This document shows positions 1 to 64,000 of a DNA stretch of 64,000 bases, piece after piece (the stretch's first letter is position 1; the number at the start of each line of letters is the position of its first letter). The notes below the pieces were generated by a model. That model was not told where the DNA came from. It searched no databases and worked only from the letters and a program-made list of their open reading frames with translations. The stretch comes from Bacteroidota bacterium (GTDB lineage: Bacteria; Bacteroidota; Bacteroidia; Bacteroidales; FEN-979), in contig JAPLDO010000078.1 of the NCBI GenBank assembly GCA_026391715.1, positions 60,214 through 124,213 of the forward strand, read 5' to 3'. The position numbers were made by a program, and so were the translations under genes.

Positions 1-3000
1 CTTTCCCCACTTGCGTATCCAACTGAGTTTTGATGCTCGTATTGAAATTTTTATCTTTTGCTCTCATTCCATGATAGGCGAGGTTGGCATATTCCGAAAC
101 CATATTGTTGATTTCAACCATTTCAAACTCGCCGGTTCGCCCTCTCGAATGTTGCAACATCCCCTTTACAATGCTTTCGGCTCTTTTGCCATGTTCATTT
201 ATTTTCGTGACATTCCCTTTGATCATTCCAATTACTTCATCAATATCGGCATATTTTTCAGGAGTGAGAACGTCTTTCAGACCGGTAATAAAATCAACAA
301 GTTCATCGGCAAGATCGGCGGAAAGGGATGAGAAATTATTGACGAAATTCAGGGGATTTTGAATTTCATGGGCAATACCGGCGATAAGTTCGCCCAAAGA
401 GGCAAGTTTTTCCGACTGAACCAACTGATCCTGGGTGTCCTTGAGATTTTGCAGCGTTTGTTGAAGGTTTTCGAGTATTCTGGTGCGAATGAAGGCAGAA
501 ATAATATGCTCCTTTGAATTTTTGATAAAGCTGACGTCTTTCGGTTCAAATGCATTTTCGCGGTTCAGGTTTTCAAAAATCAGGAAAGCCTCCACCTTAT
601 TTTCAACCCTGATTACCAAAATTACCATTGACTTTGGTTTTGTCAGAGCATTTAATTCCGGGATATCATCAAACGAGGAAAATTCGGTTTTTATAAAAAT
701 ATCTTCAAAAATTTCCTCCGCATTCTTCAGGTAACAGTTTTCTGCCTGATTCAGGGAAAGTGTAATATTATAGAGTTGTTGATTACTCCAACCAAAGCTG
801 GCTTTGAATTTACAGGCGTCTAATTTTTTATCATAAACCAGCGCCGAAGATTTTTCGGCAGAGCGAATTACCTTCATTTTTTCGAGCAATGACTGGAGAA
901 GGTTCTCAAAGTTTATTTCAACATTGATTGATTTTACGGCTGTATTTATTTTCTCAAGCTCGTCGTTTTTATCGCTGAGTTCTTCCGATTGTTTTTCGAT
1001 CTCCTCCTTTTGCTGAACAACTTCAGCGGTACGCGCGGCAATTCGCTGTTCGAGTACCCGCTTTTCTTTCATCAGTTGACGGTTGCGGTAAATCATTATG
1101 ACATATATCAAACCGCCGGCAAGGAGAGCATACATAAGGTACGCCCAGAATGTAGTAAACCATGGCGAAAGTATGCGGAAACTCACATCGGCTTCGGCGG
1201 AAATTATTCCATAAATATTGCGCGATTTAACCCGAAATTGGAAATCTCCCTTTGGAAGGTTTGTGTATTCCTTGTGCGACTGGGTTGTCCAATCCGACCA
1301 GGTTTCCTCAAAGCCTTCGAGGATGTACTGGTACTGGTTCTCGCCCATTGCAGCATAATATGGCGAGCTAAATTCAAAACGCAGAGAGTTATCGCTGTAG
1401 TGCAAAACAATGTTTCTGCGGCTCAAAATGGTATCGCCTGAGCCTTCATTACCTGAATAGATTACCGAATCGTTTCGGATTATTATCTTGCGAATAAGCG
1501 TAGGCGAAGGATCGAGATTCACTTTTTTCACTAACGGGTTATACCTTATTAGTCCGTCGGGACCGCCAAACCAGGCAATTCCATTGTTTTCGGGATAAAT
1601 AGCCCAGATAACATAATCGGAAATGGATAAAAAAGGAGTACTTAATGGTTTGTACCGGGCGCCACTTTTTACCAAAAGCATTACATCGGTTTCATCGCCA
1701 TTATTAACCCACAGATTTCCAGTTGATGTTGGCGTTATTATTGAAAACCATTGTTCGTTTCCTGGCGCCTGTCCGGGACACAAAGTTATCGGGTCAAATG
1801 AATGTGTCGCTTCGTTAAACACGAAAACTCCCTTTCGGGTCGAAACGCTCATCTGCTGTCCGATCGGGTTAATCGAACTTCCAATATCATCGGGCAAACC
1901 ATTTTTCTGAGTATAAAACACAGGTGAGCGATCTCCCGGCGCATACCGAAATACGCCTTTGGATAAGGTTGAACCCCAGATGTTTCCATAACCATCAGGT
2001 TGCAGGTCGGTGATTTCCACTTCCGGTCCTTCAAATTTTTCGAATTGCCACCGTCCATTTTGCTTTTTTAAACTGAAAAAACCGCGCATCTCGCCAATAA
2101 ATATCGAAGAAGGATCTTTTTGCGAACGCACAATTGACATGGCAAAGCCCTCCTTAATAATGGTTGCTTTTTTATTTATTACCTGAAAAATTCCCTGAGA
2201 AGTAGCTGCCAGTAAACCGTTTTCGTAAGGAATAGTACACCAGCACGCCGTGATTATATCCTGAATAGGCAGAAATCCGAAAGCCGTTTCATCGTAATAA
2301 TATAATCCCTGGTAGGTGGAGATATAAAGAGTATTATCAATCCTGATGATATTGTTCACAGCCCCGTTCAGCCCCGATTGTTCATCAAAGAAAGTGAGGG
2401 GAGAAGGGATTTCAACCATCACAATGCCATTGTTTAAGGCAGCCCATAGAATATTCTTGTCGTCGGTAAAAAGGTCCTGGACAAACTCATTCCGTATCGA
2501 GGCTTTTTTGTCAATGATTTGTTTGATGGAGCCGTCGCTGTTGATGATGATAATTCCCCGCTGCGACGTTCCTATGGCATAAGAGCCGTCGGCTAAAATT
2601 TCGCCGGTGGTGACAAGGCTTTTCATCAAAAGATTGTCAGAGCTGGCGACAAAATTTTTGATCCCTTCGGAGTCAAAAAGGTATAAACCTTGCGTTCCGG
2701 TGATTATCAGAATACGCCCATCCGGATAAGGTAGCATTGCTTTAATTTCAATAGCGTCGGAAAACAGATTGCCATCTGGCGCGGCGGCGACTTGCCCATT
2801 GTTATACGAGCATAAGCCTTTATCTTTTAATTGCAGATACAGGGTTTTATTTACGTAAAACGCGTTTGTAATTTCATTTGGCGATTGCCAAGGTTTAAGT
2901 TTTCCGTCATCCAGAACAAGTATCATGTTTCTGGTTACAAAATATATTACTCCGGCAGCGGGAAAAATTTGTAAAACATCTGAAAACGAAGGATTTGAAG

Positions 3001-3373
3001 AGTCGGCGGAATTTAAAAGACTTTTAAAATACATCCTTCCGTTATCATCCGATTCAAGAGAGCCGATTTCACTTCTTGCCCCCACATAGATTTTTCCTGC
3101 CGAATCGGTTGCCAGGGCTGAAACCTTGGTAGTTTTTTCAGTTGGAATCAGCCGCCAGAATTCTCCGTCATATTGGAGTACGCCGGCAAAGTTGCCAAAA
3201 TAGATCATTCCGCGTCGGTCGCTCGTAATTGCAAAATTCTGGGCGTGAGCCTTGTATTCAAAGGGAGCAAAATTTTTTAAAAACGGAAATCCGGGTTCAT
3301 TATCAGTGAGTGATTGCCCACTGATTATTCCCTGGATAAAAAGTAGCAGGAAGGTAATGACCAATTTATTCAT
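1..3373 (-). CDS. Sensor histidine kinase with periplasmic beta-propeller / Y_Y_Y-type domain (3' end cut by window edge)
   Basis: Absent from the supplied ORF track because it has no stop inside the window. Manual reverse translation from ATG at 3373-3371 (ATGA overlap with the upstream stop at 3370-3372) stays open to position 1. It reads: MNKLVITFLLLFIQGIISGQS signal; repeated propeller-like segments; LRFEFSSPYYAAMGENQYQYILEGFEETWSDW...FQFRVKSRN (Y_Y_Y-like); TM FWAYLMYALLAGGLIYVIMIY; coiled coil; H-box LGELIAGIAHEIQNPLNF. The ATPase domain lies beyond the window. Confidence 0.8.
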   Translation of the reverse strand, partial: MNKLVITFLLLFIQGIISGQSLTDNEPGFPFLKNFAPFEYKAHAQNFAITSDRRGMIYFGNFAGVLQYDGEFWRLIPTEKTTKVSALATDSAGKIYVGARSEIGSLESDDNGRMYFKSLLNSADSSNPSFSDVLQIFPAAGVIYFVTRNMILVLDDGKLKPWQSPNEITNAFYVNKTLYLQLKDKGLCSYNNGQVAAAPDGNLFSDAIEIKAMLPYPDGRILIITGTQGLYLFDSEGIKNFVASSDNLLMKSLVTTGEILADGSYAIGTSQRGIIIINSDGSIKQIIDKKASIRNEFVQDLFTDDKNILWAALNNGIVMVEIPSPLTFFDEQSGLNGAVNNIIRIDNTLYISTYQGLYYYDETAFGFLPIQDIITACWCTIPYENGLLAATSQGIFQVINKKATIIKEGFAMSIVRSQKDPSSIFIGEMRGFFSLKKQNGRWQFEKFEGPEVEITDLQPDGYGNIWGSTLSKGVFRYAPGDRSPVFYTQKNGLPDDIGSSINPIGQQMSVSTRKGVFVFNEATHSFDPITLCPGQAPGNEQWFSIITPTSTGNLWVNNGDETDVMLLVKSGARYKPLSTPFLSISDYVIWAIYPENNGIAWFGGPDGLIRYNPLVKKVNLDPSPTLIRKIIIRNDSVIYSGNEGSGDTILSRRNIVLHYSDNSLRFEFSSPYYAAMGENQYQYILEGFEETWSDWTTQSHKEYTNLPKGDFQFRVKSRNIYGIISAEADVSFRILSPWFTTFWAYLMYALLAGGLIYVIMIYRNRQLMKEKRVLEQRIAARTAEVVQQKEEIEKQSEELSDKNDELEKINTAVKSINVEINFENLLQSLLEKMKVIRSAEKSSALVYDKKLDACKFKASFGWSNQQLYNITLSLNQAENCYLKNAEEIFEDIFIKTEFSSFDDIPELNALTKPKSMVILVIRVENKVEAFLIFENLNRENAFEPKDVSFIKNSKEHIISAFIRTRILENLQQTLQNLKDTQDQLVQSEKLASLGELIAGIAHEIQNPLNFVNNFSSLSADLADELVDFITGLKDVLTPEKYADIDEVIGMIKGNVTKINEHGKRAESIVKGMLQHSRGRTGEFEMVEINNMVSEYANLAYHGMRAKDKNFNTSIKTQLDTQVGK

Positions 3374-6300
3374 ACTCCTTCATTTTGACATTGTTTTTTG
3401 AAAATCCTGAAATATCTTTCGGCAAATACAACATCGCCTGTCATTAATTCATAAAGACGCTCGCGCGGTATCGAAATTGTAAATCCATCGTCGAAACTAA
3501 CTGAAAATGTATCTGCGGGTTTATCAGTGGCTGAACCGGCAGCCTGATCGGTATTTGCTGCATCCTCAAGGTTTATCAGAAGATGTGTGATTTCGTTTTC
3601 AGGCAGAGTTGAGAACAGCTCGGTATTTTTCAGCAATACAACTTTTTGGAATATCAGCTTGTCAGATTTCCGCTCGAAGGATTTGATTTTTTCTACGATA
3701 CCGGTTATTTTTTCCCTGTCTTTTTTATCAAACCTGATCATTGTATCAAAATAGTAGCCGCGGTTCCGGTTAAAAAGTCCCCAGGCGGCAAGTTCGCCAA
3801 GCAGGGGGTCGGAATTAACGAGGTTGGCTGCCAGCAATTCTTCTGTGAGATTATTATCGGGCATTTCAGCGCAAAGGGCGGAGATAGCGCATGCTTTGGT
3901 CCACCGGTTTGAATATGAATAGCCTTTGTTGACGATATCATGCAGCCGTTCTTCGATGTTCATTTTTTCTTGCGGAAAACGCAGGCTGAACCGGCTTAAC
4001 CTCTCGTGAACCGGTAAATCTTCGAAGATCGGAAAAAACAACTCCTTAATCTCATCTGAAATCATCATATCTCCGATTTCAAGCGCGTAAATCTTTGCGT
4101 TGATATCAGTACTTTCAATATTTTCGCGGATATGCCTGATTGTTTTTGAATCATAGAGCAGCGAAAGCAAAAGGAAAACATGTTCCTTTTTTTCTTCCAG
4201 CTCCTGTAGCAGCGCTAATTGCAGATCGCCGGCATTTTTAGAGCCGGCAATATCATTCAGCGATGCAAGAATCCATAAAATGTTTTCTGCCGATTCTTCA
4301 ATGGCGTCTTTGATAAGGGAAATTTCCAACGCCGACGCATGGTACTCTAAGTTGCTCAGCGCTAATAAAACCCGGTAACGTATATCTTTATCTGGATGGT
4401 TTATTTTGTCGCGAAGGAATTTAATGGATTTGGCGCTTCCGATGGATTCATAAATGCTGATGATTTTAAGTTGCGGCGCTTTGTGACCGCTTATTTTTTC
4501 AAACAAGCGGTCAACGTCGGCAAGAATTGGTTCGCCAATTTTTTTTATGGCAATTGCCGCTGAATTGGAGAACTCCGGCACAATCAGCAGCTCGATGATA
4601 TAAGTCCACAACTCATATCTTTTGATTTTTCCGCAGGATAGAATAGCCGCTTTTATAATCTCCGGATCAGGGTCTTTTAGCAAATTGACGAGTAGCTTGA
4701 AAGTGGCGTACCTGCCCGATGAACCGAGAAGACGGGCAGCACTGAGCCGCTCGCCGGCATGGTTTGAGCCGGCAAGCTCCTTCATAAGTTCAAAAGTATA
4801 ATCCTCGGCAGTTTTTAACGATAAGATGGTTTCTTCAATAAGGAGGTTCATTTCGGGCGCTTCAGACCGATTTTTAATCCTCAAAAGAAAAGGCAGGGTG
4901 GCGACGAGTTGTTTTTCTCTGATTTTTTTTAAAATGGCATCTTTTACAGGAAACGCGGCAAGGTGGTATGTGGCTTCAAGAATTTTTTCAACCATTCCCG
5001 GCTCCGCTTTTTCCAATATTTCATAATTGCGTTGAAACTGCTCAAAGTTCGAATCGGAAAGTATCTTACCATACATGACGACAATTGAGTCGCGCTCTTC
5101 GGGTTCGGAACTTTTAAGTTCGCTCAACTTAGTTTTAATCATCTTTCGGTATTCATCATACATTTTAAATGCGACCCAAATCCACAGTCCAAGTACCACA
5201 ATAAATATCCAGGTGTAATGAACAAGCGTGATGAACGGAAAGATGGAAAATATTAAGATTACAGCGCCTGTGATGACAGTTCCAGAGGCTTTTGGAATAC
5301 CTTCGATTTGATTTTGAAAAGGGAGACGCTGTTCGGTGGGAACAGGTTGGTACAACAACTGAAACGCCGGTTCGTAAAAAGCTCCCCGGATTGATCTTTC
5401 AAAAAGGCGGGCAAGGGCAATAAAGGAGAAAAACATGCCTATCGGACCATAGAGAGCTCCGAATCCCGCCGCCAGAATGACGCTGAAAATAAGAATGATT
5501 GGCAATGACAGTAAACTGGGACGGAGTCCGTATTTATTGAGAAACCTTCCTGATACCAGCTTTAACAGAATCTCAAAGAATGCCAGGGAACCCAGGAAAA
5601 TTGCGAGGAACCGGGCAATGTCCTGCGGATTGTTTGCAAATTCAACCTTGGTTTGTGCGAGGAATAAAAAATCAACGAACAAGTATCCAAATATAGGAAG
5701 CAGCGCCATCAGGGAAATTATTCGGAAATAGGGTTTTTTCAGGAGATTCCAGTAATTCCAATCCGATTGGGATGATTTATCAACCTTTACGGCATTAACT
5801 ATTACGGATTTAAGCTGATCTTTAAATGTTGCGAAAATGATCAACACCATTACAAGGCAGATTAACAGAAATAATGAAGCCAGGAAGAGCAGGCTGGGAG
5901 TGTTGAGAAATTTCAGAATCAGCGGTATTGAAAGATAGCCTGTCATGTAAGAAACAACCTCGCCAATGCTGATCAATGCGAAAATTCTTTTTCCCTGCCT
6001 TACATTGAAAAGCCTGCCTGCAACCCCCCAGAAATTGACCAGGAGGATGTAAACCATTACCCTCACCCAGGTGTACATGATAAATGTTATCCAGCTTGAA
6101 TTAAAGGCATAAACGCCAATACTGATTGCGAGAACGCTAAGAAAAACAAAAAGGAATTTAATGACAACCTGGTAGTATAAACTCAATTTTTTATCGAGAT
6201 GTGAAAACATCCACCAAGCCACATAGATGATTATACCTGAAGCAATAAACGATACCGGTATCATTTTGGGCTTGAAATGCTTAAGAAAAATAGCATTGGA

Positions 6301-6423
6301 GGCGGTAAAATAAAAGGAGATGGACATTCCGATAAAAAACGAAAACACCATCAACATGAGTACAGGTTTATACTCCTCGCTGCGGATATTCAGTATTTTC
6401 GTTAACCACGATCTCTGTCTCAT
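3370..6423 (-). CDS. TLC/Npt-like (ATP/ADP-translocase-type) polytopic membrane domain fused to HEAT/ARM-like repeats and a C-terminal cyclic-nucleotide-binding-like region
   Basis: ORF 3370..6486. I prefer the ATG at 6423 (MRQRSWLTKILNIRSEEYKPVLMLMVF...), which leaves a 10-nt gap to the upstream stop instead of a 53-nt overlap. The first ~450 aa contain about 11-12 hydrophobic helices. The middle has repeated helical units (AARLLGSSGRY..LLKDPDPEIIKAAILSCGKI, DKDIRYRVLLALSNL) typical of HEAT repeats. The tail (LLKNTELFSTLPENEITHLLINL...) is cNMP-binding-like but degenerate. Confidence 0.7.
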   Translation of the reverse strand: MRQRSWLTKILNIRSEEYKPVLMLMVFSFFIGMSISFYFTASNAIFLKHFKPKMIPVSFIASGIIIYVAWWMFSHLDKKLSLYYQVVIKFLFVFLSVLAISIGVYAFNSSWITFIMYTWVRVMVYILLVNFWGVAGRLFNVRQGKRIFALISIGEVVSYMTGYLSIPLILKFLNTPSLLFLASLFLLICLVMVLIIFATFKDQLKSVIVNAVKVDKSSQSDWNYWNLLKKPYFRIISLMALLPIFGYLFVDFLFLAQTKVEFANNPQDIARFLAIFLGSLAFFEILLKLVSGRFLNKYGLRPSLLSLPIILIFSVILAAGFGALYGPIGMFFSFIALARLFERSIRGAFYEPAFQLLYQPVPTEQRLPFQNQIEGIPKASGTVITGAVILIFSIFPFITLVHYTWIFIVVLGLWIWVAFKMYDEYRKMIKTKLSELKSSEPEERDSIVVMYGKILSDSNFEQFQRNYEILEKAEPGMVEKILEATYHLAAFPVKDAILKKIREKQLVATLPFLLRIKNRSEAPEMNLLIEETILSLKTAEDYTFELMKELAGSNHAGERLSAARLLGSSGRYATFKLLVNLLKDPDPEIIKAAILSCGKIKRYELWTYIIELLIVPEFSNSAAIAIKKIGEPILADVDRLFEKISGHKAPQLKIISIYESIGSAKSIKFLRDKINHPDKDIRYRVLLALSNLEYHASALEISLIKDAIEESAENILWILASLNDIAGSKNAGDLQLALLQELEEKKEHVFLLLSLLYDSKTIRHIRENIESTDINAKIYALEIGDMMISDEIKELFFPIFEDLPVHERLSRFSLRFPQEKMNIEERLHDIVNKGYSYSNRWTKACAISALCAEMPDNNLTEELLAANLVNSDPLLGELAAWGLFNRNRGYYFDTMIRFDKKDREKITGIVEKIKSFERKSDKLIFQKVVLLKNTELFSTLPENEITHLLINLEDAANTDQAAGSATDKPADTFSVSFDDGFTISIPRERLYELMTGDVVFAERYFRIFKKQCQNEGV

Positions 6424-6433
6424 GCAAATGCTG

Positions 6434-7312
6434 TCATTTTGTAAGGAAGTGATGGTCGGGAACTTTGTACATTTCGCTACGGTCATCCGTTGCTGGTTTC
6501 AGCAGTAATTGTTTGATCTCTTCCGGGAGTTCAGCGCTGAAGTCAATCTGCGGAACATGCCCACTTTGACCGCCGGCTTTCCGGGCGATGATTTCAGAGA
6601 TCAGTTTTACTCCCATCCAGGCGCTCACGCTCGTGATCTTTTCGAACATTGTTACCACGCTCTTCGGATATGTTCCATCTTCGAGGCAAATGTTTATTGG
6701 CGTTGAAATACCTGTAATGGGACCAATGTCAATAAGTTCCGTAATCTTATGAATTGTAAAGATGGAGGTTTTCAAACCTTTTCTGATTGCCTCATGAAAA
6801 GGTTGCGGACCTATCCCGATATGTTTCGGGAGGTCGGAAGGATGAAAATTATAAGCTCCCATTGCCGGGAAATCAAAGAGAAAAGAATCAAGCTTTTGTC
6901 CGAAAACTAACATAAACAAGACCTCCGGATTCCAGGATTTGTAAATGTTCCTATAATAATCAGTTTTTACCGACCCGGTATAGCAAGGAACGCCAAGGTT
7001 CATGCAGGAATTGATGACTTTGCTTCTTAGCTCTCTTCTCTCCTCATCATCGTATTCGTTCCATACCCTCCTTTTCATCGTTATCCGGGCGTTCGGATTC
7101 ACAGAATCATCAGTGGCAACGCCAATTATATTGAGATGCTCCGGATACCTCTTCTCATAAAGAGCAAGAGCGTTTAAAAGATTATTTCCACCATTGCAAC
7201 TTACAAATAGTACGAGTCTGATACCTTTTCCCTGATTCAGTTTCGGCTTGACCGGCAAAAACAGGTCTCCCCACAGGGATTCAGGATTAGTGATTTTTTT
7301 GTATTCTTTCAT
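6434..7312 (-). CDS. Formyltransferase-family protein
   Basis: 292-aa ORF. The core AYNFHPSDLPKHIGIGPQPFHEAIRKGLKTSIFTIHKITELIDIGPI matches the N-x-H ... D catalytic pattern of the Fmt/PurN formyltransferase fold (N.H.S.LP..RG...G.T.H.....D.G.I). No Fmt C-terminal tRNA-binding domain was recognised. Confidence 0.6.
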   Translation of the reverse strand: MKEYKKITNPESLWGDLFLPVKPKLNQGKGIRLVLFVSCNGGNNLLNALALYEKRYPEHLNIIGVATDDSVNPNARITMKRRVWNEYDDEERRELRSKVINSCMNLGVPCYTGSVKTDYYRNIYKSWNPEVLFMLVFGQKLDSFLFDFPAMGAYNFHPSDLPKHIGIGPQPFHEAIRKGLKTSIFTIHKITELIDIGPITGISTPINICLEDGTYPKSVVTMFEKITSVSAWMGVKLISEIIARKAGGQSGHVPQIDFSAELPEEIKQLLLKPATDDRSEMYKVPDHHFLTK

Positions 7313-7325
7313 TAATAGCGAGTAA

Positions 7326-9923
7326 TTAAAGGTCGTAGGCTAATGTGACCAACAGATGTCTTCCCCGCTGGAGAATGCCGGTAGGACTGTTGACGCCATC
7401 CGCTGCTTTGGTGCCGGGATCAAAATAGGTTGAATTAAGGATGTTGTTGCACACCAACTGAAGGGCAAGTCCTGGAACGATTTTGTTATTTGAATAGGTG
7501 ATTGCCCCATTCAGAATGGCAGTAGAGGGGAAAACACCCGTATTCAATGGCACCGTAGTCCCCTCGCCTGTAATCCGATTTCCGACAAAATTCAGCCGGA
7601 GGTTAATGTTCAATTGATTAAAGAATTCTTTATTAGCGCCAATATTGAACTGATGACTTGAAATATCTCCTACTCTGTTATCAACCTCCCCGGTTTCGGA
7701 ATATATTTGTTTGGGATCGCAGAAGGTATAATTGAAATATGCAGAAAAAGATTCAACCTGATATATGGCATTTGCCTGTATTCCCATGATTCTGAATTTT
7801 CCGATATTCTGATTCTGGATTAATCCCGAACTCCCCACCTTTACGGTTCCAACTACATTGTCAATAAAGTCGTAGTACATCTCCATATCTGCATGGAATG
7901 CCTTGTTCAGTCGAAATCCTGCGCACAACTCAAGGTTTTGTATGTTTTCGGTTTTCAGAGTCGGATTTCCAATCCGGTTCGCCACAACAGAATATTTTGT
8001 CCAGTTCGATACATTCATAATCCCGCTGGAGTAAATGGCTTTGAATGTAAACTTTCCGGGGGAATAAACCAGGGCAAGGCGCGGGCTGACTTTGCTGCCA
8101 AATCCATCGTTGGTACGCACAAGGTTAAAGTCGTAACGAAGTCCGAATGTGATTTTGAAGTTCCGAAAAGCCTGGAAAGTTCCCTGCGAATAGGCTCCTA
8201 AATCCCAGACATTGTACTCATTGCCACCTTTTGGCGAAGGAATGATTACAGCCGAATCTTCCGGCGTTGCAGTCAGGCTGGAATAATATTGTCCCTGCAA
8301 TGTACTGTTACGCACTTCAAATCCTGAAACCAAATCAAACCTCGAAACCGGACGGTATATGACCTTGAATTCTGTACGAAGTTGTTTAGACAGCTCATAC
8401 ATGTAGGTTGTGATCCAGTCAGGGGTTTTGTTTTTGACGAGGTCGGCTAATTTTTTATTTCCGCGGGCATAATTGGATACTGTTACAAAGGTAAAATCAT
8501 CGCTTACCGCATGAATACGATAGGTAGTAACGTTAGAGAAGAAGACTTTTTCACTGATCTGGTTTTCATATTTTGCGAAAAAATAGGACAGTTGAGGGAT
8601 CCAGCTAAATCCGTTGTCGGAACCGGCAACATAAGTGTCAATAAACTGGGTGAGACCACCCCGCCAGTATTTCCAGGTTTGAAAACCAACTGTGAAATTT
8701 CCGATTTTAAGTTTTCCATTCAGCAGCCAGCTTTTGGTTTCATTGGAGAAGCCGATCTTATGTCCTTTTACAATCTGATCATAGCCGGATTTATCCAGGT
8801 TTCGGGCTGTTTCGGCGCCCAATGGCGTCAGTGAAAGCTGGCTTGAATCGGCAGAGACGGTGTAATAAGGATTGCTAAAAGGAAGTTTGTTGGCTATCAG
8901 ATATTGTTTGGCGCCGGCAGACATATCGAGCAGCTTATTATAGTTTACGCCGTTATAGACATCGGGGTTATAATCAAAAAAACTCTGACTCGAAATATCC
9001 ATTTCATCGGAATGGTAAAATCGCCCTGTCACCGTAAAGGCGATATTGCGCTTCTTTCCTGAGACGCTCAGATCCACTGTCTGCGTATTATAGGTTCCAT
9101 AATTTACGCTGGCGCTGATACCAATGCTTTTTCCGGGTTTTATAGCATCTGCCGAATTTCTCGTGATTACGTTGATTACTCCCGCGAAGGCATTCGGTCC
9201 GTACATGGTAGAGGCGGGACCATATATGATTTCAACCCGTTCAATATTCGATAAAGGGTATTGACGATCAATATAAGCCCAGTTGGTCCATAAATCGTTT
9301 TCCTCGATCCCGTCAATAAGCAAAAGGGTTTTTTCTGTGTTGTTTTGCCGGAATCCCCGTTGATAAACGTTGGTATATTCAGGTCCATAAAACATTGTAA
9401 GATCGAATCCCGGCACATCTTTCAAAAGTTCAATAAGGTCGTTATATCCGCGGTTTTCAATATCTTTACGGGTGACAATAATGATAGTGGCAGCCGCTTC
9501 ATAAATATTTTCTTCCTTTTTTGAAACCGATGTTACTACCTGAACGCCTCCCGCTAATTTCTGGCTGTTTACCAACCTGATAAAAGTGGGAGGATCAAAA
9601 AGGTTTGCTTCATAAGTGGGGTTGATCTGAAGGAGATAATTTATTTCAACGGCAGCCTTCAACGACGAATCAATTGCAAGATAACTCATTGCGAGTAACC
9701 GGTAAGCCTCTACCTTTTGTTTTTCATTAAAACCTTTCTGAATACAATGATTCAGCGATTGGAAAACATCCGAAAACTTGCCAAGATCATACGACTTTCG
9801 GGCGTCGTTAAGGGTAACATCGCTGCATATCTGGCTTTTCACAGCCAATGGAATCATTGAAACGCTGATAGAAAAAACCAGAATCAGCATGGTCAGGATT
9901 CGATGGAAGATTTTTATATACAT
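7326..9923 (-). CDS. TonB-dependent receptor-like outer-membrane protein with N-terminal TPR-like extension
   Basis: 865 aa with a signal-like N-terminus. A ~120-aa helical region (KVEAYRLLAMSYLAIDSSLKAAVEINYLLQINPTY) precedes the plug. Plug motifs: IIIVTRKDIENRGYNDLIELLKDVPGF, LLLIDGIEEND, IERVEIIYGPASTMYGPNAFAGVINVIT. A long beta-barrel with aromatic-rich alternating strands follows. Confidence 0.85.
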   Translation of the reverse strand: MYIKIFHRILTMLILVFSISVSMIPLAVKSQICSDVTLNDARKSYDLGKFSDVFQSLNHCIQKGFNEKQKVEAYRLLAMSYLAIDSSLKAAVEINYLLQINPTYEANLFDPPTFIRLVNSQKLAGGVQVVTSVSKKEENIYEAAATIIIVTRKDIENRGYNDLIELLKDVPGFDLTMFYGPEYTNVYQRGFRQNNTEKTLLLIDGIEENDLWTNWAYIDRQYPLSNIERVEIIYGPASTMYGPNAFAGVINVITRNSADAIKPGKSIGISASVNYGTYNTQTVDLSVSGKKRNIAFTVTGRFYHSDEMDISSQSFFDYNPDVYNGVNYNKLLDMSAGAKQYLIANKLPFSNPYYTVSADSSQLSLTPLGAETARNLDKSGYDQIVKGHKIGFSNETKSWLLNGKLKIGNFTVGFQTWKYWRGGLTQFIDTYVAGSDNGFSWIPQLSYFFAKYENQISEKVFFSNVTTYRIHAVSDDFTFVTVSNYARGNKKLADLVKNKTPDWITTYMYELSKQLRTEFKVIYRPVSRFDLVSGFEVRNSTLQGQYYSSLTATPEDSAVIIPSPKGGNEYNVWDLGAYSQGTFQAFRNFKITFGLRYDFNLVRTNDGFGSKVSPRLALVYSPGKFTFKAIYSSGIMNVSNWTKYSVVANRIGNPTLKTENIQNLELCAGFRLNKAFHADMEMYYDFIDNVVGTVKVGSSGLIQNQNIGKFRIMGIQANAIYQVESFSAYFNYTFCDPKQIYSETGEVDNRVGDISSHQFNIGANKEFFNQLNINLRLNFVGNRITGEGTTVPLNTGVFPSTAILNGAITYSNNKIVPGLALQLVCNNILNSTYFDPGTKAADGVNSPTGILQRGRHLLVTLAYDL

Positions 9924-9953
9924 AGATATTGTTGTTAATTTCCTGCTGAAAGT

Positions 9954-12900
9954 CTAAGGTAAATCAGAGCGCGTTTTCTGGTACGGAATATCCTCTCCAA
10001 CCAGTTTATGCCATTCCTCGATAGTCATATTCCGTTTCAGCGTCATTTTCAATTTTTCAGCCATATCGCCGTTTTCAGTGGAAAATATTCTGATGGTTTT
10101 ATCGGCGCTGCTTGAGATAATATGTTTGTTGTCGGGAGTGTAAATAATATCATAAACCCACAGGTCATTTTTATCAATTGAAATTGGTTTTACTTCGAGG
10201 GATGGAAATCCTGCAATTTTAATTGACCAGTCAAAACTACAGGAAGCAAGTTCATCGTCCATAGCTTTGAATGTTAATCCGGTAACGCCCGAAACATGCC
10301 GTCCAATGATTTCATGTGGTGCGCTGCCGGGCATTGCAGGGTTGCATATTTGTATTGATCCGTCAGAACATCCTGCTGCAAGCGCTTTTCCATTATTGGC
10401 GTAAGCGAGAGATAAAACAGGGCTGTTAAAAGTGAAACGAATGGCAGGGGAGCTGATATAACCATTGATTCCTATAATTTTTACAATGCCGGAGATGGTT
10501 CCGTAAGCAATGTTTTTGCCATCGGGACTGAATGCAAGGCAATGTATGGTTACGGCGTTGGAATCGAGCAGTTGTTTTGTAAAAGTCCCATTGTTGTATC
10601 TCCACAGAAAAAGAAGCCCGTCGGAACCGCATGATGCAAACTGCTCAAGCGATGGGTGGATAGCGATGCCGTTGATTATCGAACTATGACCGGTTAATGC
10701 CGAAGGCAAAGGTTTGCCAGTATTCCGGTTCCAAAGCAGCAGTTTGCCGCTGACTGTACCGCAAATCACCCATTGTTCGTCATGCGAAATGCCTATTGCC
10801 CGCAAAGGTTCGTTTTCATGTTTCATCAGTTCGATCCTCACTGGCGCCAATAAAGGATTATCCAAATCCCACATCAGAGCTTTCCCATCATCGCTGCACG
10901 AAAACAGAGATTTCCCATTTTTCGTAATGGCAATAGCGCGAACGGCATCCTCGTGACCACGCATTACTGTTTCATCTTTCGAAATTGCCGATAATGAGTA
11001 ATAGATTGCCGGATCGGTATCAATTCCGCCATTTGCAGCATTTAATTCGAAGGCAGTCACAGCAAGTAAAGCCGGAAGGTCATCTTTTACCGTGTTAAAC
11101 AACTGACCTGCCTGAATTGCCATTGACCGTGAGATGGCGAGCAGCCTGAGCCGCTGTGTTTTCTTTTCAGATTCTTCGGCTTTGATACGTTCTTTATCGG
11201 CAATTTGTTTTTGTGTTACAGCCTCTTTTCGTTGCGATTGCGCCTCATCTCTTGCAACGAGGGCTTCCTTTTTCGACTGGTCGGCTTGCTTTCGCTGGTC
11301 AACGGCGACTGTGGTTTGCTCCTGCGCAATAATCTGTTGTTTCACGGCATATTGCCGCTGTTGCTCAGTGATCATCTCCTGTTGTTCGGCGATTTGCTGC
11401 TGTTGTTCTGAAATTTTTTTCTGCAGGATAGCCTCTTTGCGCTGCTCTTCGGTTCGTTTTGATTCAGAAACAGCCAGCTTTTCTTTCTCCAGCGCCTCTT
11501 TCCTACTGGCTTCCGCTTTAAATCGCAGGTTAAGGGAAATGATGAGAAACAGGATTGAAATAATGGAGGCGAACCCAAGAATGATAGCCGAATTGCGCGC
11601 CGTTTTCAGGTTTCGTTTCTGTTGTTTGTCTTTTTTTGATAATTCGAATTCGTGTTGTTTTTTACTGTAATCGAGGAAGGTCATTGCCCGGTCAAATGCC
11701 GGGTCGTAACGCATAGCCCAGGTTGCGTTTGGTTTCGATTGATCTTTCCATTGCAGAGCCAGTTGAAGTTCGGGATTGACCCACAAACCTGTTTTTCCGT
11801 CCTGGTATAGTTCAGCCGATTTGGAAAGTCGGAGGTAAAGTTGAGCTGCCTGGCTCTCTTCTTCAACCCATTTATTTAACCGTATCCAAATCCGCATAAT
11901 ACTCTCATGCGAAATATCAATTGTTGAATCGGCATTGAGCGCAACCTGCGATGAAGGCATCAGAAAAGCGCAACCCGATTTTCTGAAACTATCAATAATC
12001 CGAATCATCTCCTCCTCCCGCGCATTGGCGAGAGTGCATATTTCGCTGAGTTGAGTAGGTCGTCGGGTTCCGCGGCTCTCTTTGGTGATGTCGGTAAGCG
12101 CTTTAAATAATTTTTCGGCGATGGATTTGTTTTTATGGTCTTTCAATTCGGCATAAATCTCTTCGAGATGAACCGAAAGCGCTTCCTTCATTGTGCCAAT
12201 CGCAGTGTAATGTTCCATTCCTATTGGCTGATTTCCAGCCCGGTTCATTATCCAGAAGTTATATGTCCTCATCAAAGCGTGCTGCATGATTGGAAGCTGG
12301 TCGGGGTCGTCGCCAACATCATCAAGCAACCGTTGAACTAGCTCTTCGGAAATTGTCCCGCCATTTCCGGTAATGGGACCTGTTATCGCCAGTCGGCGTT
12401 CCGTGTTGTTCATTCTCGGCACGAGATAATAGCCTTTATTGATCAACTCGCTCAGTCCTCTGAATTCGGTACATTCATCGAGGAAATCGGTGCGCATTGA
12501 AATGACGACATAAATTGGAATTTCAGATTGAGAAACTGCTGTAATAATTAATTCAATAAAGGCTGAAGATTCAAGAATTGTATGAAAGGACGTCCTGCTT
12601 TTTTTAAACCTGAATAACTCTTCAAACTGGTCAATAACAATCAGGTTTGCCTGCCCCGGTAAATTCGATTTCTGTAAAACGCTGATAAGTCCGTCTGTCC
12701 CTTTTCTTAATTCAGTTGCCAGAGTTTCTGCTGATGCTTGGGCGTCGGCGAGGGCGTTGGCAAGGTTTCCAATCGGGTCGTCGGCAGGACGGAAAATGGT
12801 CAGTTTCCACGATGTGGGAAGATTCCCGGAGGTATTTTTCAGCAACGTTGGAATTAGTCCCGCTTTTATGAGCGATGATTTTCCACATCCGGAAGAGCCG

Positions 12901-13043
12901 ACAATAGCGAGAAACCGGGTTTCCGATAATTTGCCGATTAGTTCTCCCACCTGAAATTCCCTGCCAAAGAACAGATGGTCTTCGTTAATTTCATAACTCC
13001 GGATACCTGGAAATGGATTTTCGTGAAGAAGTAGTGGCGTCAT
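9954..13043 (-). CDS. STAND-class P-loop NTPase - TM helix - Q/E/K-rich coiled coil - WD40 propeller protein
   Basis: ORF 9954..13139. I prefer the ATG at 13043 (MTPLLLHENPFPGIRSYEINEDHLFFGRE...) because a TAATTTTG -7 box lies at 13078-13071, inside the longer ORF. Walker A FLAIVGSSGCGKSSLIKAG; Walker B LIVIDQFEELF; TM SAIILGFASIISILFLIISL (about 11527-11594); ~130-aa EQQRK-rich coil. At least 6 WD40-like blades follow (GHEDAVRAIAITKNGKSLFSCSDDGKALMWDL, etc.). Confidence 0.85.
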   Translation of the reverse strand: MTPLLLHENPFPGIRSYEINEDHLFFGREFQVGELIGKLSETRFLAIVGSSGCGKSSLIKAGLIPTLLKNTSGNLPTSWKLTIFRPADDPIGNLANALADAQASAETLATELRKGTDGLISVLQKSNLPGQANLIVIDQFEELFRFKKSRTSFHTILESSAFIELIITAVSQSEIPIYVVISMRTDFLDECTEFRGLSELINKGYYLVPRMNNTERRLAITGPITGNGGTISEELVQRLLDDVGDDPDQLPIMQHALMRTYNFWIMNRAGNQPIGMEHYTAIGTMKEALSVHLEEIYAELKDHKNKSIAEKLFKALTDITKESRGTRRPTQLSEICTLANAREEEMIRIIDSFRKSGCAFLMPSSQVALNADSTIDISHESIMRIWIRLNKWVEEESQAAQLYLRLSKSAELYQDGKTGLWVNPELQLALQWKDQSKPNATWAMRYDPAFDRAMTFLDYSKKQHEFELSKKDKQQKRNLKTARNSAIILGFASIISILFLIISLNLRFKAEASRKEALEKEKLAVSESKRTEEQRKEAILQKKISEQQQQIAEQQEMITEQQRQYAVKQQIIAQEQTTVAVDQRKQADQSKKEALVARDEAQSQRKEAVTQKQIADKERIKAEESEKKTQRLRLLAISRSMAIQAGQLFNTVKDDLPALLAVTAFELNAANGGIDTDPAIYYSLSAISKDETVMRGHEDAVRAIAITKNGKSLFSCSDDGKALMWDLDNPLLAPVRIELMKHENEPLRAIGISHDEQWVICGTVSGKLLLWNRNTGKPLPSALTGHSSIINGIAIHPSLEQFASCGSDGLLFLWRYNNGTFTKQLLDSNAVTIHCLAFSPDGKNIAYGTISGIVKIIGINGYISSPAIRFTFNSPVLSLAYANNGKALAAGCSDGSIQICNPAMPGSAPHEIIGRHVSGVTGLTFKAMDDELASCSFDWSIKIAGFPSLEVKPISIDKNDLWVYDIIYTPDNKHIISSSADKTIRIFSTENGDMAEKLKMTLKRNMTIEEWHKLVGEDIPYQKTRSDLP

Positions 13044-13070
13044 GGATGGATTAAGAAATTGATTATGTAA

Positions 13071-13078
13071 CAAAATTA
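13071..13078 (-). promoter_or_regulatory. Candidate Bacteroidota -7 promoter box (TAATTTTG on minus strand)
   Basis: Plus-strand caaaatta equals minus-strand TAATTTTG and matches the TAnnTTTG consensus. It lies 28 nt upstream of the ATG at 13043. No clear -33 TTTG partner was seen. Confidence 0.4.
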
Positions 13079-13252
13079 TTATAATCAGTGGTATTAATGG
13101 TTTTTTTTTTGCATTTGCAATATTTTGCTCTGGAGCCAAAAGATCAACAAATGTTTGACTGAAATTTTATTACAGCAGAACATGGACACAATGGAAAATC
13201 AGGACGAATCAGCATTTAGCGACCAATTGCGTGAAAGAAACATTCAGAATGT

Positions 13253-13307
13253 GAAATCTGAAATCTGAAATCTGAAATCTGAAATCTGAAATCTGAAATC
13301 TGAAATT
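13253..13307. repeat. Heptanucleotide tandem repeat (GAAATCT)x7 plus a partial copy
   Basis: Read directly: perfect units start at 13253, 13260, 13267, 13274, 13281, 13288 and 13295, then partial gaaatt. Intergenic, about 210-265 nt upstream of the STAND gene start. Confidence 0.95.
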
Positions 13308-13407
13308 ACCTTCCCTCCCAGAAATTCATATTGATCCCTTTTATTAGTGTGCTGATATTAAAACCGCGACAAAGTAGTTTGCGGTCGGGACGGGAGCGAT
13401 GACATTG

Positions 13408-14445
13408 TTATTCAGGCCACCCGGTTTTAATTGTTCCATTTTTTATACCGGATGAAATTCCGTCCATTGCCGATTTAATACTATCGGGAATAAGCGCTTC
13501 AAAATTATGAAACGGAGCAATGCTCACACCGCCATTGCTCAGATTACCGTGCATAACTTTTCCGCCAGGAAAATAAAAATTGTAATATCCGTTCATTGTA
13601 TTATAAACCATTACATCAAGCGCTTTCATGCACGAAGTCAGCAAAACCGGACCAACCGCCGGGATTGAATAAAATTGATCAACATCAACGCCAATAGCCC
13701 ATTTTCCGGCTTCCTTAACCTTATATAATGCGCCGTTCCCGGTTTTTCCGGCGCAGGCAAAAATCACCGAAGCATTTTTTTTCAACAGGCTGTCAGCCAA
13801 CCTTGCGCCTTGAAGCGTATCGGAAAAGGAGGTGGCAAAAGCCCCAATTGTTTTCACATTCTTTTTATAAAGATTGTTAAAGTATGTCACCCCATTTGTG
13901 TAACTCACGGTAAATTGCCTGATTTCAGGAATATCAGCGCCTCCGACAAAGCCGGTAACCGGGTTTGAGGAGTTTTGCCTGTATACCCAGTAAGCCGCGA
14001 GAAATCCACAGGGAAACGAGCTCTGATCAACATCGAAAACGGCACAAAGTAAATTTGGAGGCGGCGACGCCATTGAATAATCAATTATCATAAAATCAGT
14101 TCCCGGATTCGCTGCGGCTGCATCAATGGTAGCCTGCGCTGCGCCGAAGCTAACCGTTATTATCAAGTCAAATCTATTTGACAGGAAATAGTTGATTCCA
14201 GAAGAATAATCAGCGGCTGTTTTACATTCATAAGACTGGCATGCCATTGGAAAATCCCTGGCAGCCCGCTGAAATCCTGCTAAAATATTTTGGTTGAACC
14301 CGGCGTCTGAAAACCCTCCCAAACCGCTTACAAGTCCAATTTTCATAACCAGTTGCGGTTCCGGATTAGAATTTTTCAAACATGATGATAAAATAAATGC
14401 AAGCGCCAATATGATGCAGCTTGATACAAAAGAATTTTTTTTCAT
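13408..14445 (-). CDS. BMP-family (PnrA/Med-like) substrate-binding lipoprotein
   Basis: 345 aa. Lipoprotein signal MKKNSFVSSCIILALAFILSSC. IGLVSGLGGFSDAGFNQNILAGFQRAARDF and later ...IFACAGKTGNGALYKVKEAGKWAIGVDVDQ are typical of basic-membrane-protein-type nucleoside/sugar binding proteins. Confidence 0.75.
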   Translation of the reverse strand: MKKNSFVSSCIILALAFILSSCLKNSNPEPQLVMKIGLVSGLGGFSDAGFNQNILAGFQRAARDFPMACQSYECKTAADYSSGINYFLSNRFDLIITVSFGAAQATIDAAAANPGTDFMIIDYSMASPPPNLLCAVFDVDQSSFPCGFLAAYWVYRQNSSNPVTGFVGGADIPEIRQFTVSYTNGVTYFNNLYKKNVKTIGAFATSFSDTLQGARLADSLLKKNASVIFACAGKTGNGALYKVKEAGKWAIGVDVDQFYSIPAVGPVLLTSCMKALDVMVYNTMNGYYNFYFPGGKVMHGNLSNGGVSIAPFHNFEALIPDSIKSAMDGISSGIKNGTIKTGWPE

Positions 14446-14492
14446 AACTTCCAGTATTTAACTCCTGTGGAGTTGGTTATTTCACTATTTTG

Positions 14493-15800
14493 CTATTTAA
14501 TAATTTTTCCACTCAACAATAACAACTCCGTCTCTGTCAGTTTCGCCTTAAATTCAGCGGTGATAAGTCTGGCGCCTGCATCGAGCAGATCATGCTGCAC
14601 CTCTCTTAACTGCAATGACGATATTGAGCCGATCGAGTAACCTTCACGGGCAATGTCCATATTTCTTGCGGCAAGTTGGAGGTTTTCCTGTTCAAATCCA
14701 ACCATCTCCAGTTGATTCCCGTAATCGTTATAAATGCGGGTAAGATATGCTTCGAGTCTGTTTTCCAGTTGTTTTATCTCAATTTCGCTGGTTTGCAGGG
14801 AAATGGCTGCATTTTTATATTGCCTTCGCAGATTAAGCCCGTCAAACAGTTTCATGCTTAATAAAATTCCGAATGAAGGACCAAAGTTCCGGTTGTATTG
14901 AATGAAATTTGCCTCAGTTTCGGAACGTAAATAGTTGTAATTGGCATAGAAATCGAGTGTCGGAAACTGGTCGGCGCGCGCCGCTTTTAATTCCAACTGC
15001 CCAACCTGCCTGTTTCTCGCAGCAAGGATGAGGTTTCTGTTGGCAGTTTTCATTGATTGGCGAAGCGAATCATACTGCAATTTTCCGGAAACCACAATTG
15101 TATCTTTAACTTCAAACTGCGTATTGACGTCTCTCGACAACAGGTCGTTCAGAGTGGTTTTTGAATTTTCAAATACTGTTTTTTGATTGGATAAAGCGGC
15201 AACATCGGCATTAAGCTCCACTCTCGCTTTCAGGTATTCCATCTCCGAACCGGTTCCTGTTTCAAACCGCATCTTTGCAAGTTCAAGCCGGAATTCGGAA
15301 ATTTCAACCTGCTCTGCAAAAATCCGATGAACCCTTTCCTGCCGGATAATATCATAATAATTCCCGATGATCTTTGCCACCGTATTCTCAATGGTAATCT
15401 TCGCGCTCAATTCGCTCATCTCTTCAAGTTTCTTTAATTTATTCCAGGCGATGAACATTTTCATCCCGTCGAATACAGTCCACGTAAGACCAACTCCGGC
15501 GGTAATATTTTCGGAATGAGCGCTTGAATTATCGAGTTCAGATCCGGCTACAACTTTAACTTTTGCATCGCTCAGTCCATTAACATAGCCGGCATTAACG
15601 CTGATTGCTGGTAACATTCCGGCGTTTCCGGGGGAGACGTTGTTTTGTGATATATTCAGCGAATTTTGCGCTATTACGATTTCATAGTTATTTATGAGTC
15701 CAATAGCAACGGCTTTATCGAGGGTTAAAACCTCCTGCCCATTCATCTGGAAGGCGAAAAGCAGCAAAAACAATCCGGTAATCTGTAACGTTTTCATCAA
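14493..15800 (-). CDS. TolC-family outer-membrane efflux protein
   Basis: 435 aa with a signal peptide. Two-fold repeated coiled-coil/beta pattern (LTLDKAVAIGLINNYEI...; LLDAGARLITAEFKAKLTETELLLLSG). 4-nt overlap with the upstream RND gene. Confidence 0.85.
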   Translation of the reverse strand: MMKTLQITGLFLLLFAFQMNGQEVLTLDKAVAIGLINNYEIVIAQNSLNISQNNVSPGNAGMLPAISVNAGYVNGLSDAKVKVVAGSELDNSSAHSENITAGVGLTWTVFDGMKMFIAWNKLKKLEEMSELSAKITIENTVAKIIGNYYDIIRQERVHRIFAEQVEISEFRLELAKMRFETGTGSEMEYLKARVELNADVAALSNQKTVFENSKTTLNDLLSRDVNTQFEVKDTIVVSGKLQYDSLRQSMKTANRNLILAARNRQVGQLELKAARADQFPTLDFYANYNYLRSETEANFIQYNRNFGPSFGILLSMKLFDGLNLRRQYKNAAISLQTSEIEIKQLENRLEAYLTRIYNDYGNQLEMVGFEQENLQLAARNMDIAREGYSIGSISSLQLREVQHDLLDAGARLITAEFKAKLTETELLLLSGKIIK

Positions 15801-18800
15801 CTGATATCTTCGGTCATAATACTTTTCTTCTCCACAGTAAGTTCCGTGTAATCTATTTTATTGGAATTCAGATTCCCCGAAAAGTATGAGTAAATTGCCG
15901 GGACAATATAAAGAGTAAGGAATGTCGAAAAGATCAATCCGCCCACAACGGCTATTCCAAGCGATTGCCGGCTTTCTGCCGAAGCGCCCAGTTTCAGCGC
16001 GATTGGCAGGATGCCCAGAATCATGGCGGATGAGGTCATCAGAATTGGGCGAAAACGCGAAATGGCAGCCCGCTGAACGGCTTCAACTTTATCGAGTCCG
16101 GTTGCTTTCCGCTGGTTTGCAAATTCCACGATAAGGATTCCGTTTTTTGTAACCAGTCCAATCAACATGATAATCCCTATTTCACTGAAGATGTTGAGGG
16201 TTTGGTTAAAATACCATAGCGAAAAAAGGGCGCCGGCAACGGCAAGGGGAACGGTGAAAAGAATAATCAGCGGATCGACAAAACTTTCAAACTGGGCGGC
16301 GAGGATCAGATAGATCAGAACTATTGTCAACAGGAAGATAAAGACGAGACTCGATGAACTTTCGCGGTAATCGCGCGACTGCCCCGCCAGTGCGGTGTTG
16401 AATGTGGCGGGTAAAACCTTTTTCGATACCTCGTCAAGAGCTTTTATTCCATCGCCAAGAGTAGCTCCCGGCGAAAGTCCTGCCGAAACTGTTGCAGAGA
16501 TATAGCGGTTAAATGAGAAAATGGAGGCTGGATTGATGGATTCTTCGGTATGAATAAGGTTGTCGAGCAAAATCAACTCTCCTTTGTTGTTGCGCACATA
16601 CAACGCCTTCAACGCATCAGGACGGTCGCGATCCTGCGGCAAAACCTGTCCGATAATTTCGTATTGCTGACCTTCCATGATAAAATAGCCGTAACGCTGC
16701 CCGCTTATGGTCAACTGCATGGTGCGGGCAACTTCAAGCGTTGAAACGCCTAATTGCGAAGCCTTCTCGCGATCAATAGTGATTCGCAGCTCCGGTTTGT
16801 TCACCTTGAAATTGGCGTCAACAAACTGGAGCGTAGGGATTTTCCTCGCTTCTTCGAGAAACTTTGGCAACACTTCGGTCAGGGCTTTCAGGTTTGGCGC
16901 TAAAAGTACATATTGCAGCGGCTGTCCCGAAAAACGGTCGCCAATGGTAGGCGGTTCAAATGGGAAAGAGCGAATACCGGTAACGCTTTGCAACTCTGTC
17001 GACATTTTTCTGAAAATCTCATGCTGACTTCGCGTTCGTTTTCCCGGATCAACAAGATATACAATCTGTTGTGCCTTATTCGGGTTGTCAATTGTGCCCA
17101 GACTTGGCGAGATCCATGAAAAGGAGACTGAAACTTCGGGAAAAGAATCTGCAATATAACGATCAACCTGCGCCATGTAATTTGTAGTGAATTGATATGT
17201 TGAGCCTTCGGGCGCAAGAGTCGGGATTCGGATGTTTGATCGGTCTTCAAATGGCGCCAACTCCGAATGTAATGATTGGAACATCAATACAATAACGCCA
17301 ATAAGGATTAGAAAAACCGGAAACGCCAGCCATCTACGGTTCATGAATCCTTTCAGGGAATACCGGTAACCACGGTTCAGAGCCAGAAAAAATGGTTCGG
17401 TTTTATTCACCAGCCAGTTGGAATTGAGGTGCCGCTGCACTTTCAGGATGCGCGAACACATCATGGGCGAAAGGGTGAGCGCGACAAAAGCCGAAATAAG
17501 AACAGAACCTGCCACAACAATCGCAAACTCTTTGAAAAGCCGACCAATCAACCCTTGTAAAAACATGACAGGAAGAAAGACTGCCGCCAGAGTGATGGTT
17601 GTGGAAACCACGGCAAAAAGTATCTCCTTCATACCTTTTAGAGCCGCTTCAATGGGATGTATTCCGGTATCAATCTTGGTGTAAATATTTTCAAGTACCA
17701 CGATGGCGTCGTCGCATACCAGACCAATAGCGAGCACAATGGCGAGGAGCGTAAGCACATTGATCGAAAGCCCCATTATTGCCATGATAATAAACGATCC
17801 GATAATAGATACCGGAATAGCGACTACCGGAATAACAGTTGAACGCCAGTCGCGCAGAAAAAGAAAAATGATCAATACCACGAGAATGAGCGATAAAAGG
17901 ATAGTTTGCTGAACCTCTTTGACGGCTTCCCGCTCAAATTTTGTGAAGTCGTAGCCAATCCTTACATCATAATCGGGAGGAATTTCTTTCCGCAGATTAT
18001 CCATTCGTTTGTAAAACTCATTGGCTATGGCAACGTTATTGGCGCCTGTTTGGGGAACAACGCCGATTATGATTACCGGTAGCAGTTCCATCAGCACCGT
18101 TGACCTGTCATTTTCCGGGTAGAGTTCAGCCGCGCCTACGTCGGAGAGGCGGACAATATTCCCCCTGTCCTGCTTAATAATTACGTTGTTGAATTGCTCC
18201 GGCGATTGCATCAAACCGAGAGTACGGATTGTTAATTCCGTCAGATCGCCTTCAACCCTGCCCGATGGAAGCTCAATATTTTCGCGGCTCACCGCCCGTT
18301 CAATATCCACGGAGGTGATTCCGTTTGCCGCCATTTTAAACGGATCGAGCCAAAGCCTCATGGAGTATTTTTTTTCTCCGTAAATTTTAATGTCGCCTAC
18401 CCCGGAAATTGTCTGTAAACGCTCTTTTATTGTATTCTCAACCAGGTCGTTCACCTCCATAATGTTCCTTTTATAACTCCTCACAATCATAAAGATGATC
18501 GCATTTGCATTGGCGCTCAGCTTCTCAACAATCGGAGGATCCACATCCTTTGGCAGCAGTTTTATGGCTTTTGAAACCCGGTCGCGCACATCGTTTGCAG
18601 CCGATTCCATCTCTTTTCCAAGGTTAAACTCAACGGTAATCAGGCTCGATTGATCTGTTGAAACCGAGTTCAGAACTCTGATTCCTTCAATGCCGTTGAT
18701 AGCGTCTTCCAATGGTTCGGTGATCTGTGCCTGGATAATTTCAGGATTTGCCCCCGAATAGGTTGTGGTAACAGTTACAACAGGAGGATCCATCTCCGGG

Positions 18801-18910
18801 TATTCTCTTATTCCAAGATAAAAGAAACCTACCGCCCCGAAAATGAGAATCAGCAGGGTAAATACAATTGAAAGTACCGGCTTTTTTATACTGAGGGAGG
18901 AGAGGCTCAT
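15797..18910 (-). CDS. RND (AcrB/HAE1-type) efflux permease
   Basis: 1037 aa. N-terminus SIKKPVLSIVFTLLILIFGAVGF, 12-TM organisation with two large periplasmic loops, VCDDAIVVLENI and GLVTKNGILIVEFAN motifs. Confidence 0.95.
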   Translation of the reverse strand: MSLSSLSIKKPVLSIVFTLLILIFGAVGFFYLGIREYPEMDPPVVTVTTTYSGANPEIIQAQITEPLEDAINGIEGIRVLNSVSTDQSSLITVEFNLGKEMESAANDVRDRVSKAIKLLPKDVDPPIVEKLSANANAIIFMIVRSYKRNIMEVNDLVENTIKERLQTISGVGDIKIYGEKKYSMRLWLDPFKMAANGITSVDIERAVSRENIELPSGRVEGDLTELTIRTLGLMQSPEQFNNVIIKQDRGNIVRLSDVGAAELYPENDRSTVLMELLPVIIIGVVPQTGANNVAIANEFYKRMDNLRKEIPPDYDVRIGYDFTKFEREAVKEVQQTILLSLILVVLIIFLFLRDWRSTVIPVVAIPVSIIGSFIIMAIMGLSINVLTLLAIVLAIGLVCDDAIVVLENIYTKIDTGIHPIEAALKGMKEILFAVVSTTITLAAVFLPVMFLQGLIGRLFKEFAIVVAGSVLISAFVALTLSPMMCSRILKVQRHLNSNWLVNKTEPFFLALNRGYRYSLKGFMNRRWLAFPVFLILIGVIVLMFQSLHSELAPFEDRSNIRIPTLAPEGSTYQFTTNYMAQVDRYIADSFPEVSVSFSWISPSLGTIDNPNKAQQIVYLVDPGKRTRSQHEIFRKMSTELQSVTGIRSFPFEPPTIGDRFSGQPLQYVLLAPNLKALTEVLPKFLEEARKIPTLQFVDANFKVNKPELRITIDREKASQLGVSTLEVARTMQLTISGQRYGYFIMEGQQYEIIGQVLPQDRDRPDALKALYVRNNKGELILLDNLIHTEESINPASIFSFNRYISATVSAGLSPGATLGDGIKALDEVSKKVLPATFNTALAGQSRDYRESSSSLVFIFLLTIVLIYLILAAQFESFVDPLIILFTVPLAVAGALFSLWYFNQTLNIFSEIGIIMLIGLVTKNGILIVEFANQRKATGLDKVEAVQRAAISRFRPILMTSSAMILGILPIALKLGASAESRQSLGIAVVGGLIFSTFLTLYIVPAIYSYFSGNLNSNKIDYTELTVEKKSIMTEDIS

Positions 18911-18911
18911 G

Positions 18912-19967
18912 TCAATTTATTTTTACCATCCTAAGTGGGGAATCCTTTTTAACTCTCAGAAGATTGGTAATAACAAGCGTATCGCCCACCTTAATTCCCT
19001 CGATAATTTGAATATATTCACGATTTCTAACGCCGGTTTTAACCATGACCGCCTGAGCGACGCCATTACGCTTGAGAAAAACGGTGTATCCTTTAATTGA
19101 TGGGATCAACGCGGCGGTGGGAACAAAAATGCTTTTTTCCAACTCATTCAGGATTAGGTTAACACGGGCGGAAGTGCCAGCCACCAAAATATTATTTTCA
19201 TTCGGAGCAATAGCTCTGATCAGGAGGGTGCGTGTAGCCACATCCACGGCTGGTTCAATAGCCTCAACAACGGCAATCTCATCATCAGAGAGATAATCGG
19301 TGCGAAAGCTAACCCTCGATCCGATATGCAAATCGCGGGAATACCGTTCAGGAATTGAAAAATCCAGTTTCATCTTGCTGATGTCCTGAAGGCTGGCTAA
19401 TACGATTCCAGGATTCACCAAAGCTCCTTCGCTCACATTCCGCAAGCCGATTTTTCCTGCAAAAGGGGCGCGGATACTGGTTTTTGCCAGATCAACTTTC
19501 AGTATTTCGATTTCTGCCTGAAGCGTTTGACGCAGATTCGAAACTTCATCAAACCTTTCCTGACTTATTCCCCCTTTGTTAAGCAGCGATTTTTCTCTTG
19601 ATTCATTTGCCCCGGCGAGTTTAACTTCAATTGCCAGCTTGTTGATTCTTGCATTAATATCGGCGTCGTCGAGCTTAAACAACAACTGATTTGCTGTAAC
19701 AAAAGCTCCCTCTTTCATAAGGATCGCAATGATCTTCCGGTTGATTTCACTCACAATTTCAACCTGTTCATTGGCGCGAAGGGTTCCAACAGTTTCGAGT
19801 TGGTAGTTAACGGAAGTGTCTTTTGCAATATAACATTCGACTGGAATTACCGGATTGGTATTAACCGGGCTAAGCTTCTCTTTTTTGCCTGAAAAGACAA
19901 ATATCTTTAAAAGGATAAGAATGGCAACCGCAGTTGCAAATCCCAGGAAAATAGATATTCGTTTCAT
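18912..19967 (-). CDS. RND efflux periplasmic adaptor (MFP/HlyD family)
   Basis: 351 aa with an N-terminal anchor. Lipoyl-like hairpin (GAFVTANQLLFKLDD ... IRAPFAGKIGLRNVSEGALVNPG) and a coiled-coil insert. 1-nt gap to the RND gene. Confidence 0.9.
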   Translation of the reverse strand: MKRISIFLGFATAVAILILLKIFVFSGKKEKLSPVNTNPVIPVECYIAKDTSVNYQLETVGTLRANEQVEIVSEINRKIIAILMKEGAFVTANQLLFKLDDADINARINKLAIEVKLAGANESREKSLLNKGGISQERFDEVSNLRQTLQAEIEILKVDLAKTSIRAPFAGKIGLRNVSEGALVNPGIVLASLQDISKMKLDFSIPERYSRDLHIGSRVSFRTDYLSDDEIAVVEAIEPAVDVATRTLLIRAIAPNENNILVAGTSARVNLILNELEKSIFVPTAALIPSIKGYTVFLKRNGVAQAVMVKTGVRNREYIQIIEGIKVGDTLVITNLLRVKKDSPLRMVKIN

Positions 19968-20010
19968 CCTTTTGTATTTAGAATTTTGAGTTCACTCTGA
20001 AAACTCTTTT

Positions 20011-20943
20011 TCACCGCCCATTTCCTCTTATTACATCCAGTTCCTCTGCGGTAAAAACACCTCTTTTGTATAGTTTAAGATATTGTTCCGATACTCCATC
20101 CCCAAAAACCAGCGCATCGTCGGTGTTGATTGTTACCTTAACGCCATGATCGAACAAAACCCGGATGGGATGAGTTTTGTAAGAGCGAACCCGTTTCATT
20201 TTTATATTGCTTGTGGGACAAACATTCAGTTGGATTCTATTATCGGCAAGCCACTTCATCGCCTCCGGTGAACCGGCTGCGCCAATGCCATGCTGAACTT
20301 CATCAAGCTCCAGTGTTTCCACAGCTTCTTTCACCGAATCTGCCGATCCAAACTCACCGGCGTGAGCCTTACGCTTCATACCCTGTTTTCTACAAATGCG
20401 GTATAATTCTTTGAAATTGTTGATGGGTTGAGCAAATTCATCATCATAAAGGTCAATAGAGCTGAAATAGTTCAAATATATAAATGATTCAAAATCTTTC
20501 ATCAGCGTTTGTACCGGAATACTTCGGGAAAAACCGAGTTCAGGACGAAATTCGATTTCCGGTGCTACCTTTTTATGATAATATTTTAGGGTTGCCACAA
20601 TGCGATCAGCCGATATTTTAAACACTCTGCCAAATGAAACATCAATACTCATTTCAAGCCTGGTAACGCCATCAACTCGCGCCTGAATAAAGGCAGCTTC
20701 AACTGCCTTTTCAAAAGCGCCGGGCAAGTCGAAAAACGGTCGGTAAACCTTGCCGATCCAGCGATTCAGATCGCCGATTCCAGTTTCAGCGGCTTTGAAT
20801 TTTGTAAGTTTTTTCCCATAATATTTCTCAACGACCTGTCGCCTGCCGCCCAGCAGGCAATGGTTGTGCAGGTCCGACTTAGGGATTCTCCGGATTTCCC
20901 TGATACTACCTAAAAGTAAAGTTTCAGAAAAACTGAGATCCAT
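20011..20943 (-). CDS. Adenosine/adenine-deaminase-family metallohydrolase
   Basis: 310 aa. DLHNH (metal His pair), KAHAGEFG (HAGE motif), VTINTDD (C-terminal Asp pair). Confidence 0.75.
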   Translation of the reverse strand: MDLSFSETLLLGSIREIRRIPKSDLHNHCLLGGRRQVVEKYYGKKLTKFKAAETGIGDLNRWIGKVYRPFFDLPGAFEKAVEAAFIQARVDGVTRLEMSIDVSFGRVFKISADRIVATLKYYHKKVAPEIEFRPELGFSRSIPVQTLMKDFESFIYLNYFSSIDLYDDEFAQPINNFKELYRICRKQGMKRKAHAGEFGSADSVKEAVETLELDEVQHGIGAAGSPEAMKWLADNRIQLNVCPTSNIKMKRVRSYKTHPIRVLFDHGVKVTINTDDALVFGDGVSEQYLKLYKRGVFTAEELDVIRGNGR

Positions 20944-20951
20944 AGCAATTG

Positions 20952-21557
20952 TTAAAATTTCCCGGATATGCCAACATTAACAATGCCTCTGAAGCCATAA
21001 CCCCATTCCATAAAAGCTCCAAACTCTTTGCCGATCCTCATTCCGAAAGCATTTACATGAAAGGCAAACCCGACGCCTGTATCATTTGAGTTTGTGCTGC
21101 CTTTCCTGTCCTGCCAAAGAATCACGGTTGCTCCTGCCTGAACGCCTGAATACATCGAAAAAATCCCTTTGTTTACATAGTGAAAATCCACCCTTGGCAA
21201 TACATTAATAAGATAATAATTCCAGGTAAGTTCATTGCCGCTTTTTGTCCTAATCAGAGTACTAATTGGATTTACGCTAAGCGAAAGACCAATAGAAATC
21301 CACGGTTTCAGATGACGGTTGTATTCCAGGCTTAACACGCCATAAAAGGAACAATTGTAATCGGAAATGGTATCCTTCCAGATAGTCATCCCGATTGCGG
21401 GCCAGACCGACATCAGGGAATTTGCCATTTCGGGGGCGGTAAGAACGCCGTAGCCGAGACGGATTTCATTTTTGCCCTTTTTAGTTTCCTGGGCATAAAT
21501 TGACGAGTTCAATGTTACGAAACAGAGCATTAGTAAAAGAATAGTTTTCGATTTCAT
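20952..21557 (-). CDS. Small outer-membrane beta-barrel protein
   Basis: ORF 20952..21785. I prefer the ATG at 21557 (MKSKTILLLMLCFVTLNSSIYAQE signal) because a -7 box lies at 21603-21596, inside the longer ORF. Alternating-strand pattern, C-terminal ...VGISGKF ending in Phe. Confidence 0.7.
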   Translation of the reverse strand: MKSKTILLLMLCFVTLNSSIYAQETKKGKNEIRLGYGVLTAPEMANSLMSVWPAIGMTIWKDTISDYNCSFYGVLSLEYNRHLKPWISIGLSLSVNPISTLIRTKSGNELTWNYYLINVLPRVDFHYVNKGIFSMYSGVQAGATVILWQDRKGSTNSNDTGVGFAFHVNAFGMRIGKEFGAFMEWGYGFRGIVNVGISGKF

Positions 21558-21595
21558 GTGAATATTGATTAGTTGGTTAGAAATTTTATATGTTT

Positions 21596-21603
21596 CAAAA
21601 ATA
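21596..21603 (-). promoter_or_regulatory. Candidate -7 promoter box (TATTTTTG on minus strand)
   Basis: Plus-strand caaaaata matches TAnnTTTG on the minus strand, 39 nt upstream of the ATG at 21557. Confidence 0.4.
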
Positions 21604-21630
21604 GATAAAAAATGAGCTTGTGATAAAATA

Positions 21631-22575
21631 CTAACAATTTTTTCTGCTTTTCGGATATGATTCAAATGTAAAACCATTAACATCTTCCCACTCCTGCAGC
21701 CGACCCCGGTTATATGTTTTTTCAATAAAATCTGAAACTCTATTTCCCGTGGGAAGTTTATCATACTCCTTTGCCAAAATATCAACAGGAATCAATGGAA
21801 TCTTATTAAATACGCAAGCGCTTACTCTTTTATGCCCATCATAGATAAACAAGTCGCTTCCAAGTTTAACAGTTTTAACAACGCTATTGTTATCGTCATC
21901 ATTACCGCAAATATATCCGTTGATTTTTCCGGCTTCATCCGTCTCATCCTTTCTTACATCTTGAGTGGGAAATAAAGACTTTGGAGAAACCCAGTATTTG
22001 TTTATGGCTGCATTATTTGAAAAGTCGGCATATAGTTTTAAAATCAATTTTGAAATTTCTTCAACAGTTGGTAAAGTAGTATCAATCACTAAATCAAAAT
22101 TGGTTAATTCACTGCAATCAACGCCATACTTAGTTTTAAAGCGTTTATCTTCGGCAGCCCTCCTTTCAAGAAGGTTTAATGATTTTTCATAAATATCCTC
22201 AACAATTGGTTCGCTGTCCCTGTGTTTGTCGGCAATTACTCTTTTAGCGGCGACAACCGGGTTAACCATTGTAAATATTTTAAATGACTTATGAATGAAA
22301 TGCCACGCCATTCTTGAATCTATAACGTAAGAATCCTCGTCGTCATTAAGTTTTATTACCAGGTCGTCAATGTATTTATCAATATCGTGGTTTGTTTCTG
22401 AAAAATAATTTAGCTCCAAAGTGTTCATGCCACTTTTTTTACCAATTTGTCGTTGAATACCTCCGGTATAAAAATACTTGTAATCAAGCATTTTACAGAG
22501 CGCTTTTGCTATACTGCTTTTACCGCTTCCCAGTTCGCCTGTAATTGTGATATTTAGTTTGCTCATTTTATTCAT
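21631..22575 (-). CDS. Cytidylate-kinase-like P-loop kinase fused to a ParB/Srx-like domain
   Basis: The ORF track starts at a TTG (22596). ATG candidates are at 22575 (MNKMSKL) and 22566. N-terminal half: ITITGELGSGKSSIAKALCKML Walker A and a kinase-like core. C-terminal ~110 aa: WVSPKSLFPTQD ... LFIYDGHKRVSAC, resembling the ParB/sulfiredoxin-fold L.PTQ and DGHHR motifs. Confidence 0.65.
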   Translation of the reverse strand: MNKMSKLNITITGELGSGKSSIAKALCKMLDYKYFYTGGIQRQIGKKSGMNTLELNYFSETNHDIDKYIDDLVIKLNDDEDSYVIDSRMAWHFIHKSFKIFTMVNPVVAAKRVIADKHRDSEPIVEDIYEKSLNLLERRAAEDKRFKTKYGVDCSELTNFDLVIDTTLPTVEEISKLILKLYADFSNNAAINKYWVSPKSLFPTQDVRKDETDEAGKINGYICGNDDDNNSVVKTVKLGSDLFIYDGHKRVSACVFNKIPLIPVDILAKEYDKLPTGNRVSDFIEKTYNRGRLQEWEDVNGFTFESYPKSRKNC

Positions 22576-22699
22576 GTTGATTGCAATTTCTTTCAATACC
22601 TGCTCGAGTTGTCCAAAAAATAGGACAAATTAGCTTGCGATGAGGTCAGGAATTCTGAATTTCGGATTACAAATAATATCTTTACTCAAAACGGGGTAA

Positions 22700-22720
22700 A
22701 ACCTGAAACCTGGAACTTCG
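22700..22720. repeat. Short heptamer repeat AACCTGA / AACCTGG / AACTTCG
   Basis: Read directly. Same unit as at 51383-51410. It is preceded by TACTCAAAACGGGGTAAA, which recurs as TACTCAAAACGGGATAAA at about 51164-51181. Confidence 0.6.
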
Positions 22721-22726
22721 CCATAG

Positions 22727-25700
22727 CTACATCCCAACTGCCAGCTTCTTTACAAACCTGGTTCCTTTGCCGGAAAAATGAACTATGTAAATACCCTTGT
22801 CTAAGCCCGTCAAATCAAGTGTTTCAGTGAGGCGGTTCATGTTGCGCGTCAACATGAGACGTCCATCGGGCGTATAAATTGAAATCTGATACAAAGCAGA
22901 TGCTTCAATGGTTACAGAATTTCGACAGGGATTTGGGTAAATTTTCGCCAGATTTCCGCCATCGGAATCTTCCATTCCGCCGATGGTTGGTTTAAGCAGA
23001 ATTGTCAGATCAAGGTTGCTGGCGATGTTCTGGGTTTTTGTCCATGTCTTATAATTCTGTTTCTTTACCTGAATCGCTGCCGTTCCCGGCGTTGCAGTAA
23101 AAGCTGCTTTCCCCAGAATGTCGGTGCGCTGAACGCCGGAACCTTCAAAAGTTATTTCAGCGGCGCTTATCGTGGCGTTTGTTACTGAATCCTTTACAGT
23201 TATCGTTACATCATGAAATGGCACAGGTAGCGGAATATTTGTAAACACCCTGAATTCTCCCGGACCAAAAGTGAATATCTGATTCGCCGGATCGGTAACG
23301 GTTATGGCTTCTCCCGAGAAGTAGTCGTACCACTGTCCGGAGGCGGAAAAGCCGGGGGCAATGTCGCGACTTGCCACATTCATGTTGCCGGTTATCACCA
23401 CATTCATGCTGCTATGCGAAATCCACATTCGTTTGCCGAGCCCGGCAAGATCGCCGGTAAAAGTTCCAAACCGGAAGGCGTCGCTTTTCCTCAGTTTTGC
23501 CATGCCGCTATAAACGCGGTAAAGTTTTTGCCGTTCAGGCTGATTAAAATAATCCCACCGCGGGGGTTTGGGAGCCGTGCGGTCGCCGTTAAACATGATG
23601 CTGTAATCATAACCGAGTTCGCCAAACTGCCATACCATCTTGGGTCCCGGAATGCCCATCATCATCGCCGAAGTCATCTGCATCTGATGCACGGCAGTCA
23701 TGGTATCCTTAATGTTGTAATTCCCTGCGGAATTTCCGTTTGAAAGGGCTTCAAACATTATCCTTTCCTGATCGTGATTTTCCATGTAATCAATCAGGTT
23801 GGGATAATTCCATCCGCGGTTACCGGCGTACGCCCATGAAATATCCGAATTGCTTTGCCATCCCATACCAACTTGTTTGTAGCGCTCGTGCATGGCGCTC
23901 CAGAGTAACATCCCTGAATTGGCAAGGACTTTTTCTTCGCTGTTATCGGCAAAATGCTCCAGAATCATATAGGCATTGCCGTTTACCGATTTAATATGGT
24001 TGTAGTAATCGGTAATAATATTAATCCTTCCCTGATCATATTGACTCCACGCGCCAAGGTCGCTGCCAGTGTACTTCTGAGTAAGTCCCTTGGAAAGATC
24101 AAACCGGAAACCATCCACTTTATATTCAGTTAACCAATATGAAAGAACCCTCTTGAAGAATTCGCGGGTATATGTACTTTCATGATTGAAATCATAGCCA
24201 ACGCTCAGCGGATGAGGCGCCAGAGGATTCAGCCACGGATTATCCGCTGATGGCTGTCCTGAACCTGTTGCAGCATCGAAATACATTGCAGCCAGAGGAC
24301 ATTGTCCAAAACAGTGGTTTGTGACAATGTCGAGAATCACAGCTATCCCGCGTTTGTGACATTCATCAATAAACTTTTTGTAATCCACTTTTCTGCCATA
24401 ATATTTGTCGGTAGCGAAAAAGAAATTGGGAGCATAGCCCCAACTTTTGTTCCCGTCAAATTCGGCAACCGGCATAAGTTCAATAGCGTTTACGCCCAGG
24501 TTTTTCAGATAATCCAGTTTTTCCATTGCAGTTACGATAGCGCTCGAATCGGTAAAATCGCGCAGGAGTAATTCATAAACCATGAGGTCCTGCTGAGTTT
24601 CATTTAACGCCGGCGGAATGAAGGAGGTTACCTCCCAGGGATAAGGCGACTGGTTGGTCTGGAATACGCTTACCGGTCCAATGGCTTTATCAAATGGATA
24701 TGGTTTGAGATTTGGATAGTTAAATGTCGGAATCCACCGGTCGTTCCACGGATCGAGAATTTTATCGCAATAGGGATCGGCGATTTTCAACTTTCCGTCA
24801 ATAAAATACTGATAAGCATACTCAGTTTGATTTGTTAATCCGGCTATGGTTACCCAGTAATTTTTACCGTCGGGAGTGCGTTTCATATAATTCTGATCAT
24901 TGGGCGTCCAATTGCTGAATTCGCCGAGGGCGAAGGCAAAACTTTTAAGTCCCGCCGGATCGTTAAGCACGAGGGTAACTGTTGTGTTGTCAATATAGTT
25001 GATACCGCTTTTCATGCCGGTTGGTAATTCCTGCACAATCACCGGTCCTCTAAGATAAATGCTTACCGAATCCCTTGCCTTTCCGGTAGTTCCGGTTGCG
25101 ACAGCTTTCACCCAGTAGGTTCCGGGCGCCATTCCCTGAAGTACAAGAGGATATGCCAGTGAAGAGGCGGTTTCTGTTTTCAGAAGTTGTTGATCGAGAT
25201 AGATGCTGATAGTTTGGTTTTGCAGGGCTTCAACGCAAACCGGCATCACCTGGTTGGCGCTTGCAAGCGGGTCGCGGCTTGTAGGGTTCATTATCTTTAC
25301 CCTTAGCGCGAGGTCGTAAACATCAACAAGGATATCGGAGCCGTCGGCATTTTTATGTTCGGGATAATTTCCACCGGGATTGGGCTCTCCGCCTCTGAAT
25401 ACAAAAGCCATCTTCAATATCTTCTCAGCGGAAGGAACTCCGTAATACTGACGGATGTTTGGAATCTCAAGGCTGAAAAGGTTATCTCCGATTTTTGTGA
25501 GTTTAGTTTCCGGCGTATTCTGTCCCCACTGGGTTTTCACATATTTCCAATCGGTGTTGGATGTGCTCAGGTTAGTAATTACCCCCGTGTGGGCATACAC
25601 GTCGCCGGCGTAGTTGTACAATCCGCCATTTCCCAGTGCGGCATTAAAATAGATCATAACAGGAATCCCTTCAAGCGGAAATGCAGGCGCTGTTGTGATC

Positions 25701-26539
25701 AGGTTTACAACTTGTCCGCAACTGAATTGCTCTCCGACAAGATATCTGTAATTAAGTCCGTTGTTGTCGTTTACTCTAATGGCGATCAAATCCCAGTCTT
25801 GTTGAGGATTTTGAATAACCGAACTGAAAATATAATACTGCACTGTTGTGTCGTTTGGTTGAGATGGAATAGTTGCAGTTCCCGCTGAACCAGAAACAGT
25901 GAGCGACGCTGTGGCTCCGGTTAACCAGTTATCGGTTGAATAGCGGAGGTAGAATTTCTCCTCCGGCGATGGGTTCGCCGAAAACTGAGCCGTAATTGTC
26001 ACCACGTCGAGGTTGGTAACGATCAGCGGCTGCTGTTCAACCGAAACGATTGAAACAGGTTCTGCCGAAGTCTCCATAAAAATGGCGCGGGAGCTAAAAT
26101 AGCCCAAGTCCTCGAAAATAACAGAGTACCATTTATTCTGGACTACATTAACAATATTGTTGGGGTCGCTGGGAGTTCCGTAGGTTAGGTTTGAAAAGGC
26201 GTTTACTGCAACTGCTATATTCCCTGCCCACTGATTTCCCCATGGGTCGAGGAAACTTGTGCTGGCAAATTTAAAACTCTGTGGACCTGTGGCTCCTGTA
26301 TATTGGAAAGTGGTTTGCCAGCGCGGGGTTCCGGTTTGGATTTTCTGCAGATCGAAAACTCCGCCCATTCCTGTATTATTGACCCAAGCGTTCCACTCGC
26401 CGGGCATACGTAAGCCATCGGGTTCATAAATCTGGGAATAAACGGAAATTTCCGCTACGGCGATCAGCATGATCAGCGTTAATAAAAATCGGATCATAAC
26501 TGGTCTCAGAAGATGTCCGGAATTACTGGTTGAAATCAT
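22727..26539 (-). CDS. GH13 alpha-amylase-family glycoside hydrolase with N-terminal accessory modules and T9SS C-terminal sorting domain
   Basis: 1270 aa. GH13 conserved regions: VILDIVTNHC (I), VDGFRFDLSKG (II), YMILEHF (III), DYMENHDQERI (IV). An E-set/CBM48-like segment (FALGEFSNWTPNDQNYMKRTPDGKNYWVTI) lies upstream. C-terminal KIYPNPCRNSVTIEA...GIYIVHFSGKGTRFVKKLAVGM is a type A T9SS CTD. Confidence 0.9.
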   Translation of the reverse strand: MISTSNSGHLLRPVMIRFLLTLIMLIAVAEISVYSQIYEPDGLRMPGEWNAWVNNTGMGGVFDLQKIQTGTPRWQTTFQYTGATGPQSFKFASTSFLDPWGNQWAGNIAVAVNAFSNLTYGTPSDPNNIVNVVQNKWYSVIFEDLGYFSSRAIFMETSAEPVSIVSVEQQPLIVTNLDVVTITAQFSANPSPEEKFYLRYSTDNWLTGATASLTVSGSAGTATIPSQPNDTTVQYYIFSSVIQNPQQDWDLIAIRVNDNNGLNYRYLVGEQFSCGQVVNLITTAPAFPLEGIPVMIYFNAALGNGGLYNYAGDVYAHTGVITNLSTSNTDWKYVKTQWGQNTPETKLTKIGDNLFSLEIPNIRQYYGVPSAEKILKMAFVFRGGEPNPGGNYPEHKNADGSDILVDVYDLALRVKIMNPTSRDPLASANQVMPVCVEALQNQTISIYLDQQLLKTETASSLAYPLVLQGMAPGTYWVKAVATGTTGKARDSVSIYLRGPVIVQELPTGMKSGINYIDNTTVTLVLNDPAGLKSFAFALGEFSNWTPNDQNYMKRTPDGKNYWVTIAGLTNQTEYAYQYFIDGKLKIADPYCDKILDPWNDRWIPTFNYPNLKPYPFDKAIGPVSVFQTNQSPYPWEVTSFIPPALNETQQDLMVYELLLRDFTDSSAIVTAMEKLDYLKNLGVNAIELMPVAEFDGNKSWGYAPNFFFATDKYYGRKVDYKKFIDECHKRGIAVILDIVTNHCFGQCPLAAMYFDAATGSGQPSADNPWLNPLAPHPLSVGYDFNHESTYTREFFKRVLSYWLTEYKVDGFRFDLSKGLTQKYTGSDLGAWSQYDQGRINIITDYYNHIKSVNGNAYMILEHFADNSEEKVLANSGMLLWSAMHERYKQVGMGWQSNSDISWAYAGNRGWNYPNLIDYMENHDQERIMFEALSNGNSAGNYNIKDTMTAVHQMQMTSAMMMGIPGPKMVWQFGELGYDYSIMFNGDRTAPKPPRWDYFNQPERQKLYRVYSGMAKLRKSDAFRFGTFTGDLAGLGKRMWISHSSMNVVITGNMNVASRDIAPGFSASGQWYDYFSGEAITVTDPANQIFTFGPGEFRVFTNIPLPVPFHDVTITVKDSVTNATISAAEITFEGSGVQRTDILGKAAFTATPGTAAIQVKKQNYKTWTKTQNIASNLDLTILLKPTIGGMEDSDGGNLAKIYPNPCRNSVTIEASALYQISIYTPDGRLMLTRNMNRLTETLDLTGLDKGIYIVHFSGKGTRFVKKLAVGM

Positions 26540-26611
26540 AAGTTTAGTTGTTTAAAAGGTGCAGCATGGGGCTTTGTTGCTGTGTTGTTGGCAGTGAGTA
26601 ATGTTTTTTGA

Positions 26612-27523
26612 TCAGTTTGTTATACTAATTTTATTTTCCATGATAATTCTGTTGTCTTCTATCAACCTTAGCAGGTAAACTCCAATGGCTAAATTATCGC
26701 GCTCTAATTTTACCTCTTGACCAAATATGTGTTGTATTCTCTTAATTTCTTGGCCGAGAGAATTATAAACTTGCAAAGTCGCTTCTTTTAAATTCTTGTT
26801 TATTTTAATAATTGTGGATGTGGAAAATGGATTGGGGTAAACTGAGGTTCGAGTAGGTTCTTCAATATCATCAATTTTGGTTATCAGAGTACATGAATTG
26901 GTCGTATCATAATTCCATACGGTTTGATTATTCATTTTCACACACCATAAATTACTCCCAGATTCAAACGGAACAACCAATTGGGCAAAAGCTCCATAGG
27001 TACTGCCAATGCCTTCTATGATTGCAGCATAATTATTATACCAACCATTACTTAGCCAAAACCTTTTGTTATAATGGTTTCCAACAAGAACCGAGTCAAT
27101 TGAATCTACAAAATTGAATCCATTGATAACTGACGTAGGGAGGGTATCTCCCACATTTAGATTGAAATTATATGCCAGCGTATCCTGCCCATATTTAAAC
27201 AAATAGATTTTTTTATTAATAATGTCCTGTCTGAATGCGCCCCAGTATTCTCCAAAATAGTAGTACGGTGGAAAAGGTGGGGTGCAAAAACTCGACTTGT
27301 ATCCATTCTTATAGAGTTTATGATAGGTGTGACTACCAATAACAGTATCTCCTGAAATAAAAAGGTTGTGATCATCTGATATAAGGCAAGCGCCTCCGTC
27401 AATATACCAGGAGGATTGAAGCCAGACCGCATTCGAGTCCGGAAATGGGTGGTAAACATTTGTTTGCCCAAAGGAATTAGAAATTATCACTATGAAACTG
27501 GTAATGAGTAGAACTGTTTTCAT
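26612..27523 (-). CDS. T9SS-secreted hypothetical protein
   Basis: 303 aa. Signal MKTVLLITSFIVIISNSFGQ. C-terminal SVYPNPFSTSTIIKINK...GVYLLRLIEDNRIIMENKISITN matches the T9SS CTD pattern. Confidence 0.75.
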   Translation of the reverse strand: MKTVLLITSFIVIISNSFGQTNVYHPFPDSNAVWLQSSWYIDGGACLISDDHNLFISGDTVIGSHTYHKLYKNGYKSSFCTPPFPPYYYFGEYWGAFRQDIINKKIYLFKYGQDTLAYNFNLNVGDTLPTSVINGFNFVDSIDSVLVGNHYNKRFWLSNGWYNNYAAIIEGIGSTYGAFAQLVVPFESGSNLWCVKMNNQTVWNYDTTNSCTLITKIDDIEEPTRTSVYPNPFSTSTIIKINKNLKEATLQVYNSLGQEIKRIQHIFGQEVKLERDNLAIGVYLLRLIEDNRIIMENKISITN

Positions 27524-27583
27524 AAAAAGGGACTTTTGCTCACCCTTCCCTTCTTGGAAAAGACGGCGTGATGGGGACTGTTT

Positions 27584-27730
27584 CTCCCCCTTCCCTTTTT
27601 GGGGAAGGGGGTCAGGGGGGAAGGGGTCATTTGGGGAAGGGGGTCAGGGGGGAAGGGGTCATTTGGGGAAGGGGGTCGGGGGGAAGTGGTCATTTTTTGG
27701 GGACGGGGGTGGGGGGGAAGGGGCCATTTG
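27584..27730. repeat. G-rich intergenic element: hairpin plus about 4 tandem copies of a 32-bp unit TTGGGGAAGGGGGTCAGGGGGGAAGGGGTCAT
   Basis: Read directly. Hairpin: ctcccccttccc (27584-27595) / ttttt / ggggaaggggg (27601-27611). Perfect 32-mers at 27599-27630 and 27631-27662, then two degenerate copies. Related element at 29432-29510. Confidence 0.9.
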
Positions 27731-27777
27731 CAGAGGGGAAAAGGTCAATTCCAGTGGGAATGGGTTCAATTCCAAAC

Positions 27778-29280
27778 TTACCTTTTAATAATCGTTTGAT
27801 GTGTAGTCCTGTCCCCGGCGATGATTTGCAGATGATAAACGCCATTGCTGAAACCGGAAATATCTAAATTTTGTCTTCCTGCCGGTAATTCCTTTTGCAA
27901 AATGACTCTTCCCATCGCGTCGCTAAACCTGATTACAGCCGGAAAGGATAATCCGAAGATCAATTCTCCAAAAGTGGGATTGGGATAAACCGTATTTGCA
28001 TCTCTTTGTTCTTCAGGAATTCCTACAAACACATCAAGAACGCCAGAAATATTGGTTACTCCATCCCAGAAACCGCCTCCGCCCGCAGAATAGCCACCAT
28101 AAACATAGTCATTCGTATTATACTTGAACCGAGTGGCATAGTAATAGGTTCCGGTATTAGTAATGGCTGCGCCGATGTTGGCAACATATTCATCATAAAC
28201 AAAGAATGGAGCCTGAAATCCGGCTGTCACCCAGTTTGTCCAGGTATCGGGATTGGTATTGGTTGAACTATACCCTACCCATGCGCTGAGCCCAGGCGCT
28301 GGAGTTGGTTGTCCGGTAATCCCAGGCACTTCGGCTCTGCCATATACATTGAATTCGGTTCCGGGCCAAATCATTCCAACAGGGGGCCATTGAAGGTTTG
28401 CAAAAGTTACAACGGCAGACGAGCCGCTTACAGTGTATGAAAAATTTACGCCATTGTTGTTGTTGAGTTTTATGGTCAGCAGGTCATAATCGGCTATAAC
28501 TGTTGAATGGGTTGTAGTAAAGGCATAATAAGAAACCACAGTGCCGGCGGGTTGTCCGGGAATTTGCGCCGAGCCCGATGTTCCTGAAACGCTAACCTGC
28601 GCCACGGCGGAAGTTGCCCAGCCATTGGTTGAATACCGGATGAAGATAACTTCTTCCGGGCATTTTGCCGCCGACAATCCAACATTGATTGTTGCAGGGT
28701 TATTGGCGGTTACTGACGCCGGTACCGAAACGGAGCTGATATCAATCGGTTCGGCGCTGGTTTTCATAAAAATGGCGCGTGTATTTACGTAGCCAATATC
28801 TTCAAAATTCATCGTGTACCATTTCCCATTGTCAAGGGTAATATTGTTATTTGCCGCGCCCTCCTTGGTGTACAACTGAAGAGAATCTGAGACTACATTT
28901 GTGGCTGACCATTTATTCTGATAAAAATTGGAGGTAGCGCCGCTCGTGAAAAGCCATTCGTATGTGCCTCCGATCAGGTCGCCTCCCGTAGCTGCAACAC
29001 TAAAAATTGTTTGCCATCTCGGCGTTCCAATTGCTATTTTCTCCACCCTTCCACCTGTAACCTGGGTACTGCTGGCAAGGGCAAGATTGTTAGTGGGCGG
29101 GTTTGTCCATGAGTTCCAGGCGCCTGGCATGTTCAGTCCTTCGGGTTCATAGATTTGTGCCTGAACTGAAATTCCGGAAAGGATAATTCCGGTAAACAGC
29201 ACGATCAAAATAACTGAATTCCTGATCAGTGAATTTTTTGATTTGGGTAATACTTTTTTCATCGTTGTGAATTTTAACAT
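27778..29280 (-). CDS. T9SS-secreted protein sharing the N-terminal module of the GH13 enzyme (non-catalytic, putative glycan-binding)
   Basis: 500 aa; an alternative ATG at 29262 gives MKKVLPK. QIYEPEGLNMPGAWNSWTNPP...GTPRWQTIF...NKWYTMNFEDIGYVNTRAIFMKTSAEP...IFIRYSTNGW is collinear with GH13 residues ~36-270. C-terminal TVYPNPTFGELIF...GVYHLQIIAGDRTTHQTIIKR is a T9SS CTD. Confidence 0.8.
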   Translation of the reverse strand: MLKFTTMKKVLPKSKNSLIRNSVILIVLFTGIILSGISVQAQIYEPEGLNMPGAWNSWTNPPTNNLALASSTQVTGGRVEKIAIGTPRWQTIFSVAATGGDLIGGTYEWLFTSGATSNFYQNKWSATNVVSDSLQLYTKEGAANNNITLDNGKWYTMNFEDIGYVNTRAIFMKTSAEPIDISSVSVPASVTANNPATINVGLSAAKCPEEVIFIRYSTNGWATSAVAQVSVSGTSGSAQIPGQPAGTVVSYYAFTTTHSTVIADYDLLTIKLNNNNGVNFSYTVSGSSAVVTFANLQWPPVGMIWPGTEFNVYGRAEVPGITGQPTPAPGLSAWVGYSSTNTNPDTWTNWVTAGFQAPFFVYDEYVANIGAAITNTGTYYYATRFKYNTNDYVYGGYSAGGGGFWDGVTNISGVLDVFVGIPEEQRDANTVYPNPTFGELIFGLSFPAVIRFSDAMGRVILQKELPAGRQNLDISGFSNGVYHLQIIAGDRTTHQTIIKR

Positions 29281-29339
29281 TGTTAGTTGCTATTTTGACT
29301 TTTTCTTCTCATTCATCCTGGTTTCCATCCTAAAATCTT

Positions 29340-29510
29340 CCCCCAAAAGTGACCCCTCCCTAAATCCCTCCCCAAAAAGGGAGGGACTTTAGCTCCCCCT
29401 TTCCTTTTTGAGGAAAGTTGGGGAAATCTTTCTCCCCCTTCCCTTTTTGGGGAAGGGGGTCAGGGGGGATGGGGTCATTTGGGGAAGGGGGTCAGGGGGG
29501 ATGGGGTCAT
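29340..29510. repeat. Second copy of the G-rich element: three pyrimidine/purine hairpins plus 2 tandem 32-mers
   Basis: Hairpins: tccctccc-aaaaa-gggaggga (29365-29386), ctttcct-ttttg-aggaaag (about 29397-29417), ctcccccttccc-ttttt-ggggaaggggg (29432-29459). 32-mers TTGGGGAAGGGGGTCAGGGGGGATGGGGTCAT at 29447-29478 and 29479-29510. The element ends 5 nt from the stop codon at 29516-29518. Confidence 0.9.
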
Positions 29511-29515
29511 ATCTC

Positions 29516-31300
29516 TCATTGCTTCACCAGCATCTTCGTCTGAACCTTATCGCCGCTGATAATCCTGATAAAATAAACGCCGGATGGGATATCTGTTAAC
29601 GAAAGTGAATAGCTGCCTGAACCTGTTATGGTCTGATCGCTTATTCGATTCCCACGAATCCCGAACAACTCCATTCGGGACTTAACTCCGGCGGCGACGT
29701 CCTGAATATCAATTGTGACTTGGGAAGAGGCGGGGTTTGGAAACAATTTGAACGAAAAACCTGTGGGCTGAATCGGATCGGCTCCTGCTATTTCTCCTGA
29801 TTTAAAAGCAGGAGAGCTGATTGAGGAGCAATACTGCGCAGTTGTGGTAATATGTCCAAGTAAATAGGCGCCCGATTCTATCCAGGTTCCTGGTAATAAT
29901 ATTATATTCTGCCCGGCTATCAGGGTTACTGAACTACCGGTCAAGGCGCGGAAAAAGGTGTTATTGCCTGCAACAGAGATGGTCTTTTTCGCGTCATAGC
30001 AAACTATTATTTCACTGTTGACAGTTATATTTTCGAGCGTCCGCATAAATGGAACTGCTGATGGCGTCACCGTCAGAACTCCGGAAATATTGGCAATACT
30101 ATCCCAGAAACCGCCACCTGTGATTGAATAGCCGCCATAGAGATAATTTCCGCCACTCAATCTGAATCGGGTAGCATAATAAAATGTGCCTTCTGTGATC
30201 ATTGACGCCCCTAAGTTGGCGCTGAATTGATCATAAACCCCGAATGGGCTAAGGTATGGAGCGGCGATCCAATTTGTCCAGGCTGAGGGGTTTGTATTGG
30301 TGGCGCTCCAGCCAACCCATGCTTCCAGCCCCGGCGCCGGGATTGTTTGTCCGGTAATACCTGGTATTTCAGCTCTTCCAATAACCTCGAAGGTCTGACC
30401 TTGTTCAATCATTCCAACCGGTGGGGAATGAAGATTTGCAAAAGTGATAACAGGCGTTGGATTAATCACGGTATATGAATAATTGGTTCCACCATTGGAG
30501 TTAAGTTTTATTGTGAGCAGATCATAGTCGGCTGTAATTGAGTCTAACGTTGAAGAAAACGCGTAATAAGCGACTGTTGTACCGCCAGGTTGTCCGGGGA
30601 TCAGAGCAGAGCCAGATGAGCCGGTTATTGAAACAGACAAAGCATTTGAAGTTGCCCAGGCGTCTGTTGAATATCTCAAATAAAATAGTTCCTCAGCGCA
30701 CGGAGCTTGCGATAATGCAACTGTAATTACTACGGGATTGCCCGGATTAACGCCTGACGGGACTGAAACCGATGCAATATTTACAGGCTGAGCGCTGGTT
30801 TCCATGAAAATTGCACGTGTGCTTACATACCCGGAATCCTGGAAATTCATGGCGTACCATTTTCCGTTAGCCACCGTGATTGTGTTATTTGGATTCGCCT
30901 GATAAGTATAATGCTGCAAAGTATTCATTATAACATTCACATTCGACCATTTGTTTCCCCAGGGGTTGGACAAAGAGCCACTGGTAAACAGCCATTCATA
31001 AGTTCCGCCGGCTACATCGCCTCCTGTATCAGCCACGCTGAAGATTGTCTGCCACCGTTGGACTCCTGTTGAAAATTTTACTACGCGCCCACCTACGACC
31101 TGGGTATTGCTGGCAAGCGCGAGGTTGTTGGCGGGAGGGTTGTTCCATGAATTCCATGCGCCTGGCATGTTAAGTCCTTCAGGTTCCCAAATCTGTGCCT
31201 GTAACTGAGTAACGGAAACCATTTGTAAACACAAAAAAAACAATGTTAATGAAATCAATGTTCGAAAGAAAAGTTTCGTTTGGCGCTTTAAAGTTTTCAT
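29516..31300 (-). CDS. T9SS-secreted paralog of 27778..29280 (shared N-terminal and central modules)
   Basis: 594 aa with a signal peptide. QIWEPEGLNMPGAWNSWNNPPANNLALASNTQV...QRWQTIFSVADTGGD...FYLRYSTDAW and the central ...ANLHSPPVGMIEQGQTFEVIGRAEIPGITGQ...GTFYYATRFRLSGGNYLYGGYS are collinear with the 500-aa neighbour. C-terminal FKLFPNPASSQVTIDIQ...GVYFIRIISGDKVQTKMLVKQ is a T9SS CTD. Confidence 0.8.
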   Translation of the reverse strand: MKTLKRQTKLFFRTLISLTLFFLCLQMVSVTQLQAQIWEPEGLNMPGAWNSWNNPPANNLALASNTQVVGGRVVKFSTGVQRWQTIFSVADTGGDVAGGTYEWLFTSGSLSNPWGNKWSNVNVIMNTLQHYTYQANPNNTITVANGKWYAMNFQDSGYVSTRAIFMETSAQPVNIASVSVPSGVNPGNPVVITVALSQAPCAEELFYLRYSTDAWATSNALSVSITGSSGSALIPGQPGGTTVAYYAFSSTLDSITADYDLLTIKLNSNGGTNYSYTVINPTPVITFANLHSPPVGMIEQGQTFEVIGRAEIPGITGQTIPAPGLEAWVGWSATNTNPSAWTNWIAAPYLSPFGVYDQFSANLGASMITEGTFYYATRFRLSGGNYLYGGYSITGGGFWDSIANISGVLTVTPSAVPFMRTLENITVNSEIIVCYDAKKTISVAGNNTFFRALTGSSVTLIAGQNIILLPGTWIESGAYLLGHITTTAQYCSSISSPAFKSGEIAGADPIQPTGFSFKLFPNPASSQVTIDIQDVAAGVKSRMELFGIRGNRISDQTITGSGSYSLSLTDIPSGVYFIRIISGDKVQTKMLVKQ

Positions 31301-31332
31301 AATATCTGGTTTTAGTTAAACTTTAGTCTTTG

Positions 31333-31340
31333 CAAATATA
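31333..31340 (-). promoter_or_regulatory. Candidate -7 promoter box (TATATTTG on minus strand)
   Basis: Plus-strand caaatata matches TAnnTTTG on the minus strand, 33 nt upstream of the ATG at 31300 and just downstream of the terminator hairpin of the giant gene. Confidence 0.4.
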
Positions 31341-31380
31341 AAACATGGCTGGTGTTAATCCTAATATTCTCAGTTAAAAC

Positions 31381-31430
31381 CTTAAAAGCCGAGAAGCTGC
31401 CCCGGCAAACCGGAACAGCTTCTCTTTTTT
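31381..31430 (-). terminator. Putative intrinsic (bidirectional) terminator after the giant gene
   Basis: 9-bp stem gagaagctg (31391-31399) / cagcttctc (31416-31424) with an inner ccgg-caaa-ccgg hairpin. T6 follows on plus; GGCTTTT follows on the minus-strand reading. About 55 nt downstream of the stop at 31483. Confidence 0.55.
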
Positions 31431-31482
31431 AATGATACCTTATTGTAACAGGTTAGCCGGAATGGCATCCTGTTCTTTAGGT

Positions 31483-34400
31483 TTATTCGCGTACAAGTTT
31501 ACTTACAATCATTTTCCTGATCACCTTATGCTGTTCATTCAGGAATACAACAGAATAGAGTCCGTCGGCAACATCATTCAGGTTGACTTGTGAATTGAAT
31601 TTACCGCCAATGGTTCTTGCATCATTCATCTCATAAACCATTACGCCAAGCTGGTTGTAAACCCTGATGGTGAAGATTTCTTCGGATGGCGTTGTAATTG
31701 CAACTCTGAAGTTTCCATTGTTCGGCACTGGATAAACGTTGAAACTGCTTCCAGGCAATTCATCCTGACCAACAAACAAAACATATACGTGATTTGAGGT
31801 ATCCGATGAACATCCGTTCACAGTAACTACTGACCAGTACCATCCGGTAATAGTGGCAGTATAGGTTTGATTGACAGCGCCTGGTAAAAGTCCTGTGCCT
31901 TCGTAGTACCATTGATTGCCGGTTGTTGCGCTACTGGTAAGAACAGCTCCGGCGGCAGTTACAACAGGCGCGGCGGGAATTGGATTAACAGTAACCGTGA
32001 AACTTGGCGATACTACTCCGCTTCCGCAGGAGTTGACGCCCTTTACAGTGATGACCACTGTCCCGGGATTGACGCTGAAATTAACTACGATACTGTTGGC
32101 GGTTCCCGTGAAGGTAGCTCCGGTTACCGTCCATAAATAGCTTGTGGCATTTGCAATAGCCGGCACAGTATAAGTTACTCCACTGCTGCCTGCGCAAACT
32201 GATGTTGGACCAGTGATGGTTCCAGCGGCTGCCGGCAATGGGTTAACAGTTACGGCAAAGGTTGAGGATGGTCCGGGACCGCACTGGTTCATTCCTTCAA
32301 CCTTAACAGCGCCCGAAGTAGCATTCGCCGGGAAGTTGACTGTAATACTTGTAGTTCCCTGACCCGTGAAAGTACCGCCTCCGGTTACTACCCAGTTGTA
32401 AGATGTAGCGCCAACTATTGGAGTTGTTGAATACACAACGCCATTTGTTCCTGCGCAAACAGTTGCAGTTCCTGTGATCGGATTTGCCGCGTTAGGCGGC
32501 GAGTTCACAAACACGGTATAAACCGTAGGTTGTGGCGCCGAGCATCCCGAAGCATTTGTATAGTTTACGGTGACAGTTTGAATGCCTGGTTGTGTCCAGG
32601 TTACAGTCAATACGCTTGTACCCTGTCCTGAAGAAATCGTTCCGTTTGAAACAGTCCATATATAACCAGTCATACCGCTTTCTGTGTAATAAACATTGTT
32701 GGTTGAGCCAATGCACGGGTTGTTTGTACTTCCGATTGTAGGAACAGGAGTTGGATTAACAGTTACATTGTAAGTAACCGGAGCAGAGCCGGGACAACCA
32801 CTTGTGTAGTTAACAGTTACAGCCTGATTACCTACTATATTCCAGGTTATTGTGATCGTATTGCTGGTTGTGCTGCCACCAGAAATAATGGTTCCTCCGG
32901 CAACAGTCCAGAGATAGTTGGTCATTCCTGTCTGAGTTGTATAGGTTGCTGTCGCTCCCTGACATACTGTAGCAGGACCGGTTATTGTCGGCGTAGGAAT
33001 GGCATTTACCGTCACATTGTAACAGGTAGGCGCCGCGGCAGTACATCCGTTGGTATTTGTGTAGTTTACACAAACTGTTTTTGCTCCGGCAGATGTCCAG
33101 GTTACAGTTATTGCATTGGTGGCTCCGCCTGAAGTGATGTTACCGCCGGCAGCTACAGTCCACGTATAACCGGTCATCCCGGCTTCAGTGGTGTAAACAT
33201 TAGACGTAGTACCCACACAAACCGATGAAGGACCAGTTATGGTTGGAACAGGTAATGGGTTTACAGTAACTGTTTTAGATGTAGGCGTTGAAGCTGAACA
33301 TCCGTTAGCGTTGGTATAATTCACAGTTATTGTTTGAACGCCAACTGTATTCCATGTAACAGTTATTGTGTTGGTTGTTACACCGGTGGCTGCACCTCCC
33401 GAAACAGTCCAGGAATAGCCTGTCATACCGGCTTCGGTTGTATATACATTGCCGGTTGAGTTAACACATGCCGACGCCGCTCCCGTAATGGTTGGAACTG
33501 GTAATGGGTTCACAGTTACGTTGTAGCATACAGGCGCTAAAGCAGTGCATCCGTTGGCGTTGGTATAATTCACACAAACTGTTTTCACTCCGATGGAATT
33601 CCATGTTATCGTAACGGCATTGGTTCCGACGCCTGCTGTAATAGCGCCTCCGGTCACCGTCCAGGTATAGCCTGTCATGCCTGCTTGTGTGGTATAAACG
33701 TTACCGGTTGAGTTCAGACAAACGATTGCCGGACCTGTAATTGTTGGAACAGGCAATGGATTCACAGTTACGTTGTAGCATACTGGCGTTGTGGCAGTAC
33801 ATCCGTTGGCGTTGGTATAATTAACGCAAACCGTTCCCACCCCAACTGTATTCCATGTTACGGTAATAGAATTGGTTACGGCGCCTGCTGTAATTGCGCC
33901 TCCGGTCACAGTCCAGGTATAGCCTGTCATTCCGGTTTGCGTTGTATAAACGTTACCGGTAGAGTTCAGACAAACGCTTGCCGGTCCTGTAATTGTAGGA
34001 ACAGGCAGCGGATTCACTGTTACATTGTAGCATACAGGCGTTGCAGCAGTACATCCGTTGGCGTTGGTATAATTAACGCAAACCGTTCCCACCCCTACTG
34101 TATTCCATGTTACGGTAATAGAATTGGTTAAGGAGCCTGCTGTAATTGCGCCTCCGGTCACTGTCCATGTATAACCTGTCATTCCGGTTTGCGTGGTATA
34201 AACGTTACCGGTTGAGTTCAGACAAACGCTTGCCGGACCTGTAATTGTAGGAACTGGCAGCGGATTCACGGTTACATTGTAGCAAACAGGCGTTGTTGCA
34301 GTACATCCGTTGGCGTTGGTATAATTAACGCAAACCGTTTTAGCCCCAACTGTATTCCATGTTACGGTTATAGCGTTGGTTCCGTTACCTGCTGTAATTA

Positions 34401-37400
34401 AACCTCCGGTCACCGTCCATGTATAGCCTGTCATGCCGGCTTGAGTGGTATAAACGTTACCTGTTGAGTTCAGACAAACGCTTGCCGGTCCTGTAATTGT
34501 TGGTACTGGCAACGGGTTTACAGTGATAATCACAAAGTTGGTTGGCAACGGACCGCCGCAGGTACCAGAGGCATTCTGCATCTGACGATAGTAAGTCGTA
34601 ACGGTCAGCGCTCCTGGTTGGTAGTTCAGCATTGTGGCTCCGCTAATGTTTGCAAAGCCCGAACTACTCAGCGAACTCTGCCATTGATAAGTCGGGGCGG
34701 TTCCGTTTGACGGGGCAACTCCATTGAGTAGAGCAGGAATAGCGCCGATGCAAATTGCCTGATCGGCGCTGATTGAGCCAACAGCAATAGTCGGGTTCAT
34801 AGTAATAGTCACTATATTGGTTGGCGCCGGACCTCCGCAAGCGCCAGATGCATTCTGCTGCTGACGGTAGTAAGTCGTAACAGTCAACGCTCCCGGTTGG
34901 TAGTTCAGCATTGTGGCTCCGCTAATGTTGTTAAAGCTCGAACCATCCAGCGAACTCTGCCATTGATAAGTCGGGGAGGTTCCGTTTGACGGAGCAACTC
35001 CATTGAGTAGCGCAGGTATAGCGCCGCTGCAAATTGCCTGACTGGCGCTGATTGAGCCAACAACAATAGTCGGATTCATAGAAATAGTTACCATGTTTGT
35101 TGGCAATGGACCTCCGCAAGTACCAGATGCATCCTGCATCTGACGGTAGTAAGTGGTAACGGTAAGCGCTCCCGGTTGATAGTTCAGCATTGTGGCTCCA
35201 CTAATGTTTGCAAAGGTCGAACCATTCAGCGAACTCTGCCATTGGTAAGTCGGGGCGGTTCCATTTGAAGGCGCAACTCCATTGAGTAGCGCAGGAATAG
35301 CGCCGCTGCAAATCGCCTGATTGGCGCTGATTGAGCCAACAACAATAGTCGGGTTCATAGTAATAGTCACAATGTTGGTTGCCAATGGACCTCCGCAAGT
35401 ACCAGATGCGTCCTGCATCTGACGGTAGTAAGTCGTAACGGTCAACGCTCCCGGTTGGTAGTTCAGCATTGTAGCTCCGCTAATGTTTGCAAAGCTCGAA
35501 CCATTCAGCGAACTCTGCCATTGGTAAGTCGGGGCTGTTCCATTTGAAGGCGCAACTCCATTGAGTAAAGCAGGAATAGAGCCGCTGCAAATCGCCTGAT
35601 CGGCGCTTATTGAGCCAACAGCGAGCGGCGGATTCACCGTGATCGTCACAACATTTGTTGAAAGCGGTCCTCCACAGGTTCCCTGAGCGTTCTGCATCTG
35701 TCTGTAATAGATAGTAGCAGCCAAAGCTCCCGGTTGATAATTCAGCGCGGTTGCCCCATTGATATCTGTGAAGCTAAAGTTATCAAGCGCACTCTGCCAC
35801 TGATAAGTTGGTAAAGTACCGTTTGATGGAGGCGTTCCTGTTAACAGCGCTGGAACATTTCCGATGCAAAGCGACTGATTTCCACTGATTGAACCAACAA
35901 TGAGCGCCGGGAAAGCGCCGACTGTGATGGTCACTGTATTAGTTGGAAGAGGTCCTCCGCAAGCGCCAGACGCATCCTGCATCAGACGGAAATAGGTTAT
36001 TGCAGTCAAAGAGCCAGGCTGATAATTGAGTGAAGTCGCGCCAATGATGTTGGTAAATGTAACATTATCGAGCGAGCTTTGCCATTGATAAACAGGCGAT
36101 GAACCGTTGGATGGTGGTACGCCGGTTAAAAGCGCTGGAATACTTCCATTGCAGATTGTTTGATCGGCGCTGATCGAGCCGACAGCCAACGTCGGGGTAA
36201 CGGTAACAGCAACCACATTGGTTGGCAGCGGACCGCCACAGACTCCGGTAGCATTCTGCATTAACCTGTAATATATGGTGTTCGTTAAAATTCCGGGCTG
36301 ATAATTCAGGTCAGTTGCCCCATTAATATCGGTAAATGTGAAATTGGTAAGTGAACTCTGCCACTGATACGTTGGTAATGTTCCGTTTGATGGCGGTACT
36401 CCAATGAGCAGGGCAGGCGCAAAACCACTACAAATCGTCTGATCAGCGCTGATTGAACCTACAACAAGCGCCTCTGAAACAGTAATGGTTACCACGTTGG
36501 TTGGAAGCGGACCGCCACACGTTCCCGATGCATTCTGCATCTGACGGAAATAGGTTGTAACGCTCAACAAGCCTGATTGATAATTCTGCGACGTCGCGCC
36601 AATAATGTTACTGAATGTAATATTATCCAGCGAACTCTGCCACTGATAGGTCGGCGCTGTTCCGTTTGCCGGAGGAGTAGCCGTTAGCAGGGCAGGTAGA
36701 GTATTGCTGCACACCGACTGGTCAGCGGCAATAGAACCAACAACCAAATCTGGGTTAACCGTGATCGTGACAACATTTGTTGGCAAAGGTCCGCCGCATG
36801 TGCCAGACGCATCCTGCATCTGACGGAAGTACATTGTTACGATTAATGCGCCTGGTTGGTAATTAAGACCTGTTTCTCCAGGGATATCCGTAAACGTGAT
36901 ATTGTCGGTTGAATTCTGCCACTGATAAGTTGGCAATGTTCCGTTTGCCGGGGCAACACCGTTAAGCTGTGCAGGTATTGAACCTGTGCAAACTGTCTGG
37001 TTTGCGCTGATTGATCCGACAACAAGTAGTGGATTCACCGTTATTGTAACAACATTGGTTGGCAATGGTCCGCTGCAAACTCCAGATGCATCCTGCATCT
37101 GACGGAAATAGGCGATGCCAGTCAACGCGCCGGGCTGATAATTGAGTAATGTTGCCCCGCTGATGTTCGTAAATGTGCTGTTATCCAGCGAACTCTGCCA
37201 CTGATATGTTGGTGATGTTCCATTTGAAGGACCAACTCCGGTAAGTTGCGCCGGAATCGTTCCCGTACAGATTGTCTGATTTGCAGAAATTGAGCCAACT
37301 ACAAGGTCGGGGCTCATAGAAATTGTCACTACATTGGTTGGCAAAGGACCGCCGCAAGTACCAGATGCATCCTGCATCTGACGGAAATAGGTTATAGCTG

Positions 37401-40400
37401 TAACCGCGCCGGGTTGATAATTGAGTGATGTAGCGCCAGCGATGTTACCGAAAGTGATGTTATCAAGTGAACTCTGCCATTGATACGTTGGCGATGTTCC
37501 ATTTGAAGGACCAACTCCGATGAGTTGCGCCGGAATCGTTCCTGCACAGACTGACTGATTTGCTGAAATAGAACCAACAACCAGGTCTGGGTTAACGGTG
37601 ATGACGACAACATTTGTTGGCAAAGGTCCGCCGCATACCCCAGACGCATTCTGCATCTGACGGAAGTACATTGTTACGATTAATGCGCCTGGTTGGTAAT
37701 TAAGACTTGTCTCGCCAGGGATATCCGTAAATGTGATATTGTCGGTTGAATTCTGCCACTGATAAGTTGGAGAGGTTCCGTTTGTCGGGGCAATACCGTT
37801 AAGCTGTGCAGGTATTGAACCTGTGCAAACTGCCTGGTTTGCGCTGATTGATCCGACTACAAGTAGAGGATTCACCGTTATTGTAACAACATTGGTTGGC
37901 AACGGACCGCCGCAAGCGCCAAACGCATTCTGCGTCTGTCTGAAATATGTGATACTTGTCAACGCGCCGGGCTGATAATTAAGTAATGTTGCCCCGCTGA
38001 TGTTCGTAAATGTACTGTTATCAAGTGAACTCTGCCACTGATATGTTGGGAATGTTCCATTTGAAGGACCAACTCCGGTAAGCTGCGCCGGAATCGCTCC
38101 CGCACAGATTGTCTGATTTGCAGAAATTGAGCCAACTACAAGGGCGGGGTTCATTGAAATTGTCACTACATTGGTTGTCAAAGGACCGCCACAAGCGCCA
38201 GACGCATTCTGAATCTGACGGAAATAGGTTATAGCAGTAACCGCGCCGGGCTGATAATTGAGTGACGTAGCGCCAATGATGTTAGTAAATGTGCTGTTAT
38301 CAAGCGAACTCTGCCATTGATATGTTGGCGACGTTCCAGTGGAAGGTGGAATACCGGTAAGTTGTGCCGGAATTGAACCGCTACAAATTGACTGGTTGGC
38401 TGCAATCGAACCAACTATCAATGCCGGATCAACGCCAACGGTGATTGTCACAACATTAGTTGGTAATGGACCGCCGCAAGTTCCGGATGCATCCTGCATC
38501 TGCCGGAAATAGGTAACGCCGGTTATAGAGCCAGGTTGATATGTTTGTACTGTCGCGCCAAAAATATTCGTAAATGTCACATTATCAAGTGAACTCTGCC
38601 ATTGATAGGTTTGCGAAGTTCCGTTGGCTGGCGGTATCGAGTTTAATAGCGCTGGTATTCCCCCGGAACAGATTGACTGGTTGGCGCTAACTGAACCTAC
38701 AACAAGCTGAGGAGTAATTGAAATTGTAACTACATTGGTTGGCAACGGACCGCCGCATGTGCCAGACGCATCCTGCGTCTGCCTGAAATAGGTGACGGCA
38801 GTCATAGCGCCAGGCTGGTAATTTAATGTTGTAGCGCCAGCGATGTTCGTAAATGTACTGTTATCAAGCGAACTTTGCCATTGGTAAGTAGGAGCGGTTC
38901 CATTTGAAGGTGGAATTCCGGTCAGTTGCGCCGGGATTGAACCGCTGCAAATTGACTGGTTTACGCCAATTGACCCGACAATAAGCAATGGATCAGCGTT
39001 AACCGTGATAGTTGCAACGTTTGTTGGCAGCGGACCGCCACAAGTACCTGATGCATCCTGCATCTGACGGTATTTGGTTGTCACCGTCAAAGCGCCGGGC
39101 TGGTATATCAGCGCAGTTGCGCCACCGATATTGGTATATGTAACATTATCAAGAGAACTCTGCCATTGATAAGTAGGAGAAGTTCCGTTAGAAGGTGGCA
39201 GGGCGTTGAGCGGCGAAGGTGTTTCTCCATTACAGATGTTCTGATCAGCGCTTGCTGAACCGACTACAAGCAGAGGCGTTATCGAAATTGTGATTACATT
39301 GGTTGGTAACGGACCGCCGCAAGCGCCAGACGCATCCTGCGTCTGCCTGAAATAGGTGGTGACAATCACCGCGCCGGGTTGATAATTGAGTGTAGTTGCG
39401 CCGGCGATATTTGTAAATGTGCTGTTATCAAGCGAACTCTGCCATTGATAAGTCGGCGAAGTTCCATTCGACGGGGCGACTGCGGTGAGTTGGGCGGGAA
39501 TAGCTCCTTCACAAATTATTTGGCTTGTTCCAATCGAGCCAACAATCAAATCAGGATTCATGGAAATGGTAACAACATTCGTTGGCAGCGGACCGCCGGA
39601 AGCGCCAGAGGCATTCTGCATCTGACGGAAATAGGTAATTACATTAACCGCGCCGGGCTGATAATTTAGTGAAGTCGCGCCCGTGATGTTAGTGAATGTG
39701 CTGTTATCGAGCGAACTTTGCCATTGATAAGTTGGAGCGGTTCCGTTGTAAGGACCAATTCCAACGAGTTGCGATGGAACCTGCCCCGCACAAATACTCT
39801 GGTTAGCGCTGATAGAGCCAACAAGCAGAGCCGGGTTTACCGTTATTGTAACAACGTTGGTAGGCAGCGGACCCGCACAAGTGCCAAGGGCATTCTGCAA
39901 CAGACGGAAGTAAGTTGTTGAAGTTAGCGCATCTGGTTGATAATTCAGGCTTATTGCGCCACTGATGTCAGTAAATGTGATATTATCCGTTGAAATTTGC
40001 CATTGGTAGCTTGGCGATGTTCCATTCAACGGGGCAATGCCGGTGAGCATAGCCGGTATCGAGCCTGAACCGATCGTCTGATTGGATCCAATGGAACCAA
40101 CTATCAGATCCGGGTTTATGGTAATGGTAACCGTGTTGGTTGGCAACGGGCCTAAGCAAGTTCCTGTGGCATTTTGCAATTGCCTGAAATATGTAGTGAA
40201 ACTAAGTAAATTCGGCTGATAATTCAACATGGTTGCGCCATTGATGTTAGCAAAGTTCAAATTGTCGAGAGAACTCTGCCACTGGTAAGTTGGAGCAGTT
40301 CCGTTTGCAGGCGCAACTCCATTGAGCTGCCCTGGTTTTGTTAACATACATATCGTCTGGTCAGCGGCAATTGAACCAACAATTAAATCAGGATTCAGAG

Positions 40401-43400
40401 AAATAGTCACAACATTTGTTGGCAACGGACCGCCGCAAGCGCCAGACGCGTCCTGCATCTGACGGAAATAGGTGACAGCAGTCACCGCGCCGGGCTGATA
40501 ATTCAGCGAAGTTGCGCCATTGATGTTAATAAAGGTAACATTATCAAGCGAACTCTGCCATTGGTAAGTAGGAGCAGTTCCGGTGGAAGGTGGAATTCCG
40601 GTCAGTTGCGCTGGAACAGAACCGCTACAAATTGACTGGTTTACGCCAATTGAACCGACAATCAGCAACGGATCAGCGTTAACGGTGATGGTTACAACGT
40701 TTGTTGGCAACGGACCGCCGCAAACGCCGGTTGCATTCTGCATCTGACGGTATTTGGTTGTCACCGTCAAAGCGCCTGGTTGGTAATTGAGTAAAGTGGC
40801 GCCTGCGACATTTGTAAATGTAATATTGTCGAGCGAACTCTGCCATTGATAAGTTGGCGATGTTCCATTCGACGGGGCTACTCCGATAAGCTGGGCTGGC
40901 AATGTTCCAGCACAAATTGTCTGATCGGCGCTGATGGAGCCAACAGCAAGCGCTGGATCAACCACAACAGTCGCGAATCCTTCGCCAAAATTCGAACATG
41001 AAGTTGCATCTGTTACAACAGTTACTGTATAAGTTTTAGTAGATGCAGGGCTGACGCTGAAAGTATATGGACTTGCAGTTATACCAATCACTGTTACCAG
41101 GGTTGTACCATCCCAATAGTTGATATCCCAGGGCTGAACGCCAGTAAGAGCAACGCTCAAAACTGCGGATGATCCACTACAAATTGTAGCGTCTCCACTC
41201 ATAATAGCTGTCGGTTTTGGTTTAACCGTTACAACGGCTGAGCCGGAGCCAACATTCGAACACGTAGTTGCATCGGATACCACCACAATTGTGTAGGTCA
41301 TTGTACTTTCCGGGTAAACAGTTATATTATATATTGGATCAGTGATTCCATATTTAGGGATTAAATCAACCCCATTGGAATATGTAAAATCCCAGGGCGG
41401 TGTGCCAGTGAAGGCAACGGTGAGAAGAGCGCCGAAATCTTTACAAATTACAGCGGATCCGCTAATCGTTGCAGTTGGCAAAGCATTTACGGTAATAGTT
41501 ACAACGTTTGTTGGCAACGGACCGCCGCAGGTACCGGAGGCATTCTGCATCTGACGAAAATAGGTGATAGCAGTTGCCGCGTCGGGCTGATAATTCAGCG
41601 ACGTTGCGCCGGCGATGTTGCTAAATGTGACATTATCCATCGAACTCTGCCATTGATAAGTCGGCGATGTTCCATTCGACGGGGCTACTCCGATGAGCTG
41701 GGCTGGCAATGTTCCAGCGCAAATTGTCTGATTGGGGCTGATTGAGCCGACAGCAAGATTCGGATCAACCACAACAGTTGCGCTGCCTTCGCCTAAATTC
41801 GGACATTTTGTATCCGTCACACTTGTAACTGTATAAGTCGTGGTGGATGTCGGGCTGACGCTGAAAGTATATGGACTTGCAGTTATTCCTGTCACTGTTA
41901 CCGGAGTTGTGCCATCTGAGTAGGTGATATCCCATGGCAACGCCCCGGTCAGGGCAACGCTCAGAACTGCTGATGACCCGGCACAAATTGTAGCGTCTCC
42001 ACTGATAATAGCTGTCGGTTTTTCATTAACCGTTACAACTGCTGAGCCGGAGCCAATATTCGAACATAAAGTTGCATCGGAAACATCGGTGACAGTGTAG
42101 GTCATTGAACTTAGCGGCCAAACATTTAAATTATATAATGGATCTGTGACGCCATAAAGGGTGATAAGATTAACGCCATCGGAATATGTAAAATCCCACG
42201 GCGCAACGCCCGTTAAGGCAACAGTGAGAGGAGCTCCGAAACCTTTGCAAATTACAGCGGATCCGCTAATCGTTGCAGTCGGCAAAGCATTTACGGTAAT
42301 AGTTACAACATTTGTTGGCAAAGGACCGCCGCAAACGCCGGTTGCATTCTGCATCTGACGGAAATAGGTGACGCCGGTCAAAGCGCCTGGCTGATAATTG
42401 AGCGCTGTCGAGCCTGCGATGTTGCTAAATGTGATGTTATCAAGCGAACTCTGCCATTGATAAGTCGGCGATGTTCCATTCGATGGGGCTACTCCGATGA
42501 GCTGGCCTGGCAATGTTCCCTCACAAATTGTCTGATCGGCGCTGATTGAGCCTACAGCAAGCGTTGGATCAACCACAACAGTCGCGCTGCCTTCGCCTAA
42601 ATTCGGACAATTTGCATCCGTCACACTTGTAACCGTATAAGTTGTTGCGGCTGTCGGGCTGACGCTGAAAGTATATGGACTTGCAGTTATTCCCGTTACG
42701 GTTACCGGAGTTGTGCCATCTGTGTAGGTGATACCCCATGGCAACGTACCGGTCAGAGCGACACTCAAAACTGTAGATAATCCGGCACAAATTGTCGCGT
42801 CTCCACTTATAGTCGCTGTCGGTCTTTCATTAACCGTTACAACGGCTGAACCGGCGCCAACATTCGAACACATAGTCGCATCAGAAACATCGGTGACAGT
42901 GTAGGTCATTGAACTTAGCGGCCAAACATTTAAATTATATGATGGATCTGTGACTCCATAAAGGGTGATAAGATTAACGCCATCGGAATATGTAAAATCC
43001 CACGGTGCAACGCCCGTTAAAGCAACAGTGAGAGGAGCGCCGAAACCTTTGCAAATTACAGCGGATCCGCTAATCGTTGCCGTCGGCAAAGCATTTACGG
43101 TAATAGTTACAACGTTTGTTGGCAGCGGACCGCCGCAAGTTCCGGTTGCATCCTGCATCTGACGGAAATAAGTAACGCCGGTCGCAACGCCGGGCGAATA
43201 ATTGAGTGAAGTGGCGCCTGCGATGTTTCCAAATGTAATGTTATCGAGCGAACTCTGCCATTGATAAGATGGCGATGTTCCATTCGACGGGGCTACTCCG
43301 ATGAGCTGCCCTGGCAATGTTCCCGCACAAATTGTCTGATCGGCAGAAATAGACCCAACAATCAATTCCGGATCAACGCTAACGGATATTGTAACTATAT

Positions 43401-46400
43401 TTGTTGGCAACGGTCCGCCGCAAGTACCAGAGGCATTCTGCATCTGACGGAAATAGTTGATGCCGGTCAAACCGCCTGGTTGATAATTAAGTGTAGTTGC
43501 GCCGGTTATGTTCGTAAATGTAATGTTGTCAAGCGAACTCTGCCATTGATAAGTTGGCGATGTTCCATTCGACGGGGCGACTCCGATGAGCTGGCCTGGC
43601 AATGTGCCAGCACAAATTGTCTGATCGGCGCTGATTGAGCCGACAGCAAGATTCGGATCAACCACAACAGTTGCGCTGCCTTCGCCTAAATTCGGGCATT
43701 TGGTATCTACAACGCTTGTCACCGTATAGGTGGCGGTTGAAGTCGGGCTGACGCTGAAAGTATATGGACTTGCAGTTATTCCTGTCACTGTCACCGGAGT
43801 TGTACCATCTGTGTAGGTGATATCCCATGGCAACGCCCCGGTCAGGGCAACGCTCAGAACTGCTGATGACCCGGCACAAATTGTAGCGTCGCCACTGATA
43901 ATAGCTGTTGGTTTTGGATTTACCGTTACAACGGCTGAGCCTGTGCCAACATTCGAACATAAAGTTGCATCGGAAACTACTGTAACTGTGTATGTCAATG
44001 AACTGTCAAGCGGTAGGACGCTAAAATTATATGGATTTTCATTGATTCCTGTAACGGGGTAAAACATAACGCCATCGTAAAGCGTGAAATTCCACGGCGC
44101 AGAGCCAGTGAAAGCAATGCTTAAAGGACTTCCAAATCCTTTACAAATTGTAGCGGTTCCACTTATCGTTGCTGTTGGCAAAGCATTTACCGTAATAGTT
44201 ACAACGTTTGTTGGCAACGGACCGCCGCAAACGCCGGTTGCATTCTGCATCTGACGGAAATAGGTGACGCCGGTCACACCGGCGGGTTGATAATTGAGTG
44301 AAGTGGCGCCGGCGATGTTGCTAAATGTGATGTTGTCAAGCGAACTCTGCCATTGATAAGTCGGCGATGTTCCATTCCACGGAGCTACTCCGATGAGCGG
44401 ATCTGGCAACGTTCCCATACAAATTGTCTGATCGGCGCTAATTGAGCCAGCCTCAAGAGCCTGGTCAACCACAACGGTTGCGCTGCCTTCGCCTAAATTC
44501 GGACATTTTGTATCCACCACGCTTGTCACAGTATAAGTAACGGTTGACGTCGGGCTGACGCTGAAAGTATATGGGCTGACAGTTATACCAGATACTGTTA
44601 CCGGAGTTGTACCATCGCTATAGGTAATTTCCCACGGTTGCGCGCCTGTAAGAGCGACACTCAAAACTGCCGATGATCCATTACAAATTGTAGCGTCTCC
44701 ACTGATAATTGCTGTCGGCTTTTCATTAACCGTTACAACGGCTGAGCCGGAGCCAACATTCGAACATAAAGTTGCATCGGAAACTACTGTCACTGTGTAT
44801 GTCAATGAACCGTCAAGCGGTAAGACGCTAAAATTATATGGATTTTCAAGATTACCTGTGACGGGGTAAAACATTACGCCATCGTAAACTGTGAAATTCC
44901 ACGGCGCAGTACCGGTAAAAGCGATGCTCAGAGGAGCTCCAAATCCTTTACAAATTGTAGTAGTTCCACTAATTGTTGCAGTCGGTAAAGGATCTACCGT
45001 AATCGCAACCACATTGGTCGCTTTCGGTCCATCACATGTACCTGATGCATTCTGCAACTGACGGAAATAAGTTGTAACGGTCAGAAAGCCTGGCTGATAA
45101 TTCAGCAAAGTTGCGCCGGCGATGTTACCGAAGGTAATATTATCAGGCGAACTCTGCCATTGATATGTCGGCTCTGATCCGCTTGCCGGGGCAACTCCGT
45201 TGAGTTGCACAGGAATTGTTCCCGCACAAATGGTCTGATTGTCGCTTATCGAACCAACGGCAAGCAGCGGATTTACGGAAACTACAACACTATCGCTTTT
45301 GAAACAACCTGTAGCGGTAATAGTTTCAACGACGATAAATTTTGTTGTCGCCAGTGGCGCTACTATTGGATTTGCTTGTGTTGAAGTAAATCCTGCCGGG
45401 TTAGAAATCCAACTGTAAGTATTTCCGGCTACCGGCTCAGATCCAATTTGTGTACTTTCTCCAAGACAGATAGCGCGGTTTGCGCCTGCAACTGCGGCAG
45501 GTAATGGATTAACCGTTACAACAGCGCTGCCAAAAATAAAACCTGGGCAGATGGTGGCGTCTATTACACTGGTAACTGTATATGTCGTCGTAATTTCAGG
45601 GCTAACATTTAAAGTGTATGGCGAATGTGTTATGCCACCCACTGTTATCGTGGTAGTTCCATTGGTTATATCAATAGTCCAGGGTTGAGAACCTGTAAGA
45701 TCAACAATCAACGTGGACTCCGAACCATCACAAATTGTATTATCGCCGCTTATTGTAGCCGTAGGTCTTGGAATCACCGTAATCACAGCCGCGCCGGCGC
45801 CAACATTCGAACACAAATTTGCATCGGAAACTACTGGGATTGTATAGGTCAATGAACTGTCGAGGGGTAAGACTATAGTATTATATGGATTTTCAATGAT
45901 TCCTGTGACGGGGTAGAACATCACGCCATCGTAAAGCGTGAAATTCCACGGCGCAGCGCCGGTGAAAGCAATGCTGATAGGAGCGCCAAATCCTTTGCAA
46001 ATTGAAGCGGAGCCGCTTATCGTTGCAGTGGGTAAAGGATTTACAGTAATTGTCACTACGTTGGTTGGTTTAGGTCCATCACAAATTCCAGATGCATTCT
46101 GCATTTGCCGGAAATAGGTAGTGACAATCACACTTCCGGGCAGATAATTGAGTGAAGTTGCGCCGGCGATATTGTTAAATGTGATGTTATCGAGCGAACT
46201 CTGCCATTGATACGTAGGCGATGTTCCATTTGTTGGCGCAACACCGTTGAGTTGCACAGGTAAGGTACCGGTACAAAAGGACTGATCGGCGCTAATCGAA
46301 CCTACAATAAGATTTGGCATTACAGTAATGGTTACGACGTTTGTTGGCAGCGGCCCCCCACAAGTACTACTGGCGTTCTGTTGCAATCTGAACCAGGTAG

Positions 46401-47247
46401 TTGTTGTAAGCGCCTCAGGCTGATAATTCAGCAATGTTGCGCCGCTGATGTTGGCGAAGGCAATATTGTCAACCGAACTCTGCCATTGGAAAGTATGGTT
46501 GGTTCCATTAGTTGGAGGCGTTCCAGTTAGTGGATTGGGAACCATTCCTGTGCATACCGACTGGTTTTCACTAATCGCCCCTACCAGCAGAGCGGGTAAA
46601 ATTGTAAGTGTAATTACATTTGTGTAATGCGGTCCATAACATGTTCCCGGATCATTCTGTATTTGCCTGAAATAATAAGTCAGGCTGTCAACTGATGTGT
46701 ACTGCGGGTTGGGCTGATAATTCTGATTTGTCGCTCCTGAAAGGTTAAAAAAGATAGACCCGGTTAAGGATAATTGCCATTGATAGGTTGGTGAAGTTCC
46801 TGTGGAAGGAGGAATGGCATGAAGCAGCCCCGGTAGAACGCCAGAGCAAACCGACTGATTGGGATAAATGGAACCTCCAACAAGGGCAGGCTTGATAGTG
46901 ATGGTAACCACATTCGTGGGTAGCGGACCACCTGTTGTTCCCTCGGCATTCTGCATTTGACGGTAATAGGTAGTAGTTGAAAGTACACCCGGTTGATAAG
47001 TAATTACTGTTGCGCCGACAATATCGGTAAACATGAAATTGTCGAGCGAACTTTGCCACTGGAAGGTTGGATTGGTTCCGTTTGCAGGACCAATACCAAC
47101 AAGCGGCGCCGGCGAAATGCCCGAACATATTGCCTGGTTAGCGCTGATGGAACCTACAATCAAAGGATCCTGAGCAAAGCCGCAGAGGCTGCCAAAGCTG
47201 ATTAAAAACACAATCAGCATTCTTACGAAAGTGTAGTTGTTTTTCAT
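31483..47247 (-). CDS. Giant (5,254-aa) modular T9SS-secreted surface protein built from Cys-containing Ig/PKD-like repeats
   Basis: Single uninterrupted 15.8-kb ORF. Signal MKNNYTFVRMLIVFLISFGSLCGFAQ. About 33 A modules (~90-93 aa, ..VGSISA.Q.IC.G..P..L.G..P.NGT.PTYQWQSS.DN.TF..I.GAT.LNYQPG....TYFRQMQ.ASG.CGGPLPTN). 12 B modules (~88 aa, LPTATISG...IC.G....L...TG..PW...Y.DG). 1 unique D module. 10 C modules (~84 aa, LPVPTITGP..VC.NSTGNVYTT..GMTGYTWTV.GG.I..G...N.ITVTW...G...V.VNYTN.NGC). T9SS CTD at the C-terminus. Confidence 0.9.
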   Translation of the reverse strand: MKNNYTFVRMLIVFLISFGSLCGFAQDPLIVGSISANQAICSGISPAPLVGIGPANGTNPTFQWQSSLDNFMFTDIVGATVITYQPGVLSTTTYYRQMQNAEGTTGGPLPTNVVTITIKPALVGGSIYPNQSVCSGVLPGLLHAIPPSTGTSPTYQWQLSLTGSIFFNLSGATNQNYQPNPQYTSVDSLTYYFRQIQNDPGTCYGPHYTNVITLTILPALLVGAISENQSVCTGMVPNPLTGTPPTNGTNHTFQWQSSVDNIAFANISGATLLNYQPEALTTTTWFRLQQNASSTCGGPLPTNVVTITVMPNLIVGSISADQSFCTGTLPVQLNGVAPTNGTSPTYQWQSSLDNITFNNIAGATSLNYLPGSVIVTTYFRQMQNASGICDGPKPTNVVTITVNPLPTATISGSASICKGFGAPISIAFTGAAPWNFTLYDGVMFYPVTGIIENPYNTIVLPLDSSLTYTIPVVSDANLCSNVGAGAAVITVIPRPTATISGDNTICDGSESTLIVDLTGSQPWTIDITNGTTTITVGGITHSPYTLNVSPEITTTYTVTSVIDATICPGFIFGSAVVTVNPLPAAVAGANRAICLGESTQIGSEPVAGNTYSWISNPAGFTSTQANPIVAPLATTKFIVVETITATGCFKSDSVVVSVNPLLAVGSISDNQTICAGTIPVQLNGVAPASGSEPTYQWQSSPDNITFGNIAGATLLNYQPGFLTVTTYFRQLQNASGTCDGPKATNVVAITVDPLPTATISGTTTICKGFGAPLSIAFTGTAPWNFTVYDGVMFYPVTGNLENPYNFSVLPLDGSLTYTVTVVSDATLCSNVGSGSAVVTVNEKPTAIISGDATICNGSSAVLSVALTGAQPWEITYSDGTTPVTVSGITVSPYTFSVSPTSTVTYTVTSVVDTKCPNLGEGSATVVVDQALEAGSISADQTICMGTLPDPLIGVAPWNGTSPTYQWQSSLDNITFSNIAGATSLNYQPAGVTGVTYFRQMQNATGVCGGPLPTNVVTITVNALPTATISGTATICKGFGSPLSIAFTGSAPWNFTLYDGVMFYPVTGINENPYNFSVLPLDSSLTYTVTVVSDATLCSNVGTGSAVVTVNPKPTAIISGDATICAGSSAVLSVALTGALPWDITYTDGTTPVTVTGITASPYTFSVSPTSTATYTVTSVVDTKCPNLGEGSATVVVDPNLAVGSISADQTICAGTLPGQLIGVAPSNGTSPTYQWQSSLDNITFTNITGATTLNYQPGGLTGINYFRQMQNASGTCGGPLPTNIVTISVSVDPELIVGSISADQTICAGTLPGQLIGVAPSNGTSPSYQWQSSLDNITFGNIAGATSLNYSPGVATGVTYFRQMQDATGTCGGPLPTNVVTITVNALPTATISGSAVICKGFGAPLTVALTGVAPWDFTYSDGVNLITLYGVTDPSYNLNVWPLSSMTYTVTDVSDATMCSNVGAGSAVVTVNERPTATISGDATICAGLSTVLSVALTGTLPWGITYTDGTTPVTVTGITASPYTFSVSPTAATTYTVTSVTDANCPNLGEGSATVVVDPTLAVGSISADQTICEGTLPGQLIGVAPSNGTSPTYQWQSSLDNITFSNIAGSTALNYQPGALTGVTYFRQMQNATGVCGGPLPTNVVTITVNALPTATISGSAVICKGFGAPLTVALTGVAPWDFTYSDGVNLITLYGVTDPLYNLNVWPLSSMTYTVTDVSDATLCSNIGSGSAVVTVNEKPTAIISGDATICAGSSAVLSVALTGALPWDITYSDGTTPVTVTGITASPYTFSVSPTSTTTYTVTSVTDTKCPNLGEGSATVVVDPNLAVGSISPNQTICAGTLPAQLIGVAPSNGTSPTYQWQSSMDNVTFSNIAGATSLNYQPDAATAITYFRQMQNASGTCGGPLPTNVVTITVNALPTATISGSAVICKDFGALLTVAFTGTPPWDFTYSNGVDLIPKYGITDPIYNITVYPESTMTYTIVVVSDATTCSNVGSGSAVVTVKPKPTAIMSGDATICSGSSAVLSVALTGVQPWDINYWDGTTLVTVIGITASPYTFSVSPASTKTYTVTVVTDATSCSNFGEGFATVVVDPALAVGSISADQTICAGTLPAQLIGVAPSNGTSPTYQWQSSLDNITFTNVAGATLLNYQPGALTVTTKYRQMQNATGVCGGPLPTNVVTITVNADPLLIVGSIGVNQSICSGSVPAQLTGIPPSTGTAPTYQWQSSLDNVTFININGATSLNYQPGAVTAVTYFRQMQDASGACGGPLPTNVVTISLNPDLIVGSIAADQTICMLTKPGQLNGVAPANGTAPTYQWQSSLDNLNFANINGATMLNYQPNLLSFTTYFRQLQNATGTCLGPLPTNTVTITINPDLIVGSIGSNQTIGSGSIPAMLTGIAPLNGTSPSYQWQISTDNITFTDISGAISLNYQPDALTSTTYFRLLQNALGTCAGPLPTNVVTITVNPALLVGSISANQSICAGQVPSQLVGIGPYNGTAPTYQWQSSLDNSTFTNITGATSLNYQPGAVNVITYFRQMQNASGASGGPLPTNVVTISMNPDLIVGSIGTSQIICEGAIPAQLTAVAPSNGTSPTYQWQSSLDNSTFTNIAGATTLNYQPGAVIVTTYFRQTQDASGACGGPLPTNVITISITPLLVVGSASADQNICNGETPSPLNALPPSNGTSPTYQWQSSLDNVTYTNIGGATALIYQPGALTVTTKYRQMQDASGTCGGPLPTNVATITVNADPLLIVGSIGVNQSICSGSIPAQLTGIPPSNGTAPTYQWQSSLDNSTFTNIAGATTLNYQPGAMTAVTYFRQTQDASGTCGGPLPTNVVTISITPQLVVGSVSANQSICSGGIPALLNSIPPANGTSQTYQWQSSLDNVTFTNIFGATVQTYQPGSITGVTYFRQMQDASGTCGGPLPTNVVTITVGVDPALIVGSIAANQSICSGSIPAQLTGIPPSTGTSPTYQWQSSLDNSTFTNIIGATSLNYQPGAVTAITYFRQIQNASGACGGPLTTNVVTISMNPALVVGSISANQTICAGAIPAQLTGVGPSNGTFPTYQWQSSLDNSTFTNISGATLLNYQPGALTSITYFRQTQNAFGACGGPLPTNVVTITVNPLLVVGSISANQAVCTGSIPAQLNGIAPTNGTSPTYQWQNSTDNITFTDIPGETSLNYQPGALIVTMYFRQMQNASGVCGGPLPTNVVVITVNPDLVVGSISANQSVCAGTIPAQLIGVGPSNGTSPTYQWQSSLDNITFGNIAGATSLNYQPGAVTAITYFRQMQDASGTCGGPLPTNVVTISMSPDLVVGSISANQTICTGTIPAQLTGVGPSNGTSPTYQWQSSLDNSTFTNISGATLLNYQPGALTGIAYFRQMQDASGVCSGPLPTNVVTITVNPLLVVGSISANQTVCTGSIPAQLNGVAPANGTLPTYQWQNSTDNITFTDIPGETGLNYQPGALIVTMYFRQMQDASGTCGGPLPTNVVTITVNPDLVVGSIAADQSVCSNTLPALLTATPPANGTAPTYQWQSSLDNITFSNIIGATSQNYQSGLLSVTTYFRQMQNASGTCGGPLPTNVVTITVSEALVVGSISADQTICSGFAPALLIGVPPSNGTLPTYQWQSSLTNFTFTDINGATDLNYQPGILTNTIYYRLMQNATGVCGGPLPTNVVAVTVTPTLAVGSISADQTICNGSIPALLTGVPPSNGSSPVYQWQSSLDNVTFTNIIGATSLNYQPGSLTAITYFRLMQDASGACGGPLPTNTVTITVGAFPALIVGSISGNQSLCIGNVPALLTGTPPSNGTLPTYQWQSALDNFSFTDINGATALNYQPGALAATIYYRQMQNAQGTCGGPLSTNVVTITVNPPLAVGSISADQAICSGSIPALLNGVAPSNGTAPTYQWQSSLNGSSFANISGATMLNYQPGALTVTTYYRQMQDASGTCGGPLATNIVTITMNPTIVVGSISANQAICSGAIPALLNGVAPSNGTAPTYQWQSSLNGSTFANISGATMLNYQPGALTVTTYYRQMQDASGTCGGPLPTNMVTISMNPTIVVGSISASQAICSGAIPALLNGVAPSNGTSPTYQWQSSLDGSSFNNISGATMLNYQPGALTVTTYYRQQQNASGACGGPAPTNIVTITMNPTIAVGSISADQAICIGAIPALLNGVAPSNGTAPTYQWQSSLSSSGFANISGATMLNYQPGALTVTTYYRQMQNASGTCGGPLPTNFVIITVNPLPVPTITGPASVCLNSTGNVYTTQAGMTGYTWTVTGGLITAGNGTNAITVTWNTVGAKTVCVNYTNANGCTATTPVCYNVTVNPLPVPTITGPASVCLNSTGNVYTTQTGMTGYTWTVTGGAITAGSLTNSITVTWNTVGVGTVCVNYTNANGCTAATPVCYNVTVNPLPVPTITGPASVCLNSTGNVYTTQTGMTGYTWTVTGGAITAGAVTNSITVTWNTVGVGTVCVNYTNANGCTATTPVCYNVTVNPLPVPTITGPAIVCLNSTGNVYTTQAGMTGYTWTVTGGAITAGVGTNAVTITWNSIGVKTVCVNYTNANGCTALAPVCYNVTVNPLPVPTITGAASACVNSTGNVYTTEAGMTGYSWTVSGGAATGVTTNTITVTWNTVGVQTITVNYTNANGCSASTPTSKTVTVNPLPVPTITGPSSVCVGTTSNVYTTEAGMTGYTWTVAAGGNITSGGATNAITVTWTSAGAKTVCVNYTNTNGCTAAAPTCYNVTVNAIPTPTITGPATVCQGATATYTTQTGMTNYLWTVAGGTIISGGSTTSNTITITWNIVGNQAVTVNYTSGCPGSAPVTYNVTVNPTPVPTIGSTNNPCIGSTNNVYYTESGMTGYIWTVSNGTISSGQGTSVLTVTWTQPGIQTVTVNYTNASGCSAPQPTVYTVFVNSPPNAANPITGTATVCAGTNGVVYSTTPIVGATSYNWVVTGGGTFTGQGTTSITVNFPANATSGAVKVEGMNQCGPGPSSTFAVTVNPLPAAAGTITGPTSVCAGSSGVTYTVPAIANATSYLWTVTGATFTGTANSIVVNFSVNPGTVVITVKGVNSCGSGVVSPSFTVTVNPIPAAPVVTAAGAVLTSSATTGNQWYYEGTGLLPGAVNQTYTATITGWYWSVVTVNGCSSDTSNHVYVLFVGQDELPGSSFNVYPVPNNGNFRVAITTPSEEIFTIRVYNQLGVMVYEMNDARTIGGKFNSQVNLNDVADGLYSVVFLNEQHKVIRKMIVSKLVRE
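31486..31752 (-). other. T9SS type A C-terminal sorting domain of the giant protein
   Basis: The last 89 aa are GSSFNVYPVPNNGNFRVAITTPSEEIFTIRVYNQLGVMVYEMN...GLYSVVFLNEQHKVIRKMIVSKLVRE. This is the same pattern as the four neighbouring cargo proteins. Confidence 0.8.
31981..34512 (-). repeat. Ten tandem C-type modules (about 252-nt period; first four near-identical)
   Basis: Boundaries are mapped from codons: L of the first LPVPTITG at 34512-34510, and the final ...FTVTVNP Pro codon at 31983-31981. C1-C4 differ at only a few residues. Confidence 0.85.
34513..40953 (-). repeat. Uninterrupted run of 23 A-type modules (270-282-nt period)
   Basis: 6,441 nt over 23 modules gives about 93 aa each. 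The YQWQ motif was counted 23 times in this span. The last four modules (34.5-35.6 kb) are near-identical with a 270-nt period, visible as paralogous shadow ORFs at 34931 and 35201. Confidence 0.85.
40954..45267 (-). repeat. [A-B-B'] supermodule region (804-nt period in the best-conserved copies)
   Basis: Order is A5-B-B', A6-B-B', A7, A8-B-B', A9-B-B', A10-B-B'. Near-identical plus-strand shadow ORFs start at 42161 and 42965, exactly 804 nt apart, with a related one at 41342. Confidence 0.85.
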
Positions 47248-47488
47248 TGATTTGAATTTATCATTTATATTGAAATAAAATAATTAATAGCCATTTGGAA
47301 ACTCCGGATTGCTATAAAACCAAATATTCCAAAACTGTTCCTGTTTGAAATAGTACGGAGACATTTCAATAGAAATCAGTATGGATATAGTTGGTAATAA
47401 CGACTGGGCAAAAATACAATAAAAATACTATTATTTATATATGCTGCGGATAAAATGAATTTTTCAGGGAAATCCGAGACCGGGAAAT

Positions 47489-49816
47489 CTACATAGTCAA
47501 AATGTAAAATCTATCAAGAATCAGACAGACTGACCACATCAATGCGATAATCGCAAACAATACCGAAGCCAGAGGAAATATCTTTTCCAACAGCGATTCA
47601 CGTTCCGAATTTTGTTCAGAACTTTTTTTCCTGACGACTTTTTTCCTTTTCATCTCCGATTGGCTGTTGTTGGGCGTCAAGACCAAAAGTCGCGATACGC
47701 TATTGTTGTAAAAAAGCAGGAATAGCAGTGGACTTATAGCAATGAAGTACCTCCCCTGAACCGCAATGATCGAACTGCTTCCTACCGGATTACAGTAAAG
47801 ATACATTGCGGTTTCGATTAACGCGAATGTAAGCAGCAAAGTTCCAAAAAGGATTAGCTTTTTTACTATCCCAAAGTGAATTCCCGGCGACGGCGAAAGG
47901 AGAGATAGAATTAGAAGGATTGTCAGATAGATATAAGCCAGCGCCTCCGGCACCTGGGTGTCTATCCATCCAAACAGTCCGATAATACTAATTAAATATA
48001 GATTACCGGATTTTATAATGGTATTAAAAATAATTCCTATGTATGTGATGGGGTTCTTTATAATAAAGTTCTTCTGCTCTGCCGGATTGAAAGGACTGGC
48101 AACTGGTTGAGTTACTGTTTGAGTTGAATCGGCGGCGGTATTCTGGTTAGTTTCCGAAGGATTACCCACCGGTTTTGTTTCCGGTTGTGACCGCGCCGGC
48201 TGATTCTGCCGGGTTTGGGGTGGAGGAGGTAAAGCCATAGCCAGCGTTTTGTCGTTTGTTGTCAGTTGTCCGGAAAACAGGTCGGCAGACACGAATCCGG
48301 CAAGCTGAATTCCTGTTCGTGAAGGAAAAGTAGCGAGCTTTTCCATGAACTTCTTCACAGGAACCCAAAGTTGTGAAACCACGAGACACATAATAATCAG
48401 ACCGGTAAATACAGCAATGTATTTCCTGATAGAACCAACCCTGACCGCCGGAATTATTAAAAAAGTCAGAATTATTAAAAAATATGGCGGTTTTGAAGCC
48501 GCAAGCATAAAGGAAATTGTAAAAAGCCAGACGAGCGCCCGATTCGTAACGTTTGATGACTTATCAAATGCAAGTTTCAGAATAAATGCAAGCAAAAGGA
48601 ATGACAAACATATCGTTCCGGCATCATACGACAAAGAGGCAAACTGATAAAGCGACATCGGTAAAATACCGAGTAATAAAAATACCCATTTGAAAACAGG
48701 GGTTATTCTGATGGCAAGAAAAACCAGGAACAGGGTTGCCAGAAGGTTGAATAACCTGCCCAAATAAAAAAGCCATAAGAGGTTAAAACCAAGTAATTTT
48801 CCCATGAAAATACCAAGAGACTGGGGAATATAAGGAATTATATAATCCGGAGATACGGTATGAGTCCTTTCGCCGGGGTTAGTTTGAATTTTCGCAAGTG
48901 AAAGAATCTCCTCGCAGTTTGTTTTTTCGTGGGTACTGAACTGCATCCTGCTAGTTGTGTCAACCATCTTAACCAGAGATTTTGGAATTTCATCCTTCAT
49001 TTTAAAAAGGTTGAAATCAGATACCTGATAAGAACGGTAGAAATGCGCCGGTTCATCGGGAACCTGAAAAGGTGGTGTAATTATCAGCATAATCATTCCG
49101 AATACCAGTGAAATAACTCCAAAAACATATTCTGGTTTAATGCGAACCTGTAGGATGAATGGCATTATTCTATTGCCCTTCAGGATCATCATTGCGATAA
49201 GAAATGCGATGAAGTATAGAAAAATCTGGAAAACCGAAAAAAAGCGCCAATTGCTTTCATAGGTTCTTACGCCAAGAGTTCCTTTAAAATCAACCAACGA
49301 CTGCCGGTTGACAAAGCTTTGTAAAACATCATTGTTGAGAATTGGCATTACATAGAGTTTTCCGATGTTGCCGTTCTCTTTCCTTGCAAGACCGATATAA
49401 CTTTGCTGGTCTCCATCAATGGAATATATACATGCATACACCTTTTTTCCCTTCCCGATATCAAAAGTATTTCCGAAATTAAAAGGAAAATGCAGCGCCT
49501 CCCCGAAATCGGTTGAAGAAAACCGTTTTGTAAACAGTATCCTTTGCTGGTCGTCAATCAGAAGAAAAACATTTGAATTGTTGTATTGACTCGGCAGCTT
49601 TGCGATGTAAATCTCAATCCTTGAAAGATAACGTTGTTTCATGGTTACCTCCTGAACAAACAGAAAATCTTTCAAAACTGCGCCGTACTGAATGCCGTGG
49701 CTTAGCACAACCTGCTGGGCGGGGATAAAGTAATGAAACGCGGTAGTGAATGCAATTAACAAGGATGCAACGAGAAAGAACACTAAGCTTATCAAAGGTA
49801 ACCGGTATTTTTTCAT
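47489..49816 (-). CDS. DUF2142-like polytopic membrane protein
   Basis: 775 aa. N-terminal TM plus a ~170-aa extracytoplasmic region, then many TM helices. Signature PPFQVPDEPAHFYRSYQVSD (PDE..H motif of DUF2142). Internal P/Q/T-rich linker (ALPPPPQTRQNQPARSQPETKP...). Confidence 0.65.
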   Translation of the reverse strand: MKKYRLPLISLVFFLVASLLIAFTTAFHYFIPAQQVVLSHGIQYGAVLKDFLFVQEVTMKQRYLSRIEIYIAKLPSQYNNSNVFLLIDDQQRILFTKRFSSTDFGEALHFPFNFGNTFDIGKGKKVYACIYSIDGDQQSYIGLARKENGNIGKLYVMPILNNDVLQSFVNRQSLVDFKGTLGVRTYESNWRFFSVFQIFLYFIAFLIAMMILKGNRIMPFILQVRIKPEYVFGVISLVFGMIMLIITPPFQVPDEPAHFYRSYQVSDFNLFKMKDEIPKSLVKMVDTTSRMQFSTHEKTNCEEILSLAKIQTNPGERTHTVSPDYIIPYIPQSLGIFMGKLLGFNLLWLFYLGRLFNLLATLFLVFLAIRITPVFKWVFLLLGILPMSLYQFASLSYDAGTICLSFLLLAFILKLAFDKSSNVTNRALVWLFTISFMLAASKPPYFLIILTFLIIPAVRVGSIRKYIAVFTGLIIMCLVVSQLWVPVKKFMEKLATFPSRTGIQLAGFVSADLFSGQLTTNDKTLAMALPPPPQTRQNQPARSQPETKPVGNPSETNQNTAADSTQTVTQPVASPFNPAEQKNFIIKNPITYIGIIFNTIIKSGNLYLISIIGLFGWIDTQVPEALAYIYLTILLILSLLSPSPGIHFGIVKKLILFGTLLLTFALIETAMYLYCNPVGSSSIIAVQGRYFIAISPLLFLLFYNNSVSRLLVLTPNNSQSEMKRKKVVRKKSSEQNSERESLLEKIFPLASVLFAIIALMWSVCLILDRFYILTM

Positions 49817-49819
49817 GGG

Positions 49820-51106
49820 TCAGATTTCGTTCTTTGTAATAATCAACTTATCAATTCGGTTGCCATCGAGGTCAACAACCTCAAACTCATATTCCCGCCA
49901 TACAAACTTTTCGCCGGGTCTGGGAATATGTTTAAGGATGCTCATAGCGAGACCTGCAAGGGTATCGAATTTGATTTTACCTTTATCAAACCCCTGGATA
50001 TTGAATTTGTAAGCAAATTCGTAAAACGACATCTGTCCGTCGGCAAGCCAGCTTCCGTCATCACGCTGATTGATTTGCGGTTCGTCGGGATTTGGTTCGT
50101 TGAAATCGCCAACAAGCGCTTCCAGAATATCATTGAGGGTAACCATCCCAACCGTTGAGCCGTATTCATCAACAACCAATCCATAGTGGATTTTATTTTG
50201 CTTAAACAATTCCAACGTTTCATAAGCTGTGATAGCTTCATGAACAAACTGGGCAGGTTTCAATCGGTCGCGGATGTTGAAGTTTTCGTCGCAGATATTT
50301 TCCAGAAAAAGGTCTTTGATCAGGATCACCCCCAGAACATTATCAAGGTCGTCTTCACAAACCGGATATACCGAATGCAGCTCTGTCCTTATTTTATTTC
50401 GAATAACTTCGGGAGAGTCATTGATGTCGAGCCATTCAAGGTCAGAATGGTGAGTCATCAGGGAAGAGACCTTTCTGTCGCCAAGGTGAAAAACGCGCTC
50501 GACGATATCCTGTTCAATCTCCTGAACTTCTCCATCTTCGGCTCCCTCCTGAACCATCGCTTTTATCTCCTCTTCGGTTACCTTCGATTCAGGCGACGGC
50601 TTGATATTCATAAGGCGAACTATCAAATCGCTGGTTTTGGACAATAACCATGTGAAGGGATAAGTAATGTAGGCAAGCATCAGCAAAAACGGCACCATCG
50701 CCTTTGCAATACTCTCCGGGTTTGCGAGTCCGATCTGCTTTGGCACCAGCTCGCCAATCACCAGCGACAAAAATGCAACCAGCGTAACCACGACCACAAT
50801 GGCGAAGGTAGCGCTAAGGGTAGCGCTCAGTCCTGCCTGAGTAAGCAGGGTTGTCATGCCACCGGCAAATGCCGCTCCCGAATACACGCCCGTTAGTATT
50901 CCAATCAGCGTAATTACAAGTTGAATGGTTGAAATAATCCGCGAAGGCGAGTTTGCATTATCCAAAGCAAGTTTTGCCGATTTATCGCCCCGCTGCGCAT
51001 CAATATCGAGTTTGGTTTTGCGCGCCGAAACAAGGGCAATTTCGGTCATTGACAACAACCCGTTTATAATAAAAAGAAAAAGTATAACGATAATATCTGA
51101 AATCAT
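49820..51106 (-). CDS. CNNM/HlyC-CorC family transporter (DUF21 + CBS pair + CorC_HlyC)
   Basis: 428 aa. N-terminal 4-TM DUF21 (LSMTEIALVSARKTKL), CBS pair (VFHLGDRKVSSLMTHHSDL...; HYGLVVDEYGSTVGMVTLNDILEALVGDF), C-terminal transporter-associated domain (GEKFVWREYEFEVVDLDGNRIDKLIITK). Confidence 0.9.
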   Translation of the reverse strand: MISDIIVILFLFIINGLLSMTEIALVSARKTKLDIDAQRGDKSAKLALDNANSPSRIISTIQLVITLIGILTGVYSGAAFAGGMTTLLTQAGLSATLSATFAIVVVVTLVAFLSLVIGELVPKQIGLANPESIAKAMVPFLLMLAYITYPFTWLLSKTSDLIVRLMNIKPSPESKVTEEEIKAMVQEGAEDGEVQEIEQDIVERVFHLGDRKVSSLMTHHSDLEWLDINDSPEVIRNKIRTELHSVYPVCEDDLDNVLGVILIKDLFLENICDENFNIRDRLKPAQFVHEAITAYETLELFKQNKIHYGLVVDEYGSTVGMVTLNDILEALVGDFNEPNPDEPQINQRDDGSWLADGQMSFYEFAYKFNIQGFDKGKIKFDTLAGLAMSILKHIPRPGEKFVWREYEFEVVDLDGNRIDKLIITKNEI

Positions 51107-51129
51107 ATAGCTAAAAATTCAACTGCTTA

Positions 51130-51137
51130 CAAATATA
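51130..51137 (-). promoter_or_regulatory. Candidate -7 promoter box (TATATTTG on minus strand)
   Basis: Plus-strand caaatata matches TAnnTTTG on the minus strand, 24 nt upstream of the ATG at 51106. Confidence 0.4.
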
Positions 51138-51285
51138 CAAATAAACTGATGGATCAGAAATTATACTCAAAACGGGATAAACGGCGCATTTTAAAGATTC
51201 CAGATTTCAGGTTCGAATGTTCAAAGTTGAGCCTAATCCGAAAAGGAAGCAATTTGGACTAAAGTCCAGTAACTATCTGTTTATC

Positions 51286-51315
51286 AATTGCCACTACCTT
51301 AAGGTAGTGGCAATT
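51286..51315. repeat. Perfect 30-bp palindrome (13-bp arms, TTAA centre)
   Basis: aattgccactacc-ttaa-ggtagtggcaatt, read directly. No U-tract on either side. Lies in the divergent region between the CNNM gene and tRNA-Arg. A smaller palindrome tggact-aa-agtcca is at 51255-51268. Confidence 0.9.
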
Positions 51316-51382
51316 CAATTTGCTGACATTCCGGGCTTTAGCCAAATTATTATTTTTCTAACTACTTTTCGGAGCGGACTCA

Positions 51383-51410
51383 AACCTGAAACCTGAAACC
51401 TGTAACCTGG
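51383..51410. repeat. Heptamer tandem repeat AACCTGA x2 plus AACCTGT and AACCTGG
   Basis: Read directly; units start at 51383, 51390, 51397 and 51404. Confidence 0.85.
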
Positions 51411-51464
51411 TATATCTTCCCGTTGGTGGAGACACAAATTGCATTCACAATGGAAAAAATTGTG

Positions 51465-51472
51465 TAATTTTG
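51465..51472 (+). promoter_or_regulatory. Candidate -7 promoter box TAATTTTG for tRNA-Arg
   Basis: Exact TAnnTTTG match ending 11 nt before the mature tRNA 5' end. Only a weak ATTG is present as a possible -33 element (51438-51441). Confidence 0.45.
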
Positions 51473-51482
51473 CCCTGTTTCA

Positions 51483-51554
51483 GGCCCTGTAGTTCAATGG
51501 ATAGAACGGAAGTTTCCTAAACTTTAAATCCAGGTTCGATTCCTGGTGGGGCTA
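51483..51554 (+). tRNA. tRNA-Arg (anticodon CCT)
   Basis: Manual fold. Acceptor GGCCCTG/TGGGGCT (3 G-T wobbles). D stem GTTC/GAAC with loop AATGGATA. Anticodon stem GAAGT/ACTTT with loop TTCCTAA. Variable AAAT. T stem CCAGG/CCTGG with loop TTCGATT. Discriminator A. CCA is not encoded. Confidence 0.85.
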
Positions 51555-51580
51555 CAAATCAAAAATTATCCCATTAAACC

Positions 51581-51601
51581 CCTCGTCCCTCGTCCCTCGT
51601 C
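51581..51601. repeat. Heptamer tandem repeat (CCTCGTC)x3
   Basis: Read directly. Lies between the tRNA 3' end and the convergent sufD stop (51605), followed by TTTTTA. Confidence 0.85.
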
Positions 51602-51604
51602 TTT

Positions 51605-53014
51605 TTATATTCTCCCCAGATCAATCTGAAACTCAACAGGATGTTCAGGCGTACTACAATGAAGCACGCATTGTTCGCAAATCTGAAGTTCGCCCTGCAA
51701 ACGTTTTTTTACCATATCTTCAATACGTTGCCGCAGTTGCGGAATGGCGATTTTTGCAACAATTTCATCGGCAAAGGCAAACATCAGCAACATGCGGGCA
51801 GTTTCCTCCCCTATTCCACGCTGACGCAGATAGAACATAGATTCCGTGTCGAGCTGCCCCGTTGTAGAGCCATGCGAACATTTTACGTCGTCATTGTAGA
51901 TTTCCAGGAAGGGTTTTGAATTTACGCGGGCTGTATCGGTGAGAAGAATATTCTTATTTTTCTGACGGGCGTCTGTTTTTACAGCGTCCCGCCGCACAAG
52001 GACATGTCCGTTAAAAACTGCCCTTGCATGTTCATCAAGAATTCCCTTAAAAGTTTCGGAGCTTGTGCAGTCGGGATGGGCATGGTCAATAAACAGGTTG
52101 TTATCAACATGCTGCTTACCGTCCATTAGATAAATGCCATGGATGTTGGCATTTCCGTGAGGACCATTGAAAAGAACCCGGATGTTGTTACGCAATAATC
52201 CTCCGTTCAATGAAATATAGTGTGATTCGAGGCTTGCCGACGTTTCCAACCTGAAATATACCGAACCGATCAAGGCGCTGCTGTTGTTCAGATTCTGGAG
52301 CTTATAATGATCCAGGAAACCATTTTCACCAACATGAATTTCGGTTACAATATTCGAAAAACTTGCCTGATGGTTATATGAATCATCACAATGCACAAGC
52401 GACAGACGTGAGTTGGAGCCAACCACAATAAGATTCCGCGACTGAAGAAATAAACTTTCCTCATGCTGAATCACATTTATCAACTGAACTGGTTTCGGAC
52501 TTTGGACATTATCCGGTACGTAAATGAAAACGCCGTCCTGCGCAAAAGCGGTATTCAGGGCTGTTAAACCATCGTTTGAGTAATCTGCAATCCGTCCATA
52601 ATACTTTTCAACCAGTCTGGGATACTTTTTTTTGGCTTCGGCGAGGCTACCCATGATAATCCCGTTGCCCAGTTCCATCAGCGGAACATCTTTGGACACA
52701 TACCAGCCATTCAACTGTCCGATAACGGCTGTATCGAGATGCGGAATATTGCAACGGAAAACCTTATGAAAGTTTACCTGATCAGGTCGTTGCAACGGAA
52801 CGCGGTAATTTTTTTCCAGGCTTTCAGAGAGATCGGTATTTCGCCATGATTCAAGGCTTGTGGTTGGAAAACCAAGTTCAGCAAAGGATTTAAAAGATTT
52901 TGTCCTGATTTCAGCGAGGGCGGCGGTATCATTCGCAGCCAGCTTTTTCCGGTTCTTTTCATAAAGACCGATCAGGCGATCGGGAGTGATGGGTTCTGTG
53001 CTTAACGGTTGCAT
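51605..53014 (-). CDS. sufD: Fe-S cluster assembly protein SufD
   Basis: 469 aa. Beta-helix core and conserved C-terminal block ...FNGHVLVRRDAVKTDARQKNKNILLTDTARVNSKPFLEIYNDDVKCSHGSTTGQLDTESMFYLRQRGI. Follows sufC by 12 nt. Confidence 0.9.
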   Translation of the reverse strand: MQPLSTEPITPDRLIGLYEKNRKKLAANDTAALAEIRTKSFKSFAELGFPTTSLESWRNTDLSESLEKNYRVPLQRPDQVNFHKVFRCNIPHLDTAVIGQLNGWYVSKDVPLMELGNGIIMGSLAEAKKKYPRLVEKYYGRIADYSNDGLTALNTAFAQDGVFIYVPDNVQSPKPVQLINVIQHEESLFLQSRNLIVVGSNSRLSLVHCDDSYNHQASFSNIVTEIHVGENGFLDHYKLQNLNNSSALIGSVYFRLETSASLESHYISLNGGLLRNNIRVLFNGPHGNANIHGIYLMDGKQHVDNNLFIDHAHPDCTSSETFKGILDEHARAVFNGHVLVRRDAVKTDARQKNKNILLTDTARVNSKPFLEIYNDDVKCSHGSTTGQLDTESMFYLRQRGIGEETARMLLMFAFADEIVAKIAIPQLRQRIEDMVKKRLQGELQICEQCVLHCSTPEHPVEFQIDLGRI

Positions 53015-53026
53015 GGTAAAGAGTAA

Positions 53027-53779
53027 TTATTCCTGTTCTTTTTTTATCCAGTCGTAACCTTTTTCTTCGAGTTCTATCGCCAGTTCCTTTCCTCCTGATT
53101 TCACAATTTTCCCCTGGAATAACACATGTACAAAATCGGGTACTATGTATTCGAGTAACCTCTGATAATGGGTTATTACGAGGAAAGCGTTATCAGACCG
53201 GCGCAGTTTGTTAACGCCGTTTGCCACAATCCGGAGAGCGTCAATATCAAGACCCGAATCGGTTTCATCAAGAATGGCGAGCGTAGGTTCGAGCATCGCC
53301 ATCTGGAAAATCTCGTTTTTCTTCTTCTCCCCTCCCGAGAAACCTTCATTGACAGAGCGATTGGTGAGGTTTGAGGTAATCTCAACTAACTTTTTCTTCT
53401 CTTCCATGAGCCTGAGAAAATCTACTCCCGGCAGCGGATCAAGTCCTTTGAACTTACGCACTTCATTTACGGCAGTGCGCATGAAGTTGGTAATGCTGAC
53501 CCCGGGAATCTCCACCGGATACTGAAACCCCAGGAAAATTCCTTCGCGGGCGCGATCTTCGATGGAGAGATTCTGCAAATTCTTACCTTTATAAAGGATC
53601 TCGCCGGCAGTAACATCAAACACTTCCCGTCCTGCAATTACCGAAGCTAACGTACTTTTTCCGGTGCCGTTCGGTCCCATGATGGCATGTACCTCGCCTT
53701 TGTTTACATCGAGGTTTACACCCCGGAGAATCTCTTTGCCGTTAATGCCGGCGTGCAGGTTTTTGATGCTGAGTAACAT
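53027..53779 (-). CDS. sufC: Fe-S cluster assembly ATPase SufC
   Basis: 250 aa. Walker [14 protein letters not shown] signature [11 protein letters not shown], Walker [12 protein letters not shown]. Confidence 0.95.
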
Positions 53780-53789
53780 ATTCTTTAGT

Positions 53790-53866
<77 letters not shown>

Positions 53867-53893
53867 GTGGCATTTGGGTTTTGCATTTTCAAA

Positions 53894-55351
53894 TTATCCT
53901 ACGCTTCCTTCGAGAGAAATTGAAAGCAATTTTTGAGCTTCTACGGCAAATTCCATTGGAAGCTGTTTGAGCACTTCTTTAGCGTATCCGTTCACAATAA
54001 GACCGATGGCGCTTTCGGTATCAATACCGCGCTGCTGACAATAGAAAAGCTGGTCTTCGGAAATTTTAGAGGTGGTTGCTTCATGTTCTACGATGGAAGA
54101 TTTGTTGTCAACCTGAATATATGGGAATGTATGAGCGCCGCACTTACTGCCAAGCAGCAGCGAATCGCATTGGCTGTAATTACGTGAATTTGTGGCATTC
54201 TTCGAAATTCGCACCAATCCCCGGTAGGAGTTATTGCTTTTTCCGGCAGAGATTCCTTTTGAAATAATGGTGCTTTTGGTATTTTTCCCGATATGCATCA
54301 TCTTTGATCCGGTATCTGCCTGCTGATGATTATTGGTTACAGCCACCGAATAAAATTCCCCTACCGAGTTATCGCCAAGAAGAATGCAACTGGGATATTT
54401 CCAGGTAATGGCTGAACCGGTTTCAACCTGTGTCCAACTGATTTTTGCATTGCTTCCTTTGCAGACGCCGCGTTTTGTTACAAAGTTGTAAATACCACCA
54501 ACGCCGTTTTTATCTCCCGGATACCAATTCTGAACCGTTGAATATTTTACCGATGCGTCTTTCAATGCCACGATTTCAACAATGGCTGCATGAAGCTGGT
54601 TTTCGTCGCGCTGCGGGGCTGTGCATCCTTCCATATAACTTACATAAGCGCCCTCTTCGGCAACGATGAGCGTGCGTTCAAACTGACCGGTATTGGCGGC
54701 GTTAATTCGAAAATAGGTTGACAATTCCATCGGGCAGCGCACTCCTTTCGGAATAAAACAAAAAGATCCATCGCTGAAAACCGCCGAATTGAGAGCGGCA
54801 AAATAGTTGTCGGTGAATGGAACAACCGATCCCATATATTGTTTCACAAGGTCAGGATGGTTTTGAACTGCCTCGCTGAATGAGCAAAAGATGATTCCGT
54901 GTTTTGCAAGAGTTTCGGAAAAGGTGGTTTTAACGGAAACACTATCTATTACTGCATCCACTGCAACGCCTGCAACGCCTGTTAGTTTTTTCTGCTCATC
55001 CAGCGATATGCCAAGTTTGTTAAAGGTGGCAAGCAATTCGGGGTCCACCTCGTCGAGGCTCGATAGCTCTTCCTTTTTCTTTGGCGCCGCATAAAAGATG
55101 ATAGCCCGGAAATCAATTGGAGCGATTTTCAGGTGCGCCCATTGCGGCTGTTTCATGGTGAGCCAGTGTCGGTATGCTTTCAGCCGGAAGTCAAGCATAA
55201 ACTCCGGTTCATTTTTCTTATTGGAAATATATCGGATGGTATCTTCGGTAAGTCCGACAGGAGCAAATTCAGTTTCAATATCAGTGACAAAACCGTATTT
55301 GTATTCGCTATGCGTTACCTCGTTAAGAACTTTATTGGCGTCAGACTCCAT
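53894..55351 (-). CDS. sufB: Fe-S cluster assembly scaffold SufB
   Basis: 485 aa. Highly conserved blocks ...[34 protein letters not shown]..., ...[39 protein letters not shown]... Confidence 0.95.
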
Positions 55352-55388
55352 GAATAACGATTTAAGTCAATTATAATCATTTATTATG

Positions 55389-55396
55389 CAAAGATA
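55389..55396 (-). promoter_or_regulatory. Candidate -7 promoter box (TATCTTTG on minus strand) for sufBCD
   Basis: Plus-strand caaagata matches TAnnTTTG on the minus strand, 38 nt upstream of the sufB ATG (55351). Confidence 0.4.
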
Positions 55397-55404
55397 AATA
55401 ATTT

Positions 55405-55446
55405 AGGTATTGGAATGCCTGATTTAAAATAGCAAGGTATTGGAAT
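55405..55446. promoter_or_regulatory. Two identical 12-bp direct repeats AGGTATTGGAAT spaced 30 bp apart, upstream of sufB
   Basis: Read directly at 55405-55416 and 55435-55446. They lie immediately upstream of the candidate -7 box, which is operator/activator-site-like positioning. Confidence 0.35.
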
Positions 55447-55464
55447 TTAGATTTGAAATTTGGT

Positions 55465-57291
55465 TTATTTTTTCATCTCTTCCTGAAAATGTTGATATAC
55501 TACTGTCCCTTTTGCTTTTCCAATGGTTTCCTGTAACTCTTCGAGAGTTGCCAGCTTAATATTTTTCACCGATTTGAATTTCCAGAGCAGTTTCTGGTTT
55601 ATGTTGGGACCAATCCCGGAGATTTCCATCAACTGCGGCGACATGGTTGCTTTTTCCCTGCGCTGGCGGTGATGCGTTATCCCGAAACGGTGCGCTTCGT
55701 CGCGCAATTGCTGGATAATGCGGAGCGTTTCCGACTTTTTGTCGAGGTACATTGGCAAAGGATCGTTAGGGTAATATATCTCCTCAAGTTTCTTTGCAAT
55801 GCCAATCACCGTCATCTTTCCGGTAAGTTCCAGCGCCGCAAGGCTTTTCAATGCCGCGCTGAGTTGACCTTTTCCTCCATCAACGATGATGAGCTGAGGC
55901 AGCGGTTTGTTTTCATCGAGCAGCCTTTTATATCGGCGGTGAACAATCTCCTCCATTGAAGCAAAATCGTTTGGACCTTCAACCGTTTTAATGTTGAAAT
56001 GGCGGTATTCGCTTTTATCGGGTTTTGCATTTTTAAAACAGACCATTGCCGCCACCGCGCTTTCACCCTGGATGTTGGAATTGTCGAAACATTCAATGTG
56101 AACAGGAAGTTCCGTCATTCGAAGGTCTTTCATCATGGTTTCGAGTATCCGGCGCGACCTGTGTTCGGGATCAACTGTTTCTTTCTGTCTTTCCTTTTCA
56201 ATCTGATAATATTTTACATTTCGCTCCGACAGTTCAAGCAGTTTCTTTTTATCGCCGATTCTTGGAATTGTAAATTTAACTCCGGTCATCTCATAGCCGA
56301 TGGCGAATGGGACTATTATTTCCGGCGACCGGCTCTCATATCTTTGTCGGATTTCGGTAATTGCGAGGGTGAGAAGTTCTTCGGGCGGCTCATCGAGTTT
56401 ATTGTGCAGTTCGATTGTATGTACCTGGATGATTGCGCCGTTCATCACTTTCATGTAATTCACGTAAGCATGAACGCCGGCGGCGGAAATGGAAAATACA
56501 TCTACATCGTTGATGGTTGGACTCACCACGGTTGATTTGCTCTGGTATTTATCTAACAGCGCAAGTTTCTCTTTAACTAGATGCGCTTTTTCAAACTCTT
56601 CGGCAGCGGCGTAACTCATCATCAATTCGCGGAGTTGCCTTGCCACGGAATTGATATTTCCTTTGATGATTTCCCTGATGGCTGCAATGGATTTATCGTA
56701 ATCTTCCGAAGCCTGGCGACCTTCGCAAGGACCTTTGCAGTTGCCGATATGATATTCCAGACAAACCCTGAATTTCTTCCCCCGGATGTTCTTTTCGGTG
56801 AGGCTCAGCGAACAGTTCCGAAGAGGATATAGTTGACGGCTAAGTTCAAGCAGGGTGTGCATCAATCGGACATTGGCATAAGGACCGAAATATGCCGAAC
56901 CGTCGCGAATCACATAACGTGTTTGAAATATCCGGGGAAAGGGTTCATTTTTAATACATATCCACGGAAAAGTTTTATCATCTTTAAGGGCGACATTGTA
57001 ATGCGGCTGGTATTTTTTTATCAGATTATTTTCCAGCAGCAGGGCATCCTGCTCGGTTTCAACCACGATATAGCGAATGTCGGCAATTCGGCGCACCAGC
57101 ATCTGCACCTTTCCGCTGATGGAATTTATTTTCGTGAAATATGAGCTTACCCGTTTTTTAAGATCCTTTGCCTTGCCTACATAGATGATTTTATTTTTAT
57201 CGTCGAAATACTGATAAACGCCGGGATTATGCGGCAGATTCTTTACAATCGGTTGGAGGTGAGAGAAATATTTATTCAGGGCATGTTCCAC
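55465..57291 (-). CDS. uvrC: Excinuclease ABC subunit C
   Basis: 608 aa. GIY-YIG (PGVYQYFDDKNKIIYVGKAKDLKKRVSSYF), Cys-rich region (RVCLEYHIGNCKGPCEG), RNase H-like endonuclease domain (IECFDNSNIQG), C-terminal (HhH)2 (ISGIGPNINQKLLWKF...LEELQETIG). Confidence 0.95.
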   Translation of the reverse strand: MEHALNKYFSHLQPIVKNLPHNPGVYQYFDDKNKIIYVGKAKDLKKRVSSYFTKINSISGKVQMLVRRIADIRYIVVETEQDALLLENNLIKKYQPHYNVALKDDKTFPWICIKNEPFPRIFQTRYVIRDGSAYFGPYANVRLMHTLLELSRQLYPLRNCSLSLTEKNIRGKKFRVCLEYHIGNCKGPCEGRQASEDYDKSIAAIREIIKGNINSVARQLRELMMSYAAAEEFEKAHLVKEKLALLDKYQSKSTVVSPTINDVDVFSISAAGVHAYVNYMKVMNGAIIQVHTIELHNKLDEPPEELLTLAITEIRQRYESRSPEIIVPFAIGYEMTGVKFTIPRIGDKKKLLELSERNVKYYQIEKERQKETVDPEHRSRRILETMMKDLRMTELPVHIECFDNSNIQGESAVAAMVCFKNAKPDKSEYRHFNIKTVEGPNDFASMEEIVHRRYKRLLDENKPLPQLIIVDGGKGQLSAALKSLAALELTGKMTVIGIAKKLEEIYYPNDPLPMYLDKKSETLRIIQQLRDEAHRFGITHHRQRREKATMSPQLMEISGIGPNINQKLLWKFKSVKNIKLATLEELQETIGKAKGTVVYQHFQEEMKK

Positions 57292-57295
57292 AGGA

Positions 57296-60106
57296 TTACA
57301 AATAGCGGGAAAGCATTTGAAGCAAAGCGGGTTTGGCGATCGGCTTTGAAATATAGTCGTCGCAGCCGGCGGCTAAACTTTTTTCCTTATCGCCCGACAT
57401 GGCAAAGGCTGTTTGCGCGATCACGGGAATGTTTTTACGAATAGCTTTAATCTCTTTTACCAGCGCCCAGCCATTTGAATCGGGAAGTCGCATATCGAGA
57501 AGGATAAGATCAATAGTATCGAGAACCGGATATAGGTTGCGAAGATCATTGCCGTTCCAGGCAAAGATAATTTCTGCCCCGGTGTGGGAAAGAACGATTT
57601 TCAGAAATTCCATATTTGAAGGTTCATCCTCCACCAATACTAATCTTTTCCCTTGCCATTGAAAGGTTTCTGAAGTATCGGGCTGCGGAATTACGCCTGT
57701 CAACCGGCGTTCATGCTTCGGCGTTATTTGTGCATTATAAGGTTTATATGGCACACTGAAAGAGAAAGTACTTCCTTTTCCGGGTATTGATTCCAGCCAT
57801 ATTTCACCTCCAAGCAGTTCAACAGAACCTTTGCAAATTGCCAATCCGAGTCCGGTGCCTCCATATTGATGATGATCGGAGACGTCGGCTTGCCGGAAGG
57901 TTTTAAAAACCATCTCCTGGTTTTCGGGGGAAATGCCGATTCCGGTATCAGTGACAAAGAAAGTTATCATTCCGTTTTCAGGATGATTGTATCCACAGGA
58001 GATGGAACCGGCGATGGTAAATTTCAGGGCGTTATCAAGCAGGTTGAACAAAACCTGCCTGATGATATATGGATCGCTTTGAAAAACATCTTTGCCGGTT
58101 CGAAGGGATTTTTTACAGCTCAGCGCGAGATGGGTTTTATTAGTCCGCTGGATTTTCTGCTTCGTTACGGTTTCTACTTCGTCGAGCAAATTGTTGATGC
58201 GCACTTCTCTGTTATCAATGGTAGCATTTCCCGATTCGATCCTCGAAATGTCGAGAATATCATTGATAATATGCAATAAATCGTCTGACCTTGATTTTAC
58301 TATCCAGGAGTATTTTTCCCTTTCACTCGCAGTAAGGTCGGGATCGGTAAGCATTCCGGCAAACCCAACGATGGAATTCATCGGAGTGCGGATTTCGTGG
58401 CTCATGTTGGCGAGGAATGCCGATTTCAGAAGGTCGCTTTGTTCTGCTTTCTCCTTGGCGGCAATCAATTCCTTACCCGCCATATCTCTTTCAATATAAA
58501 GACTTAGTTCATGGGCAATCATCTCCATTAAGCCAACGCTGGTTTTATCATAAGCCGCCGGGTCGGTATAACTCTGCACTACCATAGCTCCGATTACTAT
58601 TTCGTTGATTACCAATGGAACGCCCAGCCAGCATGCCGCCCTGGTACCCATAAGCGTAAGACCGTTTTCTTCGGCAATTTTATCAATTTCTTCACGTGTC
58701 AGCAACAGTGTAATTCCCTTTTGTACCACCAGTCCCGACAGTGAATTTTCAGCTTTCCATTCTTCATACTTATCTTTTTCGTCAATCCATATTGCTCTGC
58801 GAAGGGTTTGGGTTTCTTTGCGGTAAAAAGCTACAAAGAAATTTGTGGTATCCAGCAGAAGGCTTAATTGCTCGCGGGTAATGGTCAGAAATTCCTCGAT
58901 ATTAGGGTTTGATACCGCCGCTTTGGCAATAGTATAAAGGACATTTTGAATTTTTTCGGAGCGTTTGCGGTCTGTAATATCATGGAAATTGATAACAATT
59001 GCTTCTATGGCAGGCTCAGCAAAAAGGTTGGTGAATGTACTTTCAATCCAGCGCCACGATTGATTTTTATGCCTGAACCGGTACTGACAGGTTATCACTT
59101 TTTCAGGATTTTGCAGTAAATCATTCAGGAAAACCAGTACAAAAGGCAGATCGTCGTGATGAGTAAGTTCTGCAGGCGATATGTTATCTGACTTTAAATC
59201 TTCGGCTGTATATCCAAACATTCTGAGGGCAGAATTACTGATATACTTGAAGCCGCCATCACTGCCGATGAGCGCGATGGCGTCGGGCGAGTTTTCAATC
59301 AGCAGTTTGAACCGGGTTTCACTTTGGATGAGAAGCTGTTCTTTCCGTATAATTTCGGTGACATCCGTGATACTTGATAAAATATAGCTATCATCGTGTA
59401 CAGTTATGATTTCGCATGAAAACAATCCAATGATAAACGTTCCGTTTTTTACTCTGAACTGAAATTCCATAGCGGATACCTTACCTCCATCATTCAGTGT
59501 TGAAACTACCATTTTCCGGTTGTCCTCGTTAACCCAGAGATTTAATTCAATAGTTGTTTTCCCGACCGCTTCAGCCAAAGTATAGCCGGTAAGCATGGCG
59601 AAACTTTCATTAACATCATGAATCAATCCATCGGAAACTCTGGTTATTGCAATCGCCTGCGAAGCCGACCTGAAGGCGATGGCAAATTTTTCTTCACTTA
59701 AACGTAACACTTTCTCGGCAATTACAACCCTTTTGGCTGATTTTATTCTTGCGAGGAACTCGCGGGGGATAAAAGGTTTTATCAGATACCCGTCAGCGCC
59801 GGTTTCCAGTCCGTCGGCTATGTTGTCGGTTTCAGTTTTAATACCGGATATCAGAATGATGAAAGTTGAAGCCAACACCGGATCCGCCTTGATTAACTGA
59901 CAAAGTTCAATTCCATCGGCATCGGGCAGGATAACATCGAGCAGGAGCAGGTCGGGCTGAAATCTGGCAATAGTTCTCATACACTCCGCTCCATCCACTG
60001 CCGTTTTTACGAGATAACCGGCTTTTATCAGCAGTGTTTCGATGATGGAGCGTAAAACGGCGTCATCATCAACCACGAGGATTTTAAAATCGTTGTTTGT
60101 GTTCAT
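57296..60106 (-). CDS. Hybrid sensor kinase: REC - PAS - PAS - GAF - HisKA/HATPase - REC
   Basis: 936 aa. N-terminal REC (ILVVDDD...DLLLLDVILPDADG...GADGYLIKP). PAS-like segments. GAF-like region (...CWLGVPLVINEIVIGAMVVQSY). H-box FLANMSHEIRTPMNSI. G-boxes GTGLGLAICKGSVELLGGEIWLESIPGKGSTFSF. C-terminal REC (VLVEDEP...DLILLDMRLPDSNG...GCDDYISKP). Confidence 0.9.
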   Translation of the reverse strand: MNTNNDFKILVVDDDAVLRSIIETLLIKAGYLVKTAVDGAECMRTIARFQPDLLLLDVILPDADGIELCQLIKADPVLASTFIILISGIKTETDNIADGLETGADGYLIKPFIPREFLARIKSAKRVVIAEKVLRLSEEKFAIAFRSASQAIAITRVSDGLIHDVNESFAMLTGYTLAEAVGKTTIELNLWVNEDNRKMVVSTLNDGGKVSAMEFQFRVKNGTFIIGLFSCEIITVHDDSYILSSITDVTEIIRKEQLLIQSETRFKLLIENSPDAIALIGSDGGFKYISNSALRMFGYTAEDLKSDNISPAELTHHDDLPFVLVFLNDLLQNPEKVITCQYRFRHKNQSWRWIESTFTNLFAEPAIEAIVINFHDITDRKRSEKIQNVLYTIAKAAVSNPNIEEFLTITREQLSLLLDTTNFFVAFYRKETQTLRRAIWIDEKDKYEEWKAENSLSGLVVQKGITLLLTREEIDKIAEENGLTLMGTRAACWLGVPLVINEIVIGAMVVQSYTDPAAYDKTSVGLMEMIAHELSLYIERDMAGKELIAAKEKAEQSDLLKSAFLANMSHEIRTPMNSIVGFAGMLTDPDLTASEREKYSWIVKSRSDDLLHIINDILDISRIESGNATIDNREVRINNLLDEVETVTKQKIQRTNKTHLALSCKKSLRTGKDVFQSDPYIIRQVLFNLLDNALKFTIAGSISCGYNHPENGMITFFVTDTGIGISPENQEMVFKTFRQADVSDHHQYGGTGLGLAICKGSVELLGGEIWLESIPGKGSTFSFSVPYKPYNAQITPKHERRLTGVIPQPDTSETFQWQGKRLVLVEDEPSNMEFLKIVLSHTGAEIIFAWNGNDLRNLYPVLDTIDLILLDMRLPDSNGWALVKEIKAIRKNIPVIAQTAFAMSGDKEKSLAAGCDDYISKPIAKPALLQMLSRYL

Positions 60107-60132
60107 AATAAATCTTTTGTATTATAATAATT

Positions 60133-60372
60133 TCATCCCTTTTTCTTTTGAAAAGGCATTTCGCCGTTCATCGCCTGTTTATCGCTTTCAGTTACGAATT
60201 GAGACTGATTGACAATCATCCGGTGATAAAACGGATAAATCTCTCTGAATGTTTCATCCGACAGGTGAGTTTTAAATATTTCCACCCACTGATCGGGTTT
60301 TGCCGGGAAGTAAGTGAGTTGAAAGCTATGCAACCGGTATGCCATCATGCAGTCCTCTCTTTTTCCATTCAT
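60133..60372 (-). CDS. Hypothetical small ORF (possibly a decayed gene remnant)
   Basis: 79-aa ORF (or 70 aa from the MMAYRL start) in a ~320-nt gap between two kinase genes. No recognisable motif. An adjacent out-of-frame ORF (60326..60520) overlaps the kinase 3' end. Confidence 0.25.
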   Translation of the reverse strand: MNGKREDCMMAYRLHSFQLTYFPAKPDQWVEIFKTHLSDETFREIYPFYHRMIVNQSQFVTESDKQAMNGEMPFQKKKG

Positions 60373-60425
60373 CGGTTAATTCTTTTCGTATTTCAATGCT
60401 TTTCAGGCGTTGGTTTATCCAGTTT

Positions 60426-61532
60426 TCAGATTGGTAAAGAAAAATAAAAAGTCGATCCAACTCCAACAGCGCTTTCCAGCCATATTTTTCCATGGTGTCC
60501 CAAAATGATATTGCGGACAATGGATAGGCCTAATCCTGTTGATTTTTCACCGGCAGTTGTTCTAACGCTGGCACATTGGAATGGCTTAAACAAGCGGTCA
60601 TGTTCTTTTGTTGGAATGCCCTGACCCTGGTCGGTAACTGCTACCGTAACATGCCCGCCGCTTAAAAAAGGGCTGACTTTAATGGTTGTTCCAGCCATTG
60701 AAAATTTAATGGCATTATTAATCAGGTTGTTCATCACTTGTTCAATTTTATTAGCGTCTAATAAAATTTCAGGAATATCTTCAAAACAATCAACATGGAT
60801 TCGGATATTTTTCTTTGCAGCAATAACAGAATTCAACCCGACATTTTTTCGTATCAGGACAATCAGATTGGCATGTTTCAAATCAAGGTGAAGTTTTCCT
60901 GATTCAATTGCTGAAATGTCAAGCAGATTATTTAGCAGTTGAAGCATAAATTCACTGGTATTTTCAATTGTGCGTAACATTTGAATTTGCTCAGCAGAAA
61001 GATCATTTTCAATTTCTTCCATGAGAAAATTGCTGTAAGCCATGATAATCCCGATGGGGTTTCGGAGATCGTGAGCGGCAATTCCGAGAAATTCGTTTTT
61101 CAGATCGTTAAGTTTGCGCAGTTCGGCATTTTTTTTATGAAGGTCGCGGGTAAGGTTATGCATCTCCTTGTTCAACTCCAGCAGATTTTTTCGCAATATG
61201 CCAATCTCTTTACCATTTGCTTCGCCAAGAGCCAATATGGCGTCGCCATGGTCATAAAACCGGAAATAAAAGGTTTCCGGAAGTCCCGAAACAGTGGATA
61301 GGTTTACCAAAGTTGTTTGCTCAGAATCGAAGGAGATAAATGGAGTTGCGCCTGATTCATTAAAATCAATGAAAATGTCAGTTAAGGGAAGCCCTTTGAG
61401 CGATTTGCCCGAAAAAGCATCTGCAAATACATTCGACTCAAGAATAACGCCTTCTTTATTGAATGTAAGGCAGATCATTGATGAATCGTGCATAACGTAA
61501 TTGACGAGGTTCGGAAATGATTCGGGATTCAT
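60426..61532 (-). CDS. Soluble sensor histidine kinase (PAS-like N-terminus, HisKA, HATPase)
   Basis: 368 aa with no TM segment. H-box FLGIAAHDLRNPIGII, N-box NNLINNAIKF, G-boxes DQGQGIP and GLGLSIVRNIILGHHGKIWLESAVGVGSTFYFSLP. Its ATG overlaps the upstream stop (ATGA at 61529-61532). Confidence 0.9.
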   Translation of the reverse strand: MNPESFPNLVNYVMHDSSMICLTFNKEGVILESNVFADAFSGKSLKGLPLTDIFIDFNESGATPFISFDSEQTTLVNLSTVSGLPETFYFRFYDHGDAILALGEANGKEIGILRKNLLELNKEMHNLTRDLHKKNAELRKLNDLKNEFLGIAAHDLRNPIGIIMAYSNFLMEEIENDLSAEQIQMLRTIENTSEFMLQLLNNLLDISAIESGKLHLDLKHANLIVLIRKNVGLNSVIAAKKNIRIHVDCFEDIPEILLDANKIEQVMNNLINNAIKFSMAGTTIKVSPFLSGGHVTVAVTDQGQGIPTKEHDRLFKPFQCASVRTTAGEKSTGLGLSIVRNIILGHHGKIWLESAVGVGSTFYFSLPI

Positions 61533-62173
61533 ATCGTTTGAGAAGTTAGAAAACGGGTTACCAGTTCATCGAGCGATCGGATAATATGCACCTTGTCAAT
61601 ATTATCAAGGGCGTTTTCTCCGCCCCATCGGAACCCCTGACCTCCGGCAATAATGGGTAATTCGGGGAATTGCTCCCTGATTTTCATAGCGAGACGCTGA
61701 AGTTCGGCAATGTTGAAAGAAACGCTGATAGAAAGCGCTACGAGGTCGGGTTTTTTTTCGTGGAGGTAACTAATCAGTTCATCCGCTGGAGTATCAGCGC
61801 CCAGAAAATAACCATCCCATCCGTAAAGCTCAAAATAGTCGGCAACCATCCTTGCGCCAAGCTGATGATATTCGCCAGGCGTGCAGGTAATCACAGCTTT
61901 CCTGCCCGAATGTTCGGCGGAGAATAGGAGCGGGTAACATAAGGTAATCAGGCTTTCGGTAATGGAAGTGCATAAATGCTCGGTGGCAACTGATATCTTG
62001 TTAAATTCCCAAAGTGTTCCTACTTCGTACATCGAGCGCTGAAATAAATTGATATACAGCTCTTTTATTGGAGTATTTTCATGTATCAGCGCATTCACCA
62101 TCCTGGCGCATTCCACCCGATTCCCAGCAAGAAGGTAAGTCAGATACATTTTATACAAATCGTCGGTTATCAT
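61529..62173 (-). CDS. Stand-alone CarH-like cobalamin-binding protein (B12-binding_2 helical bundle + Rossmann B12-binding domain, no DNA-binding domain)
   Basis: 214 aa. W55-x9-E65-H66 (GTLWEFNKISVATEHL). E101-x-H103-x-x-G106 (TPGEYHQLG). LVALSISVS and IIAGGQGF complete the B12-binding pattern. The protein begins directly at the helical bundle. Confidence 0.8.
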   Translation of the reverse strand: MITDDLYKMYLTYLLAGNRVECARMVNALIHENTPIKELYINLFQRSMYEVGTLWEFNKISVATEHLCTSITESLITLCYPLLFSAEHSGRKAVITCTPGEYHQLGARMVADYFELYGWDGYFLGADTPADELISYLHEKKPDLVALSISVSFNIAELQRLAMKIREQFPELPIIAGGQGFRWGGENALDNIDKVHIIRSLDELVTRFLTSQTI

Positions 62174-62212
62174 GTAGTTAAATTATTGACATATAAACTT
62201 TTCATCCGATAT

Positions 62213-64000
62213 TCACTCCTCAAACGTCACTGCCGCCCTGCTACTTTCCACTCTCTCATTCACCTTCACATTCACCTCTTTTACCACCGCATCGCGGGGA
62301 GAAACAATAACATTCTCCATTTTCATCGCTTCGATTATAAGCAAAGCGTTGCCTTTTTTCACCGTGTCGCCAGCTTTGATAAAGATTTTGATAACCTTTC
62401 CGGGCATGGGCGACGTAACATGGGCGCTGTCGTTACCATGCTTGTCAAATCCTGACGCAACAACCGCTTCGGTAAGAATATCTGCGCGTTTCACCCGGAA
62501 AATATGCCCGTTTGAGCTCACATACGCCTGATTTTCCGCATCTTCGGAAATCCACACAAAGTAGTTGTGATTGTTGATGGTGAAATCGCAACGATTAGGA
62601 GTAAATGAAATTGGCGTTGCATGAAATTCTTCTCCGCGGATAACAAACCGATATTCATTTTCAGAATAACGAGGGATGCCCACAGTCAACTCTTCATCCC
62701 CGAATTTGATGAGGATACTCATCTGGTTCCTCCAATAGCCAATGGTTTCCCACAGATTGGGCTTTTCGCAGCGAATCTGATCCGTTTTAACATTCTTTTT
62801 TAAGGTGTAAATCAGGTAACCGATCAATGGAACATAAATTGGGATTTGGCTGCGGTGGGAATTTATACTTTCCACAAGCGATCCGGTATGTTCATCACAG
62901 AATTTAGTGGAAATGGAGTTCGTGATAAATGCTTCGCTTTGAATAATTTTGGCGAGATAGGCGATGTTTGTATTAATGCCGTGGATGATGTATTCGTTCA
63001 AAGCCCTGAGCATAACCTGACCGGCTTCATGGCGATCCTTTGCCCATACAATCAGTTTACAGATCATCGGGTCGAACGAACTTTTGATTTCGGTTTTTGA
63101 AGAAATGCCGGTATCAATTCTGATTGCCGCGATGGCAGGTTCCCTGTAAAAGGTCATTATTCCCGGCGATGGCTGGAAGTTATTCGCAGGGTCTTCGGCA
63201 TAAATACGACATTCAATGGCGTGTCCGTTCTGATGGATTTCATCTTGCGTTAACCGGAGTTTATTTCCGGCTGCAACAAAAATCTGTTCTTCAACAAGGT
63301 CAATTCCGGTTACCATTTCTGTTACCGGATGTTCCACCTGGATTCGGGTGTTCATCTCAAGGAAGTAGAAATTAAGGTCTTTATCAACCAGAAATTCAAT
63401 GGTGCCGGCATTGTTGTAACCAATAGCGCGTCCGATGGCAACTGCGGCGTCGCCCATTTTTTTCCTCACCTCCGGCGTCAGCGTAGGCGACGGCGACTCC
63501 TCGATGATCTTTTGGTAGCGTCGCTGGATAGAACATTCGCGTTCAAACAGGTGAATCACGTTTCCGTAGTTGTCGCCCAGAATCTGAACCTCTATGTGGC
63601 GCGGTTCTTCGATGAATTTTTCGATGTAAACCGTTTCATCGCCGAAATAGGCTTTAGCCTGGCGACTTGTTGATTCAATAGCCTCGGCAAGTTCTGATTC
63701 GCTGTGCACGATTCTCATACCTTTACCGCCGCCGCCCGCCGCCGCCTTAAGCAACACCGGAAATCCGATTTTGTGGGCAGTCTTTTCCAGTTCTTCTTTG
63801 GTTCCGGTCACTCCGGCGGTCATCGGGATGTTGATTTCCTTCACAAATTTCCGGGCTTCAATCTTGTTGCCCATAATACGCATGGCTTCCGTTCCCGGAC
63901 CGATGAAAATTATACCGGCGTCGGCGCATGCCTTAACAAATAGCGGATTTTCAGCAAGAAATCCATACCCGGGATGGATTGCGTCGCATTTGGTCTGCTT
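62213..64000 (-). CDS. Biotin-dependent acyl-CoA carboxylase alpha subunit (biotin carboxylase + BCCP); 5' end beyond window
   Basis: The ORF track starts at an internal Met (63883). Manual translation upstream stays open to 64000 (...KQTKCDAIHPGYGFLAENPLFVKACADAGIIFIGPGTEAMRIMGNK). ATP-grasp GGGGKGMRIV, EMNTRIQVEHPVTE. C-terminal biotinyl-Lys motif LLIIEAMKMENVI. Confidence 0.9.
   Translation of the reverse strand, partial: KQTKCDAIHPGYGFLAENPLFVKACADAGIIFIGPGTEAMRIMGNKIEARKFVKEINIPMTAGVTGTKEELEKTAHKIGFPVLLKAAAGGGGKGMRIVHSESELAEAIESTSRQAKAYFGDETVYIEKFIEEPRHIEVQILGDNYGNVIHLFERECSIQRRYQKIIEESPSPTLTPEVRKKMGDAAVAIGRAIGYNNAGTIEFLVDKDLNFYFLEMNTRIQVEHPVTEMVTGIDLVEEQIFVAAGNKLRLTQDEIHQNGHAIECRIYAEDPANNFQPSPGIMTFYREPAIAAIRIDTGISSKTEIKSSFDPMICKLIVWAKDRHEAGQVMLRALNEYIIHGINTNIAYLAKIIQSEAFITNSISTKFCDEHTGSLVESINSHRSQIPIYVPLIGYLIYTLKKNVKTDQIRCEKPNLWETIGYWRNQMSILIKFGDEELTVGIPRYSENEYRFVIRGEEFHATPISFTPNRCDFTINNHNYFVWISEDAENQAYVSSNGHIFRVKRADILTEAVVASGFDKHGNDSAHVTSPMPGKVIKIFIKAGDTVKKGNALLIIEAMKMENVIVSPRDAVVKEVNVKVNERVESSRAAVTFEE

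Follow-up and report, generated by a model that had tools for sequence, protein, structure and literature searches.

What does a tightly packed cluster of genes do that combines a STAND NTPase, an outer membrane receptor, a formyltransferase-like enzyme, a nucleotide-transporter-like protein and a sensor kinase? The cluster lies at one end of a 64,000-nt Bacteroidota sequence (the window), and a preliminary description had proposed that it is an envelope-spanning uptake-and-modification module or, alternatively, a sensing or conflict system.

Gene map and conservation of the cluster

Five genes lie on the minus strand of the window. g1 (9954-13043) encodes a 1029-aa nSTAND1 NTPase with a single transmembrane helix, a coiled coil and a WD40 propeller, g2 (7326-9923) an 865-aa TonB-dependent receptor, g3 (6434-7312) a 292-aa formyltransferase-fold protein (Formyl_trans_N), g4 (3370-6423) an NTT-type (MFS-fold) membrane domain joined to a HEAT solenoid, and g5 (1-3373) a sensor histidine kinase that is truncated by the window edge, its last ~115 aa lying outside. 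The domain calls of the preliminary description were upheld for all five proteins by Pfam, NCBIfam, PDB profile and fold searches. Its start codons for g1 (ATG at 13043) and g4 (ATG at 6423) match ortholog lengths and N-termini, and the spacers of 30, 13, 10 and -4 nt were recomputed with the same values. The genes are real and form one tightly spaced unit, but the count of five did not hold, since a sixth gene belongs to it. This gene, g6, had been overlooked; it lies downstream of g5 outside the window and encodes a ~200-aa protein that carries a signal peptide and, at its C-terminus, YxxF. From sequence features g6 is predicted to be a small outer membrane barrel, and Pfam and PDB searches with it gave zero matches.

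The same gene set and order were found at ~65 loci in Bacteroidota MAGs and metagenomes; homologs are syntenic rather than scattered, and of the 42 genome loci and 25 metagenome loci, all that were long enough kept the order g1-g6. All hosts of the cassette loci are uncultivated MAGs, and the six-gene operon is limited to uncultivated Bacteroidales. Between hosts that diverge at the family level, the cassette proteins share 45-86% identity, with g2 the most conserved (57-86%). Identity of g3 between loci falls as low as 39%, and the g1-g6 order was seen again where g4 identity is 37%. The g1 and g2 genes are neighbours at every locus, and the flanking genes vary from locus to locus.

Spacers are ≤62 nt in the four other loci with gene calls. 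The genes form one conserved unit, very probably with a single transcript, as had been proposed. The candidate Bacteroidetes-type -7 box, TAATTTTG (13071-13078, minus strand, 27 nt 5' of the g1 start codon), is present where it was described, but the window shows no enrichment of TANNTTTG, with 44 copies where 56 would be expected, and six further minus-strand copies lie inside the genes. The one argument for a promoter role is its location in a 364-nt intergenic region, which is suggestive. The preliminary description had noticed no terminator-like hairpin inside the cluster; this holds for every spacer, but four weak sites exist on the minus strand, all within ORFs. No riboswitch was found upstream of the cluster. 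Two upstream genes in the window, encoding a PnrA-like nucleoside-binding protein and an adenosine deaminase, are not conserved as neighbours of the cassette. The surroundings of the cluster consist of housekeeping genes, among them those for SufBD, UvrC and an RND pump.

The receptor and the STAND protein

g2 has a signal peptide, a Plug domain (Pfam, E 2e-19) and matches to NCBIfam TonB families over aa 130-863, and the TonB_dep_Rec_b-barrel domain was detected in its orthologs. It carries a TPR-like N-terminal module (aa 32-125; 9549-9830, minus strand) defined by ortholog alignment and by weak PDB profile hits, which were to TPR proteins only (E 0.2-1.4). This conserved extension of ~95 aa has a mean column identity of 68% in alignment A2, in which C6 and C33 are invariant. 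The segment VTSVSK (9519-9536, minus strand), invariant in 28 orthologs, is probably the TonB box because of its location directly before the Plug domain. Across 40 orthologs g2 is nearly indel-free, barrel and loops included, and conservation over plug residues 201-250 is 96%, which suggests a single conserved ligand. TonB-dependent transducers of cell-surface signalling (FecA-FecR-FecI type; Bacteroides SusC-like receptors with anti-sigma partners) also bear an additional periplasmic domain ahead of the TonB box and are likewise encoded beside inner membrane signalling proteins. In contrast, the extra domain of g2 is TPR-like with two cysteines rather than STN, the cassette lacks both anti-sigma and ECF sigma factors, and its adjacent inner membrane partners are a histidine kinase and a STAND NTPase whose coiled coil and WD40 propeller are predicted to be periplasmic.

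g1 matches nSTAND1 (Pfam, E 7e-89) and WD40, and its Walker B motif, DQFEE, is invariant in orthologs. The only hydrophobic helix (aa 486-504) is K/R-rich on its N-side and is followed by a coiled coil (aa 505-630); the two were delimited by ortholog alignment and together span 11154-11588 on the minus strand. Ile, Ala and Gln residues of the coil are invariant with heptad spacing, aa 150-720 have zero indels in 37 orthologs, and aa 541-570 are the most conserved block of the protein (0.88). The least conserved region (0.30-0.56) is the WD40 beta-propeller (aa 690-1010; 10014-10976, minus strand), supported by WD40 and beta-propeller Pfam hits. Since g1 has a single membrane helix, the predicted topology places the NTPase in the cytoplasm and both the coiled coil and the propeller in the periplasm. 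The periplasmic position of the propeller had been overlooked in the preliminary description.

STAND NTPases usually work via an N-terminal effector or adaptor domain. Elsewhere, nSTAND1 NTPases have been described in NTP-dependent conflict systems (Kaur et al. 2020/2021, PMC8195603; PMC10907252), and g1 resembles them in its full-length nSTAND1 match and in having C-terminal repeats as the presumed sensor. It differs from them in that an N-terminal effector or effector-associated domain is absent, in the membrane helix and strongly conserved coiled coil between NTPase and repeats, and in lying in a conserved operon together with genes for transport and two-component signalling. The g2 module also has a standalone homolog, P0331 (hhalign probability 98.7%, E 2e-16), encoded directly downstream of an unrelated AAA_35-TM-coiled-coil-WD40 gene; the product of that gene shares 27% identity with residues 558-1029 of g1. 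This pairing occurs on three near-identical contigs, which effectively represent a single other organism. A Pkinase-TIR-AAA_35 gene immediately precedes this pair. Because P0331 adjoins another STAND-TM-coil-WD40 gene, the arrangement suggests that the g2 N-terminal module may contact the g1 propeller.

The transporter-like protein, the enzyme and partner-switching neighbours

g4 consists of a 12-helix membrane domain (aa 1-440), a HEAT solenoid (aa 446-960), predicted to be cytoplasmic, and a short C-terminal remnant. It matched C. pneumoniae NTT1 among PDB sequences (E 1e-6; profile 5e-9), and the best Foldseek matches of its AF2 model (pLDDT 82.5) were AtNTT1 (TM-score 0.76) and CpNTT1. Pfam searches on 42 orthologs detected HEAT_2 in all 42, MFS_1 in 34, TLC in one and cNMP_binding in two. 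Since the NTT match appears in both sequence and fold and many charged residues in the helices are invariant, transport is plausible. g4 belongs to the NTT-HEAT(-cNBD) fusions, which join an NTT-type membrane domain to HEAT repeats, and a few g4 orthologs keep a detectable cyclic-nucleotide-binding domain (cNBD). In g4, however, this C-terminal domain has shrunk to a remnant, and the gene is fixed in a six-gene operon; the NTT-HEAT family is uncharacterised, and the only genomic partner reported is a cNBD gene (Major et al. 2017, PMC5381601).

N155, H157 and D195 of g3 are invariant in 21 homologs, making catalysis plausible. The fold and the N/H/D residues are common to g3 and to Fmt, PurN, the ArnA N-domain, PurU and the 10-formyl-THF dehydrogenase hydrolase domain, and its HPSDLP segment matches the SLLP folate-binding motif of the folate-dependent enzymes. 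g3 differs in lacking a C-terminal tRNA-binding domain, in carrying conserved extensions of its own at both termini and in falling far below all curated NCBIfam cut-offs (e.g. fmt, 54 bits versus 201). It is equidistant from all characterised formyltransferase/hydrolase branches, and Foldseek with its AF2 model (pLDDT 87) gave matches of similar strength, E 1e-8 to 1e-6, to Fmt, the FDH hydrolase domain, ArnA, PurN and PurU. With 71 cluster representatives at E<=1e-30 among 1.84 billion, g3 represents a small, distinct formyltransferase-fold subfamily. We read its S-x-N-x-G loop as probably placed where PurN has its phosphate-binding loop.

g5 (Reg_prop/Y_Y_Y/HisKA in Pfam) has two hydrophobic segments, a signal anchor and one helix; a periplasmic Reg_prop/Y_Y_Y region (aa 23-742) is followed by the transmembrane helix (743-761) and the HisKA transmitter. 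Full-length orthologs (1230-1246 aa) have HATPase_c and no receiver domain.

The extra gene most consistently linked to the cassette encodes a response-regulator phosphatase. RR-SpoIIE adjoins the cassette at ~25 of the 52 loci with usable flanks, in two layouts, with STAS plus a kinase that is either a g5 paralog or RsbW-like. Partner-switching genes are missing from the flanks of about half of the loci, and the window contains none, including its 51 kb that lie upstream of the cluster. This RR-PP2C/STAS/RsbW linkage was likewise overlooked in the earlier account. The g3 subfamily is repeatedly linked to such genes both inside and outside the cassette, non-cassette relatives lying in operons with PP2C, RsbW-like and STAS genes. 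One RsbW-formyltransferase fusion was found, a singleton on a 2.1-kb contig that could be a gene-calling artefact. Genes of the types found in RsbU/RsbV/RsbW, RssB-type RR-PP2C and SiaABCD modules lie beside roughly half of the cassettes and beside many g3 relatives that stand alone. Unlike in those modules, no sigma factor is linked, and the partner that recurs has the formyltransferase fold; our literature search returned no report of such a protein as a partner-switch component.

A proposed signal-coupled uptake device and its alternatives

The outer membrane receptor, membrane helices and signal peptides support the envelope-spanning arrangement proposed in the preliminary description. Our literature search likewise returned no described pathway for this gene combination; the cassette, which combines an outer membrane receptor and two sensors extending into the periplasm with a nucleotide-transporter-like protein and a formyltransferase-like enzyme, is undescribed in the literature searched. 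Our leading reading, with a probability of roughly 0.4, is that it is an envelope-spanning, signal-coupled uptake device with a partner-switch output. g2 would bind and import one conserved ligand, and its TPR-like module, placed like a FecA-type signalling domain, would report receptor state to the g1 propeller, which the rigid, fixed-length coiled coil would keep off the inner membrane. Contact with the propeller would switch the cytoplasmic NTPase. In parallel, g5 would sense the periplasm and phosphorylate the response-regulator PP2C phosphatase, which would drive a STAS/RsbW-type partner switch independently of the STAND protein. The partner switch and the g1 NTPase may then control the cytoplasmic side, where g4 would carry either the ligand or a nucleotide-like anion through the inner membrane and g3 would formylate or deformylate it with a folate cofactor.

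Rather unlikely, though the strongest competitor, is plain nutrient scavenging, a reading near the main proposal of the preliminary description, in which g2 and g4 import a large phosphorylated or folate-like cofactor or a nucleotide, g3 converts it, and g1 and g5 only regulate expression, as in a PUL, without receptor-to-STAND signalling. A receptor, inner membrane transporter and cytoplasmic enzyme in one operon would suit such a role, as would the strongly conserved receptor loops, which fit a single fixed ligand, the phosphate-loop position in g3 and the upstream nucleoside genes. The TonB-dependent receptor beside a Reg_prop/Y_Y_Y sensor also recalls Bacteroidetes PULs with hybrid two-component sensors, but the cassette has no SusD-like lipoprotein or glycoside hydrolases, g5 lacks their receiver and AraC DNA-binding output, and the g2 N-terminus is not SusC-like. 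Scavenging also fails to account for the g2 module and its recurrence beside another STAND-TM-coil-WD40 gene, for the invariant periplasmic coil of g1 and for the partner-switching link of the g3 subfamily outside the cassette; the upstream region has no riboswitch, and the nucleoside genes there are not conserved neighbours.

The signal-coupled device must also be weighed against an abortive-infection-type conflict system, in which g2 is a sentinel for phage or bacteriocin entry, the g1 propeller senses intrusion, and g4 and g3 are effectors, e.g. through ATP/NAD leakage or nucleotide-pool modification. The history of nSTAND1, the conflict-like layout around P0331, the variability of the propeller and the ability of NTT proteins to move ATP or NAD all point this way. 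However, PADLOC gave no significant match or defence-system signature for the six proteins, no recognised effector or adaptor domain was found among them, the receptor loops are near indel-free, contrary to an arms-race surface, and the linked genes (HK, RR-PP2C, STAS) are of stress-signalling types. This comparative evidence favours sensing over conflict, the two alternatives that the preliminary description had named together. The strict gene order and sequence conservation, the single copy in the sole complete chromosome (L020) and the housekeeping surroundings in the window also make a conflict role improbable. Least credible by far is accidental packing of unrelated genes: every protein's family has many independent roles, but the recurrence of six genes in one order with varying flanks argues for packing beyond chance, and close g3 and g4 homologs from the database search lie essentially all within this cassette.

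A six-gene operon in constant order

The cluster at the left end of the window is made up of five minus-strand genes, taken from the ORF listing and translations. They encode a STAND NTPase with WD40 repeats (g1, 9954-13043, 1029 aa), a TonB-dependent receptor (g2, 7326-9923, 865 aa), a formyltransferase-like (FT) protein (g3, 6434-7312, 292 aa), an NTT-HEAT transporter-like protein (g4, 3370-6423, 1017 aa) and a Reg_prop/Y_Y_Y sensor kinase (g5, 1-3373, 1124 codons, truncated by the window edge). The spacers of 30, 13, 10 and -4 nt reported in the preliminary description agreed exactly with the ORF listing. Homologs of g3 formed only 53 clusters in an index of 5.8 billion proteins, all from Bacteroidales or Bacteroidota MAGs. 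Gene tables around g3 homologs of 58%, 48% and 45% identity revealed the same order each time, namely nSTAND1-WD40, receptor, FT, HEAT protein, Y_Y_Y kinase and a sixth gene of ~200 aa (g6, beyond the left edge of the window), between unrelated flanks. Among genomes sampled at one per GTDB species, 42 Bacteroidota loci were recovered, and a tblastn table of these showed the six genes in constant order in every locus with a long enough contig. The arrangement was unchanged where the g4 homolog was only 37% identical. A metagenome scan added 25 further loci. The co-occurrence in fixed order that had been put forward as a check was found throughout the genome and metagenome loci on long enough contigs, which confirms the initial observation and adds a sixth gene to the operon (the cassette, g1-g6). 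The host MAGs were labelled Bacteroidales, Prolixibacteraceae, Lentimicrobiaceae, Porphyromonadaceae and Draconibacterium; none of the cassette hosts was a cultured isolate, and all were uncultivated Bacteroidales from anoxic water. Stratified lakes, groundwater and peat were the sampled habitats from which the MAGs were assembled. A literature search returned no paper describing this gene combination, in keeping with the first impression that it matched no recognised pathway.

The intergenic region upstream of g1 spans 364 nt. The candidate -7 box, TAATTTTG, was found at 13071-13078 as described, but the motif was not enriched in the window (44 copies observed, 56 expected) and six more minus-strand copies lay inside the cluster genes, leaving position alone to count for it. 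The claim that no terminator-like hairpin interrupts the cluster held for the spacers but not for the ORFs, inside which a consensus scan placed four weak minus-strand sites. No riboswitch was detected upstream of g1 when 1-14500 was scanned against Rfam (E<=1), the single match being sub-threshold and inside g2. Also intergenic, ~200-260 nt ahead of the g1 start, is a 7-nt tandem repeat, AATCTGA (13248-13306, 8.4 copies, 98% matches), and changes in its copy number could modify the promoter context. Exact-sequence look-up returned no record for the g4 or g2 of the window, and g3 on a 2.5-kb contig only.

The transporter-like and formyltransferase-like proteins

The membrane domain of g4 matched the Chlamydia pneumoniae ATP/ADP translocator NTT1 (phmmer E 1.3e-6; profile E 5e-9). 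Its AlphaFold model (pLDDT 82.5) has twelve membrane helices followed by an all-helical solenoid (aa 446-960) and a two-strand C-terminal remnant, and the top four Foldseek hits were NTT structures (AtNTT1, TM-score 0.76). Sequence and fold thus agree in placing g4 in the NTT (TLC, Npt) family through homology of the twelve-helix domain. All 42 orthologs carried HEAT_2 and 34 of them MFS_1, with cNMP_binding detected in two; since Pfam TLC was detected in just one of the 42, we regard g4 as a distant NTT branch. The HEAT solenoid is cytoplasmic in the model, and its union with an NTT domain makes g4 a member of the NTT-HEAT(-cNBD) family. This family was described as widespread and uncharacterised, with NTT-HEAT fusions in cyanobacteria, Chlamydiae, Bacteroidetes and oomycetes (Major et al. 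2017, PMC5381601); in our literature search, later papers added no function for it. Directly upstream of the cluster on the same strand (13408-20943) lie genes for a Bmp/PnrA-like nucleoside-binding lipoprotein, a TolC-AcrB-MFP efflux operon and an adenosine deaminase. The nucleoside theme is suggestive beside the NTT-like g4, but the cassette does not have these genes as conserved neighbours.

The g3 protein matched PF00551 (Formyl_trans_N) weakly, at 33.5 bits against a cut-off of 26.1. Residues N155, H157 and D195 were invariant among its homologs, and together with the fold this catalytic Asn, His and Asp places g3 in the folate-dependent formyltransferase superfamily. In Foldseek searches with the AlphaFold model (pLDDT 87), Fmt, the 10-formyl-THF dehydrogenase (FDH) hydrolase domain, ArnA, PurN and PurU all matched at a similar level (E 1e-8 to 1e-6; 3e-8 for Fmt, FDH, ArnA and PurN). 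None of the named enzymes fits by NCBIfam score: Fmt reached 53.7 against a cut-off of 201.5, PurN 23.9 against 150, ArnA 34.5 against 777 and PurU 18.9 against 286. In g3 the fold stops at ~aa 263, the C-terminal Fmt domain (Formyl_trans_C) is absent, and there is no signal peptide. Formyltransferase activity is suggested by residue conservation alone.

Partner-switching genes beside the cassette and beside g3 relatives

The domains of g5 are Reg_prop, Y_Y_Y and HisKA, the last with an AHEIQNPL H-box and scoring 24.8 bits, slightly below its 26.9 cut-off. Full-length orthologs add HATPase_c and lack a receiver, and the periplasmic sensor covers ~720 aa. The cassette contains no response regulator. 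However, a response regulator fused to a SpoIIE phosphatase (RR-SpoIIE) adjoins about half of the loci, and flank clustering with tblastn recovered partner-switching genes in ~25 of the 52 loci with usable flanks. Two layouts recurred. In the clade of locus L002, which includes the closest relatives of the window (L006-L008), a divergent operon carries genes for a soluble histidine kinase of 286 aa, the RR-SpoIIE phosphatase and a STAS protein of 403 aa. The soluble kinase (L002 3280-4140, with equivalents in ~9 genome loci, divergent from g1) is 52% identical to the g5 transmitter and looks like a duplicated transmitter that may feed the regulator of g5. In the most divergent clade (L042, L043, L045, L120, L126 and L145), RR-SpoIIE follows g6 on the same strand, and an RsbW-like kinase, a 111-aa STAS protein and another PP2C are encoded upstream. 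RR-SpoIIE also stands beside g1 in L151. These placements suggest that g5 has the RR-PP2C protein as its cognate regulator. In the window itself, partner-switching genes were absent from the 51 kb upstream of the cluster; the downstream side falls off the window. Two kinases encoded on the same strand at 57296-61532, a 936-aa receiver-PAS-GAF-HisKA-HATPase hybrid and a 368-aa kinase, resemble g5 in the catalytic core only.

The same type of neighbour was found away from the cassette. An exhaustive profile search with g3 against 1.84 billion representatives matched only 71 proteins at E<=1e-30, rising to 185 at E<=1e-10. Among the matches listed, ~70 were non-cassette relatives that had 30-41% identity and kept the signature motifs, one of them in the cultured Roseibium album (CTQ54898.1). 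For the stand-alone FT genes, a Syntrophaceae MAG and one of Roseibium offered contexts that looked uninformative until a metagenome scan showed recurring PP2C, RsbW and STAS neighbours. Neighbourhoods were compared in 55 metagenome loci and two genome loci. Nine loci encoded a dCache-HAMP-SpoIIE-HATPase_c_2 protein or separate PP2C and RsbW-like proteins, STAS proteins were encoded in 7 and 5 loci, and an acylating aldehyde-dehydrogenase-like protein in 6. Some loci formed one co-directional operon with the FT gene last. Four stand-alone relatives (L073 1-3633, L079 8001-13000, L104 2633-6264 and L088 6076-8816) lie in operons with an RsbW-like kinase, one or two STAS proteins, a PP2C and the aldehyde-dehydrogenase-like protein; the pairing of the latter with FT recalls both catalytic halves of 10-formyl-THF dehydrogenase. 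Collectively, these neighbourhoods suggest that the FT-like protein is tied to a partner switch and is perhaps controlled by it. An FT protein linked repeatedly to PP2C, STAS and RsbW would widen partner switching to the control of one-carbon enzymes. Fusions within the g3 subfamily joined FT to a SAM methyltransferase, to a P-loop kinase and to an RsbW-like kinase, the last a singleton that we treated as weak.

Other neighbours were noted as well. The commonest gene near non-cassette FT genes (32 of 54 loci) encodes a DUF3147 membrane protein that is absent from the cassette; it is 266 aa long and convergent, ~50 nt after the stand-alone FT gene (e.g. L079 8928-9725). In the L002 clade a zinc alcohol dehydrogenase gene often follows g6 (L002 18167-19114 and ~17 other loci, 40-70 nt after g6, same strand), while L003 has a Kv-beta-type aldo-keto reductase upstream of the cassette (2788-3783), the type of oxidoreductase varying by clade. 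The g6 protein itself has a signal peptide ending in Gln, a conserved aromatic/glycine run and a C-terminal YxxF; it had no Pfam or PDB sequence match and may be a small outer-membrane barrel.

A receptor module, a membrane-split STAND ATPase and the proposed signal

The match of g1 to Pfam nSTAND1 (PF20703) was full-length (model positions 1-374 of 379) and far above the curated cut-off (299.6 bits against 27.1, E 7e-89), with Walker A (GSSGCGKSS) intact and Walker B (DQFEE) invariant, which establishes g1 as an nSTAND1 protein. Because the match begins at residue 10, g1 has no N-terminal domain. Its one hydrophobic helix (aa 486-504) follows a stretch of 16 residues with seven K/R. The ATPase has to lie in the cytoplasm, which would leave the coiled coil and the propeller (WD40 repeats, aa 690-1010) in the periplasm. 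Across 37 orthologs, aa 150-720 showed zero indels, and invariant Ile, Ala and Gln recurred at heptad spacing in aa 544-622. Conservation peaked in the block aa 541-570 (0.88) and was lowest in the propeller (0.30-0.56). By our estimate, a coiled coil of ~125 residues would extend roughly 19 nm, on the order of the width of the periplasm. To our knowledge, STAND NTPases with a membrane helix between ATPase and WD40 are common, and we know of no explanation of their topology and partners.

The g2 protein is a TonB-dependent receptor: its Plug domain scored 70.8 bits against a cut-off of 23.9, NCBIfam TonB-receptor families covered aa 130-863 with no specific cut-off reached, and a barrel Pfam family was recorded for the orthologs. 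It is the best conserved cassette protein (57-86%) and almost indel-free, with plug residues 201-250 being 96% conserved. Residues 32-125 form a module with 68% mean column identity and two invariant cysteines, whose profile matched only TPR proteins in the PDB, weakly. The module is followed by an invariant VTSVSK, a putative TonB box, and then by the plug, and it therefore occupies the position of a FecA-type signalling domain.

The module was also found on its own. A database search with its profile recovered the 187-aa stand-alone homolog P0331 (E 6e-12; hhalign 98.7%, E 2e-16), which retains both cysteines, begins with a signal or anchor and has a membrane helix at its C-terminus. The P0331 gene directly follows a gene for an AAA_35-type STAND protein with membrane helix, coiled coil and WD40 as in g1 (27% identical to g1 aa 558-1029, E 9e-42), which is in turn preceded by a Pkinase-TIR-AAA_35 gene. 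The pairing of the module with a membrane-split STAND-WD40 protein thus recurs in a second context unrelated to the cassette, effectively that of one organism, and this is the main argument that the g2 N-terminal module contacts g1 in the periplasm. Both the cassette and the second locus make a small periplasmic TPR-like module a candidate partner of membrane-split STAND-WD40 proteins. The three-gene set at L148 2742-8564 (also in L149 and L150), composed of Pkinase-TIR-AAA_35, AAA_35-TM-coiled-coil-WD40 and the 187-aa bitopic module homolog, resembles a conflict-type system, so far undescribed, whose sensor pair is periplasmic.

Taken together, the evidence favours uptake coupled to signalling, with a partner switch as output, over a simple import-and-modify pathway. 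The uptake-and-modification module proposed in the preliminary description is thus partly supported, in that the genes form a single unit and span the envelope. We rate the cassette as akin to known kinds, namely TonB-dependent signalling and two-component control with a partner switch. To a new mode of trans-envelope signalling, from the receptor through the TPR-like periplasmic module to the STAND ATPase and with the partner switch controlling g3 and g4, we assign a probability of about one in five. Beyond gene content and topology, every mechanistic step of this proposal is inferred: the receptor would signal directly to the STAND ATPase through its dedicated TPR-like module, the WD40 sensor would be held across the periplasm by a coiled coil of fixed length, and the output would be a partner switch aimed at a formyltransferase-like enzyme and an NTT-HEAT transporter, not at a sigma factor. 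If true, it would give NTT-HEAT proteins, membrane-split STAND-WD40 proteins and the g3 formyltransferase subfamily their first functional context. One NTT-HEAT clade is locked in the operon, which names candidate partners for a family with no functional lead since 2017.

Proteins of the nSTAND1 type are known from conflict systems (PMC8195603; PMC10907252), and the second module/STAND pair adjoins a TIR gene, both of which would suit a conflict system, one of the alternatives raised in the preliminary description. An NTP-dependent anti-phage STAND system is nevertheless a poor fit. PADLOC gave only P-loop-level matches for g1 (E 3e-4 or weaker, ~25 residues) and none for the other five proteins, so no defence model was matched, and an effector or effector-associated domain is absent. 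The receptor surface is not diversifying, the gene order is rigid, the associated genes are regulatory in character, and the cluster is surrounded in the window by housekeeping and T9SS-cargo genes. The cargo genes form a run of type IX secretion substrates with Por_Secre_tail (22727-47247), among them a 5254-aa protein with PKD-like and Ig-like repeats (31483-47247) and a 1270-aa protein with an alpha-amylase domain.

A FecA-type transducer shares with g2 only the place of the extra domain before the TonB box: the N-terminal 130 aa of g2 had no STN match even at E<=10, and no sigma or anti-sigma gene, and hence no anti-sigma/ECF sigma pair, lies inside or adjoining the cassette. A SusC/SusD polysaccharide-utilisation locus is contradicted by the gene after g2, which encodes the FT-like g3 in all loci, and no SusD or glycoside hydrolase family was found in the cassette. 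Siderophore, haem and B12 receptors were rejected as specific assignments because the NCBIfam scores all fell far under their cut-offs. Two further short ORFs with the N-terminal module, on the metagenome contigs L151 (6774-9366) and L152 (339-1843), were excluded as stand-alone modules: both belong to frameshifted or fragmented receptors broken within the plug, probably pseudogenes or products of sequencing frameshifts. What precedes the broken receptor of L152 is a g5-type kinase gene and not a STAND gene.

Follow-up and report, generated by a model that had tools for sequence, protein, structure and literature searches.

[quoted passage not shown] We regard as probable the overall reading of a giant, T9SS-secreted fibrillar surface protein, with adhesin or spacer as its most likely role. 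Broadly, it is of one class with SprB, RemA/RemZ and GhpA and, though large, is an ordinary protein of a very common kind; it adds one example to that class and opens no new question on its own. An earlier note on this DNA had reported an ORF of 5,254 aa and this was borne out by inspection of the sequence. The reading frame opens with ATG, contains neither frameshifts nor internal stops and closes with a single, terminal stop, and the DNA is free of N. The note had not placed the gene on a strand; it lies on the minus strand. The mature protein has a mass of ~535 kDa and a pI of ~4, and charged residues make up only 5% of the giant protein. The features of the gene, its product and its flanks are listed below.

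47409..47416, minus strand: candidate Bacteroidota -7 promoter motif TATTTTTG (TAnnTTTG), ~160 nt upstream of the ATG
31483..47247, minus strand: ORF of 5,254 aa with an ATG start (ORF listing)
47173..47247, minus strand: putative Sec/SPI signal peptide, aa 1-25, MKNNYTFVRMLIVFLISFGSLCGFA, with the cleavage site before QDP (read from sequence)
46042..47172, minus strand: four N-terminal A modules, aa 26-402 (anchor mapping, alignment)
45505..46035, minus strand: first B-B' pair, aa 405-581 (B, 405-494; B', 495-581; start motifs, alignment)
45274..45504, minus strand: single D module, aa 582-658, Ig_7 (PF19081, 31.7 bits)
40960..45273, minus strand: interleaved region, [A-B-B']×2, A, [A-B-B']×3, aa 659-2096 (module map)
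34519..40959, minus strand: 23 consecutive 93-aa A modules, aa 2097-4243 (module map, Tandem Repeats Finder)
31984..34518, minus strand: ten C modules, aa 4244-5088, PKD_6 (PF19408, 10 stretches, 291 bits)
31735..31983, minus strand: linker domain of ~83 aa, aa 5089-5171 (sequence; weak Ig_7-like similarity)
31486..31734, minus strand: type A T9SS C-terminal sorting domain (CTD), aa ~5172-5254 (PF18962, TIGR04183)
31391..31424, minus strand: 15-bp hairpin followed by GGCUUUU, ~60 nt past the stop, intrinsic-terminator-like

Module architecture and sorting signals

[YF]QWQ anchors served to place the A modules, and conserved start motifs the rest. This resolved the protein into 57 tandem beta-sandwich modules (33 A, 12 B/B' made up of six B and six B', one D, ten C and one linker domain) that are separated by linkers of 0-2 residues. 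The modules follow the order signal peptide, A×4, B-B', D, [A-B-B']×2, A, [A-B-B']×3, A×23, C×10, linker, CTD. The order described in the earlier note held overall, except that the series of [A-B-B'] supermodules is broken by one extra A module (aa 1197-1289). The four N-terminal A modules are the most divergent of the A copies, with a 5-aa insertion in module 2. At the nucleotide level, Tandem Repeats Finder detected an array with a 279-nt period (22.2 copies, 70% matches) and a second one with a 252-nt period (4.4 copies, 87% matches).

Reading of the N-terminal sequence revealed the basic N-region and hydrophobic core of a putative signal peptide, with G-F-A preceding the cleavage site. The mature N-terminus is predicted to be Gln, in agreement with the Bacteroidetes Q-rule (PMC5837995). 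A lipoprotein signal was rejected, as Cys22 has no preceding lipobox. At the other end of the protein, the C-terminal 83 aa scored above the cut-offs of both PF18962 (Por_Secre_tail; 42.4 bits, cut-off 27, matching residues 84-161 of the 167-residue tail) and TIGR04183 (type A; 25.3 bits, cut-off 23). CHU_C, a type B model, remained under its cut-off (20.8 bits, cut-off 27), and TIGR04131, also type B, was not matched in the NCBIfam scan. These scores point to a T9SS type A cargo and, together with the visible Sec-type signal peptide, sustain the earlier description of the protein as T9SS cargo. Each of the four downstream genes also ends in a type A CTD (TIGR04183), suggesting that the organism uses the T9SS; none of the T9SS core genes (SprA/Sov, PorV, PorU, PorK-N) was found within the 64-kb window.

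B and B' constitute one family (hhalign probability 99.8), which appears to lie at the edge of Ig-like_POM152 and Ig_7. B' was barely over the cut-off of Ig-like_POM152 (PF24312; 27.8 bits, cut-off 27), a model whose score summed over the giant protein was 141.8 bits, and B scanned singly gave a weak Ig_7 match (16.1 bits). Against PDB sequences, the B' profile returned nothing significant (POM152, E = 0.47). The AlphaFold2 model of B-B' consists of beta-sandwiches (pLDDT 96.7). Its best two-domain matches in Foldseek were to the stem of GhpA (9flu_A; TMq 0.64), to tandem Ig domains of titin and to the Ig repeat of Pom152 (5tvz; TMt 0.71).

The D module passed the threshold of Ig_7 (PF19081, the CHU_C-associated Ig-like domain; 31.7 bits, cut-off 27.3). 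The C array matched PKD_6 with 291.4 bits over 10 stretches, and a single C module scored 49.8 bits (cut-off 25). The number of Cys per C module was, in order, 4,4,4,4,2,4,2,2,2,2, i.e., two or four where three to four had been claimed. The linker domain, previously given as ~76 aa, measured ~83 aa; it contains a single Cys, and its Ig_7 match was sub-threshold (E = 0.055).

The earlier note had proposed HMM scans of single modules, as well as structure prediction and a Foldseek search of A, B, C and D units. The scans gave names to C, D and the CTD, with B/B' borderline and A unmatched, and the models of both A and B-B' were beta-sandwiches whose matches were Ig-like. Its picture of Ig/PKD-like beads was therefore confirmed, with C as PKD_6, D as Ig_7, B' marginally as Ig-like_POM152, and A and B-B' at the level of their models. 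Its suggestion that the modules may include poorly described families applied to A, none of whose 33 copies is covered by Pfam-A or NCBIfam, but not to the remaining modules. Searched with phmmer against PDB sequences, the N-terminal 2,500 aa yielded no match and, apart from the match of the C array to GhpA, no region of the protein matched a solved chain by phmmer.

Assembly support and genomic setting

The two ends of the gene, though not its 23-copy middle, are backed by independent assemblies. At the 5' end, an ortholog fragment from another MAG was 91% identical, colinear and gapless over aa 1-1493, and its flanking genes were those of the locus studied here. The ortholog fragment P0041 and locus L002 showed the same module order up to aa 1493. 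In a genome scan, L002 was the one true ortholog, with three further loci (L003 to L005) being distant relatives in which A or B modules were absent. At the 3' end, a Logan contig displayed 100% identity over the last 729 codons. A homologue listing obtained with the 1,196-aa N-terminus contained only proteins of up to ~2,100 aa; the full-length protein was missing from it.

The 15.8-kb ORF might be partly an assembly artefact, in the sense that the gene is real and the number or order of its repeats, especially of the 23 A modules, was mis-assembled. The sequence comes from a 228,691-nt contig of a MAG, other assemblies break inside the gene (the Logan contig 729 codons from its end and the ortholog contig at aa 1493), and an in-register mis-join between repeats would leave the frame open. 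We consider such an artefact quite unlikely, however, given that the repeats have diverged. Pairwise nucleotide identity between A modules has a mean of 67% and a maximum of 93%, and the longest exact repeat inside the gene is 78 nt, so that unique paths exist at ordinary read lengths. A collapsed repeat was rejected on the basis of the same mean identity and longest exact repeat. Also against an artefact are the lack of N, frameshifts or stops, the match of both ends to independent assemblies, and the occurrence of arrays of similar or greater size in the complete genomes of cultured species. The copy number of A×23 could be wrong, since the source is a MAG and this middle part is without independent assembly support.

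The gene looks monocistronic, judging from the 241-nt gap upstream and the strong terminator-like hairpin downstream. The latter was spotted by sequence reading and RNA folding (dG -27.9 kcal/mol, z = -5.76, equalled by 0 of 200 shuffles); it had been missed by a consensus promoter/terminator scan, which returned nothing near the 3' end. That the gene forms an operon with the cargo genes downstream was rejected because of a 182-nt gap in addition to the hairpin. The only matches of these neighbours were to Por_Secre_tail/TIGR04183 and GH13. Upstream of the gene, TATTTTTG is a candidate that is consistent with a promoter rather than evidence for one; across the window, the -7 motif shows no enrichment (44 occurrences, 56 expected).

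The A module

The 93-aa A module accounts for 58% of the giant protein. In an alignment of all 33 copies, 17 of the 93 columns were strictly invariant, with a further 25 conserved at 90% or more; the "invariant core" quoted in the earlier note is a consensus. The signature of the module is Y-Q-W-Q...G-A-T...Y-x-P...Y-F-R plus a Cys pair (Cys16 and Cys80). Two Cys, as previously claimed for every A module, were present in 30 of the 33, and modules 1, 14 and 15 have one. The pair probably forms one disulfide per module. An analysis of Cys-Cys co-loss across 2,195 homologous domains found the losses to be uncoupled (Fisher p = 0.21).

Scans of Pfam-A and NCBIfam yielded no model matching any of the 33 A modules. 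When these were scanned singly at E <= 10, none matched Ig_7 (PF19081; gathering score 27.3 bits), and the summed sub-threshold Ig_7 score of 23.6 bits was located on A module 30. Three weak matches to K319L-like_PKD (best E = 0.012) were all that Pfam returned at E <= 10, and NCBIfam gave nothing but spurious sub-threshold matches. By hhalign, comparisons of A with B, B' and C were not significant (probabilities 5.7%, 11.4% and 0.2%, respectively), leaving A untied by sequence to the other modules within the protein. The AlphaFold2 model of A is an Ig-like sandwich (pLDDT 95.5, pTM 0.86), for which Foldseek returned solely Ig-like matches, GhpA fragments included. The A profile also matched three copies in Flavobacterium johnsoniae RemZ (PDB 8gl6_D, labelled RemA; E = 5.7e-21). 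The RemZ structure resolves the CTD only, and the A module is therefore without a solved structure.

A search with the A profile identified at least 10,462 cluster representatives, 1,446 of them at E <= 1e-30, with up to 67 copies of A-type modules in one homologue; a homologous-protein search with the same profile returned short fragments only. The A-type domains collected numbered 3,518. By these searches, A is a widespread module that has no Pfam name. The repeat occurs in >10,000 protein clusters across Bacteroidota, and the characterised T9SS substrate RemZ is among its carriers. In homologues P0123, P0057 and P0152, the A-profile modules coincided with significant Ig_7 stretches, which suggests that A is distantly related to Ig_7. 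The A arrays of three others (P0203, P0092 and P0048) had no genuine Pfam domain match. Both A and Ig_7 carry a Cys-x-Gly N-terminally and, C-terminally, a Cys that precedes the last strand, but A differs by its own signature, whereas the D module is an Ig_7 member. A family definition for A, or an extension of Ig_7, would annotate much dark sequence in giant surface proteins.

A more far-reaching reading is that A could be an unnamed and very abundant Ig-like family, carried mainly by T9SS-type cargo, with a function beyond passive spacing, in which arrays might pack side by side into multistranded rigid appendages, like the stem of GhpA, to which A is unrelated in sequence. We view this as a long shot. 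It would mean, if true, that the giant protein builds a surface appendage of a kind not seen before, with a type A CTD as the means of anchoring.

Predicted export, proposed role and relatives

From established T9SS biology (PMC10994853, PMC9143113, PMC12618676), the following route can be proposed for the giant protein. Sec would carry it over the inner membrane, with cleavage after Ala25, and it would fold in the periplasm, probably with one disulfide per module. In the SprA/Sov translocon, the CTD would be recognised along with the PorV shuttle, and the PorU sortase would then remove it; the new C-terminus would either become attached to anionic LPS or be released. Since cargo with a type A CTD may be released and not only anchored (PMC12618676), the protein could be shed. 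If anchored C-terminally, the chain would extend as a rod or fibre of ~200 nm or more, a length that assumes ~4 nm per Ig domain; both length and rigidity are estimates rather than full-model computations. The PKD_6 array would adjoin the cell, with the divergent A×4 as the distal N-terminal tip. Such a fibre would act as a fibrillar adhesin or spacer, through which the cell touches surfaces, particles or other cells. Since Pfam and NCBIfam scans of the protein detected no adhesive, lectin or enzymatic domain, an adhesin function is suggested by class analogy only, and the divergent N-terminal A modules are a mere candidate for the adhesive part. Like the fibrillar adhesins of Monzon et al. 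2021 (PMC8286594), the protein is a long single polypeptide with a tandem-repeat stalk and a recognised anchor, Por_Secre_tail being listed there as an anchor domain (PMC8286594). Fibrillar adhesins need a known adhesive domain, however, whereas the giant protein consists of "stalk plus anchor" only.

GhpA, the grappling hook protein A of Aureispira sp. CCB-QB1 (PDB 9flp and fragments), comprises in its 5,898 aa a signal peptide of 25 aa, 52 Ig-like repeats and a T9SS sorting domain (10.1101/2024.01.29.577165), and in these respects, size included, the overall designs of the two proteins are alike. Its PKD_6-type array is homologous to the C array by sequence (9flp_A, residues 1168-1866; phmmer E = 4e-53). 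Stem fragments of GhpA match the B-B' and A models at the fold level; the B-B' two-domain unit superposed best on 9flu_A, and also on 9fly_A and 9flv_A, and the Foldseek list of the A model includes GhpA fragments. These likenesses would be expected if several copies of the giant protein were to associate side by side into a GhpA-like grappling hook, i.e., a rigid, multistranded, cell-catching appendage of the kind used in ixotrophy-type predation, rather than a single-chain fibre. Such an assembly is nevertheless very unlikely. By sequence, the A and B profiles did not match GhpA. The N-terminal hook/adhesin-like module of GhpA (~1,400 aa) has no equivalent in the giant protein, in which A modules begin at residue 26. 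The PKD_6 arrays are at opposite ends, with that of GhpA lying towards the N-terminus (1168-1866 of 5,898) and that of the giant protein adjoining the CTD side. The GhpA gene is followed by the PorP/PorE-like ghpB/C, whereas the neighbours of the giant-protein gene encode type A CTD cargo and include no such genes. Unlike GhpA, the giant protein also has no type B tail. The GhpA assembly is heptameric and parallel.

The single-chain fibre that we favour was also compared with gliding adhesins. RemA/RemZ and the giant protein have in common the type A CTD and, as predicted for the latter, handling by SprA and PorV (PMC10994853). In RemZ (Fjoh_0803; PMC10994853), the A-type modules lie at residues 513-584, 610-697 and 804-877, i.e., three modules in 1,436 aa, as compared with 33 in 5,254 aa. 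A lectin domain and surface movement define the RemA family, whereas no lectin family (SUEL/Gal_Lectin-type) was found among the Pfam matches of the giant protein. SprB, which was compared by its class features and not by its own sequence, and the giants annotated as gliding proteins resemble the giant protein in being multi-thousand-residue, T9SS-exported surface proteins with tandem Ig-like repeats. They differ in having a type B CTD (CHU_C/TIGR04131) and PorP/SprF-type shuttles, the giant protein being of type A. SprB repeats (PF13573) had no match in either half of the protein, and no PorP/SprF-like shuttle gene was present among the downstream neighbours.

The protein is unlikely to be a mobile gliding-motility adhesin like SprB/RemA, mounted on the gliding track and driven by it over the cell surface. 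This role would accord with the many A-carrying proteins that bear the source name [quoted passage not shown], and with RemA itself, which is a type A CTD adhesin (PMC12618676). The CTD of the giant protein is, however, of type A and not of the track-directing type B, and F. johnsoniae SprB fitted with the RemA type A CTD was exposed on the surface yet did not move (PMC12618676). The lack of SprB repeats, of a lectin domain and of an sprF/PorP-like neighbour likewise argues against gliding.

Amongst ten giants that were looked up, three carry source names, two of them from cultured bacteria and one from a JGI record. The cultured ones, from Filimonas lacunae (WP_144264206.1; 6,707 aa, 22 A-type modules) and Hymenobacter montanus (WP_191004062.1; 4,596 aa, 26 A-type modules), have the [quoted passage not shown] name, and the JGI record is named "gliding motility-associated-like protein". 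The tails of nine giant A-rich proteins were checked, of which eight were CHU_C and one was Por_Secre_tail. As the giant protein illustrates, a type A CTD can sit on a cargo of >5,000 residues. One homologue of 6810 aa (P0044) is much like it, having 35 A and 8 C modules as well as a type A CTD.

Module order and integrity of the giant gene

The ORF listing of the window recovered the 31483..47247 frame of the earlier note, with the correction that it lies on the minus strand. It opens with ATG and runs for 5,254 codons; its translation has one stop only, the terminal one, and N is absent from the DNA. Judging from the numbering of the flanking MCX6278048 and MCX6278053, the accession of the giant protein is probably MCX6278052. 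A modules were found via [YF]QWQ anchors and the remaining module types via conserved start motifs. The module order previously described was correct, except that the series of supermodules is broken by one extra A.

Module map of the giant protein (encoded on the minus strand)
aa 1-25: signal peptide
aa 26-402: four A modules
aa 405-494: B module
aa 495-581: B' module
aa 582-658: D module
Between D and the 23 A modules: two [A-B-B'] units, one extra A (aa 1197-1289), three [A-B-B'] units
aa 2097-4243: 23 A modules
aa 4244-5088: ten C modules
Between the C modules and the CTD: linker, ~83 aa
C-terminal end: T9SS C-terminal sorting domain (CTD), ~83 aa

Modules are joined by 0-2 residues only, and A alone, in its 33 copies, accounts for 3,069 of the 5,254 residues. 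The module periodicity was seen independently by Tandem Repeats Finder, which reported 279 nt × 22.2 copies and 252 nt × 4.4 copies. The protein has 5% charged residues and a pI of ~4. Sites of the Bacteroidota O-glycosylation motif D-[ST]-[AILVMT] are fewer than expected (2 vs 15.3 ± 3.7 in shuffles), and N-x-S/T sequons are enriched (139 observed vs 87 ± 8 expected), mostly at conserved NGT, NIT and NAS positions of the A module.

The repeats are ancient and diverged: nucleotide identity among A modules averages 67%, with a maximum of 93%, and the longest exact repeat that the gene contains measures 78 nt. Within the A run, recent segmental duplications can be seen at window positions 36757-38151 and 34519-35634. 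At the nucleotide level, A module 21 shares 90% identity with module 24 and module 22 shares 93% with module 25, an offset of three modules; the last four copies (30-33) share 87-91% with the modules next to them. Block duplication is therefore how the array grew.

The two ends of the gene are each supported by one independent assembly. P0041, a homologous protein from MAG ELA586 (JBAXRP010000108.1), is 91% identical to the giant protein, with gapless colinearity over aa 1-1493 and the same module order; both loci have SufB, SufC, SufD, CNNM and DUF2142 genes upstream. A Logan contig from SRR20698650 matches window 29481-33673 at 100% identity, spanning the last 729 codons. Because both of these assemblies break inside the gene, leaving the 23-copy A middle covered by the MAG contig alone, that copy number is still provisional; a mis-assembled repeat number is, in our judgement, distinctly unlikely.

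Families and folds of the modules

Pfam-A scans assigned C to PKD_6 (PF19408; 291 bits over 10 stretches of the array, 49.8 bits for a single module), D to Ig_7 (PF19081, 31.7 bits) and the tail to Por_Secre_tail (PF18962, 42.4 bits). B' matched Ig-like_POM152 marginally (PF24312, 27.8 bits vs a cut-off of 27), and B gave a weak Ig_7 match only. The suspicion that poorly described families might be present held only for A, which is without a Pfam or NCBIfam model. The proposed T9SS CTD was confirmed by PF18962 together with the NCBIfam model TIGR04183, a type A sorting domain, with the type B model CHU_C below threshold in the Pfam-A scan. C modules were said to keep three to four Cys; the actual count is two or four.

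B and B' form one family (hhalign probability 99.8%). Structure prediction followed by Foldseek, a check proposed in the earlier note, gave Ig-like sandwich matches for both A and B-B'. The AlphaFold2 model of B-B' (pLDDT 96.7) consists of two seven-stranded sandwiches; its best two-domain match was 9flu_A, a stem fragment of GhpA, the grappling hook protein of Aureispira (TMq 0.64, 22% identity), with titin tandem Ig domains and the yeast Pom152 Ig repeat as other best matches. A single A module, modelled from 52 input sequences (pLDDT 95.5, pTM 0.86), matched generic Ig-like sandwiches only in the PDB, with weak E-values (best 2e-3) and TM of 0.55-0.74; these included phage capsid decoration domains, Ig C2 domains and GhpA fragments.

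None of the 33 A copies had a significant Pfam-A match in a scan at E <= 10, no NCBIfam model matched, and profile comparison gave no link from A to B, B' or C. Against sequences of solved structures, the A profile had one match, 8gl6 chain D (E = 5.7e-21), which carries three copies at residues 513-584, 610-697 and 804-877. This chain is the F. johnsoniae T9SS substrate RemZ (Fjoh_0803), a RemA homologue, although the PDB sequence file labels it RemA; its CTD alone was resolved (PMC10994853), so the A fold is without an experimental structure.

A search of 1.84 billion cluster representatives with the A profile gave 10,462 matching proteins at E <= 0.001, of which 1,446 reached E <= 1e-30. 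Giants are numerous among them (e.g. P0032, 7,174 aa, 67 copies), and the named proteins come from several Bacteroidota lineages (Hymenobacter, Filimonas, Chitinophaga, Flavobacterium, Plebeiibacterium, Saccharicrinis) under generic names such as 'gliding motility-associated C-terminal domain-containing protein', 'T9SS type A/B sorting domain-containing protein' and 'Ig-like domain-containing protein'. A-profile modules coincide with significant Ig_7 stretches in the homologues P0123, P0057 and P0152, which provides a transitive link between A and Ig_7; the A arrays of three others (P0203, P0092, P0048) had no genuine Pfam domain match. From these sequence comparisons we conclude that A is best regarded as a divergent, very common branch of Ig_7-type Ig-like domains, beyond the reach of current Pfam models.

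The 'invariant core' attributed to the A module is a consensus, with 17 of 93 columns invariant, and its two conserved Cys are kept in 30 of 33 copies. Of 2,195 A-type domains of full length in other proteins, 87.5% have both Cys. Since Cys losses in these domains are not coupled (p = 0.21), a disulfide is only plausible.

All parts of the giant protein belong to known kinds, and proteins built from the same units abound; in P0044 (6,810 aa), for instance, 35 A modules occur together with 8 C modules and a type A CTD. The single gap is one of curation: the repeat that dominates the protein is abundant, yet has no Pfam or NCBIfam model.

Export and candidate surface roles

The sequence shows a signal peptide at the start, then 57 Ig-like modules in tandem and finally a type A CTD. 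The protein would be exported by Sec and cut after Ala25, exposing an N-terminal Gln, as in the Q-rule (PMC5837995), and would then fold in the periplasm. Its CTD would be recognised inside SprA together with PorV, as described for the T9SS (PMC10994853), and removed, with the protein either linked to anionic LPS, a known linkage of T9SS cargo (PMC9143113), or released; anchoring versus release depends on the particular type A CTD, and a CTD of this type is able to take the 6,497-aa SprB passenger through the T9SS (PMC12618676). If anchored C-terminally, the chain might reach roughly 200 nm or more (estimated at ~4 nm per Ig domain), with its four most divergent A modules at the distal tip. 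At class level, a role as fibrillar surface adhesin or spacer is probable. A track-driven gliding adhesin is unlikely, because the CTD is of type A and no SprF-like gene is adjacent.

Besides a 25-residue signal peptide, the 5,898-aa GhpA has a hook at its N-terminus, a stem of 52 Ig-like repeats and a T9SS sorting domain; it forms heptamers, and PorP/PorE-like genes lie downstream of its gene (10.1101/2024.01.29.577165). By phmmer, the C-terminal 1,105 residues of the giant protein matched GhpA 9flp_A in eight stretches (E = 4e-53), the best of which aligned the C array colinearly with GhpA residues 1168-1866; A and B modules had no sequence match in GhpA. The two proteins share their overall design and one repeat type, whereas the giant protein has neither hook nor anchor genes, and a GhpA-like multistranded hook is very improbable.

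Locus and neighbouring genes

A gap of 241 nt separates the giant gene from a DUF2142 membrane-protein gene upstream of it, and a 15-bp hairpin with a U-run follows (dG -27.9 kcal/mol, z = -5.8), so the gene appears to be transcribed on its own. Upstream there is also a TAnnTTTG motif, which shows no enrichment across the window. The next four same-strand genes downstream also encode type A CTDs.

Downstream cargo genes (type A CTDs)
29516-31300, minus: 594 aa
27778-29280, minus: 500 aa
26612-27523, minus: 303 aa
22727-26539, minus: 1,270 aa, GH13 alpha-amylase-family enzyme

Apart from the CTD, the three smaller proteins had no Pfam or NCBIfam match. Together with the giant gene, these four genes form a small T9SS cargo island of five genes. 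The other window genes are ordinary chromosome (Suf system, UvrC, RND efflux pump, TonB-dependent receptor).

The DUF2142 gene directly upstream (47489-49816, minus) encodes a predicted 775-aa membrane protein, and its adjacency to the giant gene is conserved in MAG ELA586 (ortholog locus L002, 6247-8574). At a distant homologous locus (L003 5480-15362, on the 'tig'-named MAG contig JADJOU010000010.1), overlapping large ORFs at 5480-10594 and 10536-15362 look like one ~3,300-aa gene split by a frameshift, possibly a long-read error; this homologue lacks A and B modules and contains C modules of PKD_6 type. Elsewhere in the window, 9954-13139 (minus) encodes a 1,061-aa protein that starts with an nSTAND1 NTPase (PF20703, E = 7.6e-89) and has a WD40 beta-propeller in its C-terminal part, an architecture of STAND-type signalling or defence-like proteins.
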